This document shows, one piece after another, positions 1 through 64,000 of a stretch of DNA of 64,000 bases. The notes under the pieces were generated by a model. It did not search any database and was not told the origin of the DNA. It saw only the letters and a program-made list of their open reading frames with translations. The stretch comes from Octopus vulgaris (lineage: Eukaryota). The stretch spans positions 131,688,001 through 131,752,000 of the forward strand of contig OX597814.1 in NCBI GenBank assembly GCA_951406725.2. Reading direction: 5' to 3'. The position numbers and the translations under genes were made by a program. Each line of letters opens with the position of its first letter. Position 1 is the stretch's first letter.

Positions 1-72
1 TATGATTTAACTAATTAAACAGAGTTCAACAAATCCATTTATATTTACGTAAATGGAGGAGATTAGATGTTA

Positions 73-470
<398 letters not shown>

Positions 471-699
471 ACGACGGGCTTCTTACAGCTTCCGTCTATC
501 AAATCCATTCCTCTCACAAGGCTTTGTTCGGCCCGAGGCTATAGTAGAAGACACTTGCCCAAGGTGCCACGCAGTGGGACTGAACCGGGAAACGTGTGGT
601 TGGGAAGCAAGCATCTTACCACACAGCCACAACTGTATGTATACACACACACACACATATATATATACATACATACATACATACATATATAAAAAAAAA

Positions 700-2744
700 A
701 ATCAACCAATTAAAATATTCCCACACGCAACATCCACATTCAACAACAATGAAAAGACTAGAGCTGGAAAAACTTCATCTGCAGACTAACATGAAAACCT
801 CCATTGAAAATCAAAGAGCTGTGGATGAACAATGGGTAATCAAAAACATCAAACAGAACCCAAAAGTGTTCTATTCTTATGCAAATAAGCATAGAACCAC
901 CGTCTCACCTATTGGGCCATTGATTGATGAAAACGGCATTCCCCAACACGATGCTAAAGAAATGGCAGAAATACTGCAGAAACAATATTGCTCTGTCTTC
1001 AGTGTTCCCACTGATATTGATGTGAGGGAAACGAACGAAGCTGACTCCCAACACAAAATCGCAGACATAACCTTCACTGCCACCGACATCGTAGCAGCAA
1101 TAAATGAGGTCAAACATCACTCCGCTGTAGGCCCTGATAGATTTCCCGCCAGTCTCCTGAAGGAATGTAGATATCAACTTGCAGTCCCTCTGACCAACCT
1201 CTGGAGAAACTCGTTAGACGCAGGTTATATACCGAATAAGTTTCTATCCCAGTCGGTCATCCCGGTTTTCAAACAGGGAAACAGATCCCTCGCAGTCAAC
1301 TATCGCCCAATCTCACTCACCTCCCACATCATTAAAGTGTTTGAAAGAGTGTTAAGATCAAGGATAGCTGACTTCCTGGAGACCCACAAACTCCTAAATT
1401 CAAATCAACATGGCTTTCGCTGTGGCAGGGACTGTCTAACACAGCTCTTACACCACATTGAAGATGTACTCAAAGCCTTGGGAACAGGTTCGAACTCTGA
1501 CGTCATATACCTTGACTTCAGTAAAGCGTTCGACAGGGTAGACCATAACATCCTACTCTCAAAATTGGCAAATGTTGGAATCCGTGGAAAAGTTCTACAC
1601 TGGATTCAGTATTTCCTAGCGAATAGAACACAACATGTTGTAGTCAATGGAGTCCACTCAAACCCAGCAAAAGTCACCAGCGGTGTTCCCCAGGGAACTG
1701 TTTTAGGTCCGCTACTCTTCATAATTTATGTAAACCACCTTTCCAGTGTCGTACATCACTGCAAAGTGAAAATATTCGCTGATGACACTAAGCTCCAGCA
1801 AATCGTCAATGAAGAAGCAGACCGAACTCAACTCCAGTCTGACCTATATGCTGTGAGTCAATGGGCAGACAGAAACAAAATGCAACTGAATGAGGGAAAA
1901 TTTGAGCTGATGCATTTTGGAAGAAATTCCTCACTAAAACAACCATACTCTCTTCCTTCAGGGGAACCGCTCACAGCCTCTAACAATATCAGAGACCTGG
2001 GTGTAATTGTTGATGACGATCTCAGTTGGAGTGCACACATCAACAAGAAGGTCGATACAGCTCGTAGGATGAGTTCCTGGATCTTAAGAACTTTCCGGTC
2101 CAGAGAACAAGGTGTCATCATACCACTTTTTTCATCCTTTGTACGTCCACACCTTGAATACTGCTGCCCACTGTGGTCTCCTCACACAATACAAAACATC
2201 TCCAGAATTGAGTCACCCCAGAGGGCTCTCACTAAACAAATTGAAGGCATGGCTGCTCTCGACTATTGGGATCGCCTTAAAGCCTTGAAACTTTACTCCC
2301 TCCAGCGTCGCCGTGAGCGGTACATCATTTGTACGATGTGGAAAATATACCGCCAACTTTGCCCAAACGACCTAAACATTAGTTTCAAGGTTCATCCGAG
2401 ACTTGGACCACGGGCTATACGTCCCCTGCCAAATTCAAGATCACAACATACATACACTGCAGCATAATTTCTTTTCCTCAACAGGCCCTGCCCTATTTAA
2501 CATTGTCCCGAGGGAGATCAAAGAGGAAAAGGATCTCATCAACTTCAAACAGAGTCTGGATAGATTCCTTCAAAGAATACCAGACAAGCCACCCATAATT
2601 GGATACAACTCACCCAACAAGAACTCACTACTTGAACAAAACTTGACTTAAACAGGATTCGAATAATCCTATCAGGTGGTGCTATTAAGTTAGACATGGC
2701 CTGGACCAATCTCTGGTCGAAACATATCTAAGTTTTATCTCTAA

Positions 2745-2748
<4 letters not shown>
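700..2748 (+). mobile_element. 5'-truncated CR1-like LINE with a nearly intact RT ORF (749-2467, frameshifted tail to 2651)
   Basis: RT motifs NYRPISLTS, QHGFR, YLDFSKAFD, GVPQGTVLGP, FADDTK and SLQRRRERY. The 3' end has a gacca/tggtc stem-loop and a short repeated tail (ctaagtttt). Confidence 0.92.
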
Positions 2749-2810
<62 letters not shown>

Positions 2811-3091
2811 TATATTTGTGTGTGTGTCCGAGCTTGTCCCCCACTATCTCTTGATAACCGATGTTGGTGTCTTTACGTCCTCGTACCTTAGAGACTCGGC
2901 AAAAGAGACCGATATAATAAGTACTAGTCTTACAAAGAATAAGTCCTGGGATCGATTTGTATAAATGAAAATTAAATATATATATATATATATATATATG
3001 TACGTATGCATATATATATGTATATATGTATATGTATATGTATGTATGCATATATGTATGTGTATATAAATATATATATCCATATATTTAT

Positions 3092-3151
<60 letters not shown>

Positions 3152-3292
3152 ATAACAGTATGACTCAGTTCCATACTTTTCGTGGTCGCGTAGGACCTAC
3201 CCATTGCATTAGATATCGGAAGAAAAGTCTTAATAATACACGTAGCACCTAACAAATATGTTAAGTGCCTGCTGCTTTCGTTTATCATTCAC

Positions 3293-3396
<104 letters not shown>

Positions 3397-3606
3397 GTGC
3401 ATAGTTGTTTTTGTCCCCTACCACCGTTTGACAACCGGTTTTGGTTTACATTATTTACATTATTTACATTCGACGGATATTTGTCCCCGATGTTGATGTG
3501 TTTACGTCCCCGTAACTTAGAGGTTCGACAAAAGAGACCGATATAATAAGTACTAGGCTTACAAAGAATAAGTCCTGGGTTCGATTTGTATAAATGAATA
3601 CACCCA

Positions 3607-3889
3607 CGCGCATTTGGCGTAGTGGTTAAGAGCGAGGGCTACTAACCTCAAGATTCCGAGTCCGATTCTAAGCAGTGACCTGAACAATAACAATAATAAT
3701 AATAATAACATCGAAAAATACCTTAGGAATGAGAACCAAGGTTCGAAATTTCCCCAAGACACCTGAAGAAGGCTGGGGGGTATATCAGCCGAAGCGTTGT
3801 GTTAACAACAAACAAGATGAGGACAAATATCCGTCGAATGTAAATAATGTAAATAATGTACACAATTCCCCATCTCTTAAATATAGAAC
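3607..3889 (+). mobile_element. tRNA-headed SINE-like element carrying a hammerhead-like motif
   Basis: A box tggcgtagtgg (3615) and B-box-like gtccgattc (3660), then an (AAT)n linker and an HHR-like motif at 3758-3803. Confidence 0.7.
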
Positions 3890-5032
3890 GGCTTTGGTTT
3901 GTTTTCGTTCTCTCCATACTTTTATTATATGCCTTTCCACGGGCGGTACAATTACCATCTACCAAAATAACTTTCTAGTTATATGTCAACACTGGTAGTA
4001 AAAGACACTTGCTGAAGATGCTGTCCACTGGGATCAAACACCCGTTGCAAATCTAATTCTTTAACCATTGTCTACTATTTCTGATATTTTACTAATCAGG
4101 TAAATTTACAAAAGTCATACATATAAAGCGATTGCTCTTGCTTAGCTCTAGTCCAGCCTTTATCGAACAAAACTGCAACGAAATGTATTCCATCTATCAC
4201 TATTCTTTGCAGGGGCATTAAGGAATACGTTAACGAATGTGGCCTTTCCTTATTAATGACATTAGGGTTTGGTTTGACAGAGATTTGGCTGATATTTCTA
4301 GCAGGTCGAAAGAGAACGTGTCTCGTTTCTGGCTCGTTTTATCTCTTATCTTTACTTGTTTTAGTCATTGGACTGTGACAATGTTGGGGCACCGCCTTAT
4401 TTTCTTTCTAAATCTCGTACTTTGTTCTATCAGTCTCTTTTACGGAAGTATTAAATAAACAAACCCATCACAAGCTATCAAGCAGTGGATGAGGAGTCAA
4501 ACATAATCACACACACACAAACAGACACAGATACAGACACACACACAGACAGACACACACACTCATACACATAAATGAAAATATATATAAATGTATATCT
4601 ATCTATCTATCTGTCTGTCTATCTATATAAATGACCGGCTTCCACACAGTTTCCATCGATATAAATTCACTCACAAGGCATTCGTCAGTTGGGATATTGC
4701 CCAAGATGTCACACAGTGGGACTGAACTTGAAACCACTTGGCTGCAAGCGAGCTCCTTAACCACACAGCCATGCCTGCACAGTTAGTCTCTGTTTTTGGT
4801 ATTTTTCTTCTTGTTTATTTTGTTTTTCAATCAAAACAATTTTTTCCTTTGCAAATCGAAGAATGAGTCAAAATTTTATTAATAATCACAAAGGAAAACT
4901 AAATCAATTAGAAGTGTCTGTTGACTAATAAATGAAAGGATAATCCCATTACAAAGAAAGAACCAAAATGAAACCCCCAAAAATAAATAAACCAATCTCA
5001 TTGTTTTATATATGTATGCGTGTGTGTATATA

Positions 5033-5148
<116 letters not shown>

Positions 5149-5862
5149 CGCGTATGTATATGTGTGTATTGTGACGTTGTTCCTTACGTTCTTCCTGTCT
5201 GTTAGTGACGTTGAATTTCCCGTGTTTCCGGATCTTTAATATTGTGCTTGACGAGTATCACACTTGCCACATCTGCTCTTGGCGGTGTCGGCGGTATTTT
5301 TTATTGTCATTGCCGTTGTTGCGGTTGATGATGATGATGATGATGGATACCATTGTTGTTGTTGTTATCGTTGACGATGATGATGAATATCCCAAGACTA
5401 GCCCTTTGTGAGCAGTACCTACGATCGAAAGATTACCCGTCAATCCCTATTATTTGTTTTTCTTTTTTCCTTTATATTATCCAATGAGTCATGCCGTTTT
5501 CAGGCGCTAGGAAGTGTAGGGCTTGAGAGATATTTTAGTGTTATTTTAAGCAAATGGAGTGAGCGCTTGATGTCTAACAACACTGAGGGATAGGGGGCGA
5601 GAGGGAGAAAGAGAGTGTGTGTATGCATGAGAGAGAGTGAGAGAGAGATAGAGATAGAGAGGGTAATAGAAAGAGAGTGAGAGAGAGAATGTGTGTGCTT
5701 GAGAGAGAAAACGAGTAAGAGAGAAGAGAAGGACTAGCTACAAAACCGCACCGGTACTTTATCGAAAAAGATGAAAGGTAAAGAAGACTTCAACGAAATT
5801 CGAATTCATTGCGCAGAGACTCAGAAAGGATAGCACCAACAACCTTACACGATGCTCTTAAG

Positions 5863-6200
5863 CAGTGGTTCTCAATTGGGGTCCATATAAAATTTTGGAT
5901 GGGGGTCCTCGCAACAAAATTATAAATTGGGGATCCACAATAGTATTTTAAGGGTCCCTGAAAAATTTTTTTTGCTTTAGATTTATACATTGGTATGTAC
6001 AACAAAAAGCATCTAGGGTTATTTCTCTAACATTTTATATAGTTCAACCTACACAAGTTAATGGCTGAAAAGCAAAACGAGAATTTTAAAAGAAGTACCT
6101 ATAAAACTAGGTTTTAAGCACCAAATGGCGATGGTGTCCTCCAGAAAAGAATTTTAATCAAAGGGGCCCATAGTTAAAAAAAAACTACTGAGAGCCCCTG
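5863..6200. mobile_element. hAT-type MITE
   Basis: Termini cagtggttctca and tgagagcccctg, with 8-bp TSD ctcttaag/ctctaaag. Confidence 0.8.
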
Positions 6201-6718
6201 CTCTAAAGCAAGTGTATCAAATATACGGTACGTGGCTGAGTCCCGAACCTTGTGGTTGCGAAACAAGCTTCTTTATTTCATAAAATTTGCCACAAGGGCA
6301 GTACAGAGAAGCAATGCGGGCTCGACAAACACATTAATGAGATGAGGAATGATATGAATGAATGTAAAAAATGGGAGGAGTATTCGGCGCCCGCCAACCG
6401 AACACCCCTCGAAATCACAGTTTCTTAACAATATACAATAATTTACAATATATCAATATACATCAATGCTATTCAATTACAAAAATTAATTACAAAAATG
6501 AATCCTCGTCCGAAACACCACACAAATACCCCGCCGACATCAGACAAGCCTGCATCGTAACTATCTAGTGAGAAGGTCCCCCACGCCTTTAGTTTGTATA
6601 TTATGATATTACAGCCACGGCTGTACATAATGTGTATATAATGATATATAGCAACCTTTTATGCAATTTCTTAATCGTAGCAAGACTATAAAACAAAAAC
6701 AATCATTTATCGTTAATA

Positions 6719-6982
6719 CGAAGGGTGCTGAAAAGCTCCTGGTTTTGGGTAAAAGAAATTACAGGAGGATCAATTAATTACGATTTTATTCAACATATTC
6801 CCCTCTTTTACTCTTTTACTTGTTTCAGTCATTTGACTGTGGCCATGCTGGAGCACCGCCTTTAGTCGAGCAAATTGACCCCAGGACTTATTCTTTATAA
6901 GCCTAGTACTTATTCTATCGGTCTCTTTTTTGCTGAATCGCTAAGTTACGGGGACTTAAACACACCAGCATCAGTTGTCAAG

Positions 6983-7037
<55 letters not shown>

Positions 7038-7447
7038 TATTTCGAATGGTCATTTTGCCAGTTTAGCCAATAAAAACACACGCACTATATATTTGATGTT
7101 ACTTTGCTTCAGTGTTATTTATTTGCACAACAAATATATAAACATATATACATATATACGACTGGCTTCTTTCAGTTTCCATCTACAAATCCACTCACAA
7201 GGCTTTGGTCGGCCTGAGGCTATAGTAGAAGACACTTGCGCAAGGTGCCACGCAGTGGGACTGAACCCGGAGCATGTGGTTAATAAGCAAGCTACTTGCC
7301 ACACAGCCACTCCTACGCCCCTCTCAAATTCACACACTTACTGGTCCTCCAATTTTTTCTAAGTCCTGTAAAAGCACTCAGAAGGCTGGGTCTCCAACCA
7401 AGCCTTTCGTGATACCCTTAAAGCTAGGAACTTTTCATCACTCTTCG
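6719..7447. mobile_element. Tc1/mariner-type MITE interrupted by a SINE
   Basis: Ends TA|cgaagggtgctgaaaagctcctgg and ctaggaacttttcatcactcttcg|TA. A related end occurs at about 29234. Confidence 0.72.
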
Positions 7448-7830
7448 TACATGACATGTACCGTTTGAAAGCATGTTTGCATTGTTTTGTGGCATTGCAT
7501 GTATAATCAGTATTTTTAATGTTGATGACGAAGGCGTATATTCTAACTGACGTCACAAAAAAAAAGTTTGTTTTCTTTTCTCCCACCGAACAACCTTTAA
7601 TTTATGACCTCTAAAACTATTTCCTGTGGTATTTTTGCTGTGATTTTTTTCTGGTTATTTCAAAGTAACCCCACCACCACAAAAAAAAAACCGAATTCTT
7701 TTGATAATGATCATTAAGGTAATACATTAAGGTAATGAATGTGAAAGGAGAATTCGGAAGAATTTGAGTTCCGGTAGGTAGAGGGATCCGCTCAGTGTCA
7801 ATGAATAGACCAGTCCCCAACACAATTTCA

Positions 7831-7975
<145 letters not shown>

Positions 7976-8079
7976 GTCTGTCTGTCTTCAAAGCAGTGCC
8001 TCGGCATGGCCACAGTCAAATGAGTAAAACAAATAAAAGATAAAAGATTTTTTTATTTATTTTTTTTTAATTTAATTTT

Positions 8080-9731
8080 TTTTGTTCTTTTCTTCCCATT
8101 TTTACCCTTTTCTCATCTTTCGAATTTATCCCCCTCCGGACCAATTCTGGCCAAATATTTTTGGCATTACGGACTTAAAAACGATGGGAGAAACCTTTTC
8201 TGTTAAAAAAAAAAAAGAACAAAACTTTTGAAAATATTTTCAGATGAAAAAATATGTGATTTAAGAGAGAATTAGGTGTTGTTTCTAGCTTGTCGGAGAG
8301 GCTTCTTCCTTTGTTTTTAAGTGCATAGTGCAAAAAGACTTAAGGAAATCAATCCGGAGGTTGGGTGCCATTATATGGGACACCCTACCCCCGAACGCTA
8401 AAATCTGTTTATGGGGAGAAAAATATTTATTTCTTCATTGCCCATCGGGAGCTAAACATAAAGGGGACAAAGACAGACAAAGGGCTTAAGTCGATTACAT
8501 CGACTCCAGTACACAACTGATACTTATTTAATCGACCCCGAAAGGAGGAAAGGCAAAGTCGACATCGGCGGAATTTGAACTCAGAACGTAATGGCAGACG
8601 AAATACCGCTTAGCATTTCGCCCGGCGTACTAACGATTCTGCCAGCTCGCCGCTTTTGTGGGGAGAAAAATATTGAAACATCTATCAGACAGACAAAGAA
8701 ATGAGGAAGGCAACTGGTGGTCGTCGGAAGTGCTAGAAGCAGCGGTTAAATCTCCCTTAATTTGCACACATTTTCGTCTGAAAATATTAAAATAAAATTT
8801 ACTTTAATTTTTTATTTATTACAGAAATGGCTTCTCCCATCTCTTTAAAGCGTGTAATGCCAAAATAATGGCTAAAATCGGTCCGGAGTTGAAGGACGGT
8901 GAGGGGGATGAAAGGAAGAGGGAGAGGCAATCATAAATTTCTAAAATTAATTTTTATAAAAAAGCTTCTCTCCATCTTTTTCTTAGGCCGTAGTGAAAAA
9001 AATAAATTGAAAAGTCCCCGCCCACATGTTATGGAATGATGATGCGGAATAATACACGGCTTTTGTTTAGCTCAATGGTGATCAATTGCTGGGGACTTTT
9101 CCACTTAGGTTTTTTACGGGGACTTTTCCAATTAGTTTTCACCACGGCCTTTTTTTCATAAGTGGTTTCCCTTCATCTTTTTATAAGGCCGTAAATAAAA
9201 GGAAATATCTCCGTGACAACGGAAAATATCTAACTTAAGTGGGCATGCTGACCAAATGCTCCTACCATATTTTATGGAATTATGATACGGAGGTAAAAGA
9301 CGGGTTTTGTTTAGCCCAAGGGTGGTCAATTGCTGGGATAGAACACCCACTTAAGTTGGATTTCCTCCACTTTGATGGGGACTCATCCAATTAGATTTCA
9401 CCATGGCCTTCAAAATAATGTGATAGAGCTATCTTTGAAAATTTGACTTTTCTCTTCTCGTCCTTCCCCTTCACCCCACTTTGGACTGATTTTGACCATT
9501 TTTTTTGGCATTTGCGCGCGTAAAAACGAAAGGAGAAATTTTTCCGGTAAAAAAATAAAACTTTAGTAAATATTTTCAATAAAAGAGATTGTTGTTTCTA
9601 GCTTACCGGATATACTTTTCAAACGGTTTTCACACGCGTAGCGCAAAAACAATTGCAACAATTAGTCAGGAAGTGGCAGTGGGGTTTGAAGAAGGTGGAG
9701 GTGAGGGTTTCCCCTCATCTTTTTCAAGGCC

Positions 9732-9789
<58 letters not shown>

Positions 9790-11310
9790 AGGTAAATAAA
9801 TAAAAAGAATGATCTCTGTGTATACGGAAAAAAATCTAACTTAAGTGGGTATCCTGATTCAATACTCCTACCATATTTTATGAAATTATGATACGGCAGT
9901 ATAAGACGAGGTTTGTTTAGCCCAAGGGTGGTCAATTACTGGGATAGAATACCCACATAATTTGGCTTTTTTCCGTTTTGTCTGGGATTTTTTCAATTTG
10001 TTTTTTACCATTTTATGAAAAAAATATTATTGAAAATTTATGATTTTCCTCTCTACCTCCGCCCTTTCCTCTCTACCTCCGGATCGATTTTGGCCATTTG
10101 TTTTTTGGCACTACACGCTCAAAAACGATGGGAGAAGCCTTATCAAGAGAGGAAAAAAAATTTTTGAAAATATTTTCTGACGAAAAGGTGATTCAAGAAA
10201 GATTTAGCTGTTATTACTAACTTACCGGATATGCTACTCTCACCGTTTTTACACGTGTAGCGCAAAAGAGAGCTGAGAAAATCGGTCAGAAGATGTATGT
10301 GTGTGTGTGTGTGTGTGAATCGAAGGAGAGGGAGCGGTGAAAAAAATAAATTTTCAAAAATTTCTTTTCATATAAAGCTTCCGCCTATCATTTCCAAGGC
10401 TGTGGTGTAAATAAAAACAGGAAATATCCTCGTTGAAACGGAGAAAATCCAACGTATGGAGACGTCCTGATCCGAAACTCCGCCAAAATGTTTTTATGGG
10501 GAGATTAGTATTGAAACATCAATACATGTCAGAGTCACATAGAAACGCGGAAGGCACCAGGTGGTAATGGGAAATGCTAGAAACAACAACTAAGTCTCTC
10601 TTAAATTACATACCGGTTCGTCTGAAAATATTAAAAAAAATATTTCTGATTTTTGTTTTGTTTTTAAACCAAAAGGGATTTCCCCATTGTTTTGAGTGTT
10701 TAATCCCCTCCAAAATGGTCAAAATTGATCTGGAATGGGATGGAGGACGAGGAGAGGGTAAAAATTCTTAAACTCAAAATTTTTTCATAAGAAGTTTCCC
10801 TTTATCTTTATTCAAGACCGTGATGAAAAAAACAAAAATGAAGGAAAGATCTCCGTCAAAATCATCTAACTTATGTGTACATCCTGATCCGCGTTTCAAC
10901 CATATTTTATGGAATGATGACGCAGAATAACAGATGGCTTTTGTTTAGCTCAAGAGTGATTAATTGCTGTGATAGAACACCTGCATAAGTTGGATTTCCT
11001 CGGTTTTGACGGGACTTTTTCAATTTTTTTTTTTTAACACGGCCTTTTAAATGATTGAGGGAAAGCCATTTAGGAAAAAAATATTTTTGAAAATTTATGA
11101 TTTTTGTTTTTACTGTCCCCTCCCCCTCACCCCGCTCTGGACCGATTTTGGCCTCGATTTCTTTCTGGCGTTACGCACGTAAAATCGATGGGAAAAATCC
11201 TACCGGTTAAAAAAAAAAGAAAAGGAAAATGTTGAAAATATTTTCAGACGAAAATCTGTGTGATATAAGAGAAATTTAGCTGTTGTTTCTAGCATATCAA
11301 CGACCACCTC
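8080..11310. repeat. Complex array of diverged direct and inverted modules of about 250-600 bp
   Basis: The module ggaccgattttggcc...aaaacgatgggagaa...gaaaatattttcagacgaaaa...gttgtttctagc recurs at about 8135, 9480, 10080 and 11140, and is inverted at about 8730-8890 and 10575-10735. Confidence 0.8.
8428..8654 (-). mobile_element. Monomer of the Nin/Deu-like SINE (other copies at 45548-45780 and 33000-33160)
   Basis: Same body, with TSD tggggagaaaaatatt on both sides. Confidence 0.88.
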
Positions 11311-11321
11311 TTACCTATCTC

Positions 11322-12147
11322 TTTTCTTATTTTTTTATTGCCCACAAGGGGCAACATAGAGGAGACAAACAAAGACAGACAAACGGATTAAGTCGATTAC
11401 ATCGACCCCAGTGCGTAACTGGTACTTAATTTATCGACCCCGAAAGGATGAAAGGCAAAGTAGACCTCGGCAGAATTTGAACTCAGAACGTAGCGGCAGA
11501 CAGAATACCTATTTCTTTACTACCCACAATGGGCTAAGCACAGAGAGGACAAACAAGGACAGACAAACGGATTAAGTCGATTATATCGACCCCAGTGCGT
11601 AACTGGTACTTATTTAATCGACCCCGAAAAGATGAAAGGCAAAGTCGACCTTGGCGGAATTTGAACTCAGAACGTAACGGCAGACGAAATACCTATTTCC
11701 TATTTCTTTACTACCCACAAGGGGCTAAACACAGAGAGGACAAACAAGGACAGACAATGGGATTAAGTCGATTACATCGACCCCAGTGTGTAACTGGTAC
11801 TTATTTAATCGACCAGTGTGTAACTGGTACTTATCTAATCGACCCCGAAAGGATGAAAGGCAAAGTCGACCTCGGCGGAATTTGAACTCAGAACGTAACG
11901 GCAGACGAAATACCTATTTCTTTACTACCCACAAGGGGCTAAACACAGAGGGGACAAACAAGGACAGACAAACGGATTAAGTCGATTATATCGACCCCAG
12001 TGCGAAACTGGTACTTATTTAATCGACCCCGAAAGGATGAAAGGCAAAGTCGACCTTGGCGGAATTTGAACTCAGAACGTAACGGCAGACGAAATACGGC
12101 TACGCATTTCACCAGACGTGCTAACGTTTCTGCCAGCTCGCCGTCTT
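11322..12147 (-). mobile_element. Tandem tetramer of a tRNA SINE with a Nin/Deu-like domain
   Basis: Four units of about 185-215 bp containing gcctttcatcctttcggggtcga...agtaccag, inside one 15-bp TSD (cctcttacctatctc). Confidence 0.9.
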
Positions 12148-12579
12148 CCTCTTACCTATCTCGTTTCTTTGTCACTCTGACATGTATTGATGGGTTTCAA
12201 TATTTTTTCCGCATTAATAGATTTTATGGAATGACGATAAAAACTAAAAGTGGAAATTGCACGGAAGTATGTCTAAAGATTCTGTATATTTTTTTCTTTC
12301 GAACCGGATAAATATTTTTATACTTGTTACATTAAGAGACTTCTATAGAATATTACCGGTTTTGATGTACAGTAATCCCTCGCCATATCGCGGCTCACCT
12401 ATCGCGGTTTATTATTTAAGCTTATGTCGATTCCTCCGTGTTGTTTTGCATTTATAATAAAATAAATATATATAACTTATAAAAATTATTAAAAAAATAC
12501 AGTACAGTGCTATTTTTACTTCGCGGATTTTCAACTATTGTGGAGGTTTTTGGAACGTAAAAACAACGATAGTCGATAT

Positions 12580-13020
<441 letters not shown>

Positions 13021-13082
13021 TCAGCCTATTTTAACAAATGTTAGAAGTTTAAAGTAAAAAATTATGAAATAAAAATTAAAAT

Positions 13083-13264
13083 AGGCGTAGGAGTGGCTGT
13101 GCGGTAAATAGCTTGCATACTGTGTGGTAAGTAGTTTGCAAACTGTGTGGTTCCGGGTTCAGTTCCACTGCGTGGCACCTTGGGCAAGTGTCTTCTACTA
13201 TAACCTCGGGCCGACCAAAGGCTTGTGAGTGGATTTGGTAGACGGAAACTGAAAGAATCCTGTC

Positions 13265-13312
<48 letters not shown>

Positions 13313-13510
13313 ATGTTAGTGTGTCTGTGTTTGTCCTCCCAACATCGCTTGACAACAAATGCTGGTGTGTTTACGTCTCCGTAACTTAGCGGTTCGACAA
13401 GAGACCGATAGAATACGTACTAGGCTTACAGCGAATAAGTCCTGGGGTTGATTTGCTCGACTAAAGGCGGTGCCACAGTCAAATAACTGAAACAAGTAAA
13501 AGAGTAAAAG
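13083..13510 (+). mobile_element. Full-length tRNA/CORE-type SINE with internal (TA)n(TG)n tract
   Basis: A/B-box head (gtggctgtg.ggta; ggttcagttcc), CORE-like ccttgggcaagt, and tail gtaaaagagtaaaaga. Other copies lie at 471-630, 2800-2965, 3396-3600, 4330-4780, 6808-7320, 12580-13020, 60045-60375, 61650-62065 and 62770-63470. Confidence 0.88.
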
Positions 13511-13983
13511 AGTAAGAAATTTAAACAGTTTGTTGCCATGTTCTGTCTGTAGTTATGAGCATGTTCGTAATTATACACAGAATATGAAAACAAACTGTTT
13601 TCTGTTCTTTTACGATTAAAAATCCTGGAAGCTGTTGACGTGTTTCCATGCCTCCAGCTCAATACAGCGGTTCAGTCTAAGGTGCTTGCTTTCTAATAAA
13701 GTGTACCTCTGTTATTCTGAGTCTAACAACATCCACCCCACTCGCTAGTATGCAGGTGGAGAAATTCCCCATCAGTGAGTTGGTGTTGTTGGAACGCGGC
13801 GCTGGGTGGTGTGGCCTTGTACGGAAAATATGAATTAAAAAGATAAATGTCTGCTAAAAAAACCCCGCGGTTCGAAAGCATTAACTAAATAAGTTACAAT
13901 ACCCAGTTACAATACCCAGAGGTTCACTCCAGATTACACGCCACGTGTAGAGTAAGCCAATATTCTTCTGTCTACTTACCGAA

Positions 13984-14076
<93 letters not shown>

Positions 14077-14299
14077 CCCCCCCCCAAAAAAAAACACGAA
14101 ATAATGAGAAGTAACATTTAAGGGTAAGTTGGGGAAATGGTTCATTTGCTCTTCGAATTTTAGAACTAATGTAGGTAGCAATTTCCTTTCCTTGATAGAT
14201 AAACATTTCTCCGATAGTCACATTTATAAGAAAACCTACAATAGCAATTTTACGGAAGTTTCCTATAGTTGCAGCCCTAATATGAAAACCATTACGTAA

Positions 14300-14950
14300 G
14301 CCATGTAGAATGTCCAATCCAGACTGCCACTTCAGGAACCCAAATACTTGCCCATTATATCAGGCACGCATGGTTAGCTTAGTCATGTATGAAAAAGAGC
14401 TCCCCTATGTTCCGACAAATAAAGTAACAGAAAGAAAAAAATATATTGGAATATGCAAAAATGACTTCAAAAAGGGATACACCAAATCAGGTTTCTATCA
14501 AGCAAGAAGACGAAAAGAAAAGCACAACGCTAGCAAGCCATATTTGGGACCTGAGGGACTGCAGTATACTACACAGTGTCAAGTGGAGCTCTGTAGCAAG
14601 ATTTAAGCCATATTAATGGGTAAAAATGTGTACGCTCTCTATAGCTGAAAGAATTCATACGATTTTAGAAATTTTTACGAGATGAAGGCATAATGACAAA
14701 TTTCTGTAATCGAACTGGAAGACTCCGTCAACTCCCCACCAGATTAGATACAGTTTAACACACTTTAGCCTTTCTCCTATTCGACTAATCTCACTAGGCA
14801 TACTTATTTAAAGTGTTAAAATTCAGCATTTTCTCGTTTTTCTCTCATTTCCTCCCGGAAAAGTAATCTGATTTTTGAACGACTGCCGGATTATGCATGA
14901 TACACTATAGGAAACTATCCGCTTTCTGCACTATCGGAGCATGAACTTTA
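14300..14950 (+). mobile_element. Penelope-like element remnant (GIY-YIG endonuclease end)
   Basis: CHFRNPNTCPL...KKYIGICKNDFKK, followed by frameshifted HIWDL-like and CxLC-like motifs typical of PLE endonuclease C-termini. Confidence 0.7.
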
Positions 14951-15115
14951 AGTAGTTCACTAAATGATACTTATTAAACGCTGTATTTTACAGAATATTT
15001 TTATTACTAAATATAGAGATGGTTGCAATTATATGAAATCTTAGTGTGATGAAGTGTGTCAGCTCACATCATACTTTAGCCTTAGTAAGGAAAATTACAT
15101 ACATACATACGTACA

Positions 15116-15149
<34 letters not shown>

Positions 15150-17961
15150 CATACATACATACATACATACATACATACATACATAGATTCAACAGATGAG
15201 ATCGAGAGAATCTCAATATAAAAAATACTAAGTAGCACCCACTTGATTTGAAATTACACTCCGATATCTTTACTGGGGATTAAGGCAGCTGAGTAAAGAG
15301 TGCTAATAAGTGCATCCAAGTGAGCAAACATGGAGAGAATGATTCACATACGCAAAATCGGAGTAGCAAATAAACGAAAACAATCTCTTACCGTCAATGG
15401 TGAACATGTTTCTAGATCACAGGCTAGAAATTGCCTGATTTCCTTCGTCAACACCATATTCGATATTCATACCTATGAATAAACAATCCTTGGGAACATC
15501 CACTACGATCACATTTCCCCCTTTGTGTCTCCACAGGGAACTCTTATTACGCTTAACAAATGACTCCATTATTCGAATGAGGTGGCGAGCTCTCTACTAT
15601 GACTCAAGTTGAATTTTTCTAATCGTTCCAAGGATAAGACTCTCTCTCAATTTTCCCTGATACATTAGACTCACATCTATCCCCGCTGATGAAGAAAGCT
15701 TTGGATTTTACCAGTGTTTGTTTGATTCGATTACTTCCAATGTTATGAAGTAGCTTTGAGCCCCCAGAAACAACTGTCAGATTTGTAACAGCTCTTATTC
15801 TTTATAATCCGAGTTAGTTTGCTGTATTAAAAATAATAATATTTACATATTTTAAGTGTGCTTTCTCTTTTTACATGTATACATGTATATATATTAAATC
15901 CAATATATACATATATACTATCTTTGCTCACTTCTTACACTCGCGATTTTCCACCACCCAAGAGTCGATGGAAACTTCGGTGAGGCGTTCTCACCTCAAA
16001 GATCAAGAACTGATATCAACGTAGGATCAAGGAACAGACAGACACGTAACTTCGGACGGTGCAACATGACAGCTTCTACTTTAAAGGCTAGGCTGCTTTT
16101 GTTGTAACTTTGACGAATACAGCAAATATGTTGTCCAAATATTGCAAAATGTTTGATTCAAAACTGTATTTGGAGCACTTAAGTGGAAATAGAGTAAAGT
16201 TATTTGGCAAAGTATTTGAGTCATGAAGTTGACTTCTTCCATCATTTTTCCTGATAACATCACTTTTACTACCGCTGTTGAACTTATGAAACCACTTGAA
16301 AAACTGATGCATTTATCTCGAGTACATCGCATGCTATTTTTACCTCCACCTTAGCGAAGGCGTGAACGAGACATCTCAAAAACCACTGGATAGATTCGGT
16401 TGAAACTTTCAGGGATGTTTAGCCTCATGACTAACACGAATTAATTAGATTTTGGGATCGTTCCGGCACAGGACAATTCCGGAATTTTTGTTATATTTAC
16501 TTTACATGATTACGCTCTTACGTTAACTTTCAAGTCTTTCTCAATTTTCTCTCTTTAGGTTGTAACTATTTTGAATGGTGAGTTTGTTAACCTTGGTTTG
16601 TATTAGATAAGGATAAGCTATTTATTACTGTTACTAAATTTTCTACCGCCACCTTCACGTTCCATGACTACTATTGGGTTCGATCGGATACCAGATAAGG
16701 ATTCTGGACTTTTGCCGTTTTTTAAACTTAATTTTTGAGAGGGGTCGGGTTCATTTTTAGTATTATTGTTTGTACGAGCAGTAGAGGTCATTTCAGATAT
16801 TCTCATTTGAAAATCATCTCTGGCTAATCGTTGAGAGGACGTTGGTGGCGCCTTGGCGGAGGTTTGTGCTCTTGTTAATACTTGCATCTGAAGTACAGTT
16901 GCAAAGGCATGTCTTCTCATTAAGCTAAGTATTCCAAAAATTTAGTATTTGAATGACACAAAAATAGACCGTTTACGCCTTAATCATACTGTATGATATA
17001 CCACTAGATAAACCTCGGTTGTGATCCCGTTTAATGAAACGTAGGATGTTTGCTCCTATGAATTAAACCGACATTGCATTATAAGTTGCAGTTTTACGAA
17101 AATATCCTGCTTGGATGTTTATAAGCTTCAAAATAGGGAAACACACACCAGCGTAGGATGTAAAGTTTGGCAAACTAACTCTCTCGTTTATTTACATTTA
17201 TGCTCACGTGTGGTCACTTAATTTTACTTCTTGGAAGACGTACTGATTGCAAGAGTTATGTTTGCAGTTCATTTTACGCAGTACCGCAGCAATTGAGCAA
17301 CAGTGTGCAGTTCATTTTACGCAGTACCGCAGCAATTGAGCAACAGTTTGCAAATAACCCGTGGCACGAGTTAAATAAAGTGTTGATAAAATATTTTGGA
17401 TATATCTTCAATGCAAAATCAACAACAAAAAACCCCACAAAAAACAAACAAAACAACACAAAACCAAGCAAAAGACCCATCTCCTCCCCCAAAATAGTGT
17501 GCTTTATAAGTAGTCAACCAAATAACTTGATTTCTTTCCTCTATGACCTGAGTTTAAATGTCTATGATTTATTTTATCTAGCATGGTAAAAGGTGGGACG
17601 GGAGCGATTACATAAATAATAGTAACACTCGAGGTATAAACGCAGAAAAAAAACAAAGCAAAATATGTGTCAAAAGCGCAGAGCTCATTCATTCTGCGGA
17701 AGCTATAATGCATATATATATATATAAATGTACAGAAAAGGAATGTTTCCTATTCATACACTTATCTATGTCTAAATATGTATATGTACATGTCGCATAT
17801 CTATGTATAGAAGAATTAGATTAAAATGTGTGCTATATCTATCTATATTATCTATATATAACTGCATCGAAGTTGATGTTCTAATATGATGCACCTGTAA
17901 CCACTACAGAAATATTAAAATTCTTTTCCTCTTTCCTCTCTCTGTTTTGTGGTACTGTAGG

Positions 17962-18004
<43 letters not shown>

Positions 18005-18367
18005 GCATGATATGTGTGTGTGTGTGTGTGTGTGTGTGTTTGTGTGTGTACGTGAATGTAAATTATGCACGTCCACAAATTAGCACGCATGTCGGACCAT
18101 AACTTAATTTTCACAGCGGAGAAATCCAACATTGTTTATACAAACATTGTTTATACAAACACCAACACAGAAGCGTCGGTGTAAAGAGAGAGAGGGAGAG
18201 GGAGAGAGAGAGAGATAACAGATTTTTAAAATTTCGTCTTTTTACTGAGTGATTGATAGGCAAAAACAGACAGACACGTGTTGTTATGTATGTATGTATG
18301 GGTGAATGGCTTCAGTCACACACACACACACGAACATGTATGCAATGTGTGTGTGTGTGTGTTGCCC

Positions 18368-18404
<37 letters not shown>

Positions 18405-18615
18405 AAAAAGGAGATTGGAACACGAGTTGTGATATATAAAAAAAAGGAAATGAAAAGAGAAAAGAGAAAAAATCTATCAGAAAGGAACTCTATCTCTCTT
18501 TAAAAATATCTTTTGATAAGCATAACAAATGCGCAACCGGTAAAAAGAACTTTCACCTAATTAAATACACTCTCCCTTACTTAAATTATTTTGTCAGCAT
18601 TCTCTTCATTTCCTT

Positions 18616-18668
<53 letters not shown>

Positions 18669-18689
18669 CACACACACAATATAAACGAT

Positions 18690-19379
18690 ATTCTCCGTTT
18701 CTCCACAACTAATTTCCAAATTAGCTGAATCCGTTGCTCTTCTCATAGCGAAATATAGCTGGTCGTGCGTGACTATGGGAGAGAGCAGAGGTTACCAGAG
18801 CAAAGGACCGAAGTGTTGACTGTAGACCCGCTCCTTCGCAAACGATCAGCTATTATTTTGTAAACAATGTTTCGAAACTGTTCATGTTTCCGAAAGTAGA
18901 GATCTGACTCTCACATCTCCGTGGGAGAATGTTTATCTCTCTATTCCACTTACAAAACTCACGTCTGGGTGTTTACAAATTTGTATTTTGTAAACAATGT
19001 TTCGAAACTGTCCATGTTTTCGAAAGGATAGATCTGACTCTTTTCAACCATAACGTCAACCGATTTTGATGTATTTTGTTCAAACTTGATGCCAGCATTA
19101 CTTAGGACTCACGAGATCTTTGAATGCTTTAAGTTCTCCAAAAACGAACCCCCCCTCCGCCAAAAAAAAAAACCATCGATGAGTGGAAAAATCGATAAAC
19201 CGATTATTTATGGGATTTCCCAATCAAATTGTCTGCAAAATTTCAGCCAAAAGTTTACCAATTTCAACGGATTTCACTCAAATTTGACGTCGATGTTACT
19301 TAGTTTGCTTTGAAATAAAGAGCTTGATTAGTTTAATAATCCTAACTTAATCCCGAGCAAAGCCGGGCTATACTGCAAG
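18690..19379 (+). mobile_element. Non-autonomous Helitron-like element (5' end uncertain)
   Basis: The 3' end cccgagcaaagccgggctatactgcaag|t resembles the end at 30495-30523. There is an internal direct repeat at about 18852-18911 and 18984-19042. Confidence 0.6.
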
Positions 19380-19397
19380 TATATATATATATATATA

Positions 19398-20499
19398 TCT
19401 TAAAGTGTTTGAACGAGTGGTAAGATCAAGGATAGCTGATTTCCTGGAGATCCACAAACTACTAAATGGAAACCAGCATGGCTTTCGCTGTGGCAGGGAC
19501 TGTCTAACACAGCTCTTACACCACATTGAAGAAGATATACTTAAAGCCTTGGGAACAGGTTCGAACTCTGATGTCATATATCTTGACTTCGGTAAAGTGT
19601 TCGACAGGGCTGACCATAATATCTTACTATCAATATTGACAAATGCTGGAATGTGTGGAAAACCTCTACACTGGATTAAGTATTTCCTAGCGAATAGAAC
19701 ACAACATGTTGTAGTCAATGGAGTCCACTCAAGCCCAGCAAAAGTCACCAGCGGTGTTCCCCAGGGGACTGTCTTGGGTCCGCTACTCTTCATAATTTAC
19801 ATAAACGACCTTTCCAGCGTCGTAACACACTGCAGAGTGAAAGTATTTGTTGATGACACTAAGCTCCAGAAAACCATCAATAAAGAAGAAGACCGAACTC
19901 AACTCCAGTCTGATCTATATGTGGTGAGTCAATGGGCAGACAAAAACAAAATGCAACTAAACGAGGGAAAATTTGAGCTGATGCATTTTGGAAGAAAGTC
20001 TATACTAAAACAGCCATACTCTCTTCCTTCAGGGGAACTGCTCACAGCATCTAATAATATCAGAGACCTAGGTGTAATTGTTGATAACAATCTCAGTTAG
20101 AGTGCCAACATCAACAATACGGTCGATATAGCTCGTAGGATGTGCTCCTAGATCTTAAGAATCTTCCGGTTCAGAGAACAAGGTGTCATCATTTCACTTT
20201 TCTCTTCCTTTGTACGGCCACACTTCGAATACTGCTGCCCTTTTGGTCTCCCCATACAAAACATCTCGAGGATTGAATCACCCCAGAGGGCACTCACTAA
20301 ACGAATTGAAGGCATGACTGATCTCGATTACTGGGACCGCCTTAAAGCTTTGAAACTCTACTGTCTCCAGCGCCGCCGCGAGCGGTACATCATTTGTACG
20401 ATGTGGAGAATATACTGCCAGCATTGTCCAAATGACCTGAACATTAGTGTCAAGGTTCATCTAAGGCTGGGACCACGGGCCAAATGTCCCCTGCCCAAT
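19398..20499 (+). mobile_element. Second, degraded copy of the same CR1-like LINE
   Basis: Co-linear with 1332-2433, with in-frame stops at about 20098 and 20149. Confidence 0.92.
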
Positions 20500-20540
20500 A
20501 CATATTTATATGTATATACGTATACATGTAAGTATGTACG

Positions 20541-20615
<75 letters not shown>

Positions 20616-22125
20616 GTATATTGTTGTGCCTTTAGGAGAGTCATTCTGTCTTAATGCCTTATTATTAACACATTCACCGGTTCAGTTTCTACTCATTTAG
20701 TTATTTATTTATATTATTACGGAGATGTATTTGCATAGCAAGTGACCTGATTAGAGATCGTGTGCTGAAACACAAACAACTGCAGCGTGGAAGGTATTCA
20801 TAAGCCGTTTAAAAACACACAAAAATCGATAGATTCACTTCAACATTTAAATATAATTTGCCAAAATATTTTCGTCGCTTTGATACCGCGACCTGTTCAC
20901 TGACAAAATTCCGTGCAGCACCGATAGAATAAGTAATTGACTTATGTAAAGAAAGATATAAGTAATGATGTGGATTTGTTCGACCAAAACCCTTAAAAGA
21001 GGTGCCTTAGTCTGGTCGCAGTCCAATAAGCAAAACTAACAATTAAATGATAAAAGATATCTACATTTGCTTCTATCGCCTAAAGGTCAAGCTGTTTCAG
21101 TTATCAGTATATCAATTCCTGAACCAATTGAATATAGCATATAACATCTTATTGTTCATCATATTAGTGTTGTTGTTATTACTGTTATTGTTGTTAGTGC
21201 TGTCCTTTGTGTTGTTGTTTCTTGACCATATCGTGAATCCTTTGCTATTATGTTTATTGCTTGGGGACGTGAATATATTATGCGAGTGTAACAGTGTGTG
21301 TTCGCCGGTGCAACGGCTATGACGGTGGGTATTTTGTTACTTACTCCACCTTCAAAAAGATGATAGCCCGTGAGCGAGTTTGTTAGTGGATGTACTGTGT
21401 CTAATAATACACTATGTATGAGGGGCGATGGAAAATTTACATCCTGTGCTTTTTTCTCTTTTATTCATATCTGAAATCGCTATTTAAAAATTATTTAATA
21501 GAAGGTTATTCGGAATGGGTTTCAAACTCCTGATTAATGCTAAAAGATAAGGAATGTAAACTGAGGAAATGATGAAATTTGGACTGGCGAAGTAGAGTAA
21601 ACAGGTATTTGAAAATATCTCATCGACGAAGAATCTGCGTTTTCTATATTTTATGGTATATGACAAAAGCGTCAGATACATTGAACCTGCATTCAAGCTT
21701 GAAAAAGAAGTTCATACATCGCGAAATTACACAAATTCAAACAGAATGTTCAATGAAAATCAGACGTAACAATTTAGAACGCAAGTATAAAAACATCAAG
21801 AAATATGTAATTTAGTCATTATTGTCTCGAACAGATAAAGTTAGAGAATACATGATATATTTCTTGATTATTCTGGATTTGCGTTCTACAGTTTTCGTTA
21901 ATAAGTTTTTCGAAATATTTGTTTATCCAATTTCAACGGTCCAAAATTGATATTTTCTTTCGGGTTCACCAGACGGCACCAAAGACGTCGTCGTACTTTA
22001 TTTTGTACCGCGAAACGGGTATATCCACACCCGTTCGCATACTCTTCCATTAGGTATATTTTAAGTAGTGAGTTCAGAGAGAATCAAACACAGGAAGTAA
22101 TATGTCTCTCGCTGCTCGTACATTT

Positions 22126-22169
<44 letters not shown>

Positions 22170-22767
22170 TCATTATAAGGGAAGCTGTTGAGACTTCATC
22201 TTCGTATAATTCTAGCATAGTACAGGCATTGTTTACAGAAATCCTTTTATCTTTAATAAACAACCAAGTACACTAAAAGTACAAAACTGGTATATAAAAA
22301 GCCGCAGAAAAAAAACACCGATAAAAGATTTGGATGAGACATCCAGCTGTCCAATACTTTATCCAAATATCATATGATTTACCCAGAGCAAAAGTATAAT
22401 GCATAAGAAATAACAAAGGTGGAATATTTGTGTTTATATTATATTTTATTCATTAAATGCAATTTTATGTTACAATTATAATTTATACACAGTATAAACT
22501 GGTCAGTTCTTGCTCCCTATATTTATGAAATATATAGAACAAGATTATATTAAACACAATGTTATTGGGAAATAAATTCTTATAAAATTATACAAAAGTC
22601 TTATTTACTAAAATAATGTACAAACTATAAAATTAATTATATATTACATATTAAAAGGAATATAAATATCCAATAGGGAACAATACATGCGTATAAATAT
22701 TTCTTTAATTAGTTTAAATTTATTCTATATACACAGTTATTTTAAACATGCCTTGCTTGCCGTGTGC

Positions 22768-22801
<34 letters not shown>

Positions 22802-23009
22802 GTAACTGAAAGGCTACGATTTCCAGCAACCATAAAAATATTTAGACTATGAATATACAAGAGAAAATCAAGCGGGGGTTTACCATCTGATGATTGCAAA
22901 CAAGAAAACTTGAGGGATGCAAAACGGAGTCTTTCACTGATAATGTATCAATGAATGTTCTACATTTGCTTTCATTCCTGTAAGTTGTCACTTCTGATGA
23001 GTAAAAACA

Positions 23010-23120
<111 letters not shown>

Positions 23121-23589
23121 GAGGTAGGTACGTACATATATGTTTGTATATATGCATATGTTTTATTTTATTTATTAATATTATATTATATATATATACA
23201 CTAGAAATATATGCTAAATAAAATGTGTAGGAAGGAGGATGTGTGCATATATGCATGCGTATGCACCTATACACTTTCCCACTCACTTTGGCTCTATGAA
23301 CGTTATCCTCCAATTTGCGAATTCACGCGTAATTTCGGTTAGATTCATATCGGTTCATGAACCTCATATACATATGCTGTAATTTATTATTCAATTGACA
23401 AAGGTAACAAGATAAAATAAATAAAGTCGGAGATAAAAAATTAAAATCAAGAAATGAAAATAAGAGAGAAAATAATGATAATAATAATAATAATAAAAAC
23501 CACACGGTGGTCAACTCGTCGTTCCATGATACTATGAATAACTTTTGCGTTACACGCATTGAACGAACAATTTAGCATTTGGTCGATTT

Positions 23590-24111
23590 TTAGTTCCCAT
23601 TGTCGTCTCTATTGACATCAACCTTCCGTGCACACACACAGGCTGTGGATACATAAATTATATCTGGTTTATACACATACAATCCATCAATACATTCACC
23701 TGTTCGTTTCAGGACAGTCATTTTAGTGTGTACAGGCGTACATTCTTGATTGGTGTACTTAGGGCCGACACAGGTTTCACAGCGACATCTCGCTTCCATA
23801 CGTGATGGAGGGAAAACTGTTGAATCATGCGTAATGTCCAGGTACCAAGGACAGGTTGAACGTTCGCGGATTTCACCAAAAGATTCAAGCGATGCTGGGC
23901 ACTTTTTATCTCCATCGGTCGGTGTTGTCCGGTTACTTTCGGCTGGGGCCATTTCAGCTGGCAGAAAAAAATGATTGTCAATGGCTGCTTTGGACAAGCT
24001 CTTGTAGCGGACTTTTAAGTCTGATGGTATTTTACATTGGGTTGGAATTGATGCCGAAGATACAATCAAGATGAAGTTCAAGATGAGAAAGATTACAACT
24101 TGAGGGAGATC
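23590..24111 (-). CDS. IL17: Interleukin-17-like cytokine, exon 2 (signal peptide plus cystine-knot domain)
   Basis: The ORF has a hydrophobic signal (VVIFLILNFILIVSSA) and the IL-17 motifs RSTCPW, EARCRCETC, ECTPV and TACVCAR. The acceptor ttgttttattacag|GAT is in phase 0 at 24112/24111, and the stop is at 23590. The ORF-track start at 24168 lies in the intron. Confidence 0.93.
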   Translation of the reverse strand, partial: DLPQVVIFLILNFILIVSSASIPTQCKIPSDLKVRYKSLSKAAIDNHFFLPAEMAPAESNRTTPTDGDKKCPASLESFGEIRERSTCPWYLDITHDSTVFPPSRMEARCRCETCVGPKYTNQECTPVHTKMTVLKRTGECIDGLYVYKPDIIYVSTACVCARKVDVNRDDNGN

Positions 24112-24205
24112 CTGTAATAAAACAAGATATATTTTCATTAAGCTTTCTACGTTAATATATATATACACACGTATATGTATATCTATAAATAGACAGATAA
24201 GTAGT

Positions 24206-24275
<70 letters not shown>

Positions 24276-25001
24276 TAGCTACCTCTTTTCTGTGTCTGGT
24301 TTGCACGATACATTATGTGAAGTCGTGTGTTGCATCACTGCGTGTGTTAATGTTATTGGGATAAAAACTCGCCTAAGTCACAACACTATACATGGAGTGA
24401 GAGAGAGAGAGAGAGAGAGAGAGGAAGAGAGGGAAAGAGAGAGAGAAAGAAAGAGAAAGAGAGAGAAGGAGAGGGCGAAAGAGACTGAGTGAGGAAGTGA
24501 GAGAAAGTGGAAAGATAGAAGATGCGATGAAGTCCATGCAATGAAGACCATTCAGTTCCAGGTCAGACCAGTGTTTGCGTGTCATTGGGATGCCAGCTAG
24601 GACTTGAACAATCACGACTGGACCAGCTTCGAAAGTGGGGTCTAAAAATCTTTAGACCACAGAAGCATCACTGACATTACATCCCATAGCATATGTATCA
24701 TAGCATATGCATCATAAACCTAATTCATTACATAGACATAGACAACTAGGTGATATAAAAAGGGGCAACAAAACACCCAGATAGACGATACAAAAAAAAA
24801 AACAAGGACTGGTCATTCGAAGCTTTCTATCCTCAGTCAAGAACTAAATCATCCTCGCAATTTTGGTATGAGTGTGTGTGTGTGTGTGTGTGTGTGCATT
24901 CATAGATACATAGTTTTTCATTATTGTAGAATAGGACGCTTTACTCCAGAAAGAGTGGCATGAAGAAATTCGCTAGTTAACATAAACTGAAGTCTACTTA
25001 C

Positions 25002-25004
25002 CAT
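25002..25004 (-). CDS. IL17: IL-17 exon 1 coding part (ATG only), followed by an 890-nt phase-0 intron (24112-25001)
   Basis: The minus strand reads aaataacgATG|gtaagtag, a perfect donor. Joining gives MDLPQVVIF. The same ATG|gtaagtag is conserved in the paralog at 59230. Confidence 0.82.
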
Positions 25005-25260
25005 CGTTATTTTTACTGTGGTGTTTTTTTCGCTTTGAAATATAAAGTAAGATGAGAGCAATACAGCCTGTAAGTCAGTAAGGCACTAAGGCAGCCAGAT
25101 ATTTAACTCGTTTCTGAATGTGATTTGCTTCTAAATGATATCGACTCTCCTTGATTTGCTCCTTATATACCGTTGCAAAATCCACTTATGTTAATGTTAT
25201 TCATAAAACAACAGGAACAGTATTTGATTTAAAAATATCAACGAGTGGGACTTCAAACTA
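25005..25260 (-). promoter_or_regulatory. IL-17 5'UTR, TATA box and proximal promoter
   Basis: TATATAAG lies at about 25162-25169 on the minus strand, about 160 nt upstream of the ATG, and is positionally conserved with TATATAAA at 59066. There is a C/EBP-like TTTTGCAA at 25173-25180. Confidence 0.65.
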
Positions 25261-26078
25261 TACAGAAGTGCCCTCATCCGGCTGTATGGTGAATCTGGAC
25301 TATGTGTAATACTTTTTAATAAATTATAGAATTTAACTACTATCCTGACCCAGTATCGTAGGTGTTATTGTAGATCTCAATGATACACAGTCATCTCAGT
25401 TGCGATATACGCTCTATTGCCCGCTTTCTCTAATTTTAACATAGTATTATGCAGTCACTGTTGTGCAGAGAGAAATCTACTTTAAGCGTACTTCGGTTCT
25501 ACTTGTATCATTAGTGTACACATCTGTAATAACAATATTTCCCTTCTTTTAGATTGGAATAAACAACGATGATAATTTCAAATGTCATTTTATATTCTAT
25601 GTATGTAATTTTACTATGTTATGTAATTTTGATAGAATTTTTTCTGTCTCTCAGAACAGTCTCTCCAAGTTATTCAGAGTAACTACACAATTACAATAAA
25701 ATAATTTATATCGTCTCAGGTTCAAGTATTTATATACCTTGTGATCACGAAATTCGCATCACTATTTGATTAACAAACATACAAACAATACGAAGGAATA
25801 TGGCCAACGTAACTGCAAAATTGAGTAATACCCAAAATGGTGTAACAAGCAATTGTTCAGTACCGGAGATTATAAATATTTCATATCAAAATTCCACCCC
25901 ACGCCTCTGCTACTCCATAATTTCATCGTTATGGGGTACATGTAGAAAAGTTAGGATCTATGCAATAAGGTGTTTATATCTATTCTTTGTACATTCTTCA
26001 TCGATGTTAATTTTCGTTATCGAAGAATATGTTTTTATTTGGATTCTCATTGCTTTGTGTGCACTCCAGGAATTATTA

Positions 26079-27824
26079 CATCCATCAGCACGTTTTCTAC
26101 CACAGGATTTATCAATAGTTTTTAGCTAATTTGGAGGCACTAAATCCAAATCTGGCATCAGATTTTATCTACCACATAGAATTTTTGAGATATAAAATTT
26201 TTAAATTTGGCTAGAAAAGCTATTTAATGCTCATAATGTAATAAGTCAAAACACGAAGTTGTGGAGTAATTACACATTAGCATTTAAAAATTAAATTTGG
26301 TAATAAGAAAATATGACTACAAAATCTCTATTCATTGTGGTCATTCATTTTGATCATGTTATTACTGCAAGAACTTCCTCTGTTTTTCTTTGACTATCTC
26401 GTACACAACTTCTGGAAAATCTCTCATCCAGCTCCCGCGGTAATTTGCCGTTGTATTTGAATCCCATTGGCCTTGGTAGCGTTCTTCTATTTCTTTTACG
26501 TCTTGATAAAAGGGTTCACCTTCTTCTTCCCTAACATCACTCAGGTAGTCTGGAACTCACCCAAATGACTTAATTTAATGCCCATTTTCCATCGAAGTGC
26601 TCTTTTCCCACTCAGTGATCCTTTGTAGCCCTACTCTTCCAGTAGCACAGGAAACAAGGGTTCTTTGTGTAAACTCCTCACTGGCCCAGTAGAAGGTTTG
26701 CAATTTTCAGATCGACACAAATTGCTCGTCCATGAACATGATAGTGCAACTTCTCCAGAATTCTCTTCATGTTGGCATACTACTCTTTCATTTTTATAGA
26801 ATGTACTATTGGAATTGAGCCATACAAATTCCGTTGTGGAGTAAAAAAAATTCAATCTGGTTTTAGAGTTGTCAAGAAGTCTCCACTCACGTGAAATATT
26901 TGCCAGCACTCCCATATTGAGAAGAATCCCTTCAACATCATTGCAATAAACATGTTGACCATCTGAAAGGAAGTACGTCCACAGTTCTGCTTCTCTTTCA
27001 ATAAATGGAAACACAAGTGCCAGGTTTCAGCAGTCTTACCTCTTGCAAACCTGGAAGCCAATAATTCTGCTTTGGCTCATACAAATCCCTAACCAGATCA
27101 TTCAATTCAAGTTGACTAAACAGAGAAAAATGACCACAGTCTGAATCAGATGGCATAAGGCGTACATCTTCATCACCTGTAGGTGAATTGAGGGCTTCAT
27201 CATCAATCTGTGACATCTCAATAAATACAGGCACAGATATTTCCTTGGAGTGTGCAACCTGTCGACGCGCTGATAGGATATCTGGGTATTGCAATTTTCG
27301 TTTGGCTTTTGTATTGATCTCTTTGCACTCTGTCTTTCAGACCATCATCGCAAAGTTTCAACATATCTTTTTCAAATTTTGTGGGGATCCCAGGTTTTGT
27401 CCTAAGCTCCAAGTGTGACTTTGAAGTACGTAAAATACATCTCCATGACAAATTTATTAACGTTGCGCCTTTGATCCTGTGGGAGTGAAATTTCCACAGA
27501 TGTAATAGAAGACATCGGGGTCATTACAACCCCCCCCCTTCCTTTTGATGTATCCGTAACTAGATTACAGTAGTTTCCTTTACAACTGAAAAGAAGAGAT
27601 AGGGTTGTAAAGCAAAATTCTGCTTAGATATATTAAACCAACTGTATCTCCCGCAAATTGTGTTGTAAAGATAATTTTTGGTGTAATCCAAATAAAGAGG
27701 GCACAAAAATGTTATGTGATAGAGCAAATCCGAGATCAGTTTTGGGATCAGCACCCAAAAATTAATCTAAAACAGCTCTAAGATTTTATGCCAGAGAATA
27801 AAGTATTTAATTTGTTGACGAGTG
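26079..27824 (-). mobile_element. Degraded CMC-superfamily (Chapaev3-like) DNA transposon
   Basis: The minus strand encodes CNDPDVFYYICG...DKTWDPH, RLLKPGT, VYCNDVEGIL..MGV...EWRL and TK.PCFL. It has a CAC...GTG-type terminus and a TTA target duplication (26076-26078 and 27825-27827). The superfamily name comes from motif recall. Confidence 0.7.
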
Positions 27825-28888
27825 TTATCTTTTTGATAGATTTCTGCATGCGTCAGCTAATAAAATGCTGATTATTGTAGAGAAAAGTCCGTGCTCTTCA
27901 CAGATACATTGGTAGCATTGTGTGAGGGGACACACAACACGGTCCCAACAGTGTACAGAATCACAAAGTCCCTTACACCGGTGAATTGCGAGTGTTATGA
28001 ACGAACACATATATTATAAAGTGAGAAGATGTTTCCAGTGACAAAACACAACAGCGATTAGATATTCACGTTCCAATCTGTCAGAAGCTATTAAAAATGA
28101 ATGAAACACATTATATTTCCTCTAAATTATTTTCCATAATAGAAATTCTTGATTGCTGTTCGAACTATGCTTAAAGTACACGCGAAATTACAGTGATATG
28201 GGGTAATTTATTTAAATGTTCCACTGTCCAGTGATGGGCTAAATATATACCTGCTAATGTTCTCTGCAAAATGCTATATGAGCGCGTTTGGTGAGGAGAT
28301 TTCCTTTTTATGTATTTTGTATCAATCTTAACTTTTCAGTCATCAAGGAAAGTTAGTTTTTCGGATTTTCATATATTGCAAAATCAAATTTATTAGCTCA
28401 TTTGTTTTTTCTTACAAAATGCTTAACAGTGTTTATATTTTCTGGGTTTTTCATATTGTTCATATAATTTCAATTGCAATATTGGCCATATACAAGTCGA
28501 TCCTGTTCGATTTTTCTGTTTGTATGAGAGACGTTAAATTTCAAGTTGCTTCTCTATCGTAAATGCCTATGTTTATTTCGGCTTCTCTTAACCCAGAAGA
28601 AACAAAAGATCGTCGTAAAAGAAAAGCGACTTCCTTGTATTCATAATGTTAATGATATCGCTGCCAGTTTGTGGTCGTAAATATCTTAACGACTTAGAGC
28701 GCTTACAGAACAAAAAAAAGAAAAACAGAAAGAAAAAAAAACAGTATTGTGTAATATGGAAAACGGTTAATGTGGAGTTGAAATTATTTTGAAAGTATTA
28801 AATTCGCTTTATTTAAAGACTTTATTCCTTACAGATCAACAGTATTTACGGACTGGATGGATGTTAGCCGAAAAAGTCGCTTCTTGAA

Positions 28889-28954
<66 letters not shown>

Positions 28955-29172
28955 CACACACACATATATATATAAAATACAAAAAAAGGCAACAAAATAT
29001 CCAGACAGACGATACAAGGAAAACAAGGACGCATCATTCGGAGTTTTTTATCCTCAGTCGAGTTCCAGATTATCTTTGCAATTTAGGCTGGTTATACTGG
29101 AGATTGCTCCAGTCTGACCAGCCTCAAAGAAAAAATAAGCTTAGAGCATTATATTCGCAGGAAGAAAGCAGC

Positions 29173-29237
<65 letters not shown>

Positions 29238-30132
29238 AAGGGGTGTTGAAAAATTCTTGGCTTTAAGGTTATCGCGAAATTCGGACGTTTTCAAGTTTGC
29301 AACCAAACTTTGTTTCCCGGCCCAAACTTCCGAGCTGCCTTCCTTACACGATTTAGAACAGCCAAAGGGCTGATGTAATAGGTGTGTAAATCATAATTAA
29401 CTGATCTTCCAGTACTTTTTTTAATCCAAAGCGAGGATATGTATACATGCATGCTTATAATATAATATAAGATAACATAAAAAAACCCCAAAAAAGCCAA
29501 CGATTTGTTTCGACTTATTTGATGTATAAACAATTCATATCCATGTATACAAATCTCTTCAGGGTTTTGGTTCAAAAGACAGACGAAATTCCATGTAAAA
29601 GTACTACTAGATTTAAGATAAGGATTCAAAATACTTATGTTTAAGAGCGTGAACGTTAACTTTTCAAATACATAACAAGTACCATAAAATAAAATTATAA
29701 CGGACAAAATAATTAAGTAAAGAAAATCTACAACTGTCAAAATGTTTCTTTAATATCACTTCAAATGCATTTAAGTCGAAAACATTCACTGGCTATTTTA
29801 ATGATATATAATAATAACAATAGATAAATAAATGAAGTATCAGAGTCTTACTTCGTTTAAGAGAAGGTAAGAAATCGTGTAAATTCAATATTTATTCATA
29901 TATTACTTCGACACCTGATTCGTGGAACACAGTGTACCTTTTCAGACAACGTCGATTTCATGGAGAGCGTGAGCTAACGTGCGACACGAACGCGCGCGCA
30001 CACGCACACAGAGACACGCACGCACACACACATTCATTATTGTTGAATCAAGCATTTTATTCTGTCAGTTTACTTCACAAAAAAAAACAACTCAAATAGT
30101 TAAGGAGTAATATGCAGAATTACACCAAATAA

Positions 30133-30523
30133 TCTCTCTATATATAAAACTGAAGTTGTCTGTGTATGGCAGGTTTAGTAGCCTTCAACTAACACTATCT
30201 CCTCAGAGACCCTGCGGCGCAAGTTGACCAAAGTTGAGGGTATGATAGAAGAAGGCTTGCTCTTCCTTCCGGAGCAGAAAAAATTCAAATCAGACCAGGT
30301 TAATACCAAAAATTATTTACATAAAAAAGGTGTTTTTTACTATGAAAATGCCTATTTTTTACGATTTTTTGACAGCTGTGTCGCCATTTTTCGGTGTATT
30401 TCAACCAGAAAAATGTTGACTTAAAGAAAATAACAAGCTACATAATGCAAAAGTTTTACTTTTCAAAAATTCCAATTCTAAAGGGTCGAAACAAACCCAA
30501 GCAACGCCGGGCGATACTGCTTG
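30133..30523 (+). mobile_element. Non-autonomous Helitron
   Basis: It has a 5' TC end, a subterminal GC hairpin (cccaagcaacgccggg) and a CTTG end, inserted between A and T with no TSD. The empty site matches the paralog intron at 59240-59260. Confidence 0.8.
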
Positions 30524-31100
30524 TATGAACTAAGGTCATCGTTATTTTTACTTATTGTGTGTTCTGTTTGAAATAGAAAGCAAGATGAGAGCTGTACGGT
30601 TGTAAGTCAGTAATGCACTAAAGAAACAAGAAACTTTACTCGTTTCTTATTATGATGTGCATGTAAATAATGTCGATAGTCTTTAAGTTGCTCATTATAT
30701 TTTCGAGTTGCAATCAAATTACATTTCTTTACTTCAATAGTTTCTAATATTTTACCTTCTCTCTACTAGTTGTTGACACTAGTTTTGTGGTTTCCGCACA
30801 ATGATATTCATAAAATAAGGAGAAAATATTTGATTTAAAATTAACTTGCAGTATTCTAAACTACACGGAAGAGTTTATATCCGGTAACTGCTGATCCAGC
30901 CTGTGTGTAAGAGTTCTTAATTACTTGCAAAGTTTCACAGCTACTATAATCCACTTCAGTGTTATTGTAGTTATCAGAGCAACTTAAAAATTAGAATAAA
31001 TAAAACTATAAAGTTGCTTGTTTATACGTTTATACGTTCTACTAGTATCATGAAATCTATACATCACTATTTGATTAATTTAACCAGTAAGACGTAATAT

Positions 31101-31514
31101 AAATAAATGCGCCCTTTTTTAAAGCCTAGCCAGGCTGATGTGGAGGCGCGTGGCTTAGTGGTTAGGGTATCAGCATCATGATCGTAAGATTGTGGTTTCG
31201 ATTCCTGGACCGGGCGACGCGTTGTGTGCTTGAGCAAAACACTTCATTTCTCGTTGCTCCAGTCCACTCAGCAGGCAAAAATGAGTAACGCTGCGATGGA
31301 CTGGTTTCCCGGTTGCTATGACGTATGTGTTCCCCAGCAGGACGGGGCGCCAGTCCATTGCAACGTTACTCATTTTTGCCAGCTGAGTGGACTGGAGCAA
31401 CGTGAAATGAAGTGTTTTGTTCAAGCACACAACGCCTCGCTCGGTCCAGGTATCGAAACCACAATCTTACGATCATGATGCTGACACCCTAACCACTAAG
31501 CCACGCGCCCCTAC
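31101..31514 (-). mobile_element. tRNA-derived SINE containing an inverted partial copy of itself
   Basis: A box tggcttagtgg and B box gtttcga(t)tcc. 12-bp TSD aagacgtaatat at 31089-31100 and 31515-31526. Confidence 0.88.
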
Positions 31515-31777
31515 AAGACGTAATATGTCTCGATGTAACTGTATAAAATTAAATAAAACCCAAACAGTTGTAACATACAATTGTTCTCTACTTGGGTTTA
31601 TAACTATTTGATATATTTAGAAAACATTTTCATAATTCCTGATGTGCATACACAAAAGCTAGAATCTAAGTAGTAACTTAAACGATTCTTAGCACGTCCA
31701 TGTTGATTCGAACGTGAATATTTTATTGCTGTTAATTTTTGTTATCGGAGAATATATTTGTATTTGGAATCTCACTG

Positions 31778-32208
31778 GGATCTTTTCGGTTTGACCGGCA
31801 GTTTTTTCTAGCGGTGTCATATGAAATTGTCATCCATAATTATGACCCTAGTATCGACCTATTGCATTTCAATGTTTTAGGGTTAGGGTTAGGTTTAGGT
31901 TAGGTTTAGGGTTGGGGGAAGGGTATCTTTTTTTCTTCAGAAATGTAAATAAACCCAATCTGTTTCTTAAACGAGGGACATATTCATACAGCACAGAATG
32001 TTTTCACCTCAATAGACGTCATTGATTGGTTGAAATTGCAGAAATTGAAGAAAAAAAACAACAAATATCTTACAAACTATAGAATTTTCTCAATAAAGCC
32101 AAGAGAAAAAGATGTTTTATAAACACATTCTACCAGTATACGAAGTTTAAAAGTGTTTAGTTACGTGGAAATTATTTTAAAAAACTGCCGGTCAAACCGA
32201 AAAGATCC
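31778..32208. mobile_element. MITE with perfect 30-bp TIRs, 8-bp TSD and internal TTAGGG-like repeats
   Basis: TIR ggatcttttcggtttgaccggcagtttttt and its reverse complement. TSD tctcactg at 31770-31777 and 32209-32216. Confidence 0.92.
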
Positions 32209-33229
32209 TCTCACTGGTCTGTGTGTATCCCGTGAACTAGTACCTGTTTGACAGATTTCTGCATGCGTCAGCAAATAAATTATTTGCCTATTCCTTATAA
32301 ACAAGAATTCGCGCACTTGACATTTTTATTGCCTAAGACAGTGGTTCCCAACCGATTTTTGCCCATGCCCCTCGAATCATTTCTAAAATTCTGATACTCC
32401 CTTGTGATATTAAATTTTGTTATTTAAAATTTGGTTAATGTAACAATATTATCCGGAAAGAAAAATAGTGCAACGGATGTAAAATAAAAATGTATAAGAA
32501 ACGAATATGAAAGAAAAAATGCGCGGAAAGCAACGGGTCAGGGAGGACTTCGGAAAATTCACAAGATCCGAGTTTTTCCCTCATAACTTTTAGGAAAATA
32601 TTTCGTTTTTGGATTTGGTTTGCAAGATTCTTTATATGAGTTCGTGTGTTGAAGCATATTCTGCTGTGTCTGGGGAGAGTCATTTTCTTTTTGTGCCTTA
32701 TAATGTAACACACTCACCGGTAAAATTTCCACTTTTTTCTTATTTTTATTTTCAACCGGCATGGATTACGATTATAAAGAAATTTGTGGGAAAATCTTTT
32801 CCGAGGTGTGAAATTCACCTAAGGTTTGGTCCCTGTGCTGCCGTCCTCTGCGAAAATCATGCTTGTATCACATCAAAACACTAAGACAGAACTATTTCAC
32901 CTCAAATGGCCCCCTTTCTTTAATATCATGTCAAGACATGTAAGAGAACATTTCATAACATTAAAACGGTTCCTGGATCAATATTTTTCCTTTATTATTT
33001 CATCTGTCTTTACGTTCTGAGTTCAAATTCCGCCGAGGTCGACTTTGCCTTTCACCCTTTCGGGGTCGATAAATCAAATACCAGTTGCGCGTACTGGGGT
33101 CGATCTAATCGACTGGCACCTTCCCCAAAATTTCGGGCCTTGTGCCAAGAGCAGAAAAAAATATTGTCTCCTTTATTAGTTTGGGCTCCAGAGCTGCGAT
33201 CATGCTAGGTCACTGCCATTAGCTTTGCT

Positions 33230-33770
33230 AAATTTTCACAACTTGAAACCTTCTTTGATATGTGGAATTTGGTGAATAAGGGAGTTTGATGGTGGTGAAT
33301 TTGTTACGTTTCTTGCTGCCTGGTAAGTTCGTCCAGAACTCTTGACAGGAGATCCAGTTGACTTATGAAGACACCTATATCCACTCCCATGTCGGTCTCT
33401 CGGGCATTTTGGAAGGATACTGAGGAGCTGTGGGCCCTTGAAAGACAAGTTACTGTAGTGTCTGGTTCTGTTTCCTGACGGCGATGATGAGAGTTTGGCA
33501 CGATACAGTGATTCCTCGTTCTGTCGTTTGTGTAACTTTCACTGCCAAAGTATGGTACAGTCATTCTAACATTTTCGAAATGTATGTCATTGAATACCTT
33601 TCCCGCCTACGTTCTTGTGAGTAAAGCCTTAACTTTTTTAATCTCTCCTAGTTCTTAACACATCGCATTTCGACTATCTTCTGTGTGTAGTTTCGCTGGA
33701 TCACTTCTAGTTCCGCCGTTAATATTACACTGTGTAGTGGCCATAGTTGAGAGAGTAGTCTACACAGCCG
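33230..33770 (-). mobile_element. Degenerate CR1-like LINE 3' fragment
   Basis: The minus-strand translation contains FKGPQLLSILPK and an SQERRRE-like motif. Confidence 0.6.
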
Positions 33771-34199
33771 AGGACAAATATCTCCAACAAATTTCAGATA
33801 AACCACATATTTCTGCAAATAAATCTTTACTCGAAGGGGCTATGATGCCAAAAGAATGACTGTAATATGAAACATCATTACACTTCTATTCCTGATGGTG
33901 CTATTAAGTTAGTCATAGCGACGGCCAATCCTGGCTGGAACTTATCTAAGTATCCGAGTGTATGTGTGTCACATATATGTATGTATATTCATAAATGGAT
34001 TTTTCTGATAATTCTAACTGGGTCCCACCTGCAAGGACATGCGCTGTTTATCTTGATATGAGATCACCATGTCGTGCACTTATGGTTGTGATGCATGGGC
34101 TTGGTGTACCCTTATCAGGCCGGTAGTCATAATGGGTATATTGGGCTTCGTATATTTTACCCCAGTGTCACTTTGATGGCATGCACTGCTTTCTCACTC

Positions 34200-34255
<56 letters not shown>

Positions 34256-35207
34256 TAATAATGATGATAATAATAATAATAATAGTAATAATAATGTTAT
34301 ATCGCACGTTCGGATGACCTCCATATCTCTTTATTATAGGCATATACCCTGAAAACATAGAATGGGCATTACAAGTGCATACAACACATAATTTAGGGTA
34401 CATATAATGATTTATGAATATGAAATGAGATATTTGTAATGGAGAAATGGAATGGCTTACGAGCCCTCCCCCCCCAAAAAAGCTCGCAATTTCATTTTAC
34501 AGTTCTTTTATACAGTTTGTAATCAGTTTTGTTTATCCATCTGTTATATGTTCTGTTATGTCCTCCAGCCCAATCACGTTGGCCAAATTTTCGTAACGAA
34601 CATATATATATTACATGCTTTAATCATGTCTTTGAATGTCTCTATTAGTTCTTCCATCCTCTCCACTTCCACCAACACTGCTCCATTGCTTGGTTCAAAC
34701 ATATCCTGTTCCAATTTTATTCATATCAAACCTTTTGTTTTGGTTAACCTTTTCTCTATTTCCATATTCTTATCGTAGAATATCAACGTTCTTAAATTCT
34801 GTCCCGAAGGTCGTCCTGTTCGCTTTACATAATCTAATCTTTTTGCTACTCTCCTCCTCCATTCATCAATTTTCGCTTTTCTAGCTTTATTTCCTTCATT
34901 CATTGTTATTGTCTTCGGTTCCTGAGTTCGAATCTCTGTACTTTCTTTTTCACTTACTGTTGTCTTTTTTCTTCTTTACCTGCTTTTCTTTTCTTAGGGC
35001 TTTTTGGTGGTGACCCCACCCTCGTTCTCTTTCTTTCTACCATTATTTCCTCTTCCGTTTTCTCTTCCTGTTTTTCTTCCTCTTTTTTTCTTCCTCCTCT
35101 CTCGCTGCGTCGCTGCACATTTCCATCTCTTCCACCTGCAATTCTCTTAGGGGACACTTTGCTTGCATAAGTCCCCTACTTTTACATTCGTAACATATTG
35201 GTGGTCT

Positions 35208-35265
<58 letters not shown>

Positions 35266-35290
35266 AACAACAACAACAACAAATAATAAC

Positions 35291-35346
<56 letters not shown>

Positions 35347-35348
<2 letters not shown>

Positions 35349-36310
35349 TTATACCAAAGGCATACACAGATTGTCTTTACCAACCCAACGCTTGAAATCG
35401 CCTACAAAACTACACAATTGGATTGGCAAAATATCTTGAAACATCTAATGACTGAATGCTAAAGCTCGCTGAAAACCATGAAAAACGTAAGAAGTTTCAT
35501 CCTGTAATGAATGATAGCAAAACATTTTCGAGTGAGCTTATGCATAATGCCTAGATTGAACAGCATGATGGAAGTGCGGCAACTGTAGTTGTAAATAAGG
35601 TGAAATCAATAGCAAAGCAAAAATGCGTTTGAACAACTGGCTGATAGTTGAGAACAGAAACCACAACTTGGCAAATACATGGTCCATAAGAAACAAACTG
35701 ATGTAGCCCAGAAGCACACTCATCAGAGGCTATGGAGCTCAGGGCTAAAGACAGAGTGTGAAGGCTTTATCTTGGCTGCCCAAAATCAGTGTTTATTGAC
35801 CTAGAACTATCAAGCTAATGTGATGAAAAATGGCATAGACCCAAAATGCCGATACTGCAACGATGGGATTGAAACACTTGATCACCTATTCTCTGGGTGT
35901 AAGGTTTTAGTACCTGTAGAGTACAAATCAAGACATGACAGATTTGGCCATTATCTACATTAGATAATGTGTCAGCATTATAAATCGTAAAATCAAAACT
36001 CCTGACAAATGGTACAAGCACCACCACGAGGTTGTAACTGAGGAAGAATATGAAACGATTCTTTTGGGACTTCCTAGTATGTACAGACCAGACATCCAAA
36101 GCAGATAAACCAGATATTGTTGTGAAAGACCAAAGCAATAAAATCTGTTTATTGATTGACATGGAGCATAGCCTTTGACCATAATATCTCGACAAAAGAA
36201 TTTGATAAGCTCAGAAGTTATAAAGATTTGCTAATCGAAATCGAAAAGATGTGGCACCTGAAAATGGTTACAATACCAGTGATTGTAAGAGAAAAAAAGG
36301 AACTGTAAAT
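35347..36310 (+). mobile_element. Older R4/Dong-like 3' fragment
   Basis: Degenerate EGFILAAQNQ, CRYCN..ETLDHL and ADKPDIVV motifs following an AAT tract. Confidence 0.75.
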
Positions 36311-36452
36311 TATTGAAGAACTAGCAAAGGCACCCGACATTGCCCGGGAATGAAATTGTTCCTTATATATTGGAAGAAAAAAGCAAACTATTCTGTATAA
36401 AAATTTGTTATTCTAGATTGAATTTATTCTTCAATTGGGAAATCAATTCTGA

Positions 36453-36522
<70 letters not shown>

Positions 36523-36527
36523 GTAAT

Positions 36528-39051
<2,524 letters not shown>

Positions 39052-39053
39052 GA

Positions 39054-39084
<31 letters not shown>

Positions 39085-39169
39085 AAGAGAAGAAGAAGAA
39101 GAAGAAGAAGAAGAAGAAGAAGAAGAAGAAGAAGAAGAAGAAGAAATAAGAAATAAGAAATAAGAAATA

Positions 39170-40200
39170 AAAAATCTTATATGCACAGAGTTGTCATGGA
39201 AGACGTTTAAGTTCATGTTCTTTCACAAATGCAACCAAGCCTGTGATGTCATAATTTATTTCTCTTGCAATGTCACTTGAAGTTAAATCACTAATTTGAC
39301 GGTATGTTTTGGCAGTCCAAAGCCAGACTCTTGCAAATTTTTTACCTCTTTTGGCTAAAACGTGATCTTCAATTTCAATCAGTTCTTGGTTAAAAATTAT
39401 TTCAGAGAACTGAATATTGATATCTGGGTTTGTCTGTTGAACTGCATACTCTAAATCCTCAGCCACATCTTCATGATGTTTCATCCAAAGCTGTAGGAGA
39501 CTGCCAAGTTGACACATGTTCAGAATAATTGCTAAACGATTACGGAGTTTCCTTGGAGAATCTGATACTGATGCATCAATCAATGCAAGGTCCCAATGTT
39601 CATCATTTTCTTAAAAAGAAAAACCTTGTTGATAGCATGCTTTCCTATAAGTTTCACACTTATGACCATCTACCCTCCTCGAATCTTGGAATGATTTGGT
39701 ACCAAGTACTTCATGGAAATGGAAGCGTAAGTAGTAACATTCTGCTTGGCTTGTAGGGTTGGGGGCACTGTAAACACTTTAAGAACATCAGCTTCTCATT
39801 TCCTCTTGTGCCACTTATTGTTTCTCCAAGTGTAATACTTGGGCAATTGTGGGTAAAGGAGTTTTCTTGCATCTTCATTTACTTGATACAGCTTTAAAAA
39901 GGCAGTAAAAGTAGTTTCTTTTGAAGAAAGTGCTTGTTGCAAGGTTTGTTTGTTTTGTAAAGATAACCCTGTGGTCATTCTCTAGATGGACGCTCAGATG
40001 AATGATGGCTGGGTACCTGCGCCAAAAAGCCTCATTGGTACGAATGTATCTTCCTCTGTCATACTGTGCATCTTCGTCATTTTTATTTATCTGCTGACTG
40101 CCATTCTGCATAAGAGTGTATGTTACAGCATCTAAACCTTTGTTTATATATTTGCAAACACACTTGGTTGTTGCAGAATCCGACATTGACTCTGGGTACC
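39170..40200 (-). mobile_element. Autonomous Helitron Rep/helicase remnant
   Basis: Motifs CKYINKG, RYIRTNEAFWR, LSVHLEN, TTFTAFL..ARKLLYPQLPKYYTW and PRKLRNRLAIIL. Confidence 0.85.
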
Positions 40201-40417
40201 TGTACTCATCTTTGCTTCATTGTAGAATACTGATCATCTACTTCTACCCCGACTCTTTTGTAGAGTGAGAACATTGTTCTCGGAAACTTTTACGAAAATT
40301 AAAACGGAGGTAAAATGAAAAAATGGGTTACAAGAGTAATTGAAATAAATGGCGATTGTGGAACGCCCCGCGCACTCTCACGCACACACACAATATCAAG
40401 CATTAGATGAAATAGAG

Positions 40418-40462
<45 letters not shown>

Positions 40463-41553
40463 GGTGTGCTGTCATGTATACGTATATACATAATTATGCA
40501 TACATCATTGTGTGCATGTGTGTGTGAGAGAGAGAGGGGAGAGAAAGAGAGAGTGAATGCCACTTAGATATCGCTTTCTACTCTGTCTCTCACACGTACT
40601 ACCCACACATACATACAAAAACGATGTATGCATATGTAGTAATATATGTACATATACATGACAACACACACCTTGACTCACTCTCTCTCTGACAAACATA
40701 CACACATACATAAATGTATACAAACGTACTTACAAAAACACGTGTGCGTGTCTGGCTGACTTGTGCGCGTGTGTGTGTGAGAGAGAGAGAGAGGAAGAGA
40801 GAGAGAGAGAGAGAGAGGGTGAGAGAGAATATTGCGAACAATGAATGAAATAAACATGAAATGAAAAAAAGTCATATAAATAAAAAGCTCTTGTACGGAA
40901 TGTTTAAATTTGAGAACTTAGTAACTATTTCATTCATTAATTTATCGTAGTTGTTTGCTAATAGTGAATTAAAACTTGAAATGAAGACGTCAAAATAGAG
41001 AGTGAAGCTTTTTGCCGTTGCTATGTCAATACTGGAAGTTGACATTGAGAAACCTTTTTAAAGAAGTGAATCATATATGTGAAGCAATATTATTTATTTT
41101 TAATAACAAAATCAAATGAAGAGCCTAACATGTGTCCGAGGTCAAATTATTCATACATCACAAGTACGGAAGCAATTGGCGAAGCCGTTTTTGCGTGAAA
41201 AGCGAATACGCACACATCTCTATTTATATATTAGGCAATCCCTGGCTTACTATCCATGCAGAAAGTGCAAAAGCTTGTCTCAGTTGGTACGTCACACGTA
41301 CTGAGAAGAGCATTGTCGCTGTAAATTTCATTTCCTTTTCTCCTTTTTATTTTCTTTGCTCACATTTTAATTTTGTACGTTTTACTTTTTCTCTCTATCT
41401 TTTTTACTCTTTTTCTCTATCACTTGACTTTGTAAATGAACAATCTGGTGTGTTTATTTCAATGGCCTAACAATGTATACAGTGAATTTCTCTGCCATAG
41501 GTATCTGGAAGACACTCGGCAAGAAATAGAAGCATTATTGAAGGATGATGATG

Positions 41554-41621
<68 letters not shown>

Positions 41622-41622
<1 letters not shown>

Positions 41623-42462
41623 GTAATGGTAAATACTGGACTAAACTAAACGCAAAAGAAATAGACAAAGAAAAATCCCAGCAATGGTTGAGAAGCTCAG
41701 GACTCAAAGCAGAAACAGAGGGATTTTTAATTGCAGCACAAGACCAAAGCCTCCCCACCAGAAATTACCAAAAACATGTAATGAAAAGAAATATTACAAG
41801 TAACTGCAGAATATGTGGAGATGGACAAGAAACAATAAATCATATTATCTCTAGCTGCCCAGTCCTGGCTAAGAAGGAATATATTCACATACAGAGTTGG
41901 AACCTACATACATTGGAAGCTATGCCAACATTATGGAATAACAACAGAAAAAAGATGGTATAGGCACACACCAGAAAAGGTCACAGAAAACGAGAAAGCA
42001 ACCATACTCTGGGATATGCCGATACACACAGATAGAGAAATTAAGGCCAACAGACCAGATATAGTTGTCAGAGATCATGAAGAAAAAAAATGCTTTCTAA
42101 TTGATGCATCAATACCGGCTGATGACAACGTGTCTCTAAAAGAAATGGAGAAACTCTCAAAATACAAAGACCTGAAAATAGAGGTAACTAGAATGTGGAA
42201 TCTGAAAACAGAAACAATTCCTATCATAGTAGGTGCATTATGCATGAAAAAAAATATTCAGACAAATACATAACAAAAACACCAGGACTTACAAACACAT
42301 ATAACATACAGAAAATTGCACTACTAGGCACTGCACACGTCCTACGCAGAGCACTTTCCATACAATAACCATCAGAGCATCACAACAAATCACAGCACAT
42401 ACCCAAGGCACACAGAGCTGCGCTCGGTAGTGAAGTGAAAGCACGCTATAAAAATAAAACTA

Positions 42463-42467
<5 letters not shown>
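41622..42467 (+). mobile_element. R4/Dong-like 3' fragment (second subfamily) in (AAT)n
   Basis: Motifs LKAETEGFLIAAQDQ, CRICGDGQETINHIISSC and TDREIKANRPDIVV. AAT arrays lie on both sides. Confidence 0.88.
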
Positions 42468-42537
<70 letters not shown>

Positions 42538-42539
<2 letters not shown>

Positions 42540-42830
42540 CCTAGCTCAGATACCAGGAAACCCCAAAATGGCAGAAATTCAAAAGTTAGTGCTCATGGGA
42601 ACTGCTCATATCCTACGCAAAATTCTTTCTATGTAACCTCAAGTTTTAAAACAAATATAATTTTCTTATGGCTTCTTAAACATTCTCTAGAACAACATTA
42701 TGTACAAAACCTAAAATATGGCACCCTAGGCATAACACCAACATGAACTTCCAACTTGTTGTCTCTCGAGGTCTCTGGGTGAGACTTGGAGCCAGCTTGT
42801 ACAAATGTAAAGCAAAAGTCAAACATGAAA
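42538..42830 (+). mobile_element. Short 3' tail of the 36.5-kb Dong-like family
   Basis: Near-identical to 38612-38900, inserted in (AAT)n. Confidence 0.85.
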
Positions 42831-42849
42831 TAATAATAATAAATAGATT

Positions 42850-43274
42850 CTGATCTTAACTGATTGGAAGTGTTATCATGTACATTGTCTTGTCATTAAC
42901 CTTAACCAGTTGAGCATGTCCCTCAGTGACTGACAATATGTGCATATCTGATCACGAGCAGAAGTAGTGGGGAAGCATCATAGCCATGGGTTTAGAGGAA
43001 TTCTTTAGGGTTTTAATAATTCATCTCTGGAAACAACCCTTGTTCAGGGACCTTTTGAGCTGGATGGGCTACTCAAACTGAAGAAAATTCAAATTGGGTC
43101 CCACCTGTAAGATCATGATATGAGATCACCATGTCGCGCACATATGGTTGAAATGCATGTGCCTGATGTACCCTTATCAGACGAGTAGTCATTATGGGCA
43201 TACTGGGCTTCGTATATTTTATCCCAGTGTCACTTTGATGGCATGAACTGCTCTCTCACTCAATAATAATGATG

Positions 43275-43340
<66 letters not shown>

Positions 43341-43480
43341 GAGATCACCATGTCGTGCACATATGGTTGTGATGCATGTGCCTGGTGTACCCTTATCAGA
43401 CGGGTAGTCATGATGGGTATATTGGGCTTCGTATATTTTACCCCGGTGTCACTCTGATGGCATGAACTGCTCTCTCACTC
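42850..43480 (+). mobile_element. AAT-tailed retroposon 3' ends (two nested copies; a third at 34010-34200)
   Basis: All share gagatcaccatgtcg...ctctctcactc followed by (AAT)n, with variable 5' truncation. Confidence 0.75.
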
Positions 43481-43481
43481 A

Positions 43482-43554
<73 letters not shown>

Positions 43555-46057
43555 TAATAATAATAATGATAATAATGATAATAATAATAATAATAATGAT
43601 AAGAAGAAGAAGAAGATGAAGAAGAAGAAGGAGGAGGAGGAGGAGGAGGAGGAAGAGGAGTGAGAAGATGTTGATGGTAATGAATTTGGCACTAGGTCAG
43701 CAATTTTGAGGGTAAAGTGTTAGTCGATATCGTCAATTACAGTTTTTGAATGGTACTTTATTTTATCGATTCTAGAGTAATAAAAAAAAAGGTATTCGAC
43801 GGAATTTGAACCTTGAACGTTAAGAGCCGAAACAGATATTACTTTAGCGAACGTTCCAGATAATGGTGTCTGGTGTTTAGATGATAGCTTGACCTCTGCT
43901 AGATTTAATTTCGGGACGTGAAGGGCTGAAACAAATACTACTTTAACGGTACTGACGAATATCAAAGAGGCATAATGCATTATATGACTGGAAGACAGAG
44001 AACTTACAATTAAATTGACTCCGGTACCTGTCGGGCACGTCAGAGCTAATTAACTCTTGAAGGATGGGGATTAAATATGCCATCGACCAAATTTCAACAC
44101 AGAATGTAAAGAGTCCTAACCAAATATTACAAGACATTTATTCCGGCATTTTACCGATGCCGAGTAATAATGATAATCAAACGGAATGTCACTGGCTACG
44201 TAGTTTTAGCCAGAAAAAAAATCTCTACATCTCAACCTCCTAAAACTATTTGTAGCTATTCAAAAACAAAGTACTACAGATGAAATAATTATATGGTAAT
44301 AAATTACTATGTCCACTTCAAAGCCACTTATATGGAAGCTATTTATAAATGCATCCCGATCCAAAAATAGTTTCTTTGTCCCACTTTACCGTATTATGAG
44401 AAATGAGGACATTAGAGACTTTCTTAAACTGGAATGTATACCAGCAGTATGAAAACCGGTGCTTTAGACACACATCAGAAACTGCTTCGAAGCATCTCTA
44501 CTCTGAGATATGGCAATCTACACAGAGAACGAGGGTAATACACCAGAAAAGAAAGTGCTTCCTAAAGGAAGTATCAATCTCAACAGATGATGATGTATTG
44601 CTCAAAGAAATTGCGAAATTATTCATATCCTTAAATCCTTAAAAATGTTTCAGCCCGAAAGCTGCGGCCATGCTGGGGCACCACCGTTGAATGAGCTACA
44701 CTAGTATGTGAAACCATATACAAAGATTGGGAAATAGTAAAAAAAACCCAAATAACCTGAATGCTGTTTTTGAAAATAGAAACAACTCTTACCATAGCTG
44801 GTACCTTGGAAATGATCAAAAGTAGGCAGAAAACTGCTGAACTAAACTTTCAGGACTTATACATATGCGCAACATGCAGAAAGTAGCACTAAATATATTG
44901 CATGATATGTTGCCTAGAGTATTTTCAATACAAGAAGCAGAACAAAACATTATTCATATCTATGGCATAAAGGGATTCACTGGGTAGTGCAATGACAGTG
45001 AGTAATAAAGATTAAAATACATTATTGTTATATAACTGGTGTTAGTTTGTATAAATATCCGCTATCTTTTACAAACTTGGAAGATATCCCTATGCCTCCC
45101 TATAAACATGCAGTGTTTCATTTACTGAGTACAAATGTGTTAATTATAGCATGCTAAATTATACAATATTGTACAATAAGCTACTTGTATATATTTAACA
45201 TATACTTAAGCATTCTGAGAAATAGGAAATCCTTGTGAAAAGAGCAACAAATAAACGGTGTATTGTTTGTCGGTCACAAATGCTCCCACTAGCCCATTTA
45301 CTTATAGTGATATTTTTGTATCGGCCTAATTTTCAATTAAACAAGGAAATATACGTCAGCTTTGAGCACGATTATCATGACTAATATAAATTTCGGAATG
45401 CTTATGATCAGTCAATCATATATGTTTACATTAAAAAAAATCGCGCTATTATACATTATAATCTCATAAAATTATATTATACATTATAATCTCATAAAAT
45501 TATTTTTCTCGTATATTTTCATTGGTTTCATTCACTATGTGGCATACCTATTTCTTTATTATCCACAAGGGGCTAAACATAGAGGGGACAAACAAGGACA
45601 GACATAGGTATTAAGTCGATTACATCGACCCCAGTGCGTAACTGCTACTTAATTTATCGACCCCGAAAGGATGAAAGGCAAAGTCGACCTCGGCGGAATT
45701 TGAACTCAAAACGTAACAGCAGACGAAATACGGCTACGCATTTCGCCCGGCGTGCTAACGTTTCTGCCAGCTCGCCGCCTTTCGTAAGCTGGAATTTATA
45801 CCAGCAGTATGAAAACCGGTGCTTTAGACACACACCAGAAACTGCTTCGAAGCATCTCTACTCTGAGATATGGCAATCTACACAAAGAGAACGAGGGTAA
45901 TACACCAGAAAAGAAAGTGCTTCCTAAAGGAAGTATCAATCTCAACAGATGATGATTGGTGGCGTACCATCTTCCCTATTACATCGATTCTGTTACTTAT
46001 TTTCTATGACGCTATGTACGTGTATATGAAATGGACGTGTGTGTGTTTGTAAGAGAG

Positions 46058-46118
<61 letters not shown>

Positions 46119-46425
46119 AAGAGTGTGTGTGTGAGAGGTGCGTTCAAGTTCCTGGAACTCACATCTATAACTTTTTAAGTATATTTACACTCTCTAAGAT
46201 GTTTGGAAAACCTATATGAAATTAAGCTGAAGATTACTTGACATTATATTTGCTGTAATTTTTGCAGCTTTAATAAAATATTTATAGTATGAAACAATTG
46301 TACTAAGCTACTGATCCATTCTTGTTGCTTATTTTTTGGTTACATACACAAATAGATATGCATAAATCTTTTTTGTATGTGTGTGCGTGCGTGTGTGTGA
46401 GCGAGTGATGCCTAAGTGGCACTCA

Positions 46426-46463
<38 letters not shown>

Positions 46464-46837
46464 TGCCCACACACATACAAAAAAGATGCATGCATATTTA
46501 TTTATGCATGTATGTATACATGATAACACACCATTTCACTCACCTTCTCACGCACACACGTCCATTTAATTTGCATATACATAAATCTTTCCTTTTCTTC
46601 TGTCTTTCATTCTAAAACAAGAGTAAATAAAAAAAAATCAACGAACGAAACCAGCTGTTCATTTTGACATTTGTGAGACGACAACCGAAAGATGGCTTAC
46701 AAAAGTAGCAACGATTACATAGAGGTATTTGAATATCTATAGCGTATCAAATAGCCATAGCAGCAAATTCACTTAATAAGTCTCTTAGATAACGACAGAA
46801 AGGTGTATGTGTGTATGCGAGAGAGAGAGAGAGGGAG

Positions 46838-46887
<50 letters not shown>

Positions 46888-46989
46888 GGAGTAAACACAT
46901 AAATGTGAAACAAGGTGGAAAAAAGAGTACTCAAATACCAGTGGTAGAGTAATATGCTTTATTTAAAGCAGCAGAAAATTCAACAAAAC

Positions 46990-47089
46990 CTGTTACTCTG
47001 AGTTTCGCGTTGCCGTTCATCGGACATTTTTTGCTAGATTACATAGCAAAAACTGTCCGATGAACGGCAACGCGAAATTCAAAGTAACA
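46990..47089. ncRNA. Back-to-back minimal hammerhead-like motifs (46990-47026 minus; 47054-47089 plus)
   Basis: ugu-CCGAUGA-acg gcaa cgc-GAAA-cucagag-UA-aca, a U4C core variant. A fragment at 59706-59726 restores the acg/cgu stem II. Confidence 0.65.
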
Positions 47090-47121
47090 CATTTTGTTGA
47101 ATTTTCTGCTGCTTTAAATAA

Positions 47122-47167
<46 letters not shown>

Positions 47168-47317
47168 CCAATTAAGGACTGCACACGAAAAGTGGACAGT
47201 CAACATGCTAGATATAGACGTCAAATCGCCATTCTCCACAAAAAGTTTATGTTCTCAGATCAAACTCAACAAAACCAAAGTAATAAACAAGTGAAAAATA
47301 TACGAAATAAATATTTA

Positions 47318-47384
47318 CCCATGTACTAAATTTAGTTTCAGCTGTTATTTTCCGCAAGGAAAAGTGCAGCATCATCAGCATGGT
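47318..47384 (-). ncRNA. Type I hammerhead ribozyme, inverted copy
   Basis: Reverse complement of 47984-48050, with an intact core. Confidence 0.85.
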
Positions 47385-47983
47385 CCCATATAAAATGTAA
47401 TTTGCTGGACTAAATGCCAACAGACACCAAAATATCGCGTGCATGGAGTCCGGCCTATTACATTTGAAATATATATTTCAAATGCCACTACTTTTGGCGC
47501 GATGAGACCCGAGAAAACTAGCCTGTACTAAATTTAGTACATGGGTAAATATTTATTTCGTATATTTTTCACTTGTTTATTACTTTGGTTTTGTTGAGTT
47601 TGATCTGAGAACATAAACTTTTTGTGGAGAATGGCGATTTGACGTCTATATCTAGCATGTTGACTGTCCACTTTTCGTGTGCAGTCCTTAATTGGTATAT
47701 ATAAATATTTTAATCTTCGGATTCTTTTTTAATATGCTAGACCACTGGTTCTAATTGATAAATATCAATTTTTACCCTAAATTTAATTTTATAAATATTT
47801 GTTCTCTAACCGATAAATTAACTGCTGCTAACTATTAGCTGCAGGCTAGTTTTCTCGGGTCTCATCGCGCCAAAAGTAGTGGCATTTGAAATATATATTT
47901 CAAATGTAATAGGCCGGACTCCATGCACGCGATATTTTGGTGTCGTGTTGGCATTTAGTCCAGCAAATTATATTTTATATGGG

Positions 47984-48050
47984 ACCATGCTGATGATGCT
48001 GCACTTTTCCTTGCGGAAAATAACAGCTGAAACTAAATTTAGTACATGGT
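47984..48050 (+). ncRNA. Type I hammerhead ribozyme (canonical core)
   Basis: accatg-CUGAUGA-stem II (gcug/cagc enclosing uuuucc/ggaaaa)-GAAA-c uaaauuua g-UA-cauggu. Stem I is 6 bp, stem III is palindromic, and the cleavage triplet is GUA. Confidence 0.88.
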
Positions 48051-48297
48051 TAAATATTTATTTCGTATATTTTTCACTTGTTTATTACTTTGGTTTTGTT
48101 GAGTTTGATCTGAGAACATAAACTTTTTGTGGAGAATGGCGATTTGACGTCTATATCTAGCATGTTGACTGTCCACTTTTCGTGTGCAGTCTTTAATTGG
48201 TATATATAAATATTTTAATCTTCGGATTCTTTTTTAATATGCTAGACCACTGGTTCTAATTGATAAATATCAATTTTTACCTTAAATTTAATTTTAT

Positions 48298-48358
<61 letters not shown>

Positions 48359-50124
48359 GGCGGTGCCCCAGCATGGCCACACCTCGTGAGCTGAAACTAG
48401 ATGAAAATGAAAATGAAAAAGATATATATTGGCTGGCTTCCCGCATGCGTAGAATTCTACTGAAATACTAAACTTAAAGAATACCAGACCACTGCCAGAA
48501 AGCCCGGCATGCTAGAAACAGCAGGTAAACGACATCATTTCTGAAGAAACTCCACCGTTTTCCAAAAAGCTAAAAATAAAACATTGGGAGTGTGTAGCTT
48601 TTTGAAAGTAGTGAGGTGATGGGTAAAATTCTTAAAGATTCGTACTCTGTTTTCTTTTTTCTCCATGGATTACAAAAAAAAAAAAAAATTGAAAAAGGTA
48701 AAATATGTATTTGGTGTGGAGAGGGAAAAAAATTAAAATATTGAGAACGTATTTTGTGGGTGAAATCCTAATCTCCTATATCGCAAACATAAAAATCGGA
48801 ATAAATTTAAGGAAAAGAATAAGGGCGGGGAAGGAAATGTCACCTCGGACATACTAGAAAGAAGCGAAAAAGGACAGGATTTCTGAGAAAACTTCCTTTT
48901 GAGTGTATATCATCAAACACACAAATTGCACAATAGAAAAAGACAATTTCAGTTGGACTTGAGCTGTAAATTTGCGCGTGCACACTGTAAGAAATAACAC
49001 AATTCACACAGAAGTTTTACCTAAAGTGTGTGCATGTGTGTCAAAGGAAGTTAGTTTATGGCTTTCTTTCGTTAGAAGAAGTAAAGTTGTCAACTCGACA
49101 TATACGGGATCATAAGATTGTTGGTTAATTTCCGTAAAATTGTTTTAATTTCTGTGTGCTTTCAAGAAAGCAGAAGCTGAAAGAGAAGATAAAGTGAAAA
49201 GGCGACATTTGCTTTGAAGTGAGAGGAGAAAGTAAAAGAGAGGAGAAAGTGTATATGAAATGGACGTGTGTGTGTGTGTGAGATAGATAGATATATACAC
49301 ATACATAGCGGAGGTAAAGAATATGCATACCACCCATTTTCGGCGTAACTCTAAACCTAACCCTAACACCTAACACCGAGAGTGCACATTCTCTACCTTC
49401 ACCCATAAATACATATGCATACATCTTTTGTGTGTGTGTGTGTGAGAGAGAGAGAGAGTGAGTGGGAGAGAGAGTGAGAGAGAGAGGGAGAGAGAGAGGG
49501 AGAGAGAGGGAGAGTGTGTGTGACTGTATTTCCTCATAACATATAGAGAAATGGATGTCTTTTAATGAAATATTTTGGGTTGTAGCTTATTTTAATACAA
49601 TATTTATGTGTACATTTTCATAACTGTTTGTTTGAGTAGAATTCTACACATGTGTGAACATTGGACGAAAGTGAAACAATGGAAGCAAATCGAAATATTG
49701 TCCAAATATGACCTCAAAATTGTGCGACCCGACCTAATTACGAAGGTTATTTTAGTTATAAAAAAGAGTTGAGTCCAAAACAGTTTGTTTGGTAGATAGA
49801 TAATAAGCAGCTTTCTTTATTATAATACAGATGTGACTAATTCGGAGAAACATTACTTTCATTATTCACACATCGTAATTCTCGTAATACAACACTTCAA
49901 AATTTTCATTCAAATTGAAAGTGAGAAATTATTTTCATTTTCTAACGAAACCTGGTCGTTGTAGAGAAGTGTAGTTGAAATAACTATAGCTGGTTTTTGA
50001 GATAACGTAGAAAATATGTGAATGAAAATAAAGTTTATTTGACATGTGTAATTCCTTTGATTGTTCTAGTCTTAACATCAGTTAACAGAAGTCATTTGAG
50101 GACAACTTTTAGTTTGAGGACACC

Positions 50125-50320
50125 TTTTAGTTTAGATGATACCCATCTTGTCCATTCCACAGAGTAAGAGTATATTGGAGAGCATGATAAGAGGGATGAG
50201 TCTGAAAAATACGTTTAAGTTTATCTCGAACACGAATCATAATATCATGATTTTCATGGGGATCACCAACCATAAGGATGGCGACTTCATTAGATGTGGG
50301 CTCATTAAAACGTAGAAACA
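50125..50320 (-). mobile_element. Helitron Rep fragment
   Basis: RFNEPTSNEVAILMVGD...THPSYHALQY...DGYH. Confidence 0.8.
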
Positions 50321-52774
50321 CACACACACACACACATACACACACACACACACACACACATACACACACACACACACACACACTCACAACTCATAGAATT
50401 GATTATATTGAAAACAGCAAAATGTACACATACGAAGCTAAAGCGAAACGAAATCTATTAAAAAATGGCAAGTCACCAATTTAGCAAAAATGACTAAATG
50501 TAGTCAATATAGGTGCAAAACATACTTCCTGTAGCATAATCATGCTATAAAACATGTAAAGTCACCAATTTAGCAAAAGTGAATATGTGTCACCAGTGTT
50601 ACAAAGTACAGAAAGTCAACATTTATTTGGAACATGCACTAAATGTTATAAAATTCAAGATTGAATATCACGGTGAAGAAAGTGAAAGCCTAAGAAAATT
50701 CAGAAGGCATAATTCACTTTTTTTATACAAAAATAATTTATTCTATAATTTTGAAACGAACGCTGAACCAAGTGTATAGAAAAGAAAATGCTGTTGTTGT
50801 GAACGTTAATTTGAAATATTTGCTGAAGGATGTATGTAGCAAGATACAAGTTAATTTGACATTACTAAATATGTTTTAACTGTTTACTTTTATAGGCTGT
50901 AGAATAAATACCGACTAACGCAGTAAAGAGGTTGTGCGATGTTGATACTCTCAGAGATGAAGAAGCTTGGGAAGACTGTTAAAAATTACGTTGAAGCTAG
51001 TTAGAAAGTGTGGAATAATATTTCTGCAATTATAGTGAAAGAGCCGTTGCGGCTTTCTACTTCGCCAAGTTACTGAATTTGTTATAATAACCAAAATAAC
51101 ATTTTCCCCAGATATATTTGCGAGTCTTGTGAGTGGTGTAAAATCAGCCAAATCTTCATGTTGGTAGTACTTGAAAGTGAACGTTGTTGTTCGTTTAAAG
51201 TCCAGGCCGCAACTAAAGTTTCAATATCGGCGCGTTTAACTGTTGGGCGGGAGAAAGTTACATACATAACCTAAGACACACACATACCTTAACGCACACC
51301 TGAAGCCTATCTCTGTCCCTGTGTGTCACTTGTCACAAAAGGTATGCATACAGACAGACACATACACCAACACACACACACACTTATCAGTCATCGGCCT
51401 AACGTAGGTAACGAACGCGCGAACACATTCAAATAGAAAATGTGACGTCATCGTCGTTATAGTGGTGATATAAAATGTCGTTTATCATAAGTGACTAAAA
51501 GAAAAATGACAATGTAAAATTTTTGTAATGCAAATATGTGAATGAAAATATAGTTTCGTTGATAGCCAAAAGCCTACTGAATCTTTTGATACCCCATACG
51601 TTTTGGAATGCATAAGGAACATACGCGCCCGCACACACAGACACACATATACAAACTCTCTCTTATATATATATATAACTATCTATGTATATATTTTTTA
51701 AATGCAGAAATGGTTAAATTTGCCATCTTTGTATGTCTGCTACGTAATTATATATATATTATAACATACTTCTATGCAGAGGGGACTAACATCCCCGTTA
51801 ACATGCATCTGATATAAAACAATGTGTCTGACACTTATGGCATGCAAATTAGTAACTCCAGTTCTATGTCGTTGCTGGATTTGTTGAGCATATAAGTATT
51901 TGGGACACACACTCACACTCTGTGGAATATTAAACAATTATATAAATCAAAAAATTCCCAGATTATACGTAATTAAAATCATCACATAGTAAGGTAACTA
52001 GAATTACAAATTTAACGTCTGTTACATCCTACTTTCTTTATAGCATAATTCGCAACCTCTCTGTTCACCTTAGCACGGAATAGCAAATTTCCTAACAGTT
52101 TATTCCATAGTTTTGTTTGTATAGATACACACTTGCATGCATAGATATGTGTGTGTGTGAGCTTGTGTGAGTGCGTACGTAAGTAGTAGTCATAGAAGCA
52201 TCTAGACATCCCAGAATGTATATATGCATATGAGTTCTTCATATAAGTAATTCGTAATTGACTTTTTCCCTTGTTTCACATACTCGTTGGCCATGACTAA
52301 TTTTTAATTAGTTTTATAACATTCTTAATGAATAAATGCTTTACATAAACGAAGTAATGTTCATATCTGTCTACTTCCCCCCCCCCAAAAAAAAAAAACA
52401 CTTACCACACACCGACATACGAATATAAACAAACCCACAAATAAATATACACATGCACGTTGTTGAAACATCCTGGCCACGTAAGAATATGAATGATTTT
52501 GATACAATGTCCTCTTTTTAACACTGAATTCTGTCTGTGTTCTCTTTTTAACACCGAATCTTGTCTGTGTGCAGTCTACTATGATCACCAGATTGGAATT
52601 CTCCCTCTCTCCCTCTCTCCTTCCTTCCATATTCCCTCTCTCCTTCTCTCCCTTGCTTTCTCGCTGTATCTTTCTCTGTTTCTCTCTCTCTTTCCAAATG
52701 TGTGTCTGTGTGAATGAGTTTTATGTATGTATGCACATACGTATGTATATGAAGTTATATATATTCCCCCCACA

Positions 52775-55256
52775 CACATATCCTATTCCGAAGGATATTT
52801 TTGCAAAATTAAATGGCGACAGAATATTTTCGAAACTGGATCTGTCTGATGCGTATCTACAAATTAAAGTAGACGGGGAATGCCTGAAGCTTCTAACTGT
52901 GAATACGCACAGAGGGCTATACAGATACAATGGACTACCATTTGGTCTGAAGGTCGCAGCTGCAATATTTCAACAGGTTATGGATGCGATGTTGGCGGAC
53001 TGTTAATTTGCAATTCCATATCGCGAAGATGTATAAATTAAAAATGAATCTCGTGATCAGCATATCGAACATGTGAAGTGTGTTTTTCAAAAAATAAGAG
53101 ATTATGGTTTCACACTCAGTGAGGAGAAATGTGAATTGTTTTGGCCTAAAATTAAATATTTAGAACAAATTATAGATAAAAATGGAAAACGACCTGACCC
53201 GTCGAGGAGAGACGCAATTACAAATATACCTCCCTCAACTAACATAGCGACATTAAAAGTTTTCTTGGCCTAGCGAACTATTATCAAAATTATATACCAA
53301 ACATGTATGAATTGAGAGCTCCACTTAATAATTTGCTAAAGAAAGACGCCAAATAGAAATGGTCAAATAACTGTCAAAGGCATTTCAGGATATTAAAAAA
53401 ATGTTAATTTTAGATTTGCTGCTGGTTCACTTCGATCCTGCCGCGGAGATTGTTGTAGCGTCTGACGCTTCTGAATACGGCATTAGAGCAGTTTTGCTAC
53501 ACAAATATAAAGACAGTAATATGAAAGCATGAGTTCATGCCTCACGTGCTCTGACTGTAGAAAAAAAAACTGCAGTCAGATAGTGACAGAAGATACAGCG
53601 ATTATTTTTGCCCCTGAAAAATTTTTACAGATTTCTCCACAGTAGACGTTTTCGGATTCAGATGGACCACTGAGCGTTGTTATCAATTTTTGGATCGAAG
53701 AAAGGAATTCCTACCATTACAGTCAGAAAAGGAAATTAAAAACGTTATGTGTAGTGTCATTCAGGACTGTACAAGATATAAAATGTAAATCAGCGGAGGA
53801 CAAATACATTATAAAAATGAAGGAAACCTTGAAAAATTAACATTAGAGAAACGCAAATGCGATCCATTTTTCACTCTACAACAGTACGCACAAAGGGTGG
53901 TCTACCAACTGCACAACAGAAGCGGATATATGAATTTTATTGTGAACACCCGGGGATGTCAAGAATGAAAGCTTGATGAGGAGTTACGTGTATTGGTCAA
54001 TAATGGGCCGGGGCATTGTACATTTGGCAAAATCATGTAGAGGTTGTGCGCTAGCAGCCAAGGCACCACCGGTGAAATACCAATCGTGGCCTGAGGCGGA
54101 TAGTCCGTAGTCCAGGGTTCATATAGATTACGCTGGACCAGTGAAAGGCGCGTACTACTTGATCATTGTTGGTAGCTTTATCAAGTGGCCGGAAGTATTT
54201 AGGTGCAGTCAACCTAGCTCGAAGGCAACAATAAAATTCCTGCATGAATTTTTTAGTCGATACGGTGTTCCGGACACCATAGTATCGGACAATGGAACAC
54301 AATTTACAGGATATGAGTTTAAAAATTCTGAAAATGTATGCAGTCAAGCACATGTTTAACCCATTCTACCACCCGAGGTCAGATGGGCAAGCAGAACGAT
54401 TCGTAGATATTTTTAAGCGAGCGCTAAAAAAAGCAAGGAACGAGTTAGGAAATGACAAAACGCTAAATTATTAAGGGTGTACAGAATAACGCCCAATCCA
54501 AATACTAGCTCAGGCAAGTCTCCTGCAGAGCTAATATTCATTCGAAAGATTAAATCGATCTTCGGCAAATTGTTGCCAAAGGGGAAAAAAAAGCGTATAG
54601 AGGAAATACAAAAAGTTCAACCAAACATTTTGATGTCGGAGACAAAGTCCATTTCAAAGTATACAAGTAAAAGTAAAGAAAGTTGGCAGAGTGGTGTAGC
54701 GACTAAAAGAATTGGAAACATGATGTATTTAATAAAAGGCCAACGATGGAAGCGTAAACGACACCTAAATCAATTAAAAACCAGACATACAGAAGAAAGG
54801 AAGGAAATTCCAGTGGAAGTGCAATACGACATGTTTAATGTGCTTCAGTAGATTGAGCCTAGAGGGAGCAGTAACAGAAAACGTAAACAGACTGAACATT
54901 TAGAAATAATTCCTAAGCGGAAAGGTACTGAACTCCCTAGGGAAGCAAAATTTCAAAATGGGAGAAGTGTTGGAAATAAATAAATAATAATAAGATAAAT
55001 TTCATTTTCTACGAAGATCAAAATCTCAAAAGGGGAGATGTTGTGGCGAGAATCACGACATCATCTGCGAGAACAGACCAGAGAGAGTAGGCATTAATTG
55101 CAGGAAGTCGCAAGATGTCGTTTTGGTAGTATATCGTTTGTTGGCTCGTGTATAGTTCGTGGAGAGTTTGTTGGATTGTTACGTTGTTACTACCCTGCTT
55201 CGTTACATGTTTGATTGTAAGTACACGGTTATAGTGTAAAAAGTATAATCATAACA
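52775..55256 (+). mobile_element. Gypsy LTR retrotransposon remnant (RT, RNase H, integrase, PPT, 3' LTR)
   Basis: Motifs FSKLDLSDAYLQI, NTHRGLYRY, GVPDTIVSDNGTQF and YHPRSDGQAERFV. The PPT aaaaggggaga is followed by a TG...CA LTR at 55039-55256. Confidence 0.9.
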
Positions 55257-55282
55257 ATTGGCGATACAACACACACACACAC

Positions 55283-55313
<31 letters not shown>

Positions 55314-55443
55314 TACATCCACATATTCCAAAGTTTTCTATTCTCTTTTTCGGGACCTCCTTTATGCACATGCCACTTTATGCACTTAGTCACTCAGACA
55401 GTGGATGACATGCAAATACATATGAATCATATTTCTGCTTCTT

Positions 55444-55861
55444 ATTTCTTTATTGCCCACAGGGAGCTAAACATAGATGGGACCAACAAGGACCAACAAA
55501 CGGATTAAGTCGATTAGATCGACCCCAGTGCGTAATTGGTACTTAATTTATCGACCCCGAAAGGATGAAAAGCGAAGTCGACCTCGGCGGAATTTGAACT
55601 CGGAACGTAATGGCAGACGAAATACCTATTTCTTTACTACCCACAAGGGGCTAAACACAGAGGGGACAAACAAGGACCGACAAACGGATTAAGTCGATTA
55701 CATCGACCCCAGTGCGTAACTCGTACTTATTTAATCAACCCCGAAAGGATGTAAGGCAAATTCGACCTCGGCGGAATTTGAACTCAGAACGTAGCGGCAG
55801 ACGAAATACCGCTGAGCATTTCGCCTGGCGTGCTATCGTTTCTGCCAGCTCGGCGCCTTAA
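55444..55861 (-). mobile_element. Tandem dimer of the same SINE
   Basis: Two units. TSD atatttctgcttctt at 55429-55443 and 55862-55876. Confidence 0.9.
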
Positions 55862-55959
55862 ATATTTCTGCTTCTTGTAAAGCATTTGAACTCAGGATTA
55901 GCCTGGACAAGACTGTCTTAATGTTCTAGCCTGCACCAGGAAATCCATATGTGTAACCA

Positions 55960-56790
55960 GCTATCTTGGTTGAAGTAACAATACTGAAAAGAGTAGACAA
56001 GTTTATCTACCTGGGCAGCACACTCAGCCGTTCTTGTTCCTTGGATGATGAAATATCTTTCAGGTTGCAGAGAGCAACTGATTCCTTTAGGCCTTTTGAG
56101 TCTTGTGTCTGGTCCCAACACGGCATCACAAAGCGAACAAAAATTGCTGTGTACCGTGCATGTGTAGTGATATCACTCATTTACTTATATGAGAAATGAA
56201 CCCTTTACAAACGTCATGTAAAGATCATTGAACGCTTTCATCAGAGATGTCTGAGACACATTCTGAATGTCGGCTGGACCTTTAAAACTTCAGATACACA
56301 GGTCCTGAGGAAAGCTGACAACCTGAATATTGAGGCGATGGTGCACAAACACCGATTACATTGGATTGGACACCTTATTAGAATGAATGTTAGCCAGATA
56401 CCGAAACATATGCTATATGGGGAACTTGTTAGCGGAAAGCAACCCCGGCAGAAGCTAATACTGCGACTTGAGGGCTGTGTAAAGTGCTCATTAAAAGCTT
56501 GTGAAATGCGGGAGGGCTGACTGAGAAAGCAATGCTTGTCATCGCTACGGATGGAGGAAACAGGTGAAGAAGGAGTCAACACCTTTGAAAGAACACATAT
56601 TCTTCATGAAGAATTTAAGCGTGCTGCTCGAAAACGCACTACTAGTGTAAAGAACTGGGAAAGCTTGGTCTGCAATGTTTACAGTCGTCTATGTTTGTCA
56701 AGAGCAGGACTCGTTAGTTACCAGCGGAGCCGCAAGTATAAAGTATAAGATAGTGTTGAACGCATAATATTCCTAAAGGTCAGTAATGAT
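55960..56790 (+). mobile_element. RTE-clade LINE 3' remnant
   Basis: Motifs FIYLGSTLS, TKIAVYRACV, RLHWIGHLIRM..QIPKHMLYGEL, and a terminal degenerate C2H2-like motif. Confidence 0.85.
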
Positions 56791-56846
56791 CACGAGTGGA
56801 CGGCCACCACACACACACAGACACAGATACACACATGCACACACAT

Positions 56847-56887
<41 letters not shown>

Positions 56888-57112
56888 TGTATGCATGTAT
56901 GTTTGTATGTATGTGTGCATAATGGGCTTCTTTCTGTTTACCACATCGGCTCACAAAGCTTTGTTCGGCTTCAAGCAAAACTAGCAGTCAAAACATCATT
57001 GAACGTCTGCGACTATCATATATATACATACATATATATATATACATATACATGCATACATACATGCATACACACATACATACATACATACATACATACA
57101 TACATACATACA

Positions 57113-57144
<32 letters not shown>

Positions 57145-57182
57145 CATATGTACGTTTCTCTCCTTGTTTCTTTCTGTGTTCC

Positions 57183-57216
57183 TTTCTGTGGAAGAGCGTA
57201 AGCTCGAAACGTTAAA
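57183..57216 (+). ncRNA. Minimal hammerhead-like motif (degenerate core)
   Basis: uuu-CUGUGGA-a-gagc guaa gcuc-GAAA-cg-UU-aaa. Confidence 0.5.
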
Positions 57217-57294
57217 AACTTTTTCAATTCCCGAGCGTTATCTGTTTGGTTTCTAAACCACCTGTCTTCGTCTTTTGTTTTTTTCTTGAATTCT

Positions 57295-57351
<57 letters not shown>

Positions 57352-59036
57352 TGGTGTGCGGTGGTTAAATTGTGGCCATTTATATTTTTAAATCCACACA
57401 TGCACATTGTTTGCTTTTGATTTTACCGACTACACAGTATAGTAGGGTCAGCTGGGCACCGTCTGTGAGAAAAACAGCCCCATGATGCATTCCCCACTCT
57501 GCTGGAAACTTGGAAACGATATGCTTGGAATTCGCGCCGGAAGCTCCAATACGAACACTCTGAGGACAGCGCAGAGGATTCGGAAAGAGTTGGATGAATC
57601 TAATGGTGATTACGAAGATACGGCAGAGCGGAAAACTCAATCTGATCGAATTTGTTGGTGAGATCCAGGCCATGATTGACAACGATCCCCACAAGACAAT
57701 CAGGTCATTCGCTTGAGACATGGGAGTGTCTTAGATTCTTATCAGGAAAGAGAATATCATTCGGCTTGGAATGACTTCACTGGTATTATGCAAAATTTCC
57801 CTGCGAATAGGAAAGATGACAACTATGAAGGGATTGTGGAGGAGCTGATTAGAATGAATGAAAACAATAATTTTGCATTCATATTTTGTTATCAGCAAAC
57901 TTAATTTTTAAATGCTAACGTGCAACTTAGCAACTTTGTGATTTGATTTATCGGATTAAAACAATAAGACTTATTGTATATTAAAAATTGCATGTATCTA
58001 TGTTTAATCCTCCCTTTATATGCATGAAATAGCTGTTTCTGGCAAAATTAAAGATTATATATCTCAAAACTGCGAAGTGATAGACAAAATCTGATGCCAG
58101 ATTTGAACTCAGTACCCTAAAATTAGCTAAAAACCAATTGATAAACCTTGTGCCAGAAAACGTGCTTACAGTGCAATAATTCCTGGGGTGCACGCAGAGC
58201 AGTGAGAATCCAAATAAAAGGATATTCTCCGATAAAGAAAATTAAGAGGGATTAAGAATGTACAAAGAATGGCCAGATACGTCATTGTTTAGATCCTAGC
58301 TTTTTTGCATGCTTCCCATGAAAAAGGAAAAATGTTTGGAAATTTTGATATGAAATATTTGTATTCTCAAGTATAGAGGAATTCCTTGTTATACCTATTT
58401 GTTATGACTGAATGTTACTCACAATTTTGTACATTTACGTTGAGGGATATCCCTTCTTATTGTTTATATAATTGTAAATTAATTAGTGTTGTAAATTTCG
58501 AGATTACGGTACAAGTTATATTAACTCATATACCTGCGACATTATAAGCTTCTTTAATTCTAATGGTGTAGTTGTACTGCATCACTTGGAGAGACTACTC
58601 TGATACACAGAAATTCTATCGAGTAATTATATAACAGTAAAACTTACTATATAAAATGATATTTGAATCATTATCGCTGTTTATTGCAATCCAAAAGAAA
58701 AGAAAATAAATTTTGCTATTACAAATGTGAACGCTTAAAGTGAATTTGTCTTTGCACAACAGTGTCCGGACGAAAATGTATAATTCTATGTTAAAATTAG
58801 AGAAAGCAGGTAAGAAAGCATATATTGCAGCTTAGATGAATGTGTATCGATAAGATCTACAATAACACTCACTGGACAGGGTCATGGTAGTAGTGACATT
58901 CTATAAATCCTTAAAAAGTATTACACAAAGTCCGGATTCACTATACAACCGGATGAAAGCTCCGTATAGTTTGGAGTTCCACAAGTTAATATTTTTAAAT
59001 CATATATTTTTCATTGTATTATGAAGAACAATAAAT

Positions 59037-59240
59037 GGAAATCCCATTAGTGGGTTCCCCAGCTGTATATAAAGCGCAAAATTCAAGACAGTCGATGTCA
59101 TTTAGAAGCACATCATATTAACAAAGGAATAAGATATCTTGCTGCCTTAGTGCTTTACTTACTTACGGTCGTACTGCTCTCATCTTGCTTTCTGTTTCGA
59201 AGAGAACAAATACTACAGTTAAAATAATAATGGTAAGTAG
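59037..59240 (+). promoter_or_regulatory. Promoter, TATA, 5'UTR and ATG micro-exon of a second IL-17 paralog
   Basis: This is an inverted homolog of 24990-25180. It has TATATAAA (59066-59073), a shared 5'UTR (gctgccttagtgc..., tgctctcatctt) and ATG at 59230-59232 followed by gtaagtag. kappaB-like GGAAATCCC (59037-59045) and GGGTTCCCC (59052-59060) lie just upstream. Confidence 0.78.
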
Positions 59241-59359
59241 ACTTTAGTTTATCTTATTGAGCGCGTTTCTGCATGTCACACCTTAAATATTTGAGTTTTC
59301 TATATGATGTAAAAAGCTTCAGAATTTGTCTACAATAATCAAAATCAATCAATCAATCA

Positions 59360-59452
<93 letters not shown>

Positions 59453-59514
59453 ATCTATCTACATGAGTATGTATATATCTACTTACTTACCCATGGTACT
59501 CTGTGTGTGTGTAT

Positions 59515-59588
<74 letters not shown>

Positions 59589-59758
59589 TGAGGGAGATAA
59601 ATTGAATATTAATTTAATTATTGTCAATTTAAAACCAGTAGCCTAGCGTATAAAAGATCTGAAAAATCAGAAAAAATTTCAATACATGTTTATATTTAGG
59701 CTAAAACGTGAAACTCAGAGTAACAGGTTTTGTTGAATTCTCTGCTGCTTTAAATAAA

Positions 59759-59822
<64 letters not shown>

Positions 59823-60700
59823 CTCGGCATAGAAGAAATGAAAAAAAATAATATGCTGAAAATTTTATCAGAGATGTTGAATGTAGTGTGATTGGTGGCA
59901 AGATAGATAACTTATTTGATGTTGATTTTCTAAAACCGCTAAGATGTATATTATAACATAATTGCAGCATTGTGTTTCTGATGTGTAAAAGAATTATGCA
60001 TTAATACAGGATATATATATAAAAAAAAAACCCATTTTATCGACACAGGTAAGATTGTGTAGTGAAGAGGTTCGCTTTACAACCATGTGGCTTTGCGGTT
60101 CAATCCCACTACACAACATCTTAAGCAAGTGTCTCCTTCTGTATCCTCACAATAATTTGTGAGTGAATTTGGTAGAAGGAAACTGTGTGCAACCGTAAGT
60201 TATATACGTGTGTATGCGTGTGTGTGTGTGCGCGCACACTTACCTTTGTGCCTGAGTTTTAACACACCTGGCTTTAACAAGTAAGTACTAGTATCGATAT
60301 GTTCCATCAAACTCATCACAGCGATGTCCCAGCATGGCCACAGTCTAATCATTGGAACAAGTAAAAGATGAAAGATTTTCTTCAGTAAATTTCAACGATT
60401 CGTTGTAACATATCTTCTTGGTTCAAATGTTTTCTTATACTATAAAAATTCTTATCTGCATATAAAAGTTGTTTACTTATAATTTCACACATTTACTTGT
60501 ATATTGACACTCCTCTATTTAATGTATTTGCCCTTTGACTCTTACTGTCTTTCGGCTTGCAACAACAGCTATTTGAAGTAGTTTCAAGTGAGGCAATCTA
60601 TTGTGTATGTTTGTTACTTTAATTATTTGTCTTCGTTACCATTCAAAAATGAAAGTAAAGTAAAATCATGTGTCTAGTATCTACATATATACATACATGC

Positions 60701-60745
<45 letters not shown>

Positions 60746-60843
60746 AAGATACATACATACATACATACATGCATACGTACAACTACACACACACACGCAC
60801 ACATACATGCATAAATACATGCATGCATACATACATACATACA

Positions 60844-60879
<36 letters not shown>

Positions 60880-61497
60880 TATACATACACACACACATAC
60901 TTAGAGAGAGAGAGAGAGAGGTAGACAGAGAGAGGCCAACCATTGTTTCTTTCAGCATTAGACGAGGGTCGCTGTTCACTTCCTGTCTATGTATATGGAT
61001 TAGGTTTATGATGCATATTATAGGTGCTATGAGATGTAATGTCAGTGGTGTTTCTGAGGTTTAAAGATTCTTAGGGGTTTTCGACATCGGATTCCCTCTC
61101 CCATCTGATCTATTCGTGGTCAATCAAGTCCAAACTGGTATCTCAATAGCATTTAAACACTGATCCGCACTCTGGAGCCAAAAGCCACATATTGATCTTC
61201 ATTGCAACTTCTATCTCTCCAGCATTCCACTCTCTCTTTTCCTCTCTCTCTTTCTCTCTCTCTGTCTATATGTAGTGGTGTGACTAGGGAGAATTTTTAT
61301 GCGAATATTATTAACACACACACTATTGCAACACACGCGTTCATATAATGGATCTCACAAACCAAATACAAAAAAGAACTCCCTCTATCCCTGCATGTAT
61401 GTATGTATGTATGTATGTATGTATGCATGTATGTATGTATGTATGTATGTATGTATGTATGTATGTATGTATGTATGTATGTATGTATGTATGTATG

Positions 61498-61556
<59 letters not shown>

Positions 61557-61579
61557 AGTCTGTCTATCTACATACATAC

Positions 61580-61649
<70 letters not shown>

Positions 61650-61787
61650 ATGCGTAGGAGTGACTGTGTGGTAAGTAGCTTGCTTACCAACCACATGGTC
61701 CCGGGTTCAGTCTTCTACTATAGCCTCGGGCCGACTAAAGCCTTGTGAGTGGATTTCGTAGACGAAAACTCAAAGAAGCCCTTCGTA

Positions 61788-61868
<81 letters not shown>

Positions 61869-62282
61869 TGCGTTTGTCCTTCCAACATCGTTTGACAACC
61901 GATGCGGGTGTGTCTACGTCACCGTAACTTAGCGGTTCGGCGAAAGAGACCGATAGAATAAGTACTAGGCTTCCAAAAAATAAGTCCTGGGGTCAATTTG
62001 CTCGACTAAAGGCGTTGCTCCAGCATGGCCACAGTCAAATGACTGAAACAAGTAAAAGAGATAAAAAAAGAGAAAAGAGAGAAATATATATATACATATA
62101 TTAGAAAAAAACCCACCTTTTATCAATTCAAAATGAGCAATTATATTACACGATCTAGAAAATTACATACAATAGAAATATTAAATTAAAATAATAATAA
62201 AGTAAATTGCAAAAAAAAAAATTGAATTAGTATTTCTAAATCGAATTTTTTCCCTGTAAGTTATGATTAATTTTCGCTCAAA

Positions 62283-62346
<64 letters not shown>

Positions 62347-62449
62347 ATCCAAACAAGAAAACAGAAAAAAACACAGAAAAAAACACAGCAACGCGAGGAC
62401 GTGGAACAATTAAAGTATTATTTGACGCTCAGGAAAGAAGGGAAGGCGG

Positions 62450-62484
62450 GTTTAACGTTTCGAGCGGAGCTCTTCGTCGGAAAC
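62450..62484 (-). ncRNA. Minimal hammerhead-like motif
   Basis: guuu-CCGACGA-a-gagc ucc gcuc-GAAA-cg-UU-aaac. Confidence 0.6.
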
Positions 62485-62535
62485 AAGGAGAAGGAAAGAT
62501 CCCGAGAAGGGAAGACAGAGGAAAAAATATTTTTG

Positions 62536-62590
<55 letters not shown>

Positions 62591-63034
62591 ATTTCGGGAT
62601 GGTCATTTTTTCTTTTGGGCCAAATTAACACACACACTATACATTCACAGATGTGAGGCGAAAAATTTCCGGACAGTGGACATGAGATAGAATAAGTTCA
62701 GTAATAAACAAGTAAAGAAGGAATATGTAGTGTTTATTTCGGAAAAAATGAAATTTACAAAAATGACCATAGGCGCAGGCGTGGCTATGTGGAAGGAAAG
62801 CTTGCTCCCCAACCTCATGGTTCCGGACTCAGCTCCACTGCGTGGTACCTTGGGCAAGTGTCTTCTACTATAGCCTGGGGCCGACAAGAACCTTGTGAGT
62901 GGATTTGGTAGACGGTAACTGAAAAAAGCACGTCGTATATATATATATATGTACTTTATTTAAAGCATATTACTCTACCACTGGTATTTGAGTACTCTTT
63001 TTTCCACCTTGTTTCACATTTATGTGTTTACTCC

Positions 63035-63109
<75 letters not shown>

Positions 63110-63544
63110 ATGTGTGTGTGTATGTGATATATATACCAGAGTAAGCATATAAATGTGAAACAAGGTGGAAAAAAGAGTACTCAACTACCAGAGGTAGAGT
63201 TACATGCTTTATTTAAAAGCAGTAGAAATATAACAAAAGTATATATATATACACACACACACATACTTATATGTATATATTTGTGTGTCTGTGGTTCTCC
63301 CCCACCATCGCTTGGCAACCGACGTTGATGTGTTTACGTCCCCGTCAAAAGAGACCTATAGAATAAGCACTAGGCCTACAAAGAATAAGTTCTGGAGTAG
63401 ATTTGCTTCATTAAAGGGGGTGCTCCAGCTTAGCGTTAGTCAAATAACTGAAACTAATAAAAGAAAAAAATGGATCCCGAAATGCAACAATATCTGCTTT
63501 ACCGCGCGACTTCACATCAGGAATCTTGTAACAGATTCATAAAT

Positions 63545-63637
<93 letters not shown>

Positions 63638-63709
63638 ATATTTTGTGAAATTTGATTTACTATTTCTAAATTGAATTTTTCCCTGTAAGTTTGGAATAAT
63701 ATTCCCTCA

Positions 63710-63779
<70 letters not shown>

Positions 63780-63835
63780 TAGTTTTATTTTTATAGCGTG
63801 CTTTCACTTCACTACCGAGTGAATAATACCAAGAC

Positions 63836-63895
<60 letters not shown>

Positions 63896-64000
63896 CAATA
63901 TATATATATACATATATATATATATATTTAAGTAGGTGAATGAATTATCCTATGTTTATCGTCAGCATGGAAAATTCGTTTAACCGAAACCTGGGTCGCA

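Follow-up and report, generated by a model that had tools for sequence, protein, structure and literature searches.

A (TA)n-inserted 505-bp hammerhead tandem element in Octopus vulgaris, likely a non-autonomous retrozyme copied by a Hydra-clade Penelope-like element

The window, i.e., the whole 64,000-nucleotide stretch of Octopus vulgaris DNA that was analysed, was found to contain a (TA)n-flanked insertion in which an inverted arm of 359 bp lies head-to-head with a tandem arm of 1.5 units. Positions within the unit 47796–48300 (505 bp) are given as q, the predicted scissile bond lying between q249 and q250. The locus contains the following features:

47118..47164, no strand: left (TA)n target tract
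47167..47525, minus: inverted arm ("A arm"), q45–406; its 3′ end is site A and runs into (TA)n
47311..47392, minus: predicted complete type I hammerhead in the inverted arm; predicted cut between 47324 and 47323
47524..47541, no strand: head-to-head junction, an 18-bp perfect palindrome made of stem III plus 1–3 added or shared bases
47527..47795, plus: 5′-truncated unit of the tandem arm, q237–505, from the 5′ edge of stem III across the cut site
47796..48300, plus: full 505-bp unit; its 3′ end is site B and runs into (TA)n
47540..48044, plus: predicted cut-to-cut monomer, 505 nt
47883..47906, plus: 24-bp palindrome (second copy at 47461–47484)
47976..48057, plus: predicted type I hammerhead of the tandem arm; predicted cut after 48044
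48200..48208, plus: site A, ATTGG/TATATATA, passed through in the tandem arm; also at about 47695
48201..48300, plus: "tail" between sites A and B, about 95 nt, on the tandem arm only
48303..48356, no strand: right (TA)n target tract

The repeat period was shown to be 505 bp: 47527–47795 and 48032–48300 form a direct repeat with 99% identity, and 47167–47525 (minus strand) showed 98% identity to 47842–48213 in inverted orientation. The original prediction had described inverted copies of a 360-bp unit within (TA)n. The inverted copies and their (TA)n surroundings were found as described, but the period is that of the 505-bp unit 47796–48300, and the supposedly separate partial and full copies proved to be one unbroken tandem arm (47527–48300), 47796–47841 being part of the unit. 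A long imperfect hairpin (about q113–172) follows the 24-bp palindrome, upstream of the ribozyme. The element has no coding capacity, its longest stop-free frame being 99 aa, and any target-site duplication would be masked by the (TA)n at both sides. The direct copies differed at three sites, and the inverted arm differed from the full unit at four of 352 compared positions. Because of these internal differences, and because the head-to-head layout was present in 42 of 58 loci of the repeat family to which the element belongs (family A), an assembly artefact is unlikely to lie behind the inversion. No sequence spanning the studied junction was seen in the contigs (as opposed to reads) of public runs.

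At 46887–47122 of the window, another short inverted element was found between two (TA)n tracts, with arms at 46958–47036 and 47044–47122. It contains a minimal hammerhead-like motif on the minus strand (CCGAUGA...GAAAC...GUA), similar to a motif in L140, and its minimum free energy fold did not yield a hammerhead. This is probably an older remnant of a Penelope-like element (PLE) whose (TA)n received the studied element. A weak covariance-model match at 46213–46315 (14.5 bits, E = 0.26), in which CUGAAGA and GAAAC accompany a palindromic stem III (CAAUUG), is possibly a decayed hammerhead or a chance match. Elsewhere in the window, tandem or dispersed repeats with a 184–219-bp period (11328–12028, 43120–43557 and 55443–55810) are probably SINE-type elements, and a short interstitial TTAGGG-like tract of about seven units is located at 31877–31917.

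Two complete CUGAUGA...GAAAC...GUA motifs, as originally reported, are present at 47311–47392 (minus) and 47976–48057 (plus). On the plus strand, stem I is formed by CCAUG and CAUGG, CUGAUGA is located at 47990–47996 and GAAAC at 48029–48033, stem II is two-part with a U-U mismatch at its base, and the palindromic stem III spans 48032–48043. The features of type I, i.e., the CUGANGA/GAAA/UH core, three helices and stem I as the open end, are all found. Of 99 whole family-A copies, 95 had an unbroken core pattern. Type I hammerheads are expected to have a purine-pyrimidine pair (typically G10.1-C11.1) at the base of stem II; at this position, 45 of the 99, including the studied copy, had U-U, and 38 had G-C or G-U behind a bulged U.

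A search with Rfam, suggested as a check on the ribozyme, gave no match at the gathering threshold across the window, and none of the 10 matches up to E = 10 on 47100–48400 was a hammerhead. An Rfam match is a convenience test and no defining property of a type I hammerhead; it is therefore on covariation that the ribozyme assignment is based. In an alignment of 13 sequences, 97.3% of cells were paired and both sides had changed in 10 of 18 pairs, compared to 25–44% of cells paired when the partners were slid by 1–3 columns. A second alignment (15 distinct rows, one of them misaligned) gave a similar result. The rows were taken from three related families (A, B, and C), and because of this relatedness the shuffle counts are not probabilities. 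The score of the minus-strand hammerhead is partly circular, since the plus-strand copy and its relatives were the sequences from which the covariance model had been derived. On the basis of these comparisons, a type I hammerhead fold of the element is well supported.

The self-complementary stem III had been expected to favour a dimer, in agreement with the predicted energies of −10.8 to −13.6 kcal/mol for the dimer and 0 to −0.9 kcal/mol for the hairpin. Stem III sequences differ among the families while their self-complementarity is kept, and stem III of metazoan hammerheads has been described as stable in the dimer and not as a hairpin (PMC4209133). Folded as a circle, the 505-nt monomer was predicted to form the hammerhead across the junction, with −127.8 kcal/mol compared to −97.7 ± 5.0 kcal/mol for 60 two-base-block shuffles. 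At locus L005, three consecutive units share a mismatch in the stem I pair beside the predicted cut, which fits dispensable cleavage. Eight of nine predicted Xenopus retrozymes were reported without cleavage in vitro in a 35-genome study (10.64898/2026.07.22.740005).

At least 135 matches to the unit (73–100% identity) were found in the 2.8-Gb assembly, in which the DNA search scored the best 40 of 1391 candidates, and an exact 23-mer from the ribozyme occurred 54 times. The 58 family-A loci examined were best hits and pattern hits and thus not a random sample; duplicates of one insertion were removed, and one locus contained two insertions. Ends and breakpoints were taken by hand from BLAST output. 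The 42 loci with head-to-head layout gave 43 junctions, and in the other 16 no inverted arm of at least 25 bp was present, three of them (L033, L034, and L036) having short inverted stubs. Sixteen family-A arms each contained 2–5 whole ribozymes, and the studied locus contains one whole and one partial ribozyme unit in tandem. At the level of the family, the features by which retrozymes are recognised were found, i.e., tandem non-coding units, at least two of them consecutive with a complete type I hammerhead. Family A is dispersed among TA microsatellites of the genome and without an ORF, thus non-autonomous. Pieces of it were found in contigs from four public runs presumed to be RNA, in which strand, ends and cleavage are not readable; none of the listed pieces had at least 31 letters at both sides of the cut site. 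No published account of family A was found in the main texts of the literature searched; relatives may be listed among the Hydra family tables of PMC8557442.

Family B is about 80% identical to family A (30 loci, 26 of them distinct and 19 inverted), and family C is older. Together with family D, these are non-coding hammerhead tandem families with units of about 507 bp (B, L105–L134), 530 bp (C, L135–L154) and 470 bp (D, L155–L179), in which the 3′ part is conserved more strongly than the ribozyme region. Family D has a two-part stem II as in family A and a palindromic stem III.

The partial copy had been described as beginning at a palindrome made from stem III and the cleavage site, and the structure was taken to record template switching at that site. 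The 18-bp palindrome (47524–47541) is present, but with its first base at 47527 the arm begins 13 nt before the scissile bond (between 47539 and 47540) and therefore not at the cut. If ribozyme self-cleavage made an RNA end at which the reverse transcriptase (RT) switches template, inversions would arise at stem III. One possible parsing of the studied junction puts its start precisely at the complement of the end of the 5′ cleavage product, and the palindrome there is perfect; L026, which breaks at q241, and one L027 arm, which starts at q251, also agree with such switching. However, the junction palindrome occurred only once in 2.8 Gb, and breakpoints were not enriched at stem III. Within family A, 2 of 86 fell in q233–250 compared to 3.1 expected (p = 0.82), these two being the studied locus and L026, and wider windows around stem III gave the same null result. 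In family B, none of 38 breakpoints was at stem III or the cut, and in the public-run contigs none of the 15 listed joints (17 in all) was at stem III. Besides, the predicted cut site was crossed by 104 of 161 aligned segments, which were intact there, and only one of the 161 started at most 2 nt from it. With a unique palindrome and breakpoints at or below chance, stem III was rejected as a breakpoint hotspot, and switching at self-cleaved RNA ends is considered very improbable as the source of the inversions. Randomly distributed breakpoints had originally been named as an outcome that would refute such switching, and this outcome was observed. That the studied element inverts within the ribozyme is an isolated case, and its breakpoint in stem III is not informative.

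By BLAST ends, 28 of the 43 family-A junctions were overlapping (mostly by 1–6 nt), six were blunt and nine contained filler. The studied junction would most simply have arisen through the addition of a single base, or through a snap-back or untemplated addition of 1–3 nt together with 2-nt microhomology. Palindromes at inverted PLE junctions have been reported before, one of them of 18 bp (PMC3846280). The 5′ breakpoints of family A are possibly clustered at q44–78, q149–194 (beside the long hairpin) and q372–445 (around site A), and five breakpoints of family B were located at q66–77. These clusters were defined post hoc from a sample open to bias and may mark sites at which the RT pauses.

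The 3′ ends of the arms showed a much stricter pattern. Arms end either at site A (ATTGG/TATA, about q405) or at site B (TTTTATA, about q503), and in family A one end of each type was found in 39 of 40 determinable head-to-head junctions (p = 4e-11 compared to an independent 50:50 choice), three of the 43 being undeterminable. L061 and L063 were scored as B despite small deletions near the end, and L055, with two A-type ends, was the sole exception. The search queries favoured one end, leaving the opposite arm free to take either. The same pairing was found in 19/19 junctions of family B and in 18/18 determinable junctions of an autonomous Hydra-type PLE family encoding a 717-aa ORF (see below), so that overall 76 of 77 tabulated insertions (families A and B and the 717-aa family) paired A with B. 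In family C, all 15 junctions determinable by eye among 20 loci agreed. The insertion signature of PLEs, i.e., a partial tandem, an inverted 5′-truncated partner and a tail at one end, is thus present, and it is already known qualitatively that only one end of an inverted pair has a tail (PMC8557442; PMC3846280). A counted, strict A/B pairing was not found in the main texts of the literature searched.

In at least six loci (L035, L039, L040, L042, L043, and L044), neither arm contains the other, so that neither can have been copied from its partner by fold-back. In five loci, variants private to the insertion were present in both arms. Non-nested arms together with arm-shared private variants indicate two syntheses from one template lineage. 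This bears on the explanation that a single cDNA snaps back and copies itself, after which sites A and B serve as cut sites for the endonuclease that trims the DNA intermediate. Such self-priming has been the interpretation of palindromes at inverted PLE junctions (PMC3846280), and PLE tails have been interpreted as endonuclease resolution (PMC8557442); sites A and B are both TA-like, about 5 of the 43 family-A junctions and many public-contig joints were near-symmetric, and the L020 junction lies within a natural hairpin. However, a second RNA-templated synthesis would still be required at the six or more loci with non-nested arms, and the tail ends correspond to sites at which an RT was shown to start in vitro (PMC11167929). 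Self-priming with trimming is therefore regarded as a quite unlikely origin of the paired ends.

Arms with several units did not differ from single-unit arms in their A/B ends and head-to-head joints, and units within a single insertion were frequently identical, which supports that the tandems arrive with the insertion. It also argues against the unit being no more than what remains of the pseudo-LTR of a coding PLE, or a satellite expanded through local unequal exchange, and not independently mobile. A pseudo-LTR model has been put forward for vertebrate retrozymes (10.64898/2026.07.22.740005), and patchy variant sharing among the five units of the L066 array points to local exchange, but in the loci of families A, B, and D examined the unit wraps onto itself without an ORF. 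We consider a remnant or satellite origin highly improbable. The reading of the locus as a non-coding PLE-type or retrozyme-like element, as put forward originally, is supported.

Two coding PLE families were found adjoining family-A copies, one with a 717-aa ORF (L068:4446–9075, about 22729400–22734100 of G000:C16; L180–L199) and one with ORFs of about 960 aa. The ORFs of both contain RWK-like, DKT and CxCX5C motifs, which define the Hydra clade (PMC8557442, section 11), and nearly all Hydra-clade families target (TA)n (PMC8557442). A Pfam search of both ORFs returned no family. Hammerhead-like motifs were found upstream of the ends in both. The 717-aa family has at least 80 copies with protein identity of 98% or more, and was arranged head-to-head in 20/20 loci retrieved (20 of 80 listed), with A and B ends 72 nt apart (a 72-nt tail), both in (TA)n. 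This very young family has a 2.59-kb unit, a CCGAAGA-type hammerhead-like motif and YKDD at the RT catalytic motif, and is a good candidate for biochemical work. In the second family (L086, L087, and L088), the ORFs of about 960 aa contain asparagine-rich inserts, the 3′ UTR is longer than 2 kb and the tail measures about 170 nt, and the hammerhead-like motif of this family has a very long stem II and a CAGCUG stem III.

DNA alignment of the 3′ region of the studied unit with the two Hydra families was no better than with shuffles. The last 30 nt before A and B, compared to the ends of the approximately 960-aa family, ranked 4 to 93 of 517 windows, a weak likeness in AT-rich DNA. The ORFs beside L055 and L072 were considered as partners and rejected: each belongs to a Hydra-type insertion of its own within a (TA)n neighbourhood that it shares with the family copy, and its DNA was not significantly homologous to the unit. 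DNA searches for an autonomous partner seeded with diverged relatives returned only the non-coding families B, C, and D, and no autonomous element of matching sequence was found among the matches and the two Hydra families compared. A Hydra-type PLE as the class of driver is well supported; no individual driver was identified by sequence.

Taken together, we conclude that the locus represents a single insertion of a non-coding 505-bp tandem element that carries a type I hammerhead fold and is likely a non-autonomous non-LTR retrozyme, likely copied by the enzyme of a Hydra-clade PLE. A Hydra-type PLE protein would nick both strands of a (TA)n tract, and two cDNAs would be primed on the element RNA, one at A and one at B, one per target strand. 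Both would stop at variable points, and their truncated ends would be joined by microhomology; the 5′ ends were found to be scattered and mostly joined via short overlaps. The stem III palindrome at the studied junction would then be a local snap-back or end-joining accident. For a PLE protein from anole (Poseidon PAc), it was shown in vitro that both target strands are cleaved and extended and that cDNA starts at two internal RNA sites bounding the tail; hammerhead cleavage was dispensable, and the protein was predicted to be a dimer (PMC11167929). The start site did not differ between the strands in that system, so that strict A/B pairing is not explained by that study.

The RNA template would be whole across the scissile bond, either as a ligated monomer circle that is copied round, as proposed earlier for PLEs and retrozymes, or as an uncleaved tandem transcript, the two being about equally probable. 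Arms reach up to five whole ribozymes. Among the variants private to one insertion, 14 were present in all covering units, 6 in some and 114 in a single unit, and the six partly shared variants are not given by a single circle without later conversion. A more specific possibility, which we propose only tentatively, is that a dimeric Hydra-PLE enzyme performs twin priming on a single circular RNA made by the ribozyme, using two sites that are both obligatory and not equivalent (one for each target strand), with copying round the circle in both arms. If so, the circles of animal retrozymes would be tied mechanistically to the PLE machinery, a rule would be given behind the head-to-head-plus-tail structure of PLEs, and a natural 505-nt substrate would be available along with intact candidate enzymes in one genome. 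Twin priming, and the choice between circle and multimer, can be tested directly with the short natural RNA and the intact ORFs of 717 aa and 960 aa.

Compared to Poseidon PAc of Anolis, the element likewise has an AT-rich target and, as proposed, two internal start sites bounding the tail and insertion that would not need ribozyme cleavage, whereas its genomic copies pair A with B and PAc showed no strand difference in start site in vitro (PMC11167929). Non-autonomous PLEs of the Chlamys MRC1 type are also non-coding, often multicopy head-to-tail and PLE-dependent, but share 3′ sequence with an autonomous partner and mostly lack canonical hammerheads (PMC8557442); in the octopus element, the ribozyme is conserved and no partner was recognised by sequence.

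Animal non-LTR retrozymes share with the element low-GC non-coding head-to-tail units with one type I hammerhead each, a weak palindromic helix III and co-occurrence with PLEs (PMC7229834; 10.64898/2026.07.22.740005), and the basal U-U mismatch in helix II of the studied copy is also present in axolotl HHR_Amex2 (PMC7229834). The 505-nt unit is longer than the circles of invertebrate retrozymes (170–400 nt; PMC7229834), but within the reported range of 51–972 bp (10.64898/2026.07.22.740005). The extended two-part stem II and the strict (TA)n targeting distinguish the element from animal retrozymes, and head-to-head arms with two fixed ends were not seen among the retrozyme features described in the main parts of PMC7229834 and 10.64898/2026.07.22.740005. 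Animal retrozymes have been argued to be non-autonomous PLE derivatives (10.64898/2026.07.22.740005), and their mobilisation by PLEs was proposed from co-occurrence and pLTR similarity, the mechanism being called open (PMC7229834; 10.64898/2026.07.22.740005).

With Hydra-clade PLEs, the element shares insertion into (TA)n, a hammerhead near the 3′ end, partial tandems, an inverted 5′-truncated partner and a one-ended tail, although its tail of about 95 nt compares to 30–40 bp quoted for PLEs (PMC8557442). It is not an autonomous PLE, since an ORF for RT plus GIY-YIG is absent (longest frame 99 aa), and its DNA was not significantly homologous to that of either Hydra family compared. The A/B rule, in contrast, is identical to that of the Hydra-type 717-aa family in the same genome. 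The value of this case lies in the near-strict A/B rule and the shared footprint, and not in the stem III breakpoint: within one genome, the insertions of a retrozyme-like lineage bear the same footprint as those of a coding Hydra-type PLE.

What the first reader, a model, noticed from the sequence alone, without database searches (positions are those of the whole stretch)
57960..61400. Hidden second IL-17 paralog, divergently oriented, detectable only from non-coding homology
Seen: 57960-59260 is an inverted homolog of about 24970-26250, including the TATA, 5'UTR and intact ATG|gtaagtag. 60980-61390 matches the first gene's intron (24280-24740). The intron has swollen with microsatellites and SINEs from 0.9 kb to more than 4.7 kb, and no exon 2 is found before 64000. 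Established: octopus genomes have an expanded, clustered IL-17 family. Inference: a head-to-head pair about 34 kb apart, with exon 2 beyond the window.
Basis: partly seen in the sequence, partly recalled or inferred. Interest (0 to 1): 0.7.

Follow-up and report, generated by a model that had tools for sequence, protein, structure and literature searches.

The report
Duplicated octopus IL-17 promoter and exon
This is an inverted duplicate of the promoter, start-codon-only first exon and intron of a neighbouring octopus interleukin-17 gene, likely the front half of one more ordinary member of that well-known expanded immune gene family whose coding exon would lie just past the edge of the sequence.

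Summary
57846-59279 (+) is an inverted duplicate (81.5% ungapped identity) of the 5' end of an intact 174-aa IL-17 gene at 23590-25004 (-). The TATA box, initiator-like motif, ATG and GTAAGT donor are intact. 60984-61394 matches that gene's intron. No second IL-17 coding exon lies in the window.

Corrections: (1) everything left of 58174 is a shared Chapaev3-like transposon end, not promoter. (3) Identity is flat from transposon to 5'UTR, so conservation does not show selection. (4) The pair shares no bidirectional promoter.

For a live gene: intact signals, three kB-like sites found only in this copy, and three further close O. sinensis paralogs that also start Met-Asp. Best reading: an ordinary paralog with exon 2 beyond 64000 (0.63); orphan or pseudogene 0.31. 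It is 'hidden' only because exon 1 codes just Met and the window ends. Low interest.

The parts
58174..59065 (+). Copy 2 upstream region, homologous to copy 1 26078-25170 and to copy 3
   Evidence: 854 of 1049 columns identical for 58174-59279
59066..59074 (+). Copy 2 TATA box
   Evidence: copy 1 counterpart at 25169
59098..59103 (+). Initiator-like TCATTT 32 nt after the TATA start (31 in copy 1); inferred transcription start near 59100
   Evidence: absent from copy 3
59100..59232 (+). Predicted exon 1: 5'UTR of about 130 nt ending in ATG (59230-59232); no other ATG after the initiator
59233..59238 (+). Splice donor GTAAGT, identical to copy 1
58444..58453 (.). kB-like site (strict GGGRNWYYCC match, palindromic), absent from copies 1 and 3
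59036..59060 (.). Two kB-like sites (59036-59045, 59052-59060) just upstream of the TATA box; copy 1 has a 10-nt gap and substitutions here
57846..58173 (+). Right end of a Chapaev3-like DNA transposon shared with copy 1 at the same site
   Evidence: 217 of 263 columns identical
60984..61394 (+). Intron block collinear with copy 1 intron 24738-24284, ending about 170 nt (copy 1 scale) before the acceptor
61395..63927 (+). Microsatellites and dispersed SINE-like repeats at the position of copy 1's pre-acceptor microsatellite
   Evidence: 2002 of 2610 nt in 61391-64000 are tandem or dispersed repeat; 8-18 other hits per element; the SINE label is recalled
63927..63965 (+). Weak look-alike of copy 1's last 46 intron bases, ending in CAG; unresolved, probably chance
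23590..24111 (-). Copy 1 exon 2: hydrophobic leader, IL-17 domain and stop; 173 codons, 10 Cys
24112..25001 (-). Copy 1 intron, 890 nt, GT...CAG, phase 0
25002..25169 (-). Copy 1 TATA (25169), initiator-like motif (25138), 5'UTR and ATG (25004-25002)
26079..27824 (-). Chapaev3-like DNA transposon upstream of copy 1: CAC start, TAA duplication between A and T, subterminal inverted repeats, decayed transposase
30520..31777 (-). Copy 3: orphan promoter and 5'UTR. ATG kept (30539), donor removed by an 8-nt deletion, TATA and initiator degraded, foldback insert at 31139-31515, no exon 2 downstream
32208..32272 (-). Empty site of the Chapaev3-like insertion upstream of copy 3
   Evidence: left flank 28 of 32, right flank 22 of 32 (copy 1) and 24 of 32 (copy 2), ungapped

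Best explanation
The stretch is an inverted duplicate of the 5' half of the neighbouring octopus IL-17 gene (promoter, Met-only exon 1, intron), and it likely still works as an ordinary IL-17 paralog whose single large coding exon would lie just beyond base 64000. Shown: homology, orientation, intact core signals, shared transposon insertion, and absence of exon 2 in the window. Inferred history: an ancestral gene gave copy 3 and the copy 1/2 ancestor; a Chapaev3-like element inserted 1.07 kb upstream of the ATG in the latter; an inverted duplication then made copy 2 (JC distance about 0.2); repeats piled into the microsatellite before the acceptor and pushed exon 2 out of the window. Inferred working: TATA/initiator-driven Pol II transcription from about 59100 on the + strand, possibly Rel/NF-kB-inducible through three kB-like sites; ATG spliced in phase 0 to an exon starting with an Asp codon, giving a secreted cystine-knot cytokine of about 170-178 aa like O. 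sinensis P0002, P0003 or P0008.
For: TATA, initiator-like motif, ATG and GTAAGT all kept in copy 2, while copy 3 lost the initiator match and the donor and has a degraded TATA. With a per-site change of 0.095 on the copy 2 branch, keeping 15-22 such positions neutrally has probability 0.22-0.11, substitutions only. Three loose kB-like sites in 892 nt: 2 of 2000 dinucleotide shuffles reach 3, 0 of 71 real tiles hold 3, copies 1 and 3 have 0; the single strict site is reached by 35 of 2000 shuffles. Oyster Rel knock-down lowers CgIL17 mRNAs (PMC11830306, passages). Intron homology runs to about 170 nt from the acceptor and is followed mostly by repeats. Copy 1 is 97% identical to O. sinensis P0001 and falls in a 9-row clade (support 100/97, bootstrap not fully settled) with three further O. 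sinensis paralogs at 73, 75 and 68% identity and four O. bimaculoides ones; 6 of the 8 database proteins start Met-Asp. 13 of 15 O. sinensis hits list the same 213-Mb contig length.
Against: No exon 2 in 4768 nt after the donor. Identity is flat: transposon part 233 of 283, TATA-to-ATG 139 of 170, Fisher p 0.90, so there is no selection signal. Copy 3 shows that exon-2-less duplicates arise at this locus. 63927-63965 ranks first of 103 non-self (TA)n anchors as a match to copy 1's intron end and ends in CAG; splicing there would give six codons and a stop. The kB motifs were noticed by eye before testing and two patterns were tried. No database protein can be tied to copy 2.
Confidence: 0.63

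Rival explanations
1. Copy 2 is an orphan promoter or pseudogene: a partial duplication, or a full one whose exon 2 was later deleted, replaced or broken. Its signals survive by chance or by recent death.
For: Copy 3 is such a relic in the same window. Flat identity. Neutral retention of the motifs has probability 0.11-0.22. Possible acceptor remnant at 63927-63965 followed by non-IL-17 sequence: first of 103 anchors under three scoring sets, 5-7 of 2000 shuffles. Sea urchin has 5 of 35 IL-17 sequences that are pseudogenes or assembly-truncated (PMC5457136, passages).
Against: The acceptor look-alike is not significant unanchored: 27 of 48 and 18 of 48 unrelated stretches score as high, and true copy 1/copy 2 homologous 46-mers have median 49 against 20-24 observed, with 9 of 151 at or below 20. 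Copy 2 has changed no faster than the intact copy 1 (44 vs 58 private changes, p 0.17). kB-site excess.
Confidence: 0.31
2. Promoter capture: the duplicated promoter and Met-only exon 1 now splice to a different, non-IL-17 exon or drive a non-coding RNA.
For: A phase-0 Met-only exon can join any downstream phase-0 exon. Signals are intact although no exon 2 is near.
Against: None of the long open frames after a YAG in 59233-64000 looks like a real exon; most run through microsatellites or repeats. No Rfam match. Close Met-Asp paralogs exist that fit the simpler reading.
Confidence: 0.04
3. The similarity is due to independent insertions of dispersed repeats or to an assembly duplication, not to paralogy.
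For: Part of the upstream match is a transposon, and a 50-nt piece of the intron block also occurs at 32602-32651.
Against: Collinear homology crosses the transposon boundary into 1.1 kb of sequence found only three times in the window (nhmmer), through TATA, ATG and donor. 18.5% divergence with copy-specific insertions excludes an allelic or assembly copy.
Confidence: 0.02

Closest known systems
Octopod interleukin-17-like gene expansion (Pfam PF06083): 31-36 genes in O. bimaculoides, tandem-duplicated (PMC8353272, passages; octopod-specific expansion, PMC8257504, one passage)
   Same: Copy 1 is a member (97% to O. sinensis P0001). Copy 2 is its sister duplicate on the same chromosome segment.
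   Different: Copy 2's coding exon was not seen. Gene density here is low (one coding exon in 64 kb). The duplicate is inverted rather than tandem. The primary genome paper was not held, so orientation within the published cluster was not checked.
Sea urchin SpIL17-1 tandem array and SpIL17-4a alternative first exon (PMC5457136, passages)
   Same: Two-exon genes whose first exon codes only Met (or Met-Glu) and whose IL-17 domain is in exon 2; arrays include pseudogenes.
   Different: Independent lineage expansion. Copy 2 is on the opposite strand to copy 1, so it cannot serve as an alternative first exon for copy 1's exon 2; copy 3 is on the right strand but has no donor.
Bidirectional (head-to-head) promoter gene pairs; the usual under-1-kb criterion is recalled
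   Same: Divergent orientation.
   Different: 34 kb apart, each with its own duplicated promoter, with transposons and a third copy in between.
Chapaev3 DNA transposons, CMC group (PMC4079192, passages)
   Same: CAC...GTG termini, TWA duplication between A and T, paralogous empty site.
   Different: Decayed and internally deleted. Each copy has one mismatch at the right junction. The transposase was not confirmed by a tool.

Membership tests
IL-17 family (copy 1, reference gene) | Pfam IL17 domain above the curated cut-off | tested here: met
   PF06083, 55.2 bits vs cut-off 24, E 1e-14; family profile hits IL-17A/F chains in the PDB at E about 4e-8 to 1e-7
IL-17 family (copy 1, reference gene) | Cystine-knot cysteines with CPW motif | tested here: met
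   10 Cys; the C-P-W columns are invariant in the 36-row alignment
IL-17 family (copy 1, reference gene) | N-terminal signal peptide | tested here: inconclusive
   Hydrophobic leader, Kyte-Doolittle 11-residue mean 3.25 at residue 7; no signal-peptide predictor was available
IL-17 family (copy 2, the finding) | Descent from an IL-17 gene (homologous promoter, exon 1 and intron) | tested here: met
IL-17 family (copy 2, the finding) | Met-only exon 1 with intact phase-0 donor | tested here: met
IL-17 family (copy 2, the finding) | Coding exon with IL-17 domain and signal peptide | not testable with these tools
   Absent up to 64000; sequence beyond the window is not available
IL-17 family (copy 2, the finding) | Spliced transcript | not testable with these tools
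   No read data
IL-17 family (copy 2, the finding) | Purifying selection on core promoter and exon 1 | tested here: inconclusive
   Flat identity, p 0.90; motif retention probability 0.11-0.22 under neutrality
IL-17 family (copy 3) | Intact donor and a coding exon | tested here: not met
   8-nt deletion removes the donor; no exon 2 between it and copy 1
Bidirectional promoter pair | Shared short promoter between divergent starts (criterion recalled) | tested here: not met
   33.96 kb apart with separate duplicated promoters
Chapaev3 transposon (26079-27824; right end at 58173) | CAC/GTG termini and TWA duplication between A and T | tested here: met
   Left junction A-TAA-CAC; right end GTG in copy 2, TAA-T in copy 1; empty site at copy 3 (criteria)
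Chapaev3 transposon (26079-27824; right end at 58173) | Chapaev-type transposase | tested here: inconclusive
   No Pfam hit for one 131-aa stop-free piece; resemblance of other pieces is recalled only

The most novel reading that the evidence does not exclude
Copy 2 is a living IL-17 paralog that kept or gained a cluster of three Rel/NF-kB sites which its sister copy 1 lacks. With the dead copy 3 as outgroup and a shared transposon as a time marker, this locus is a small natural experiment in how the octopus IL-17 expansion diversified by promoter rewiring (one infection-inducible copy, one Rel-independent copy) and by birth and death of promoter-only duplicates.
Probability: 0.2. Interest if true: 0.45.

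Novelty: new member of a known kind. Interest (0 to 1): 0.2.

Why it matters
If complete, it adds one more gene to an expansion already counted at 31-36 genes in a related octopus, and its counterpart is probably among the annotated O. sinensis proteins. The modest lasting value is practical. Met-only first exons are invisible to protein-based annotation (two of four O. bimaculoides models in this clade carry long N-terminal extensions, inferred to be mis-called first exons). Promoter homology also reveals dead copies that gene counts miss. The kB-site contrast between sister promoters offers a cheap reporter test of regulatory divergence among octopus IL-17 genes.

Tried and rejected
Exon 2 inside the window: tblastn, six-frame family HMM with stops as X, and nhmmer found nothing beyond copy 1. 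Acceptor remnant at 63927-63965: significant when anchored on (TA)n ends, not when unanchored or calibrated against true homologous pieces; left unresolved. A conservation peak at the core promoter: none. Fused or longer IL-17 models (304-2000 aa): 131 candidates, none significant (weak evidence). Structured RNAs: 0 Rfam matches, 0 tRNA genes. Further promoter copies: only three, by a profile built from the same three. The left part of the transposon near copy 2: not found. Accession numbers and gene order of the paralog proteins could not be looked up. The O. bimaculoides genome paper (PMC4795812) was not held, and a search for 'octopus', 'interleukin', '173 kb' found 0 papers. In the supplement of PMC8353272 the gene-structure table's head rows concern isoforms and receptors, and 'Octopus' occurs only in one figure legend. 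PMC9068888 has no mention of IL-17 in its main text. Searches showed, in their listings, no paper on octopus IL-17 promoters or exon structure; subscription journals are not covered. No structure or complex prediction was run, because copy 2 supplies no protein. The unnamed hit P0021 was left out of the alignment and tree (35 of 36 hits used).

Full report
Reference gene. The - strand carries an intact two-exon gene (copy 1): ATG at 25004-25002, an 890-nt GT...CAG intron, and exon 2 at 24111-23590, giving 174 aa. Exon 2 matches Pfam IL17 (55.2 bits, cut-off 24). Of 46 candidates, 36 proteins matched; the 35 named ones are octopod IL-17-like proteins, the best at 97% identity from Octopus sinensis. 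A profile of the family hits IL-17A/F chains in the PDB. The window is therefore inferred to be from O. sinensis or a very close species.

The observation. 58016-59279 (+) aligns with 26236-24955 (-) at 73.8% (E 0) and extends to 57846; 1072 of 1315 ungapped columns are identical. Copy 2 has TATA at 59066, an initiator-like TCATTT at 59098, ATG at 59230-59232 and GTAAGT from 59233. The one upstream ATG lies before the inferred start. The intron block 60984-61394 is collinear with 24738-24284 (176 of 222 and 87 of 115 columns). A 36-sequence family HMM on all six frames finds only copy 1's exon (next best E 1.1), and nhmmer with the intron end, exon 2 and 3'UTR finds only microsatellites. Of the 2610 nt from 61391 to 64000, 2002 are tandem or dispersed repeats.

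About 31777-30520 on the - strand is a third homolog of the promoter and 5'UTR; a profile built from the three finds no fourth. Copy 3 keeps the ATG (30539), but an 8-nt deletion removes the donor, the TATA is degraded and the initiator match is gone. No exon 2 lies between it and copy 1.

27824-26079 upstream of copy 1 begins CAC after A-TAA, ends before TAA-T, and has subterminal inverted repeats. These are the Chapaev3 hallmarks given in PMC4079192 (passages); the transposase was not confirmed (no Pfam hit on one piece). Copy 2 carries the element's right end at the same site (ends GTG at 58173). Copy 3 has the empty site, ungapped: 28 of 32 left and 22-24 of 32 right flank positions. Copies 1 and 2 are therefore sisters and copy 3 the outgroup, which fits the private-change count over the whole three-way alignment (66, 50 and 147 of 706 columns, part of which is poorly aligned). 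Everything left of 58174 is transposon, not promoter.

Is copy 2 alive? Against: identity is flat across transposon (233 of 283), distal (461 of 565), proximal (201 of 250) and TATA-to-ATG (139 of 170) segments (Fisher p 0.90), so the homology records duplication age (JC 0.20-0.29), not selection. For: with 0.095 changes per site on its branch, 15-22 signal positions would survive neutrally with probability 0.22-0.11, and copy 2 has evolved no faster than copy 1 (44 vs 58 private changes in 601 well-aligned columns, p 0.17). Copy 2 alone has three kB-like sites (58444, 59036, 59052): 2 of 2000 dinucleotide shuffles reach three, 0 of 71 tiles hold three, and the strict pattern gives one site (35 of 2000). 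I saw these sites by eye first and tried two patterns, so this is modest evidence. Rel knock-down lowers IL-17 mRNAs in oyster (PMC11830306, passages); promoter binding was not shown in the passages seen. A tree of 35 of the 36 hits plus copy 1 puts copy 1 in a nine-row clade (100/97; bootstrap not fully settled) with O. sinensis P0001, P0002, P0003, P0008 and O. bimaculoides P0004-P0007; six of these eight start Met-Asp, as an ATG exon joined to a GAT-starting exon would give. P0002, P0003 and P0008 (73, 75, 68% to copy 1) are candidate counterparts of copy 2's product, but none can be tied to it.

A lead against, unresolved. 63927-63965 follows a (TA)n run, resembles copy 1's last 46 intron bases and ends in CAG. 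It ranks first of 103 non-self anchors under three scoring sets (5-7 of 2000 shuffles). Unanchored, 27 of 48 and 18 of 48 unrelated stretches do as well, and true homologous pieces score far higher (median 49 vs 20-24; 9 of 151 at or below 20). If real, exon 2 has been replaced and splicing would give six codons and a stop. I treat it as probably chance.

On wording. 'Head-to-head' is geometry only: the starts are 33.96 kb apart, each has its own 1.07-kb upstream copy, and the interval holds copy 3 and retroelement remains. 'Swollen' is partly right, but copy 2 and copy 3 share intron sequence that copy 1 lacks. An intron of 5 kb is ordinary in octopus (mean 5.4 kb in O. minor; PMC6279123, passages).

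Known context. O. bimaculoides has 31-36 IL-17 genes in tandem duplications (PMC8353272, passages and a supplement search); the expansion is octopod-specific (PMC8257504, one passage). Sea urchin IL-17 genes have first exons coding only Met or Met-Glu, and arrays with pseudogenes (PMC5457136, passages). The primary octopus genome paper was not held. The labels SINE, mariner, Helitron, MITE and Gypsy are recalled, not from a call.

Verdict. A real inverted duplicate of an IL-17 gene's 5' half. Most likely a normal paralog with exon 2 just outside the window (0.63), otherwise an orphan like copy 3 (0.31). New member of a known kind; interest 0.2.

Noticed in passing
window 30520-31777 (-): Third, dead copy of the IL-17 promoter and exon 1: donor deleted, no exon 2.
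   Followed up: yes
window 26079-27824 (-), 57846-58173 (+), 32208-32272 (-): Chapaev3-like transposon shared by copies 1 and 2, with the empty site at copy 3; it orders the duplications.
   Followed up: yes
window 31778-32208: MITE-like element with 30 of 30 nt terminal inverted repeats and an 8-nt target duplication, inserted in copy 3's upstream region.
   Followed up: partly
window 31139-31515: Foldback insert (88% self-complementary over 380 columns) inside copy 3's promoter.
   Followed up: no
window 30140-30515 (-): Insertion just after copy 3's ATG, after which intron homology to copy 2 resumes; its ends look Helitron-like (label recalled).
   Followed up: partly
window 57440-57845 (+): Tc1/mariner-like coding fragment to about 57740, then about 100 nt that look like another transposase piece absent from copy 1's element (both labels recalled); this bounds the copy 2 homology on the left.
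   Followed up: partly
window 584-2467 (+) and 19400-20502 (+): Non-LTR retroelement: 627-aa open frame with RVT_1 (E 3e-32) and an 88% identical second copy.
   Followed up: partly
window 36723-37990, 41436-42273, 52503-54851, 55957-56745: Further retroelement remains; RVT_1 at 36723 (E 1.5e-4) and 52503 (E 9e-12). LINE-like and Gypsy-like labels are recalled.
   Followed up: partly
window 47153-48300: Nested recent duplication: 47153-47525 inverted at 47842-48213 (98%) and 47527-47795 direct at 48032-48300 (99%); foldback element or local assembly quirk.
   Followed up: no
window 23424-23176 (-): Copy 1 3'UTR has an AU-rich element match at 23424 and AATAAA at 23388, 23176 and 23167, as expected for a cytokine mRNA.
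   Followed up: no
P0005, P0006 (O. bimaculoides proteins): Long N-terminal extensions in place of Met-Asp, likely mis-called first exons because the true exon 1 codes only Met.
   Followed up: partly
window 32602-32651: A 50-nt piece matching the end of the intron block of copies 1 and 2, suggesting that the block is partly an old repeat.
   Followed up: no
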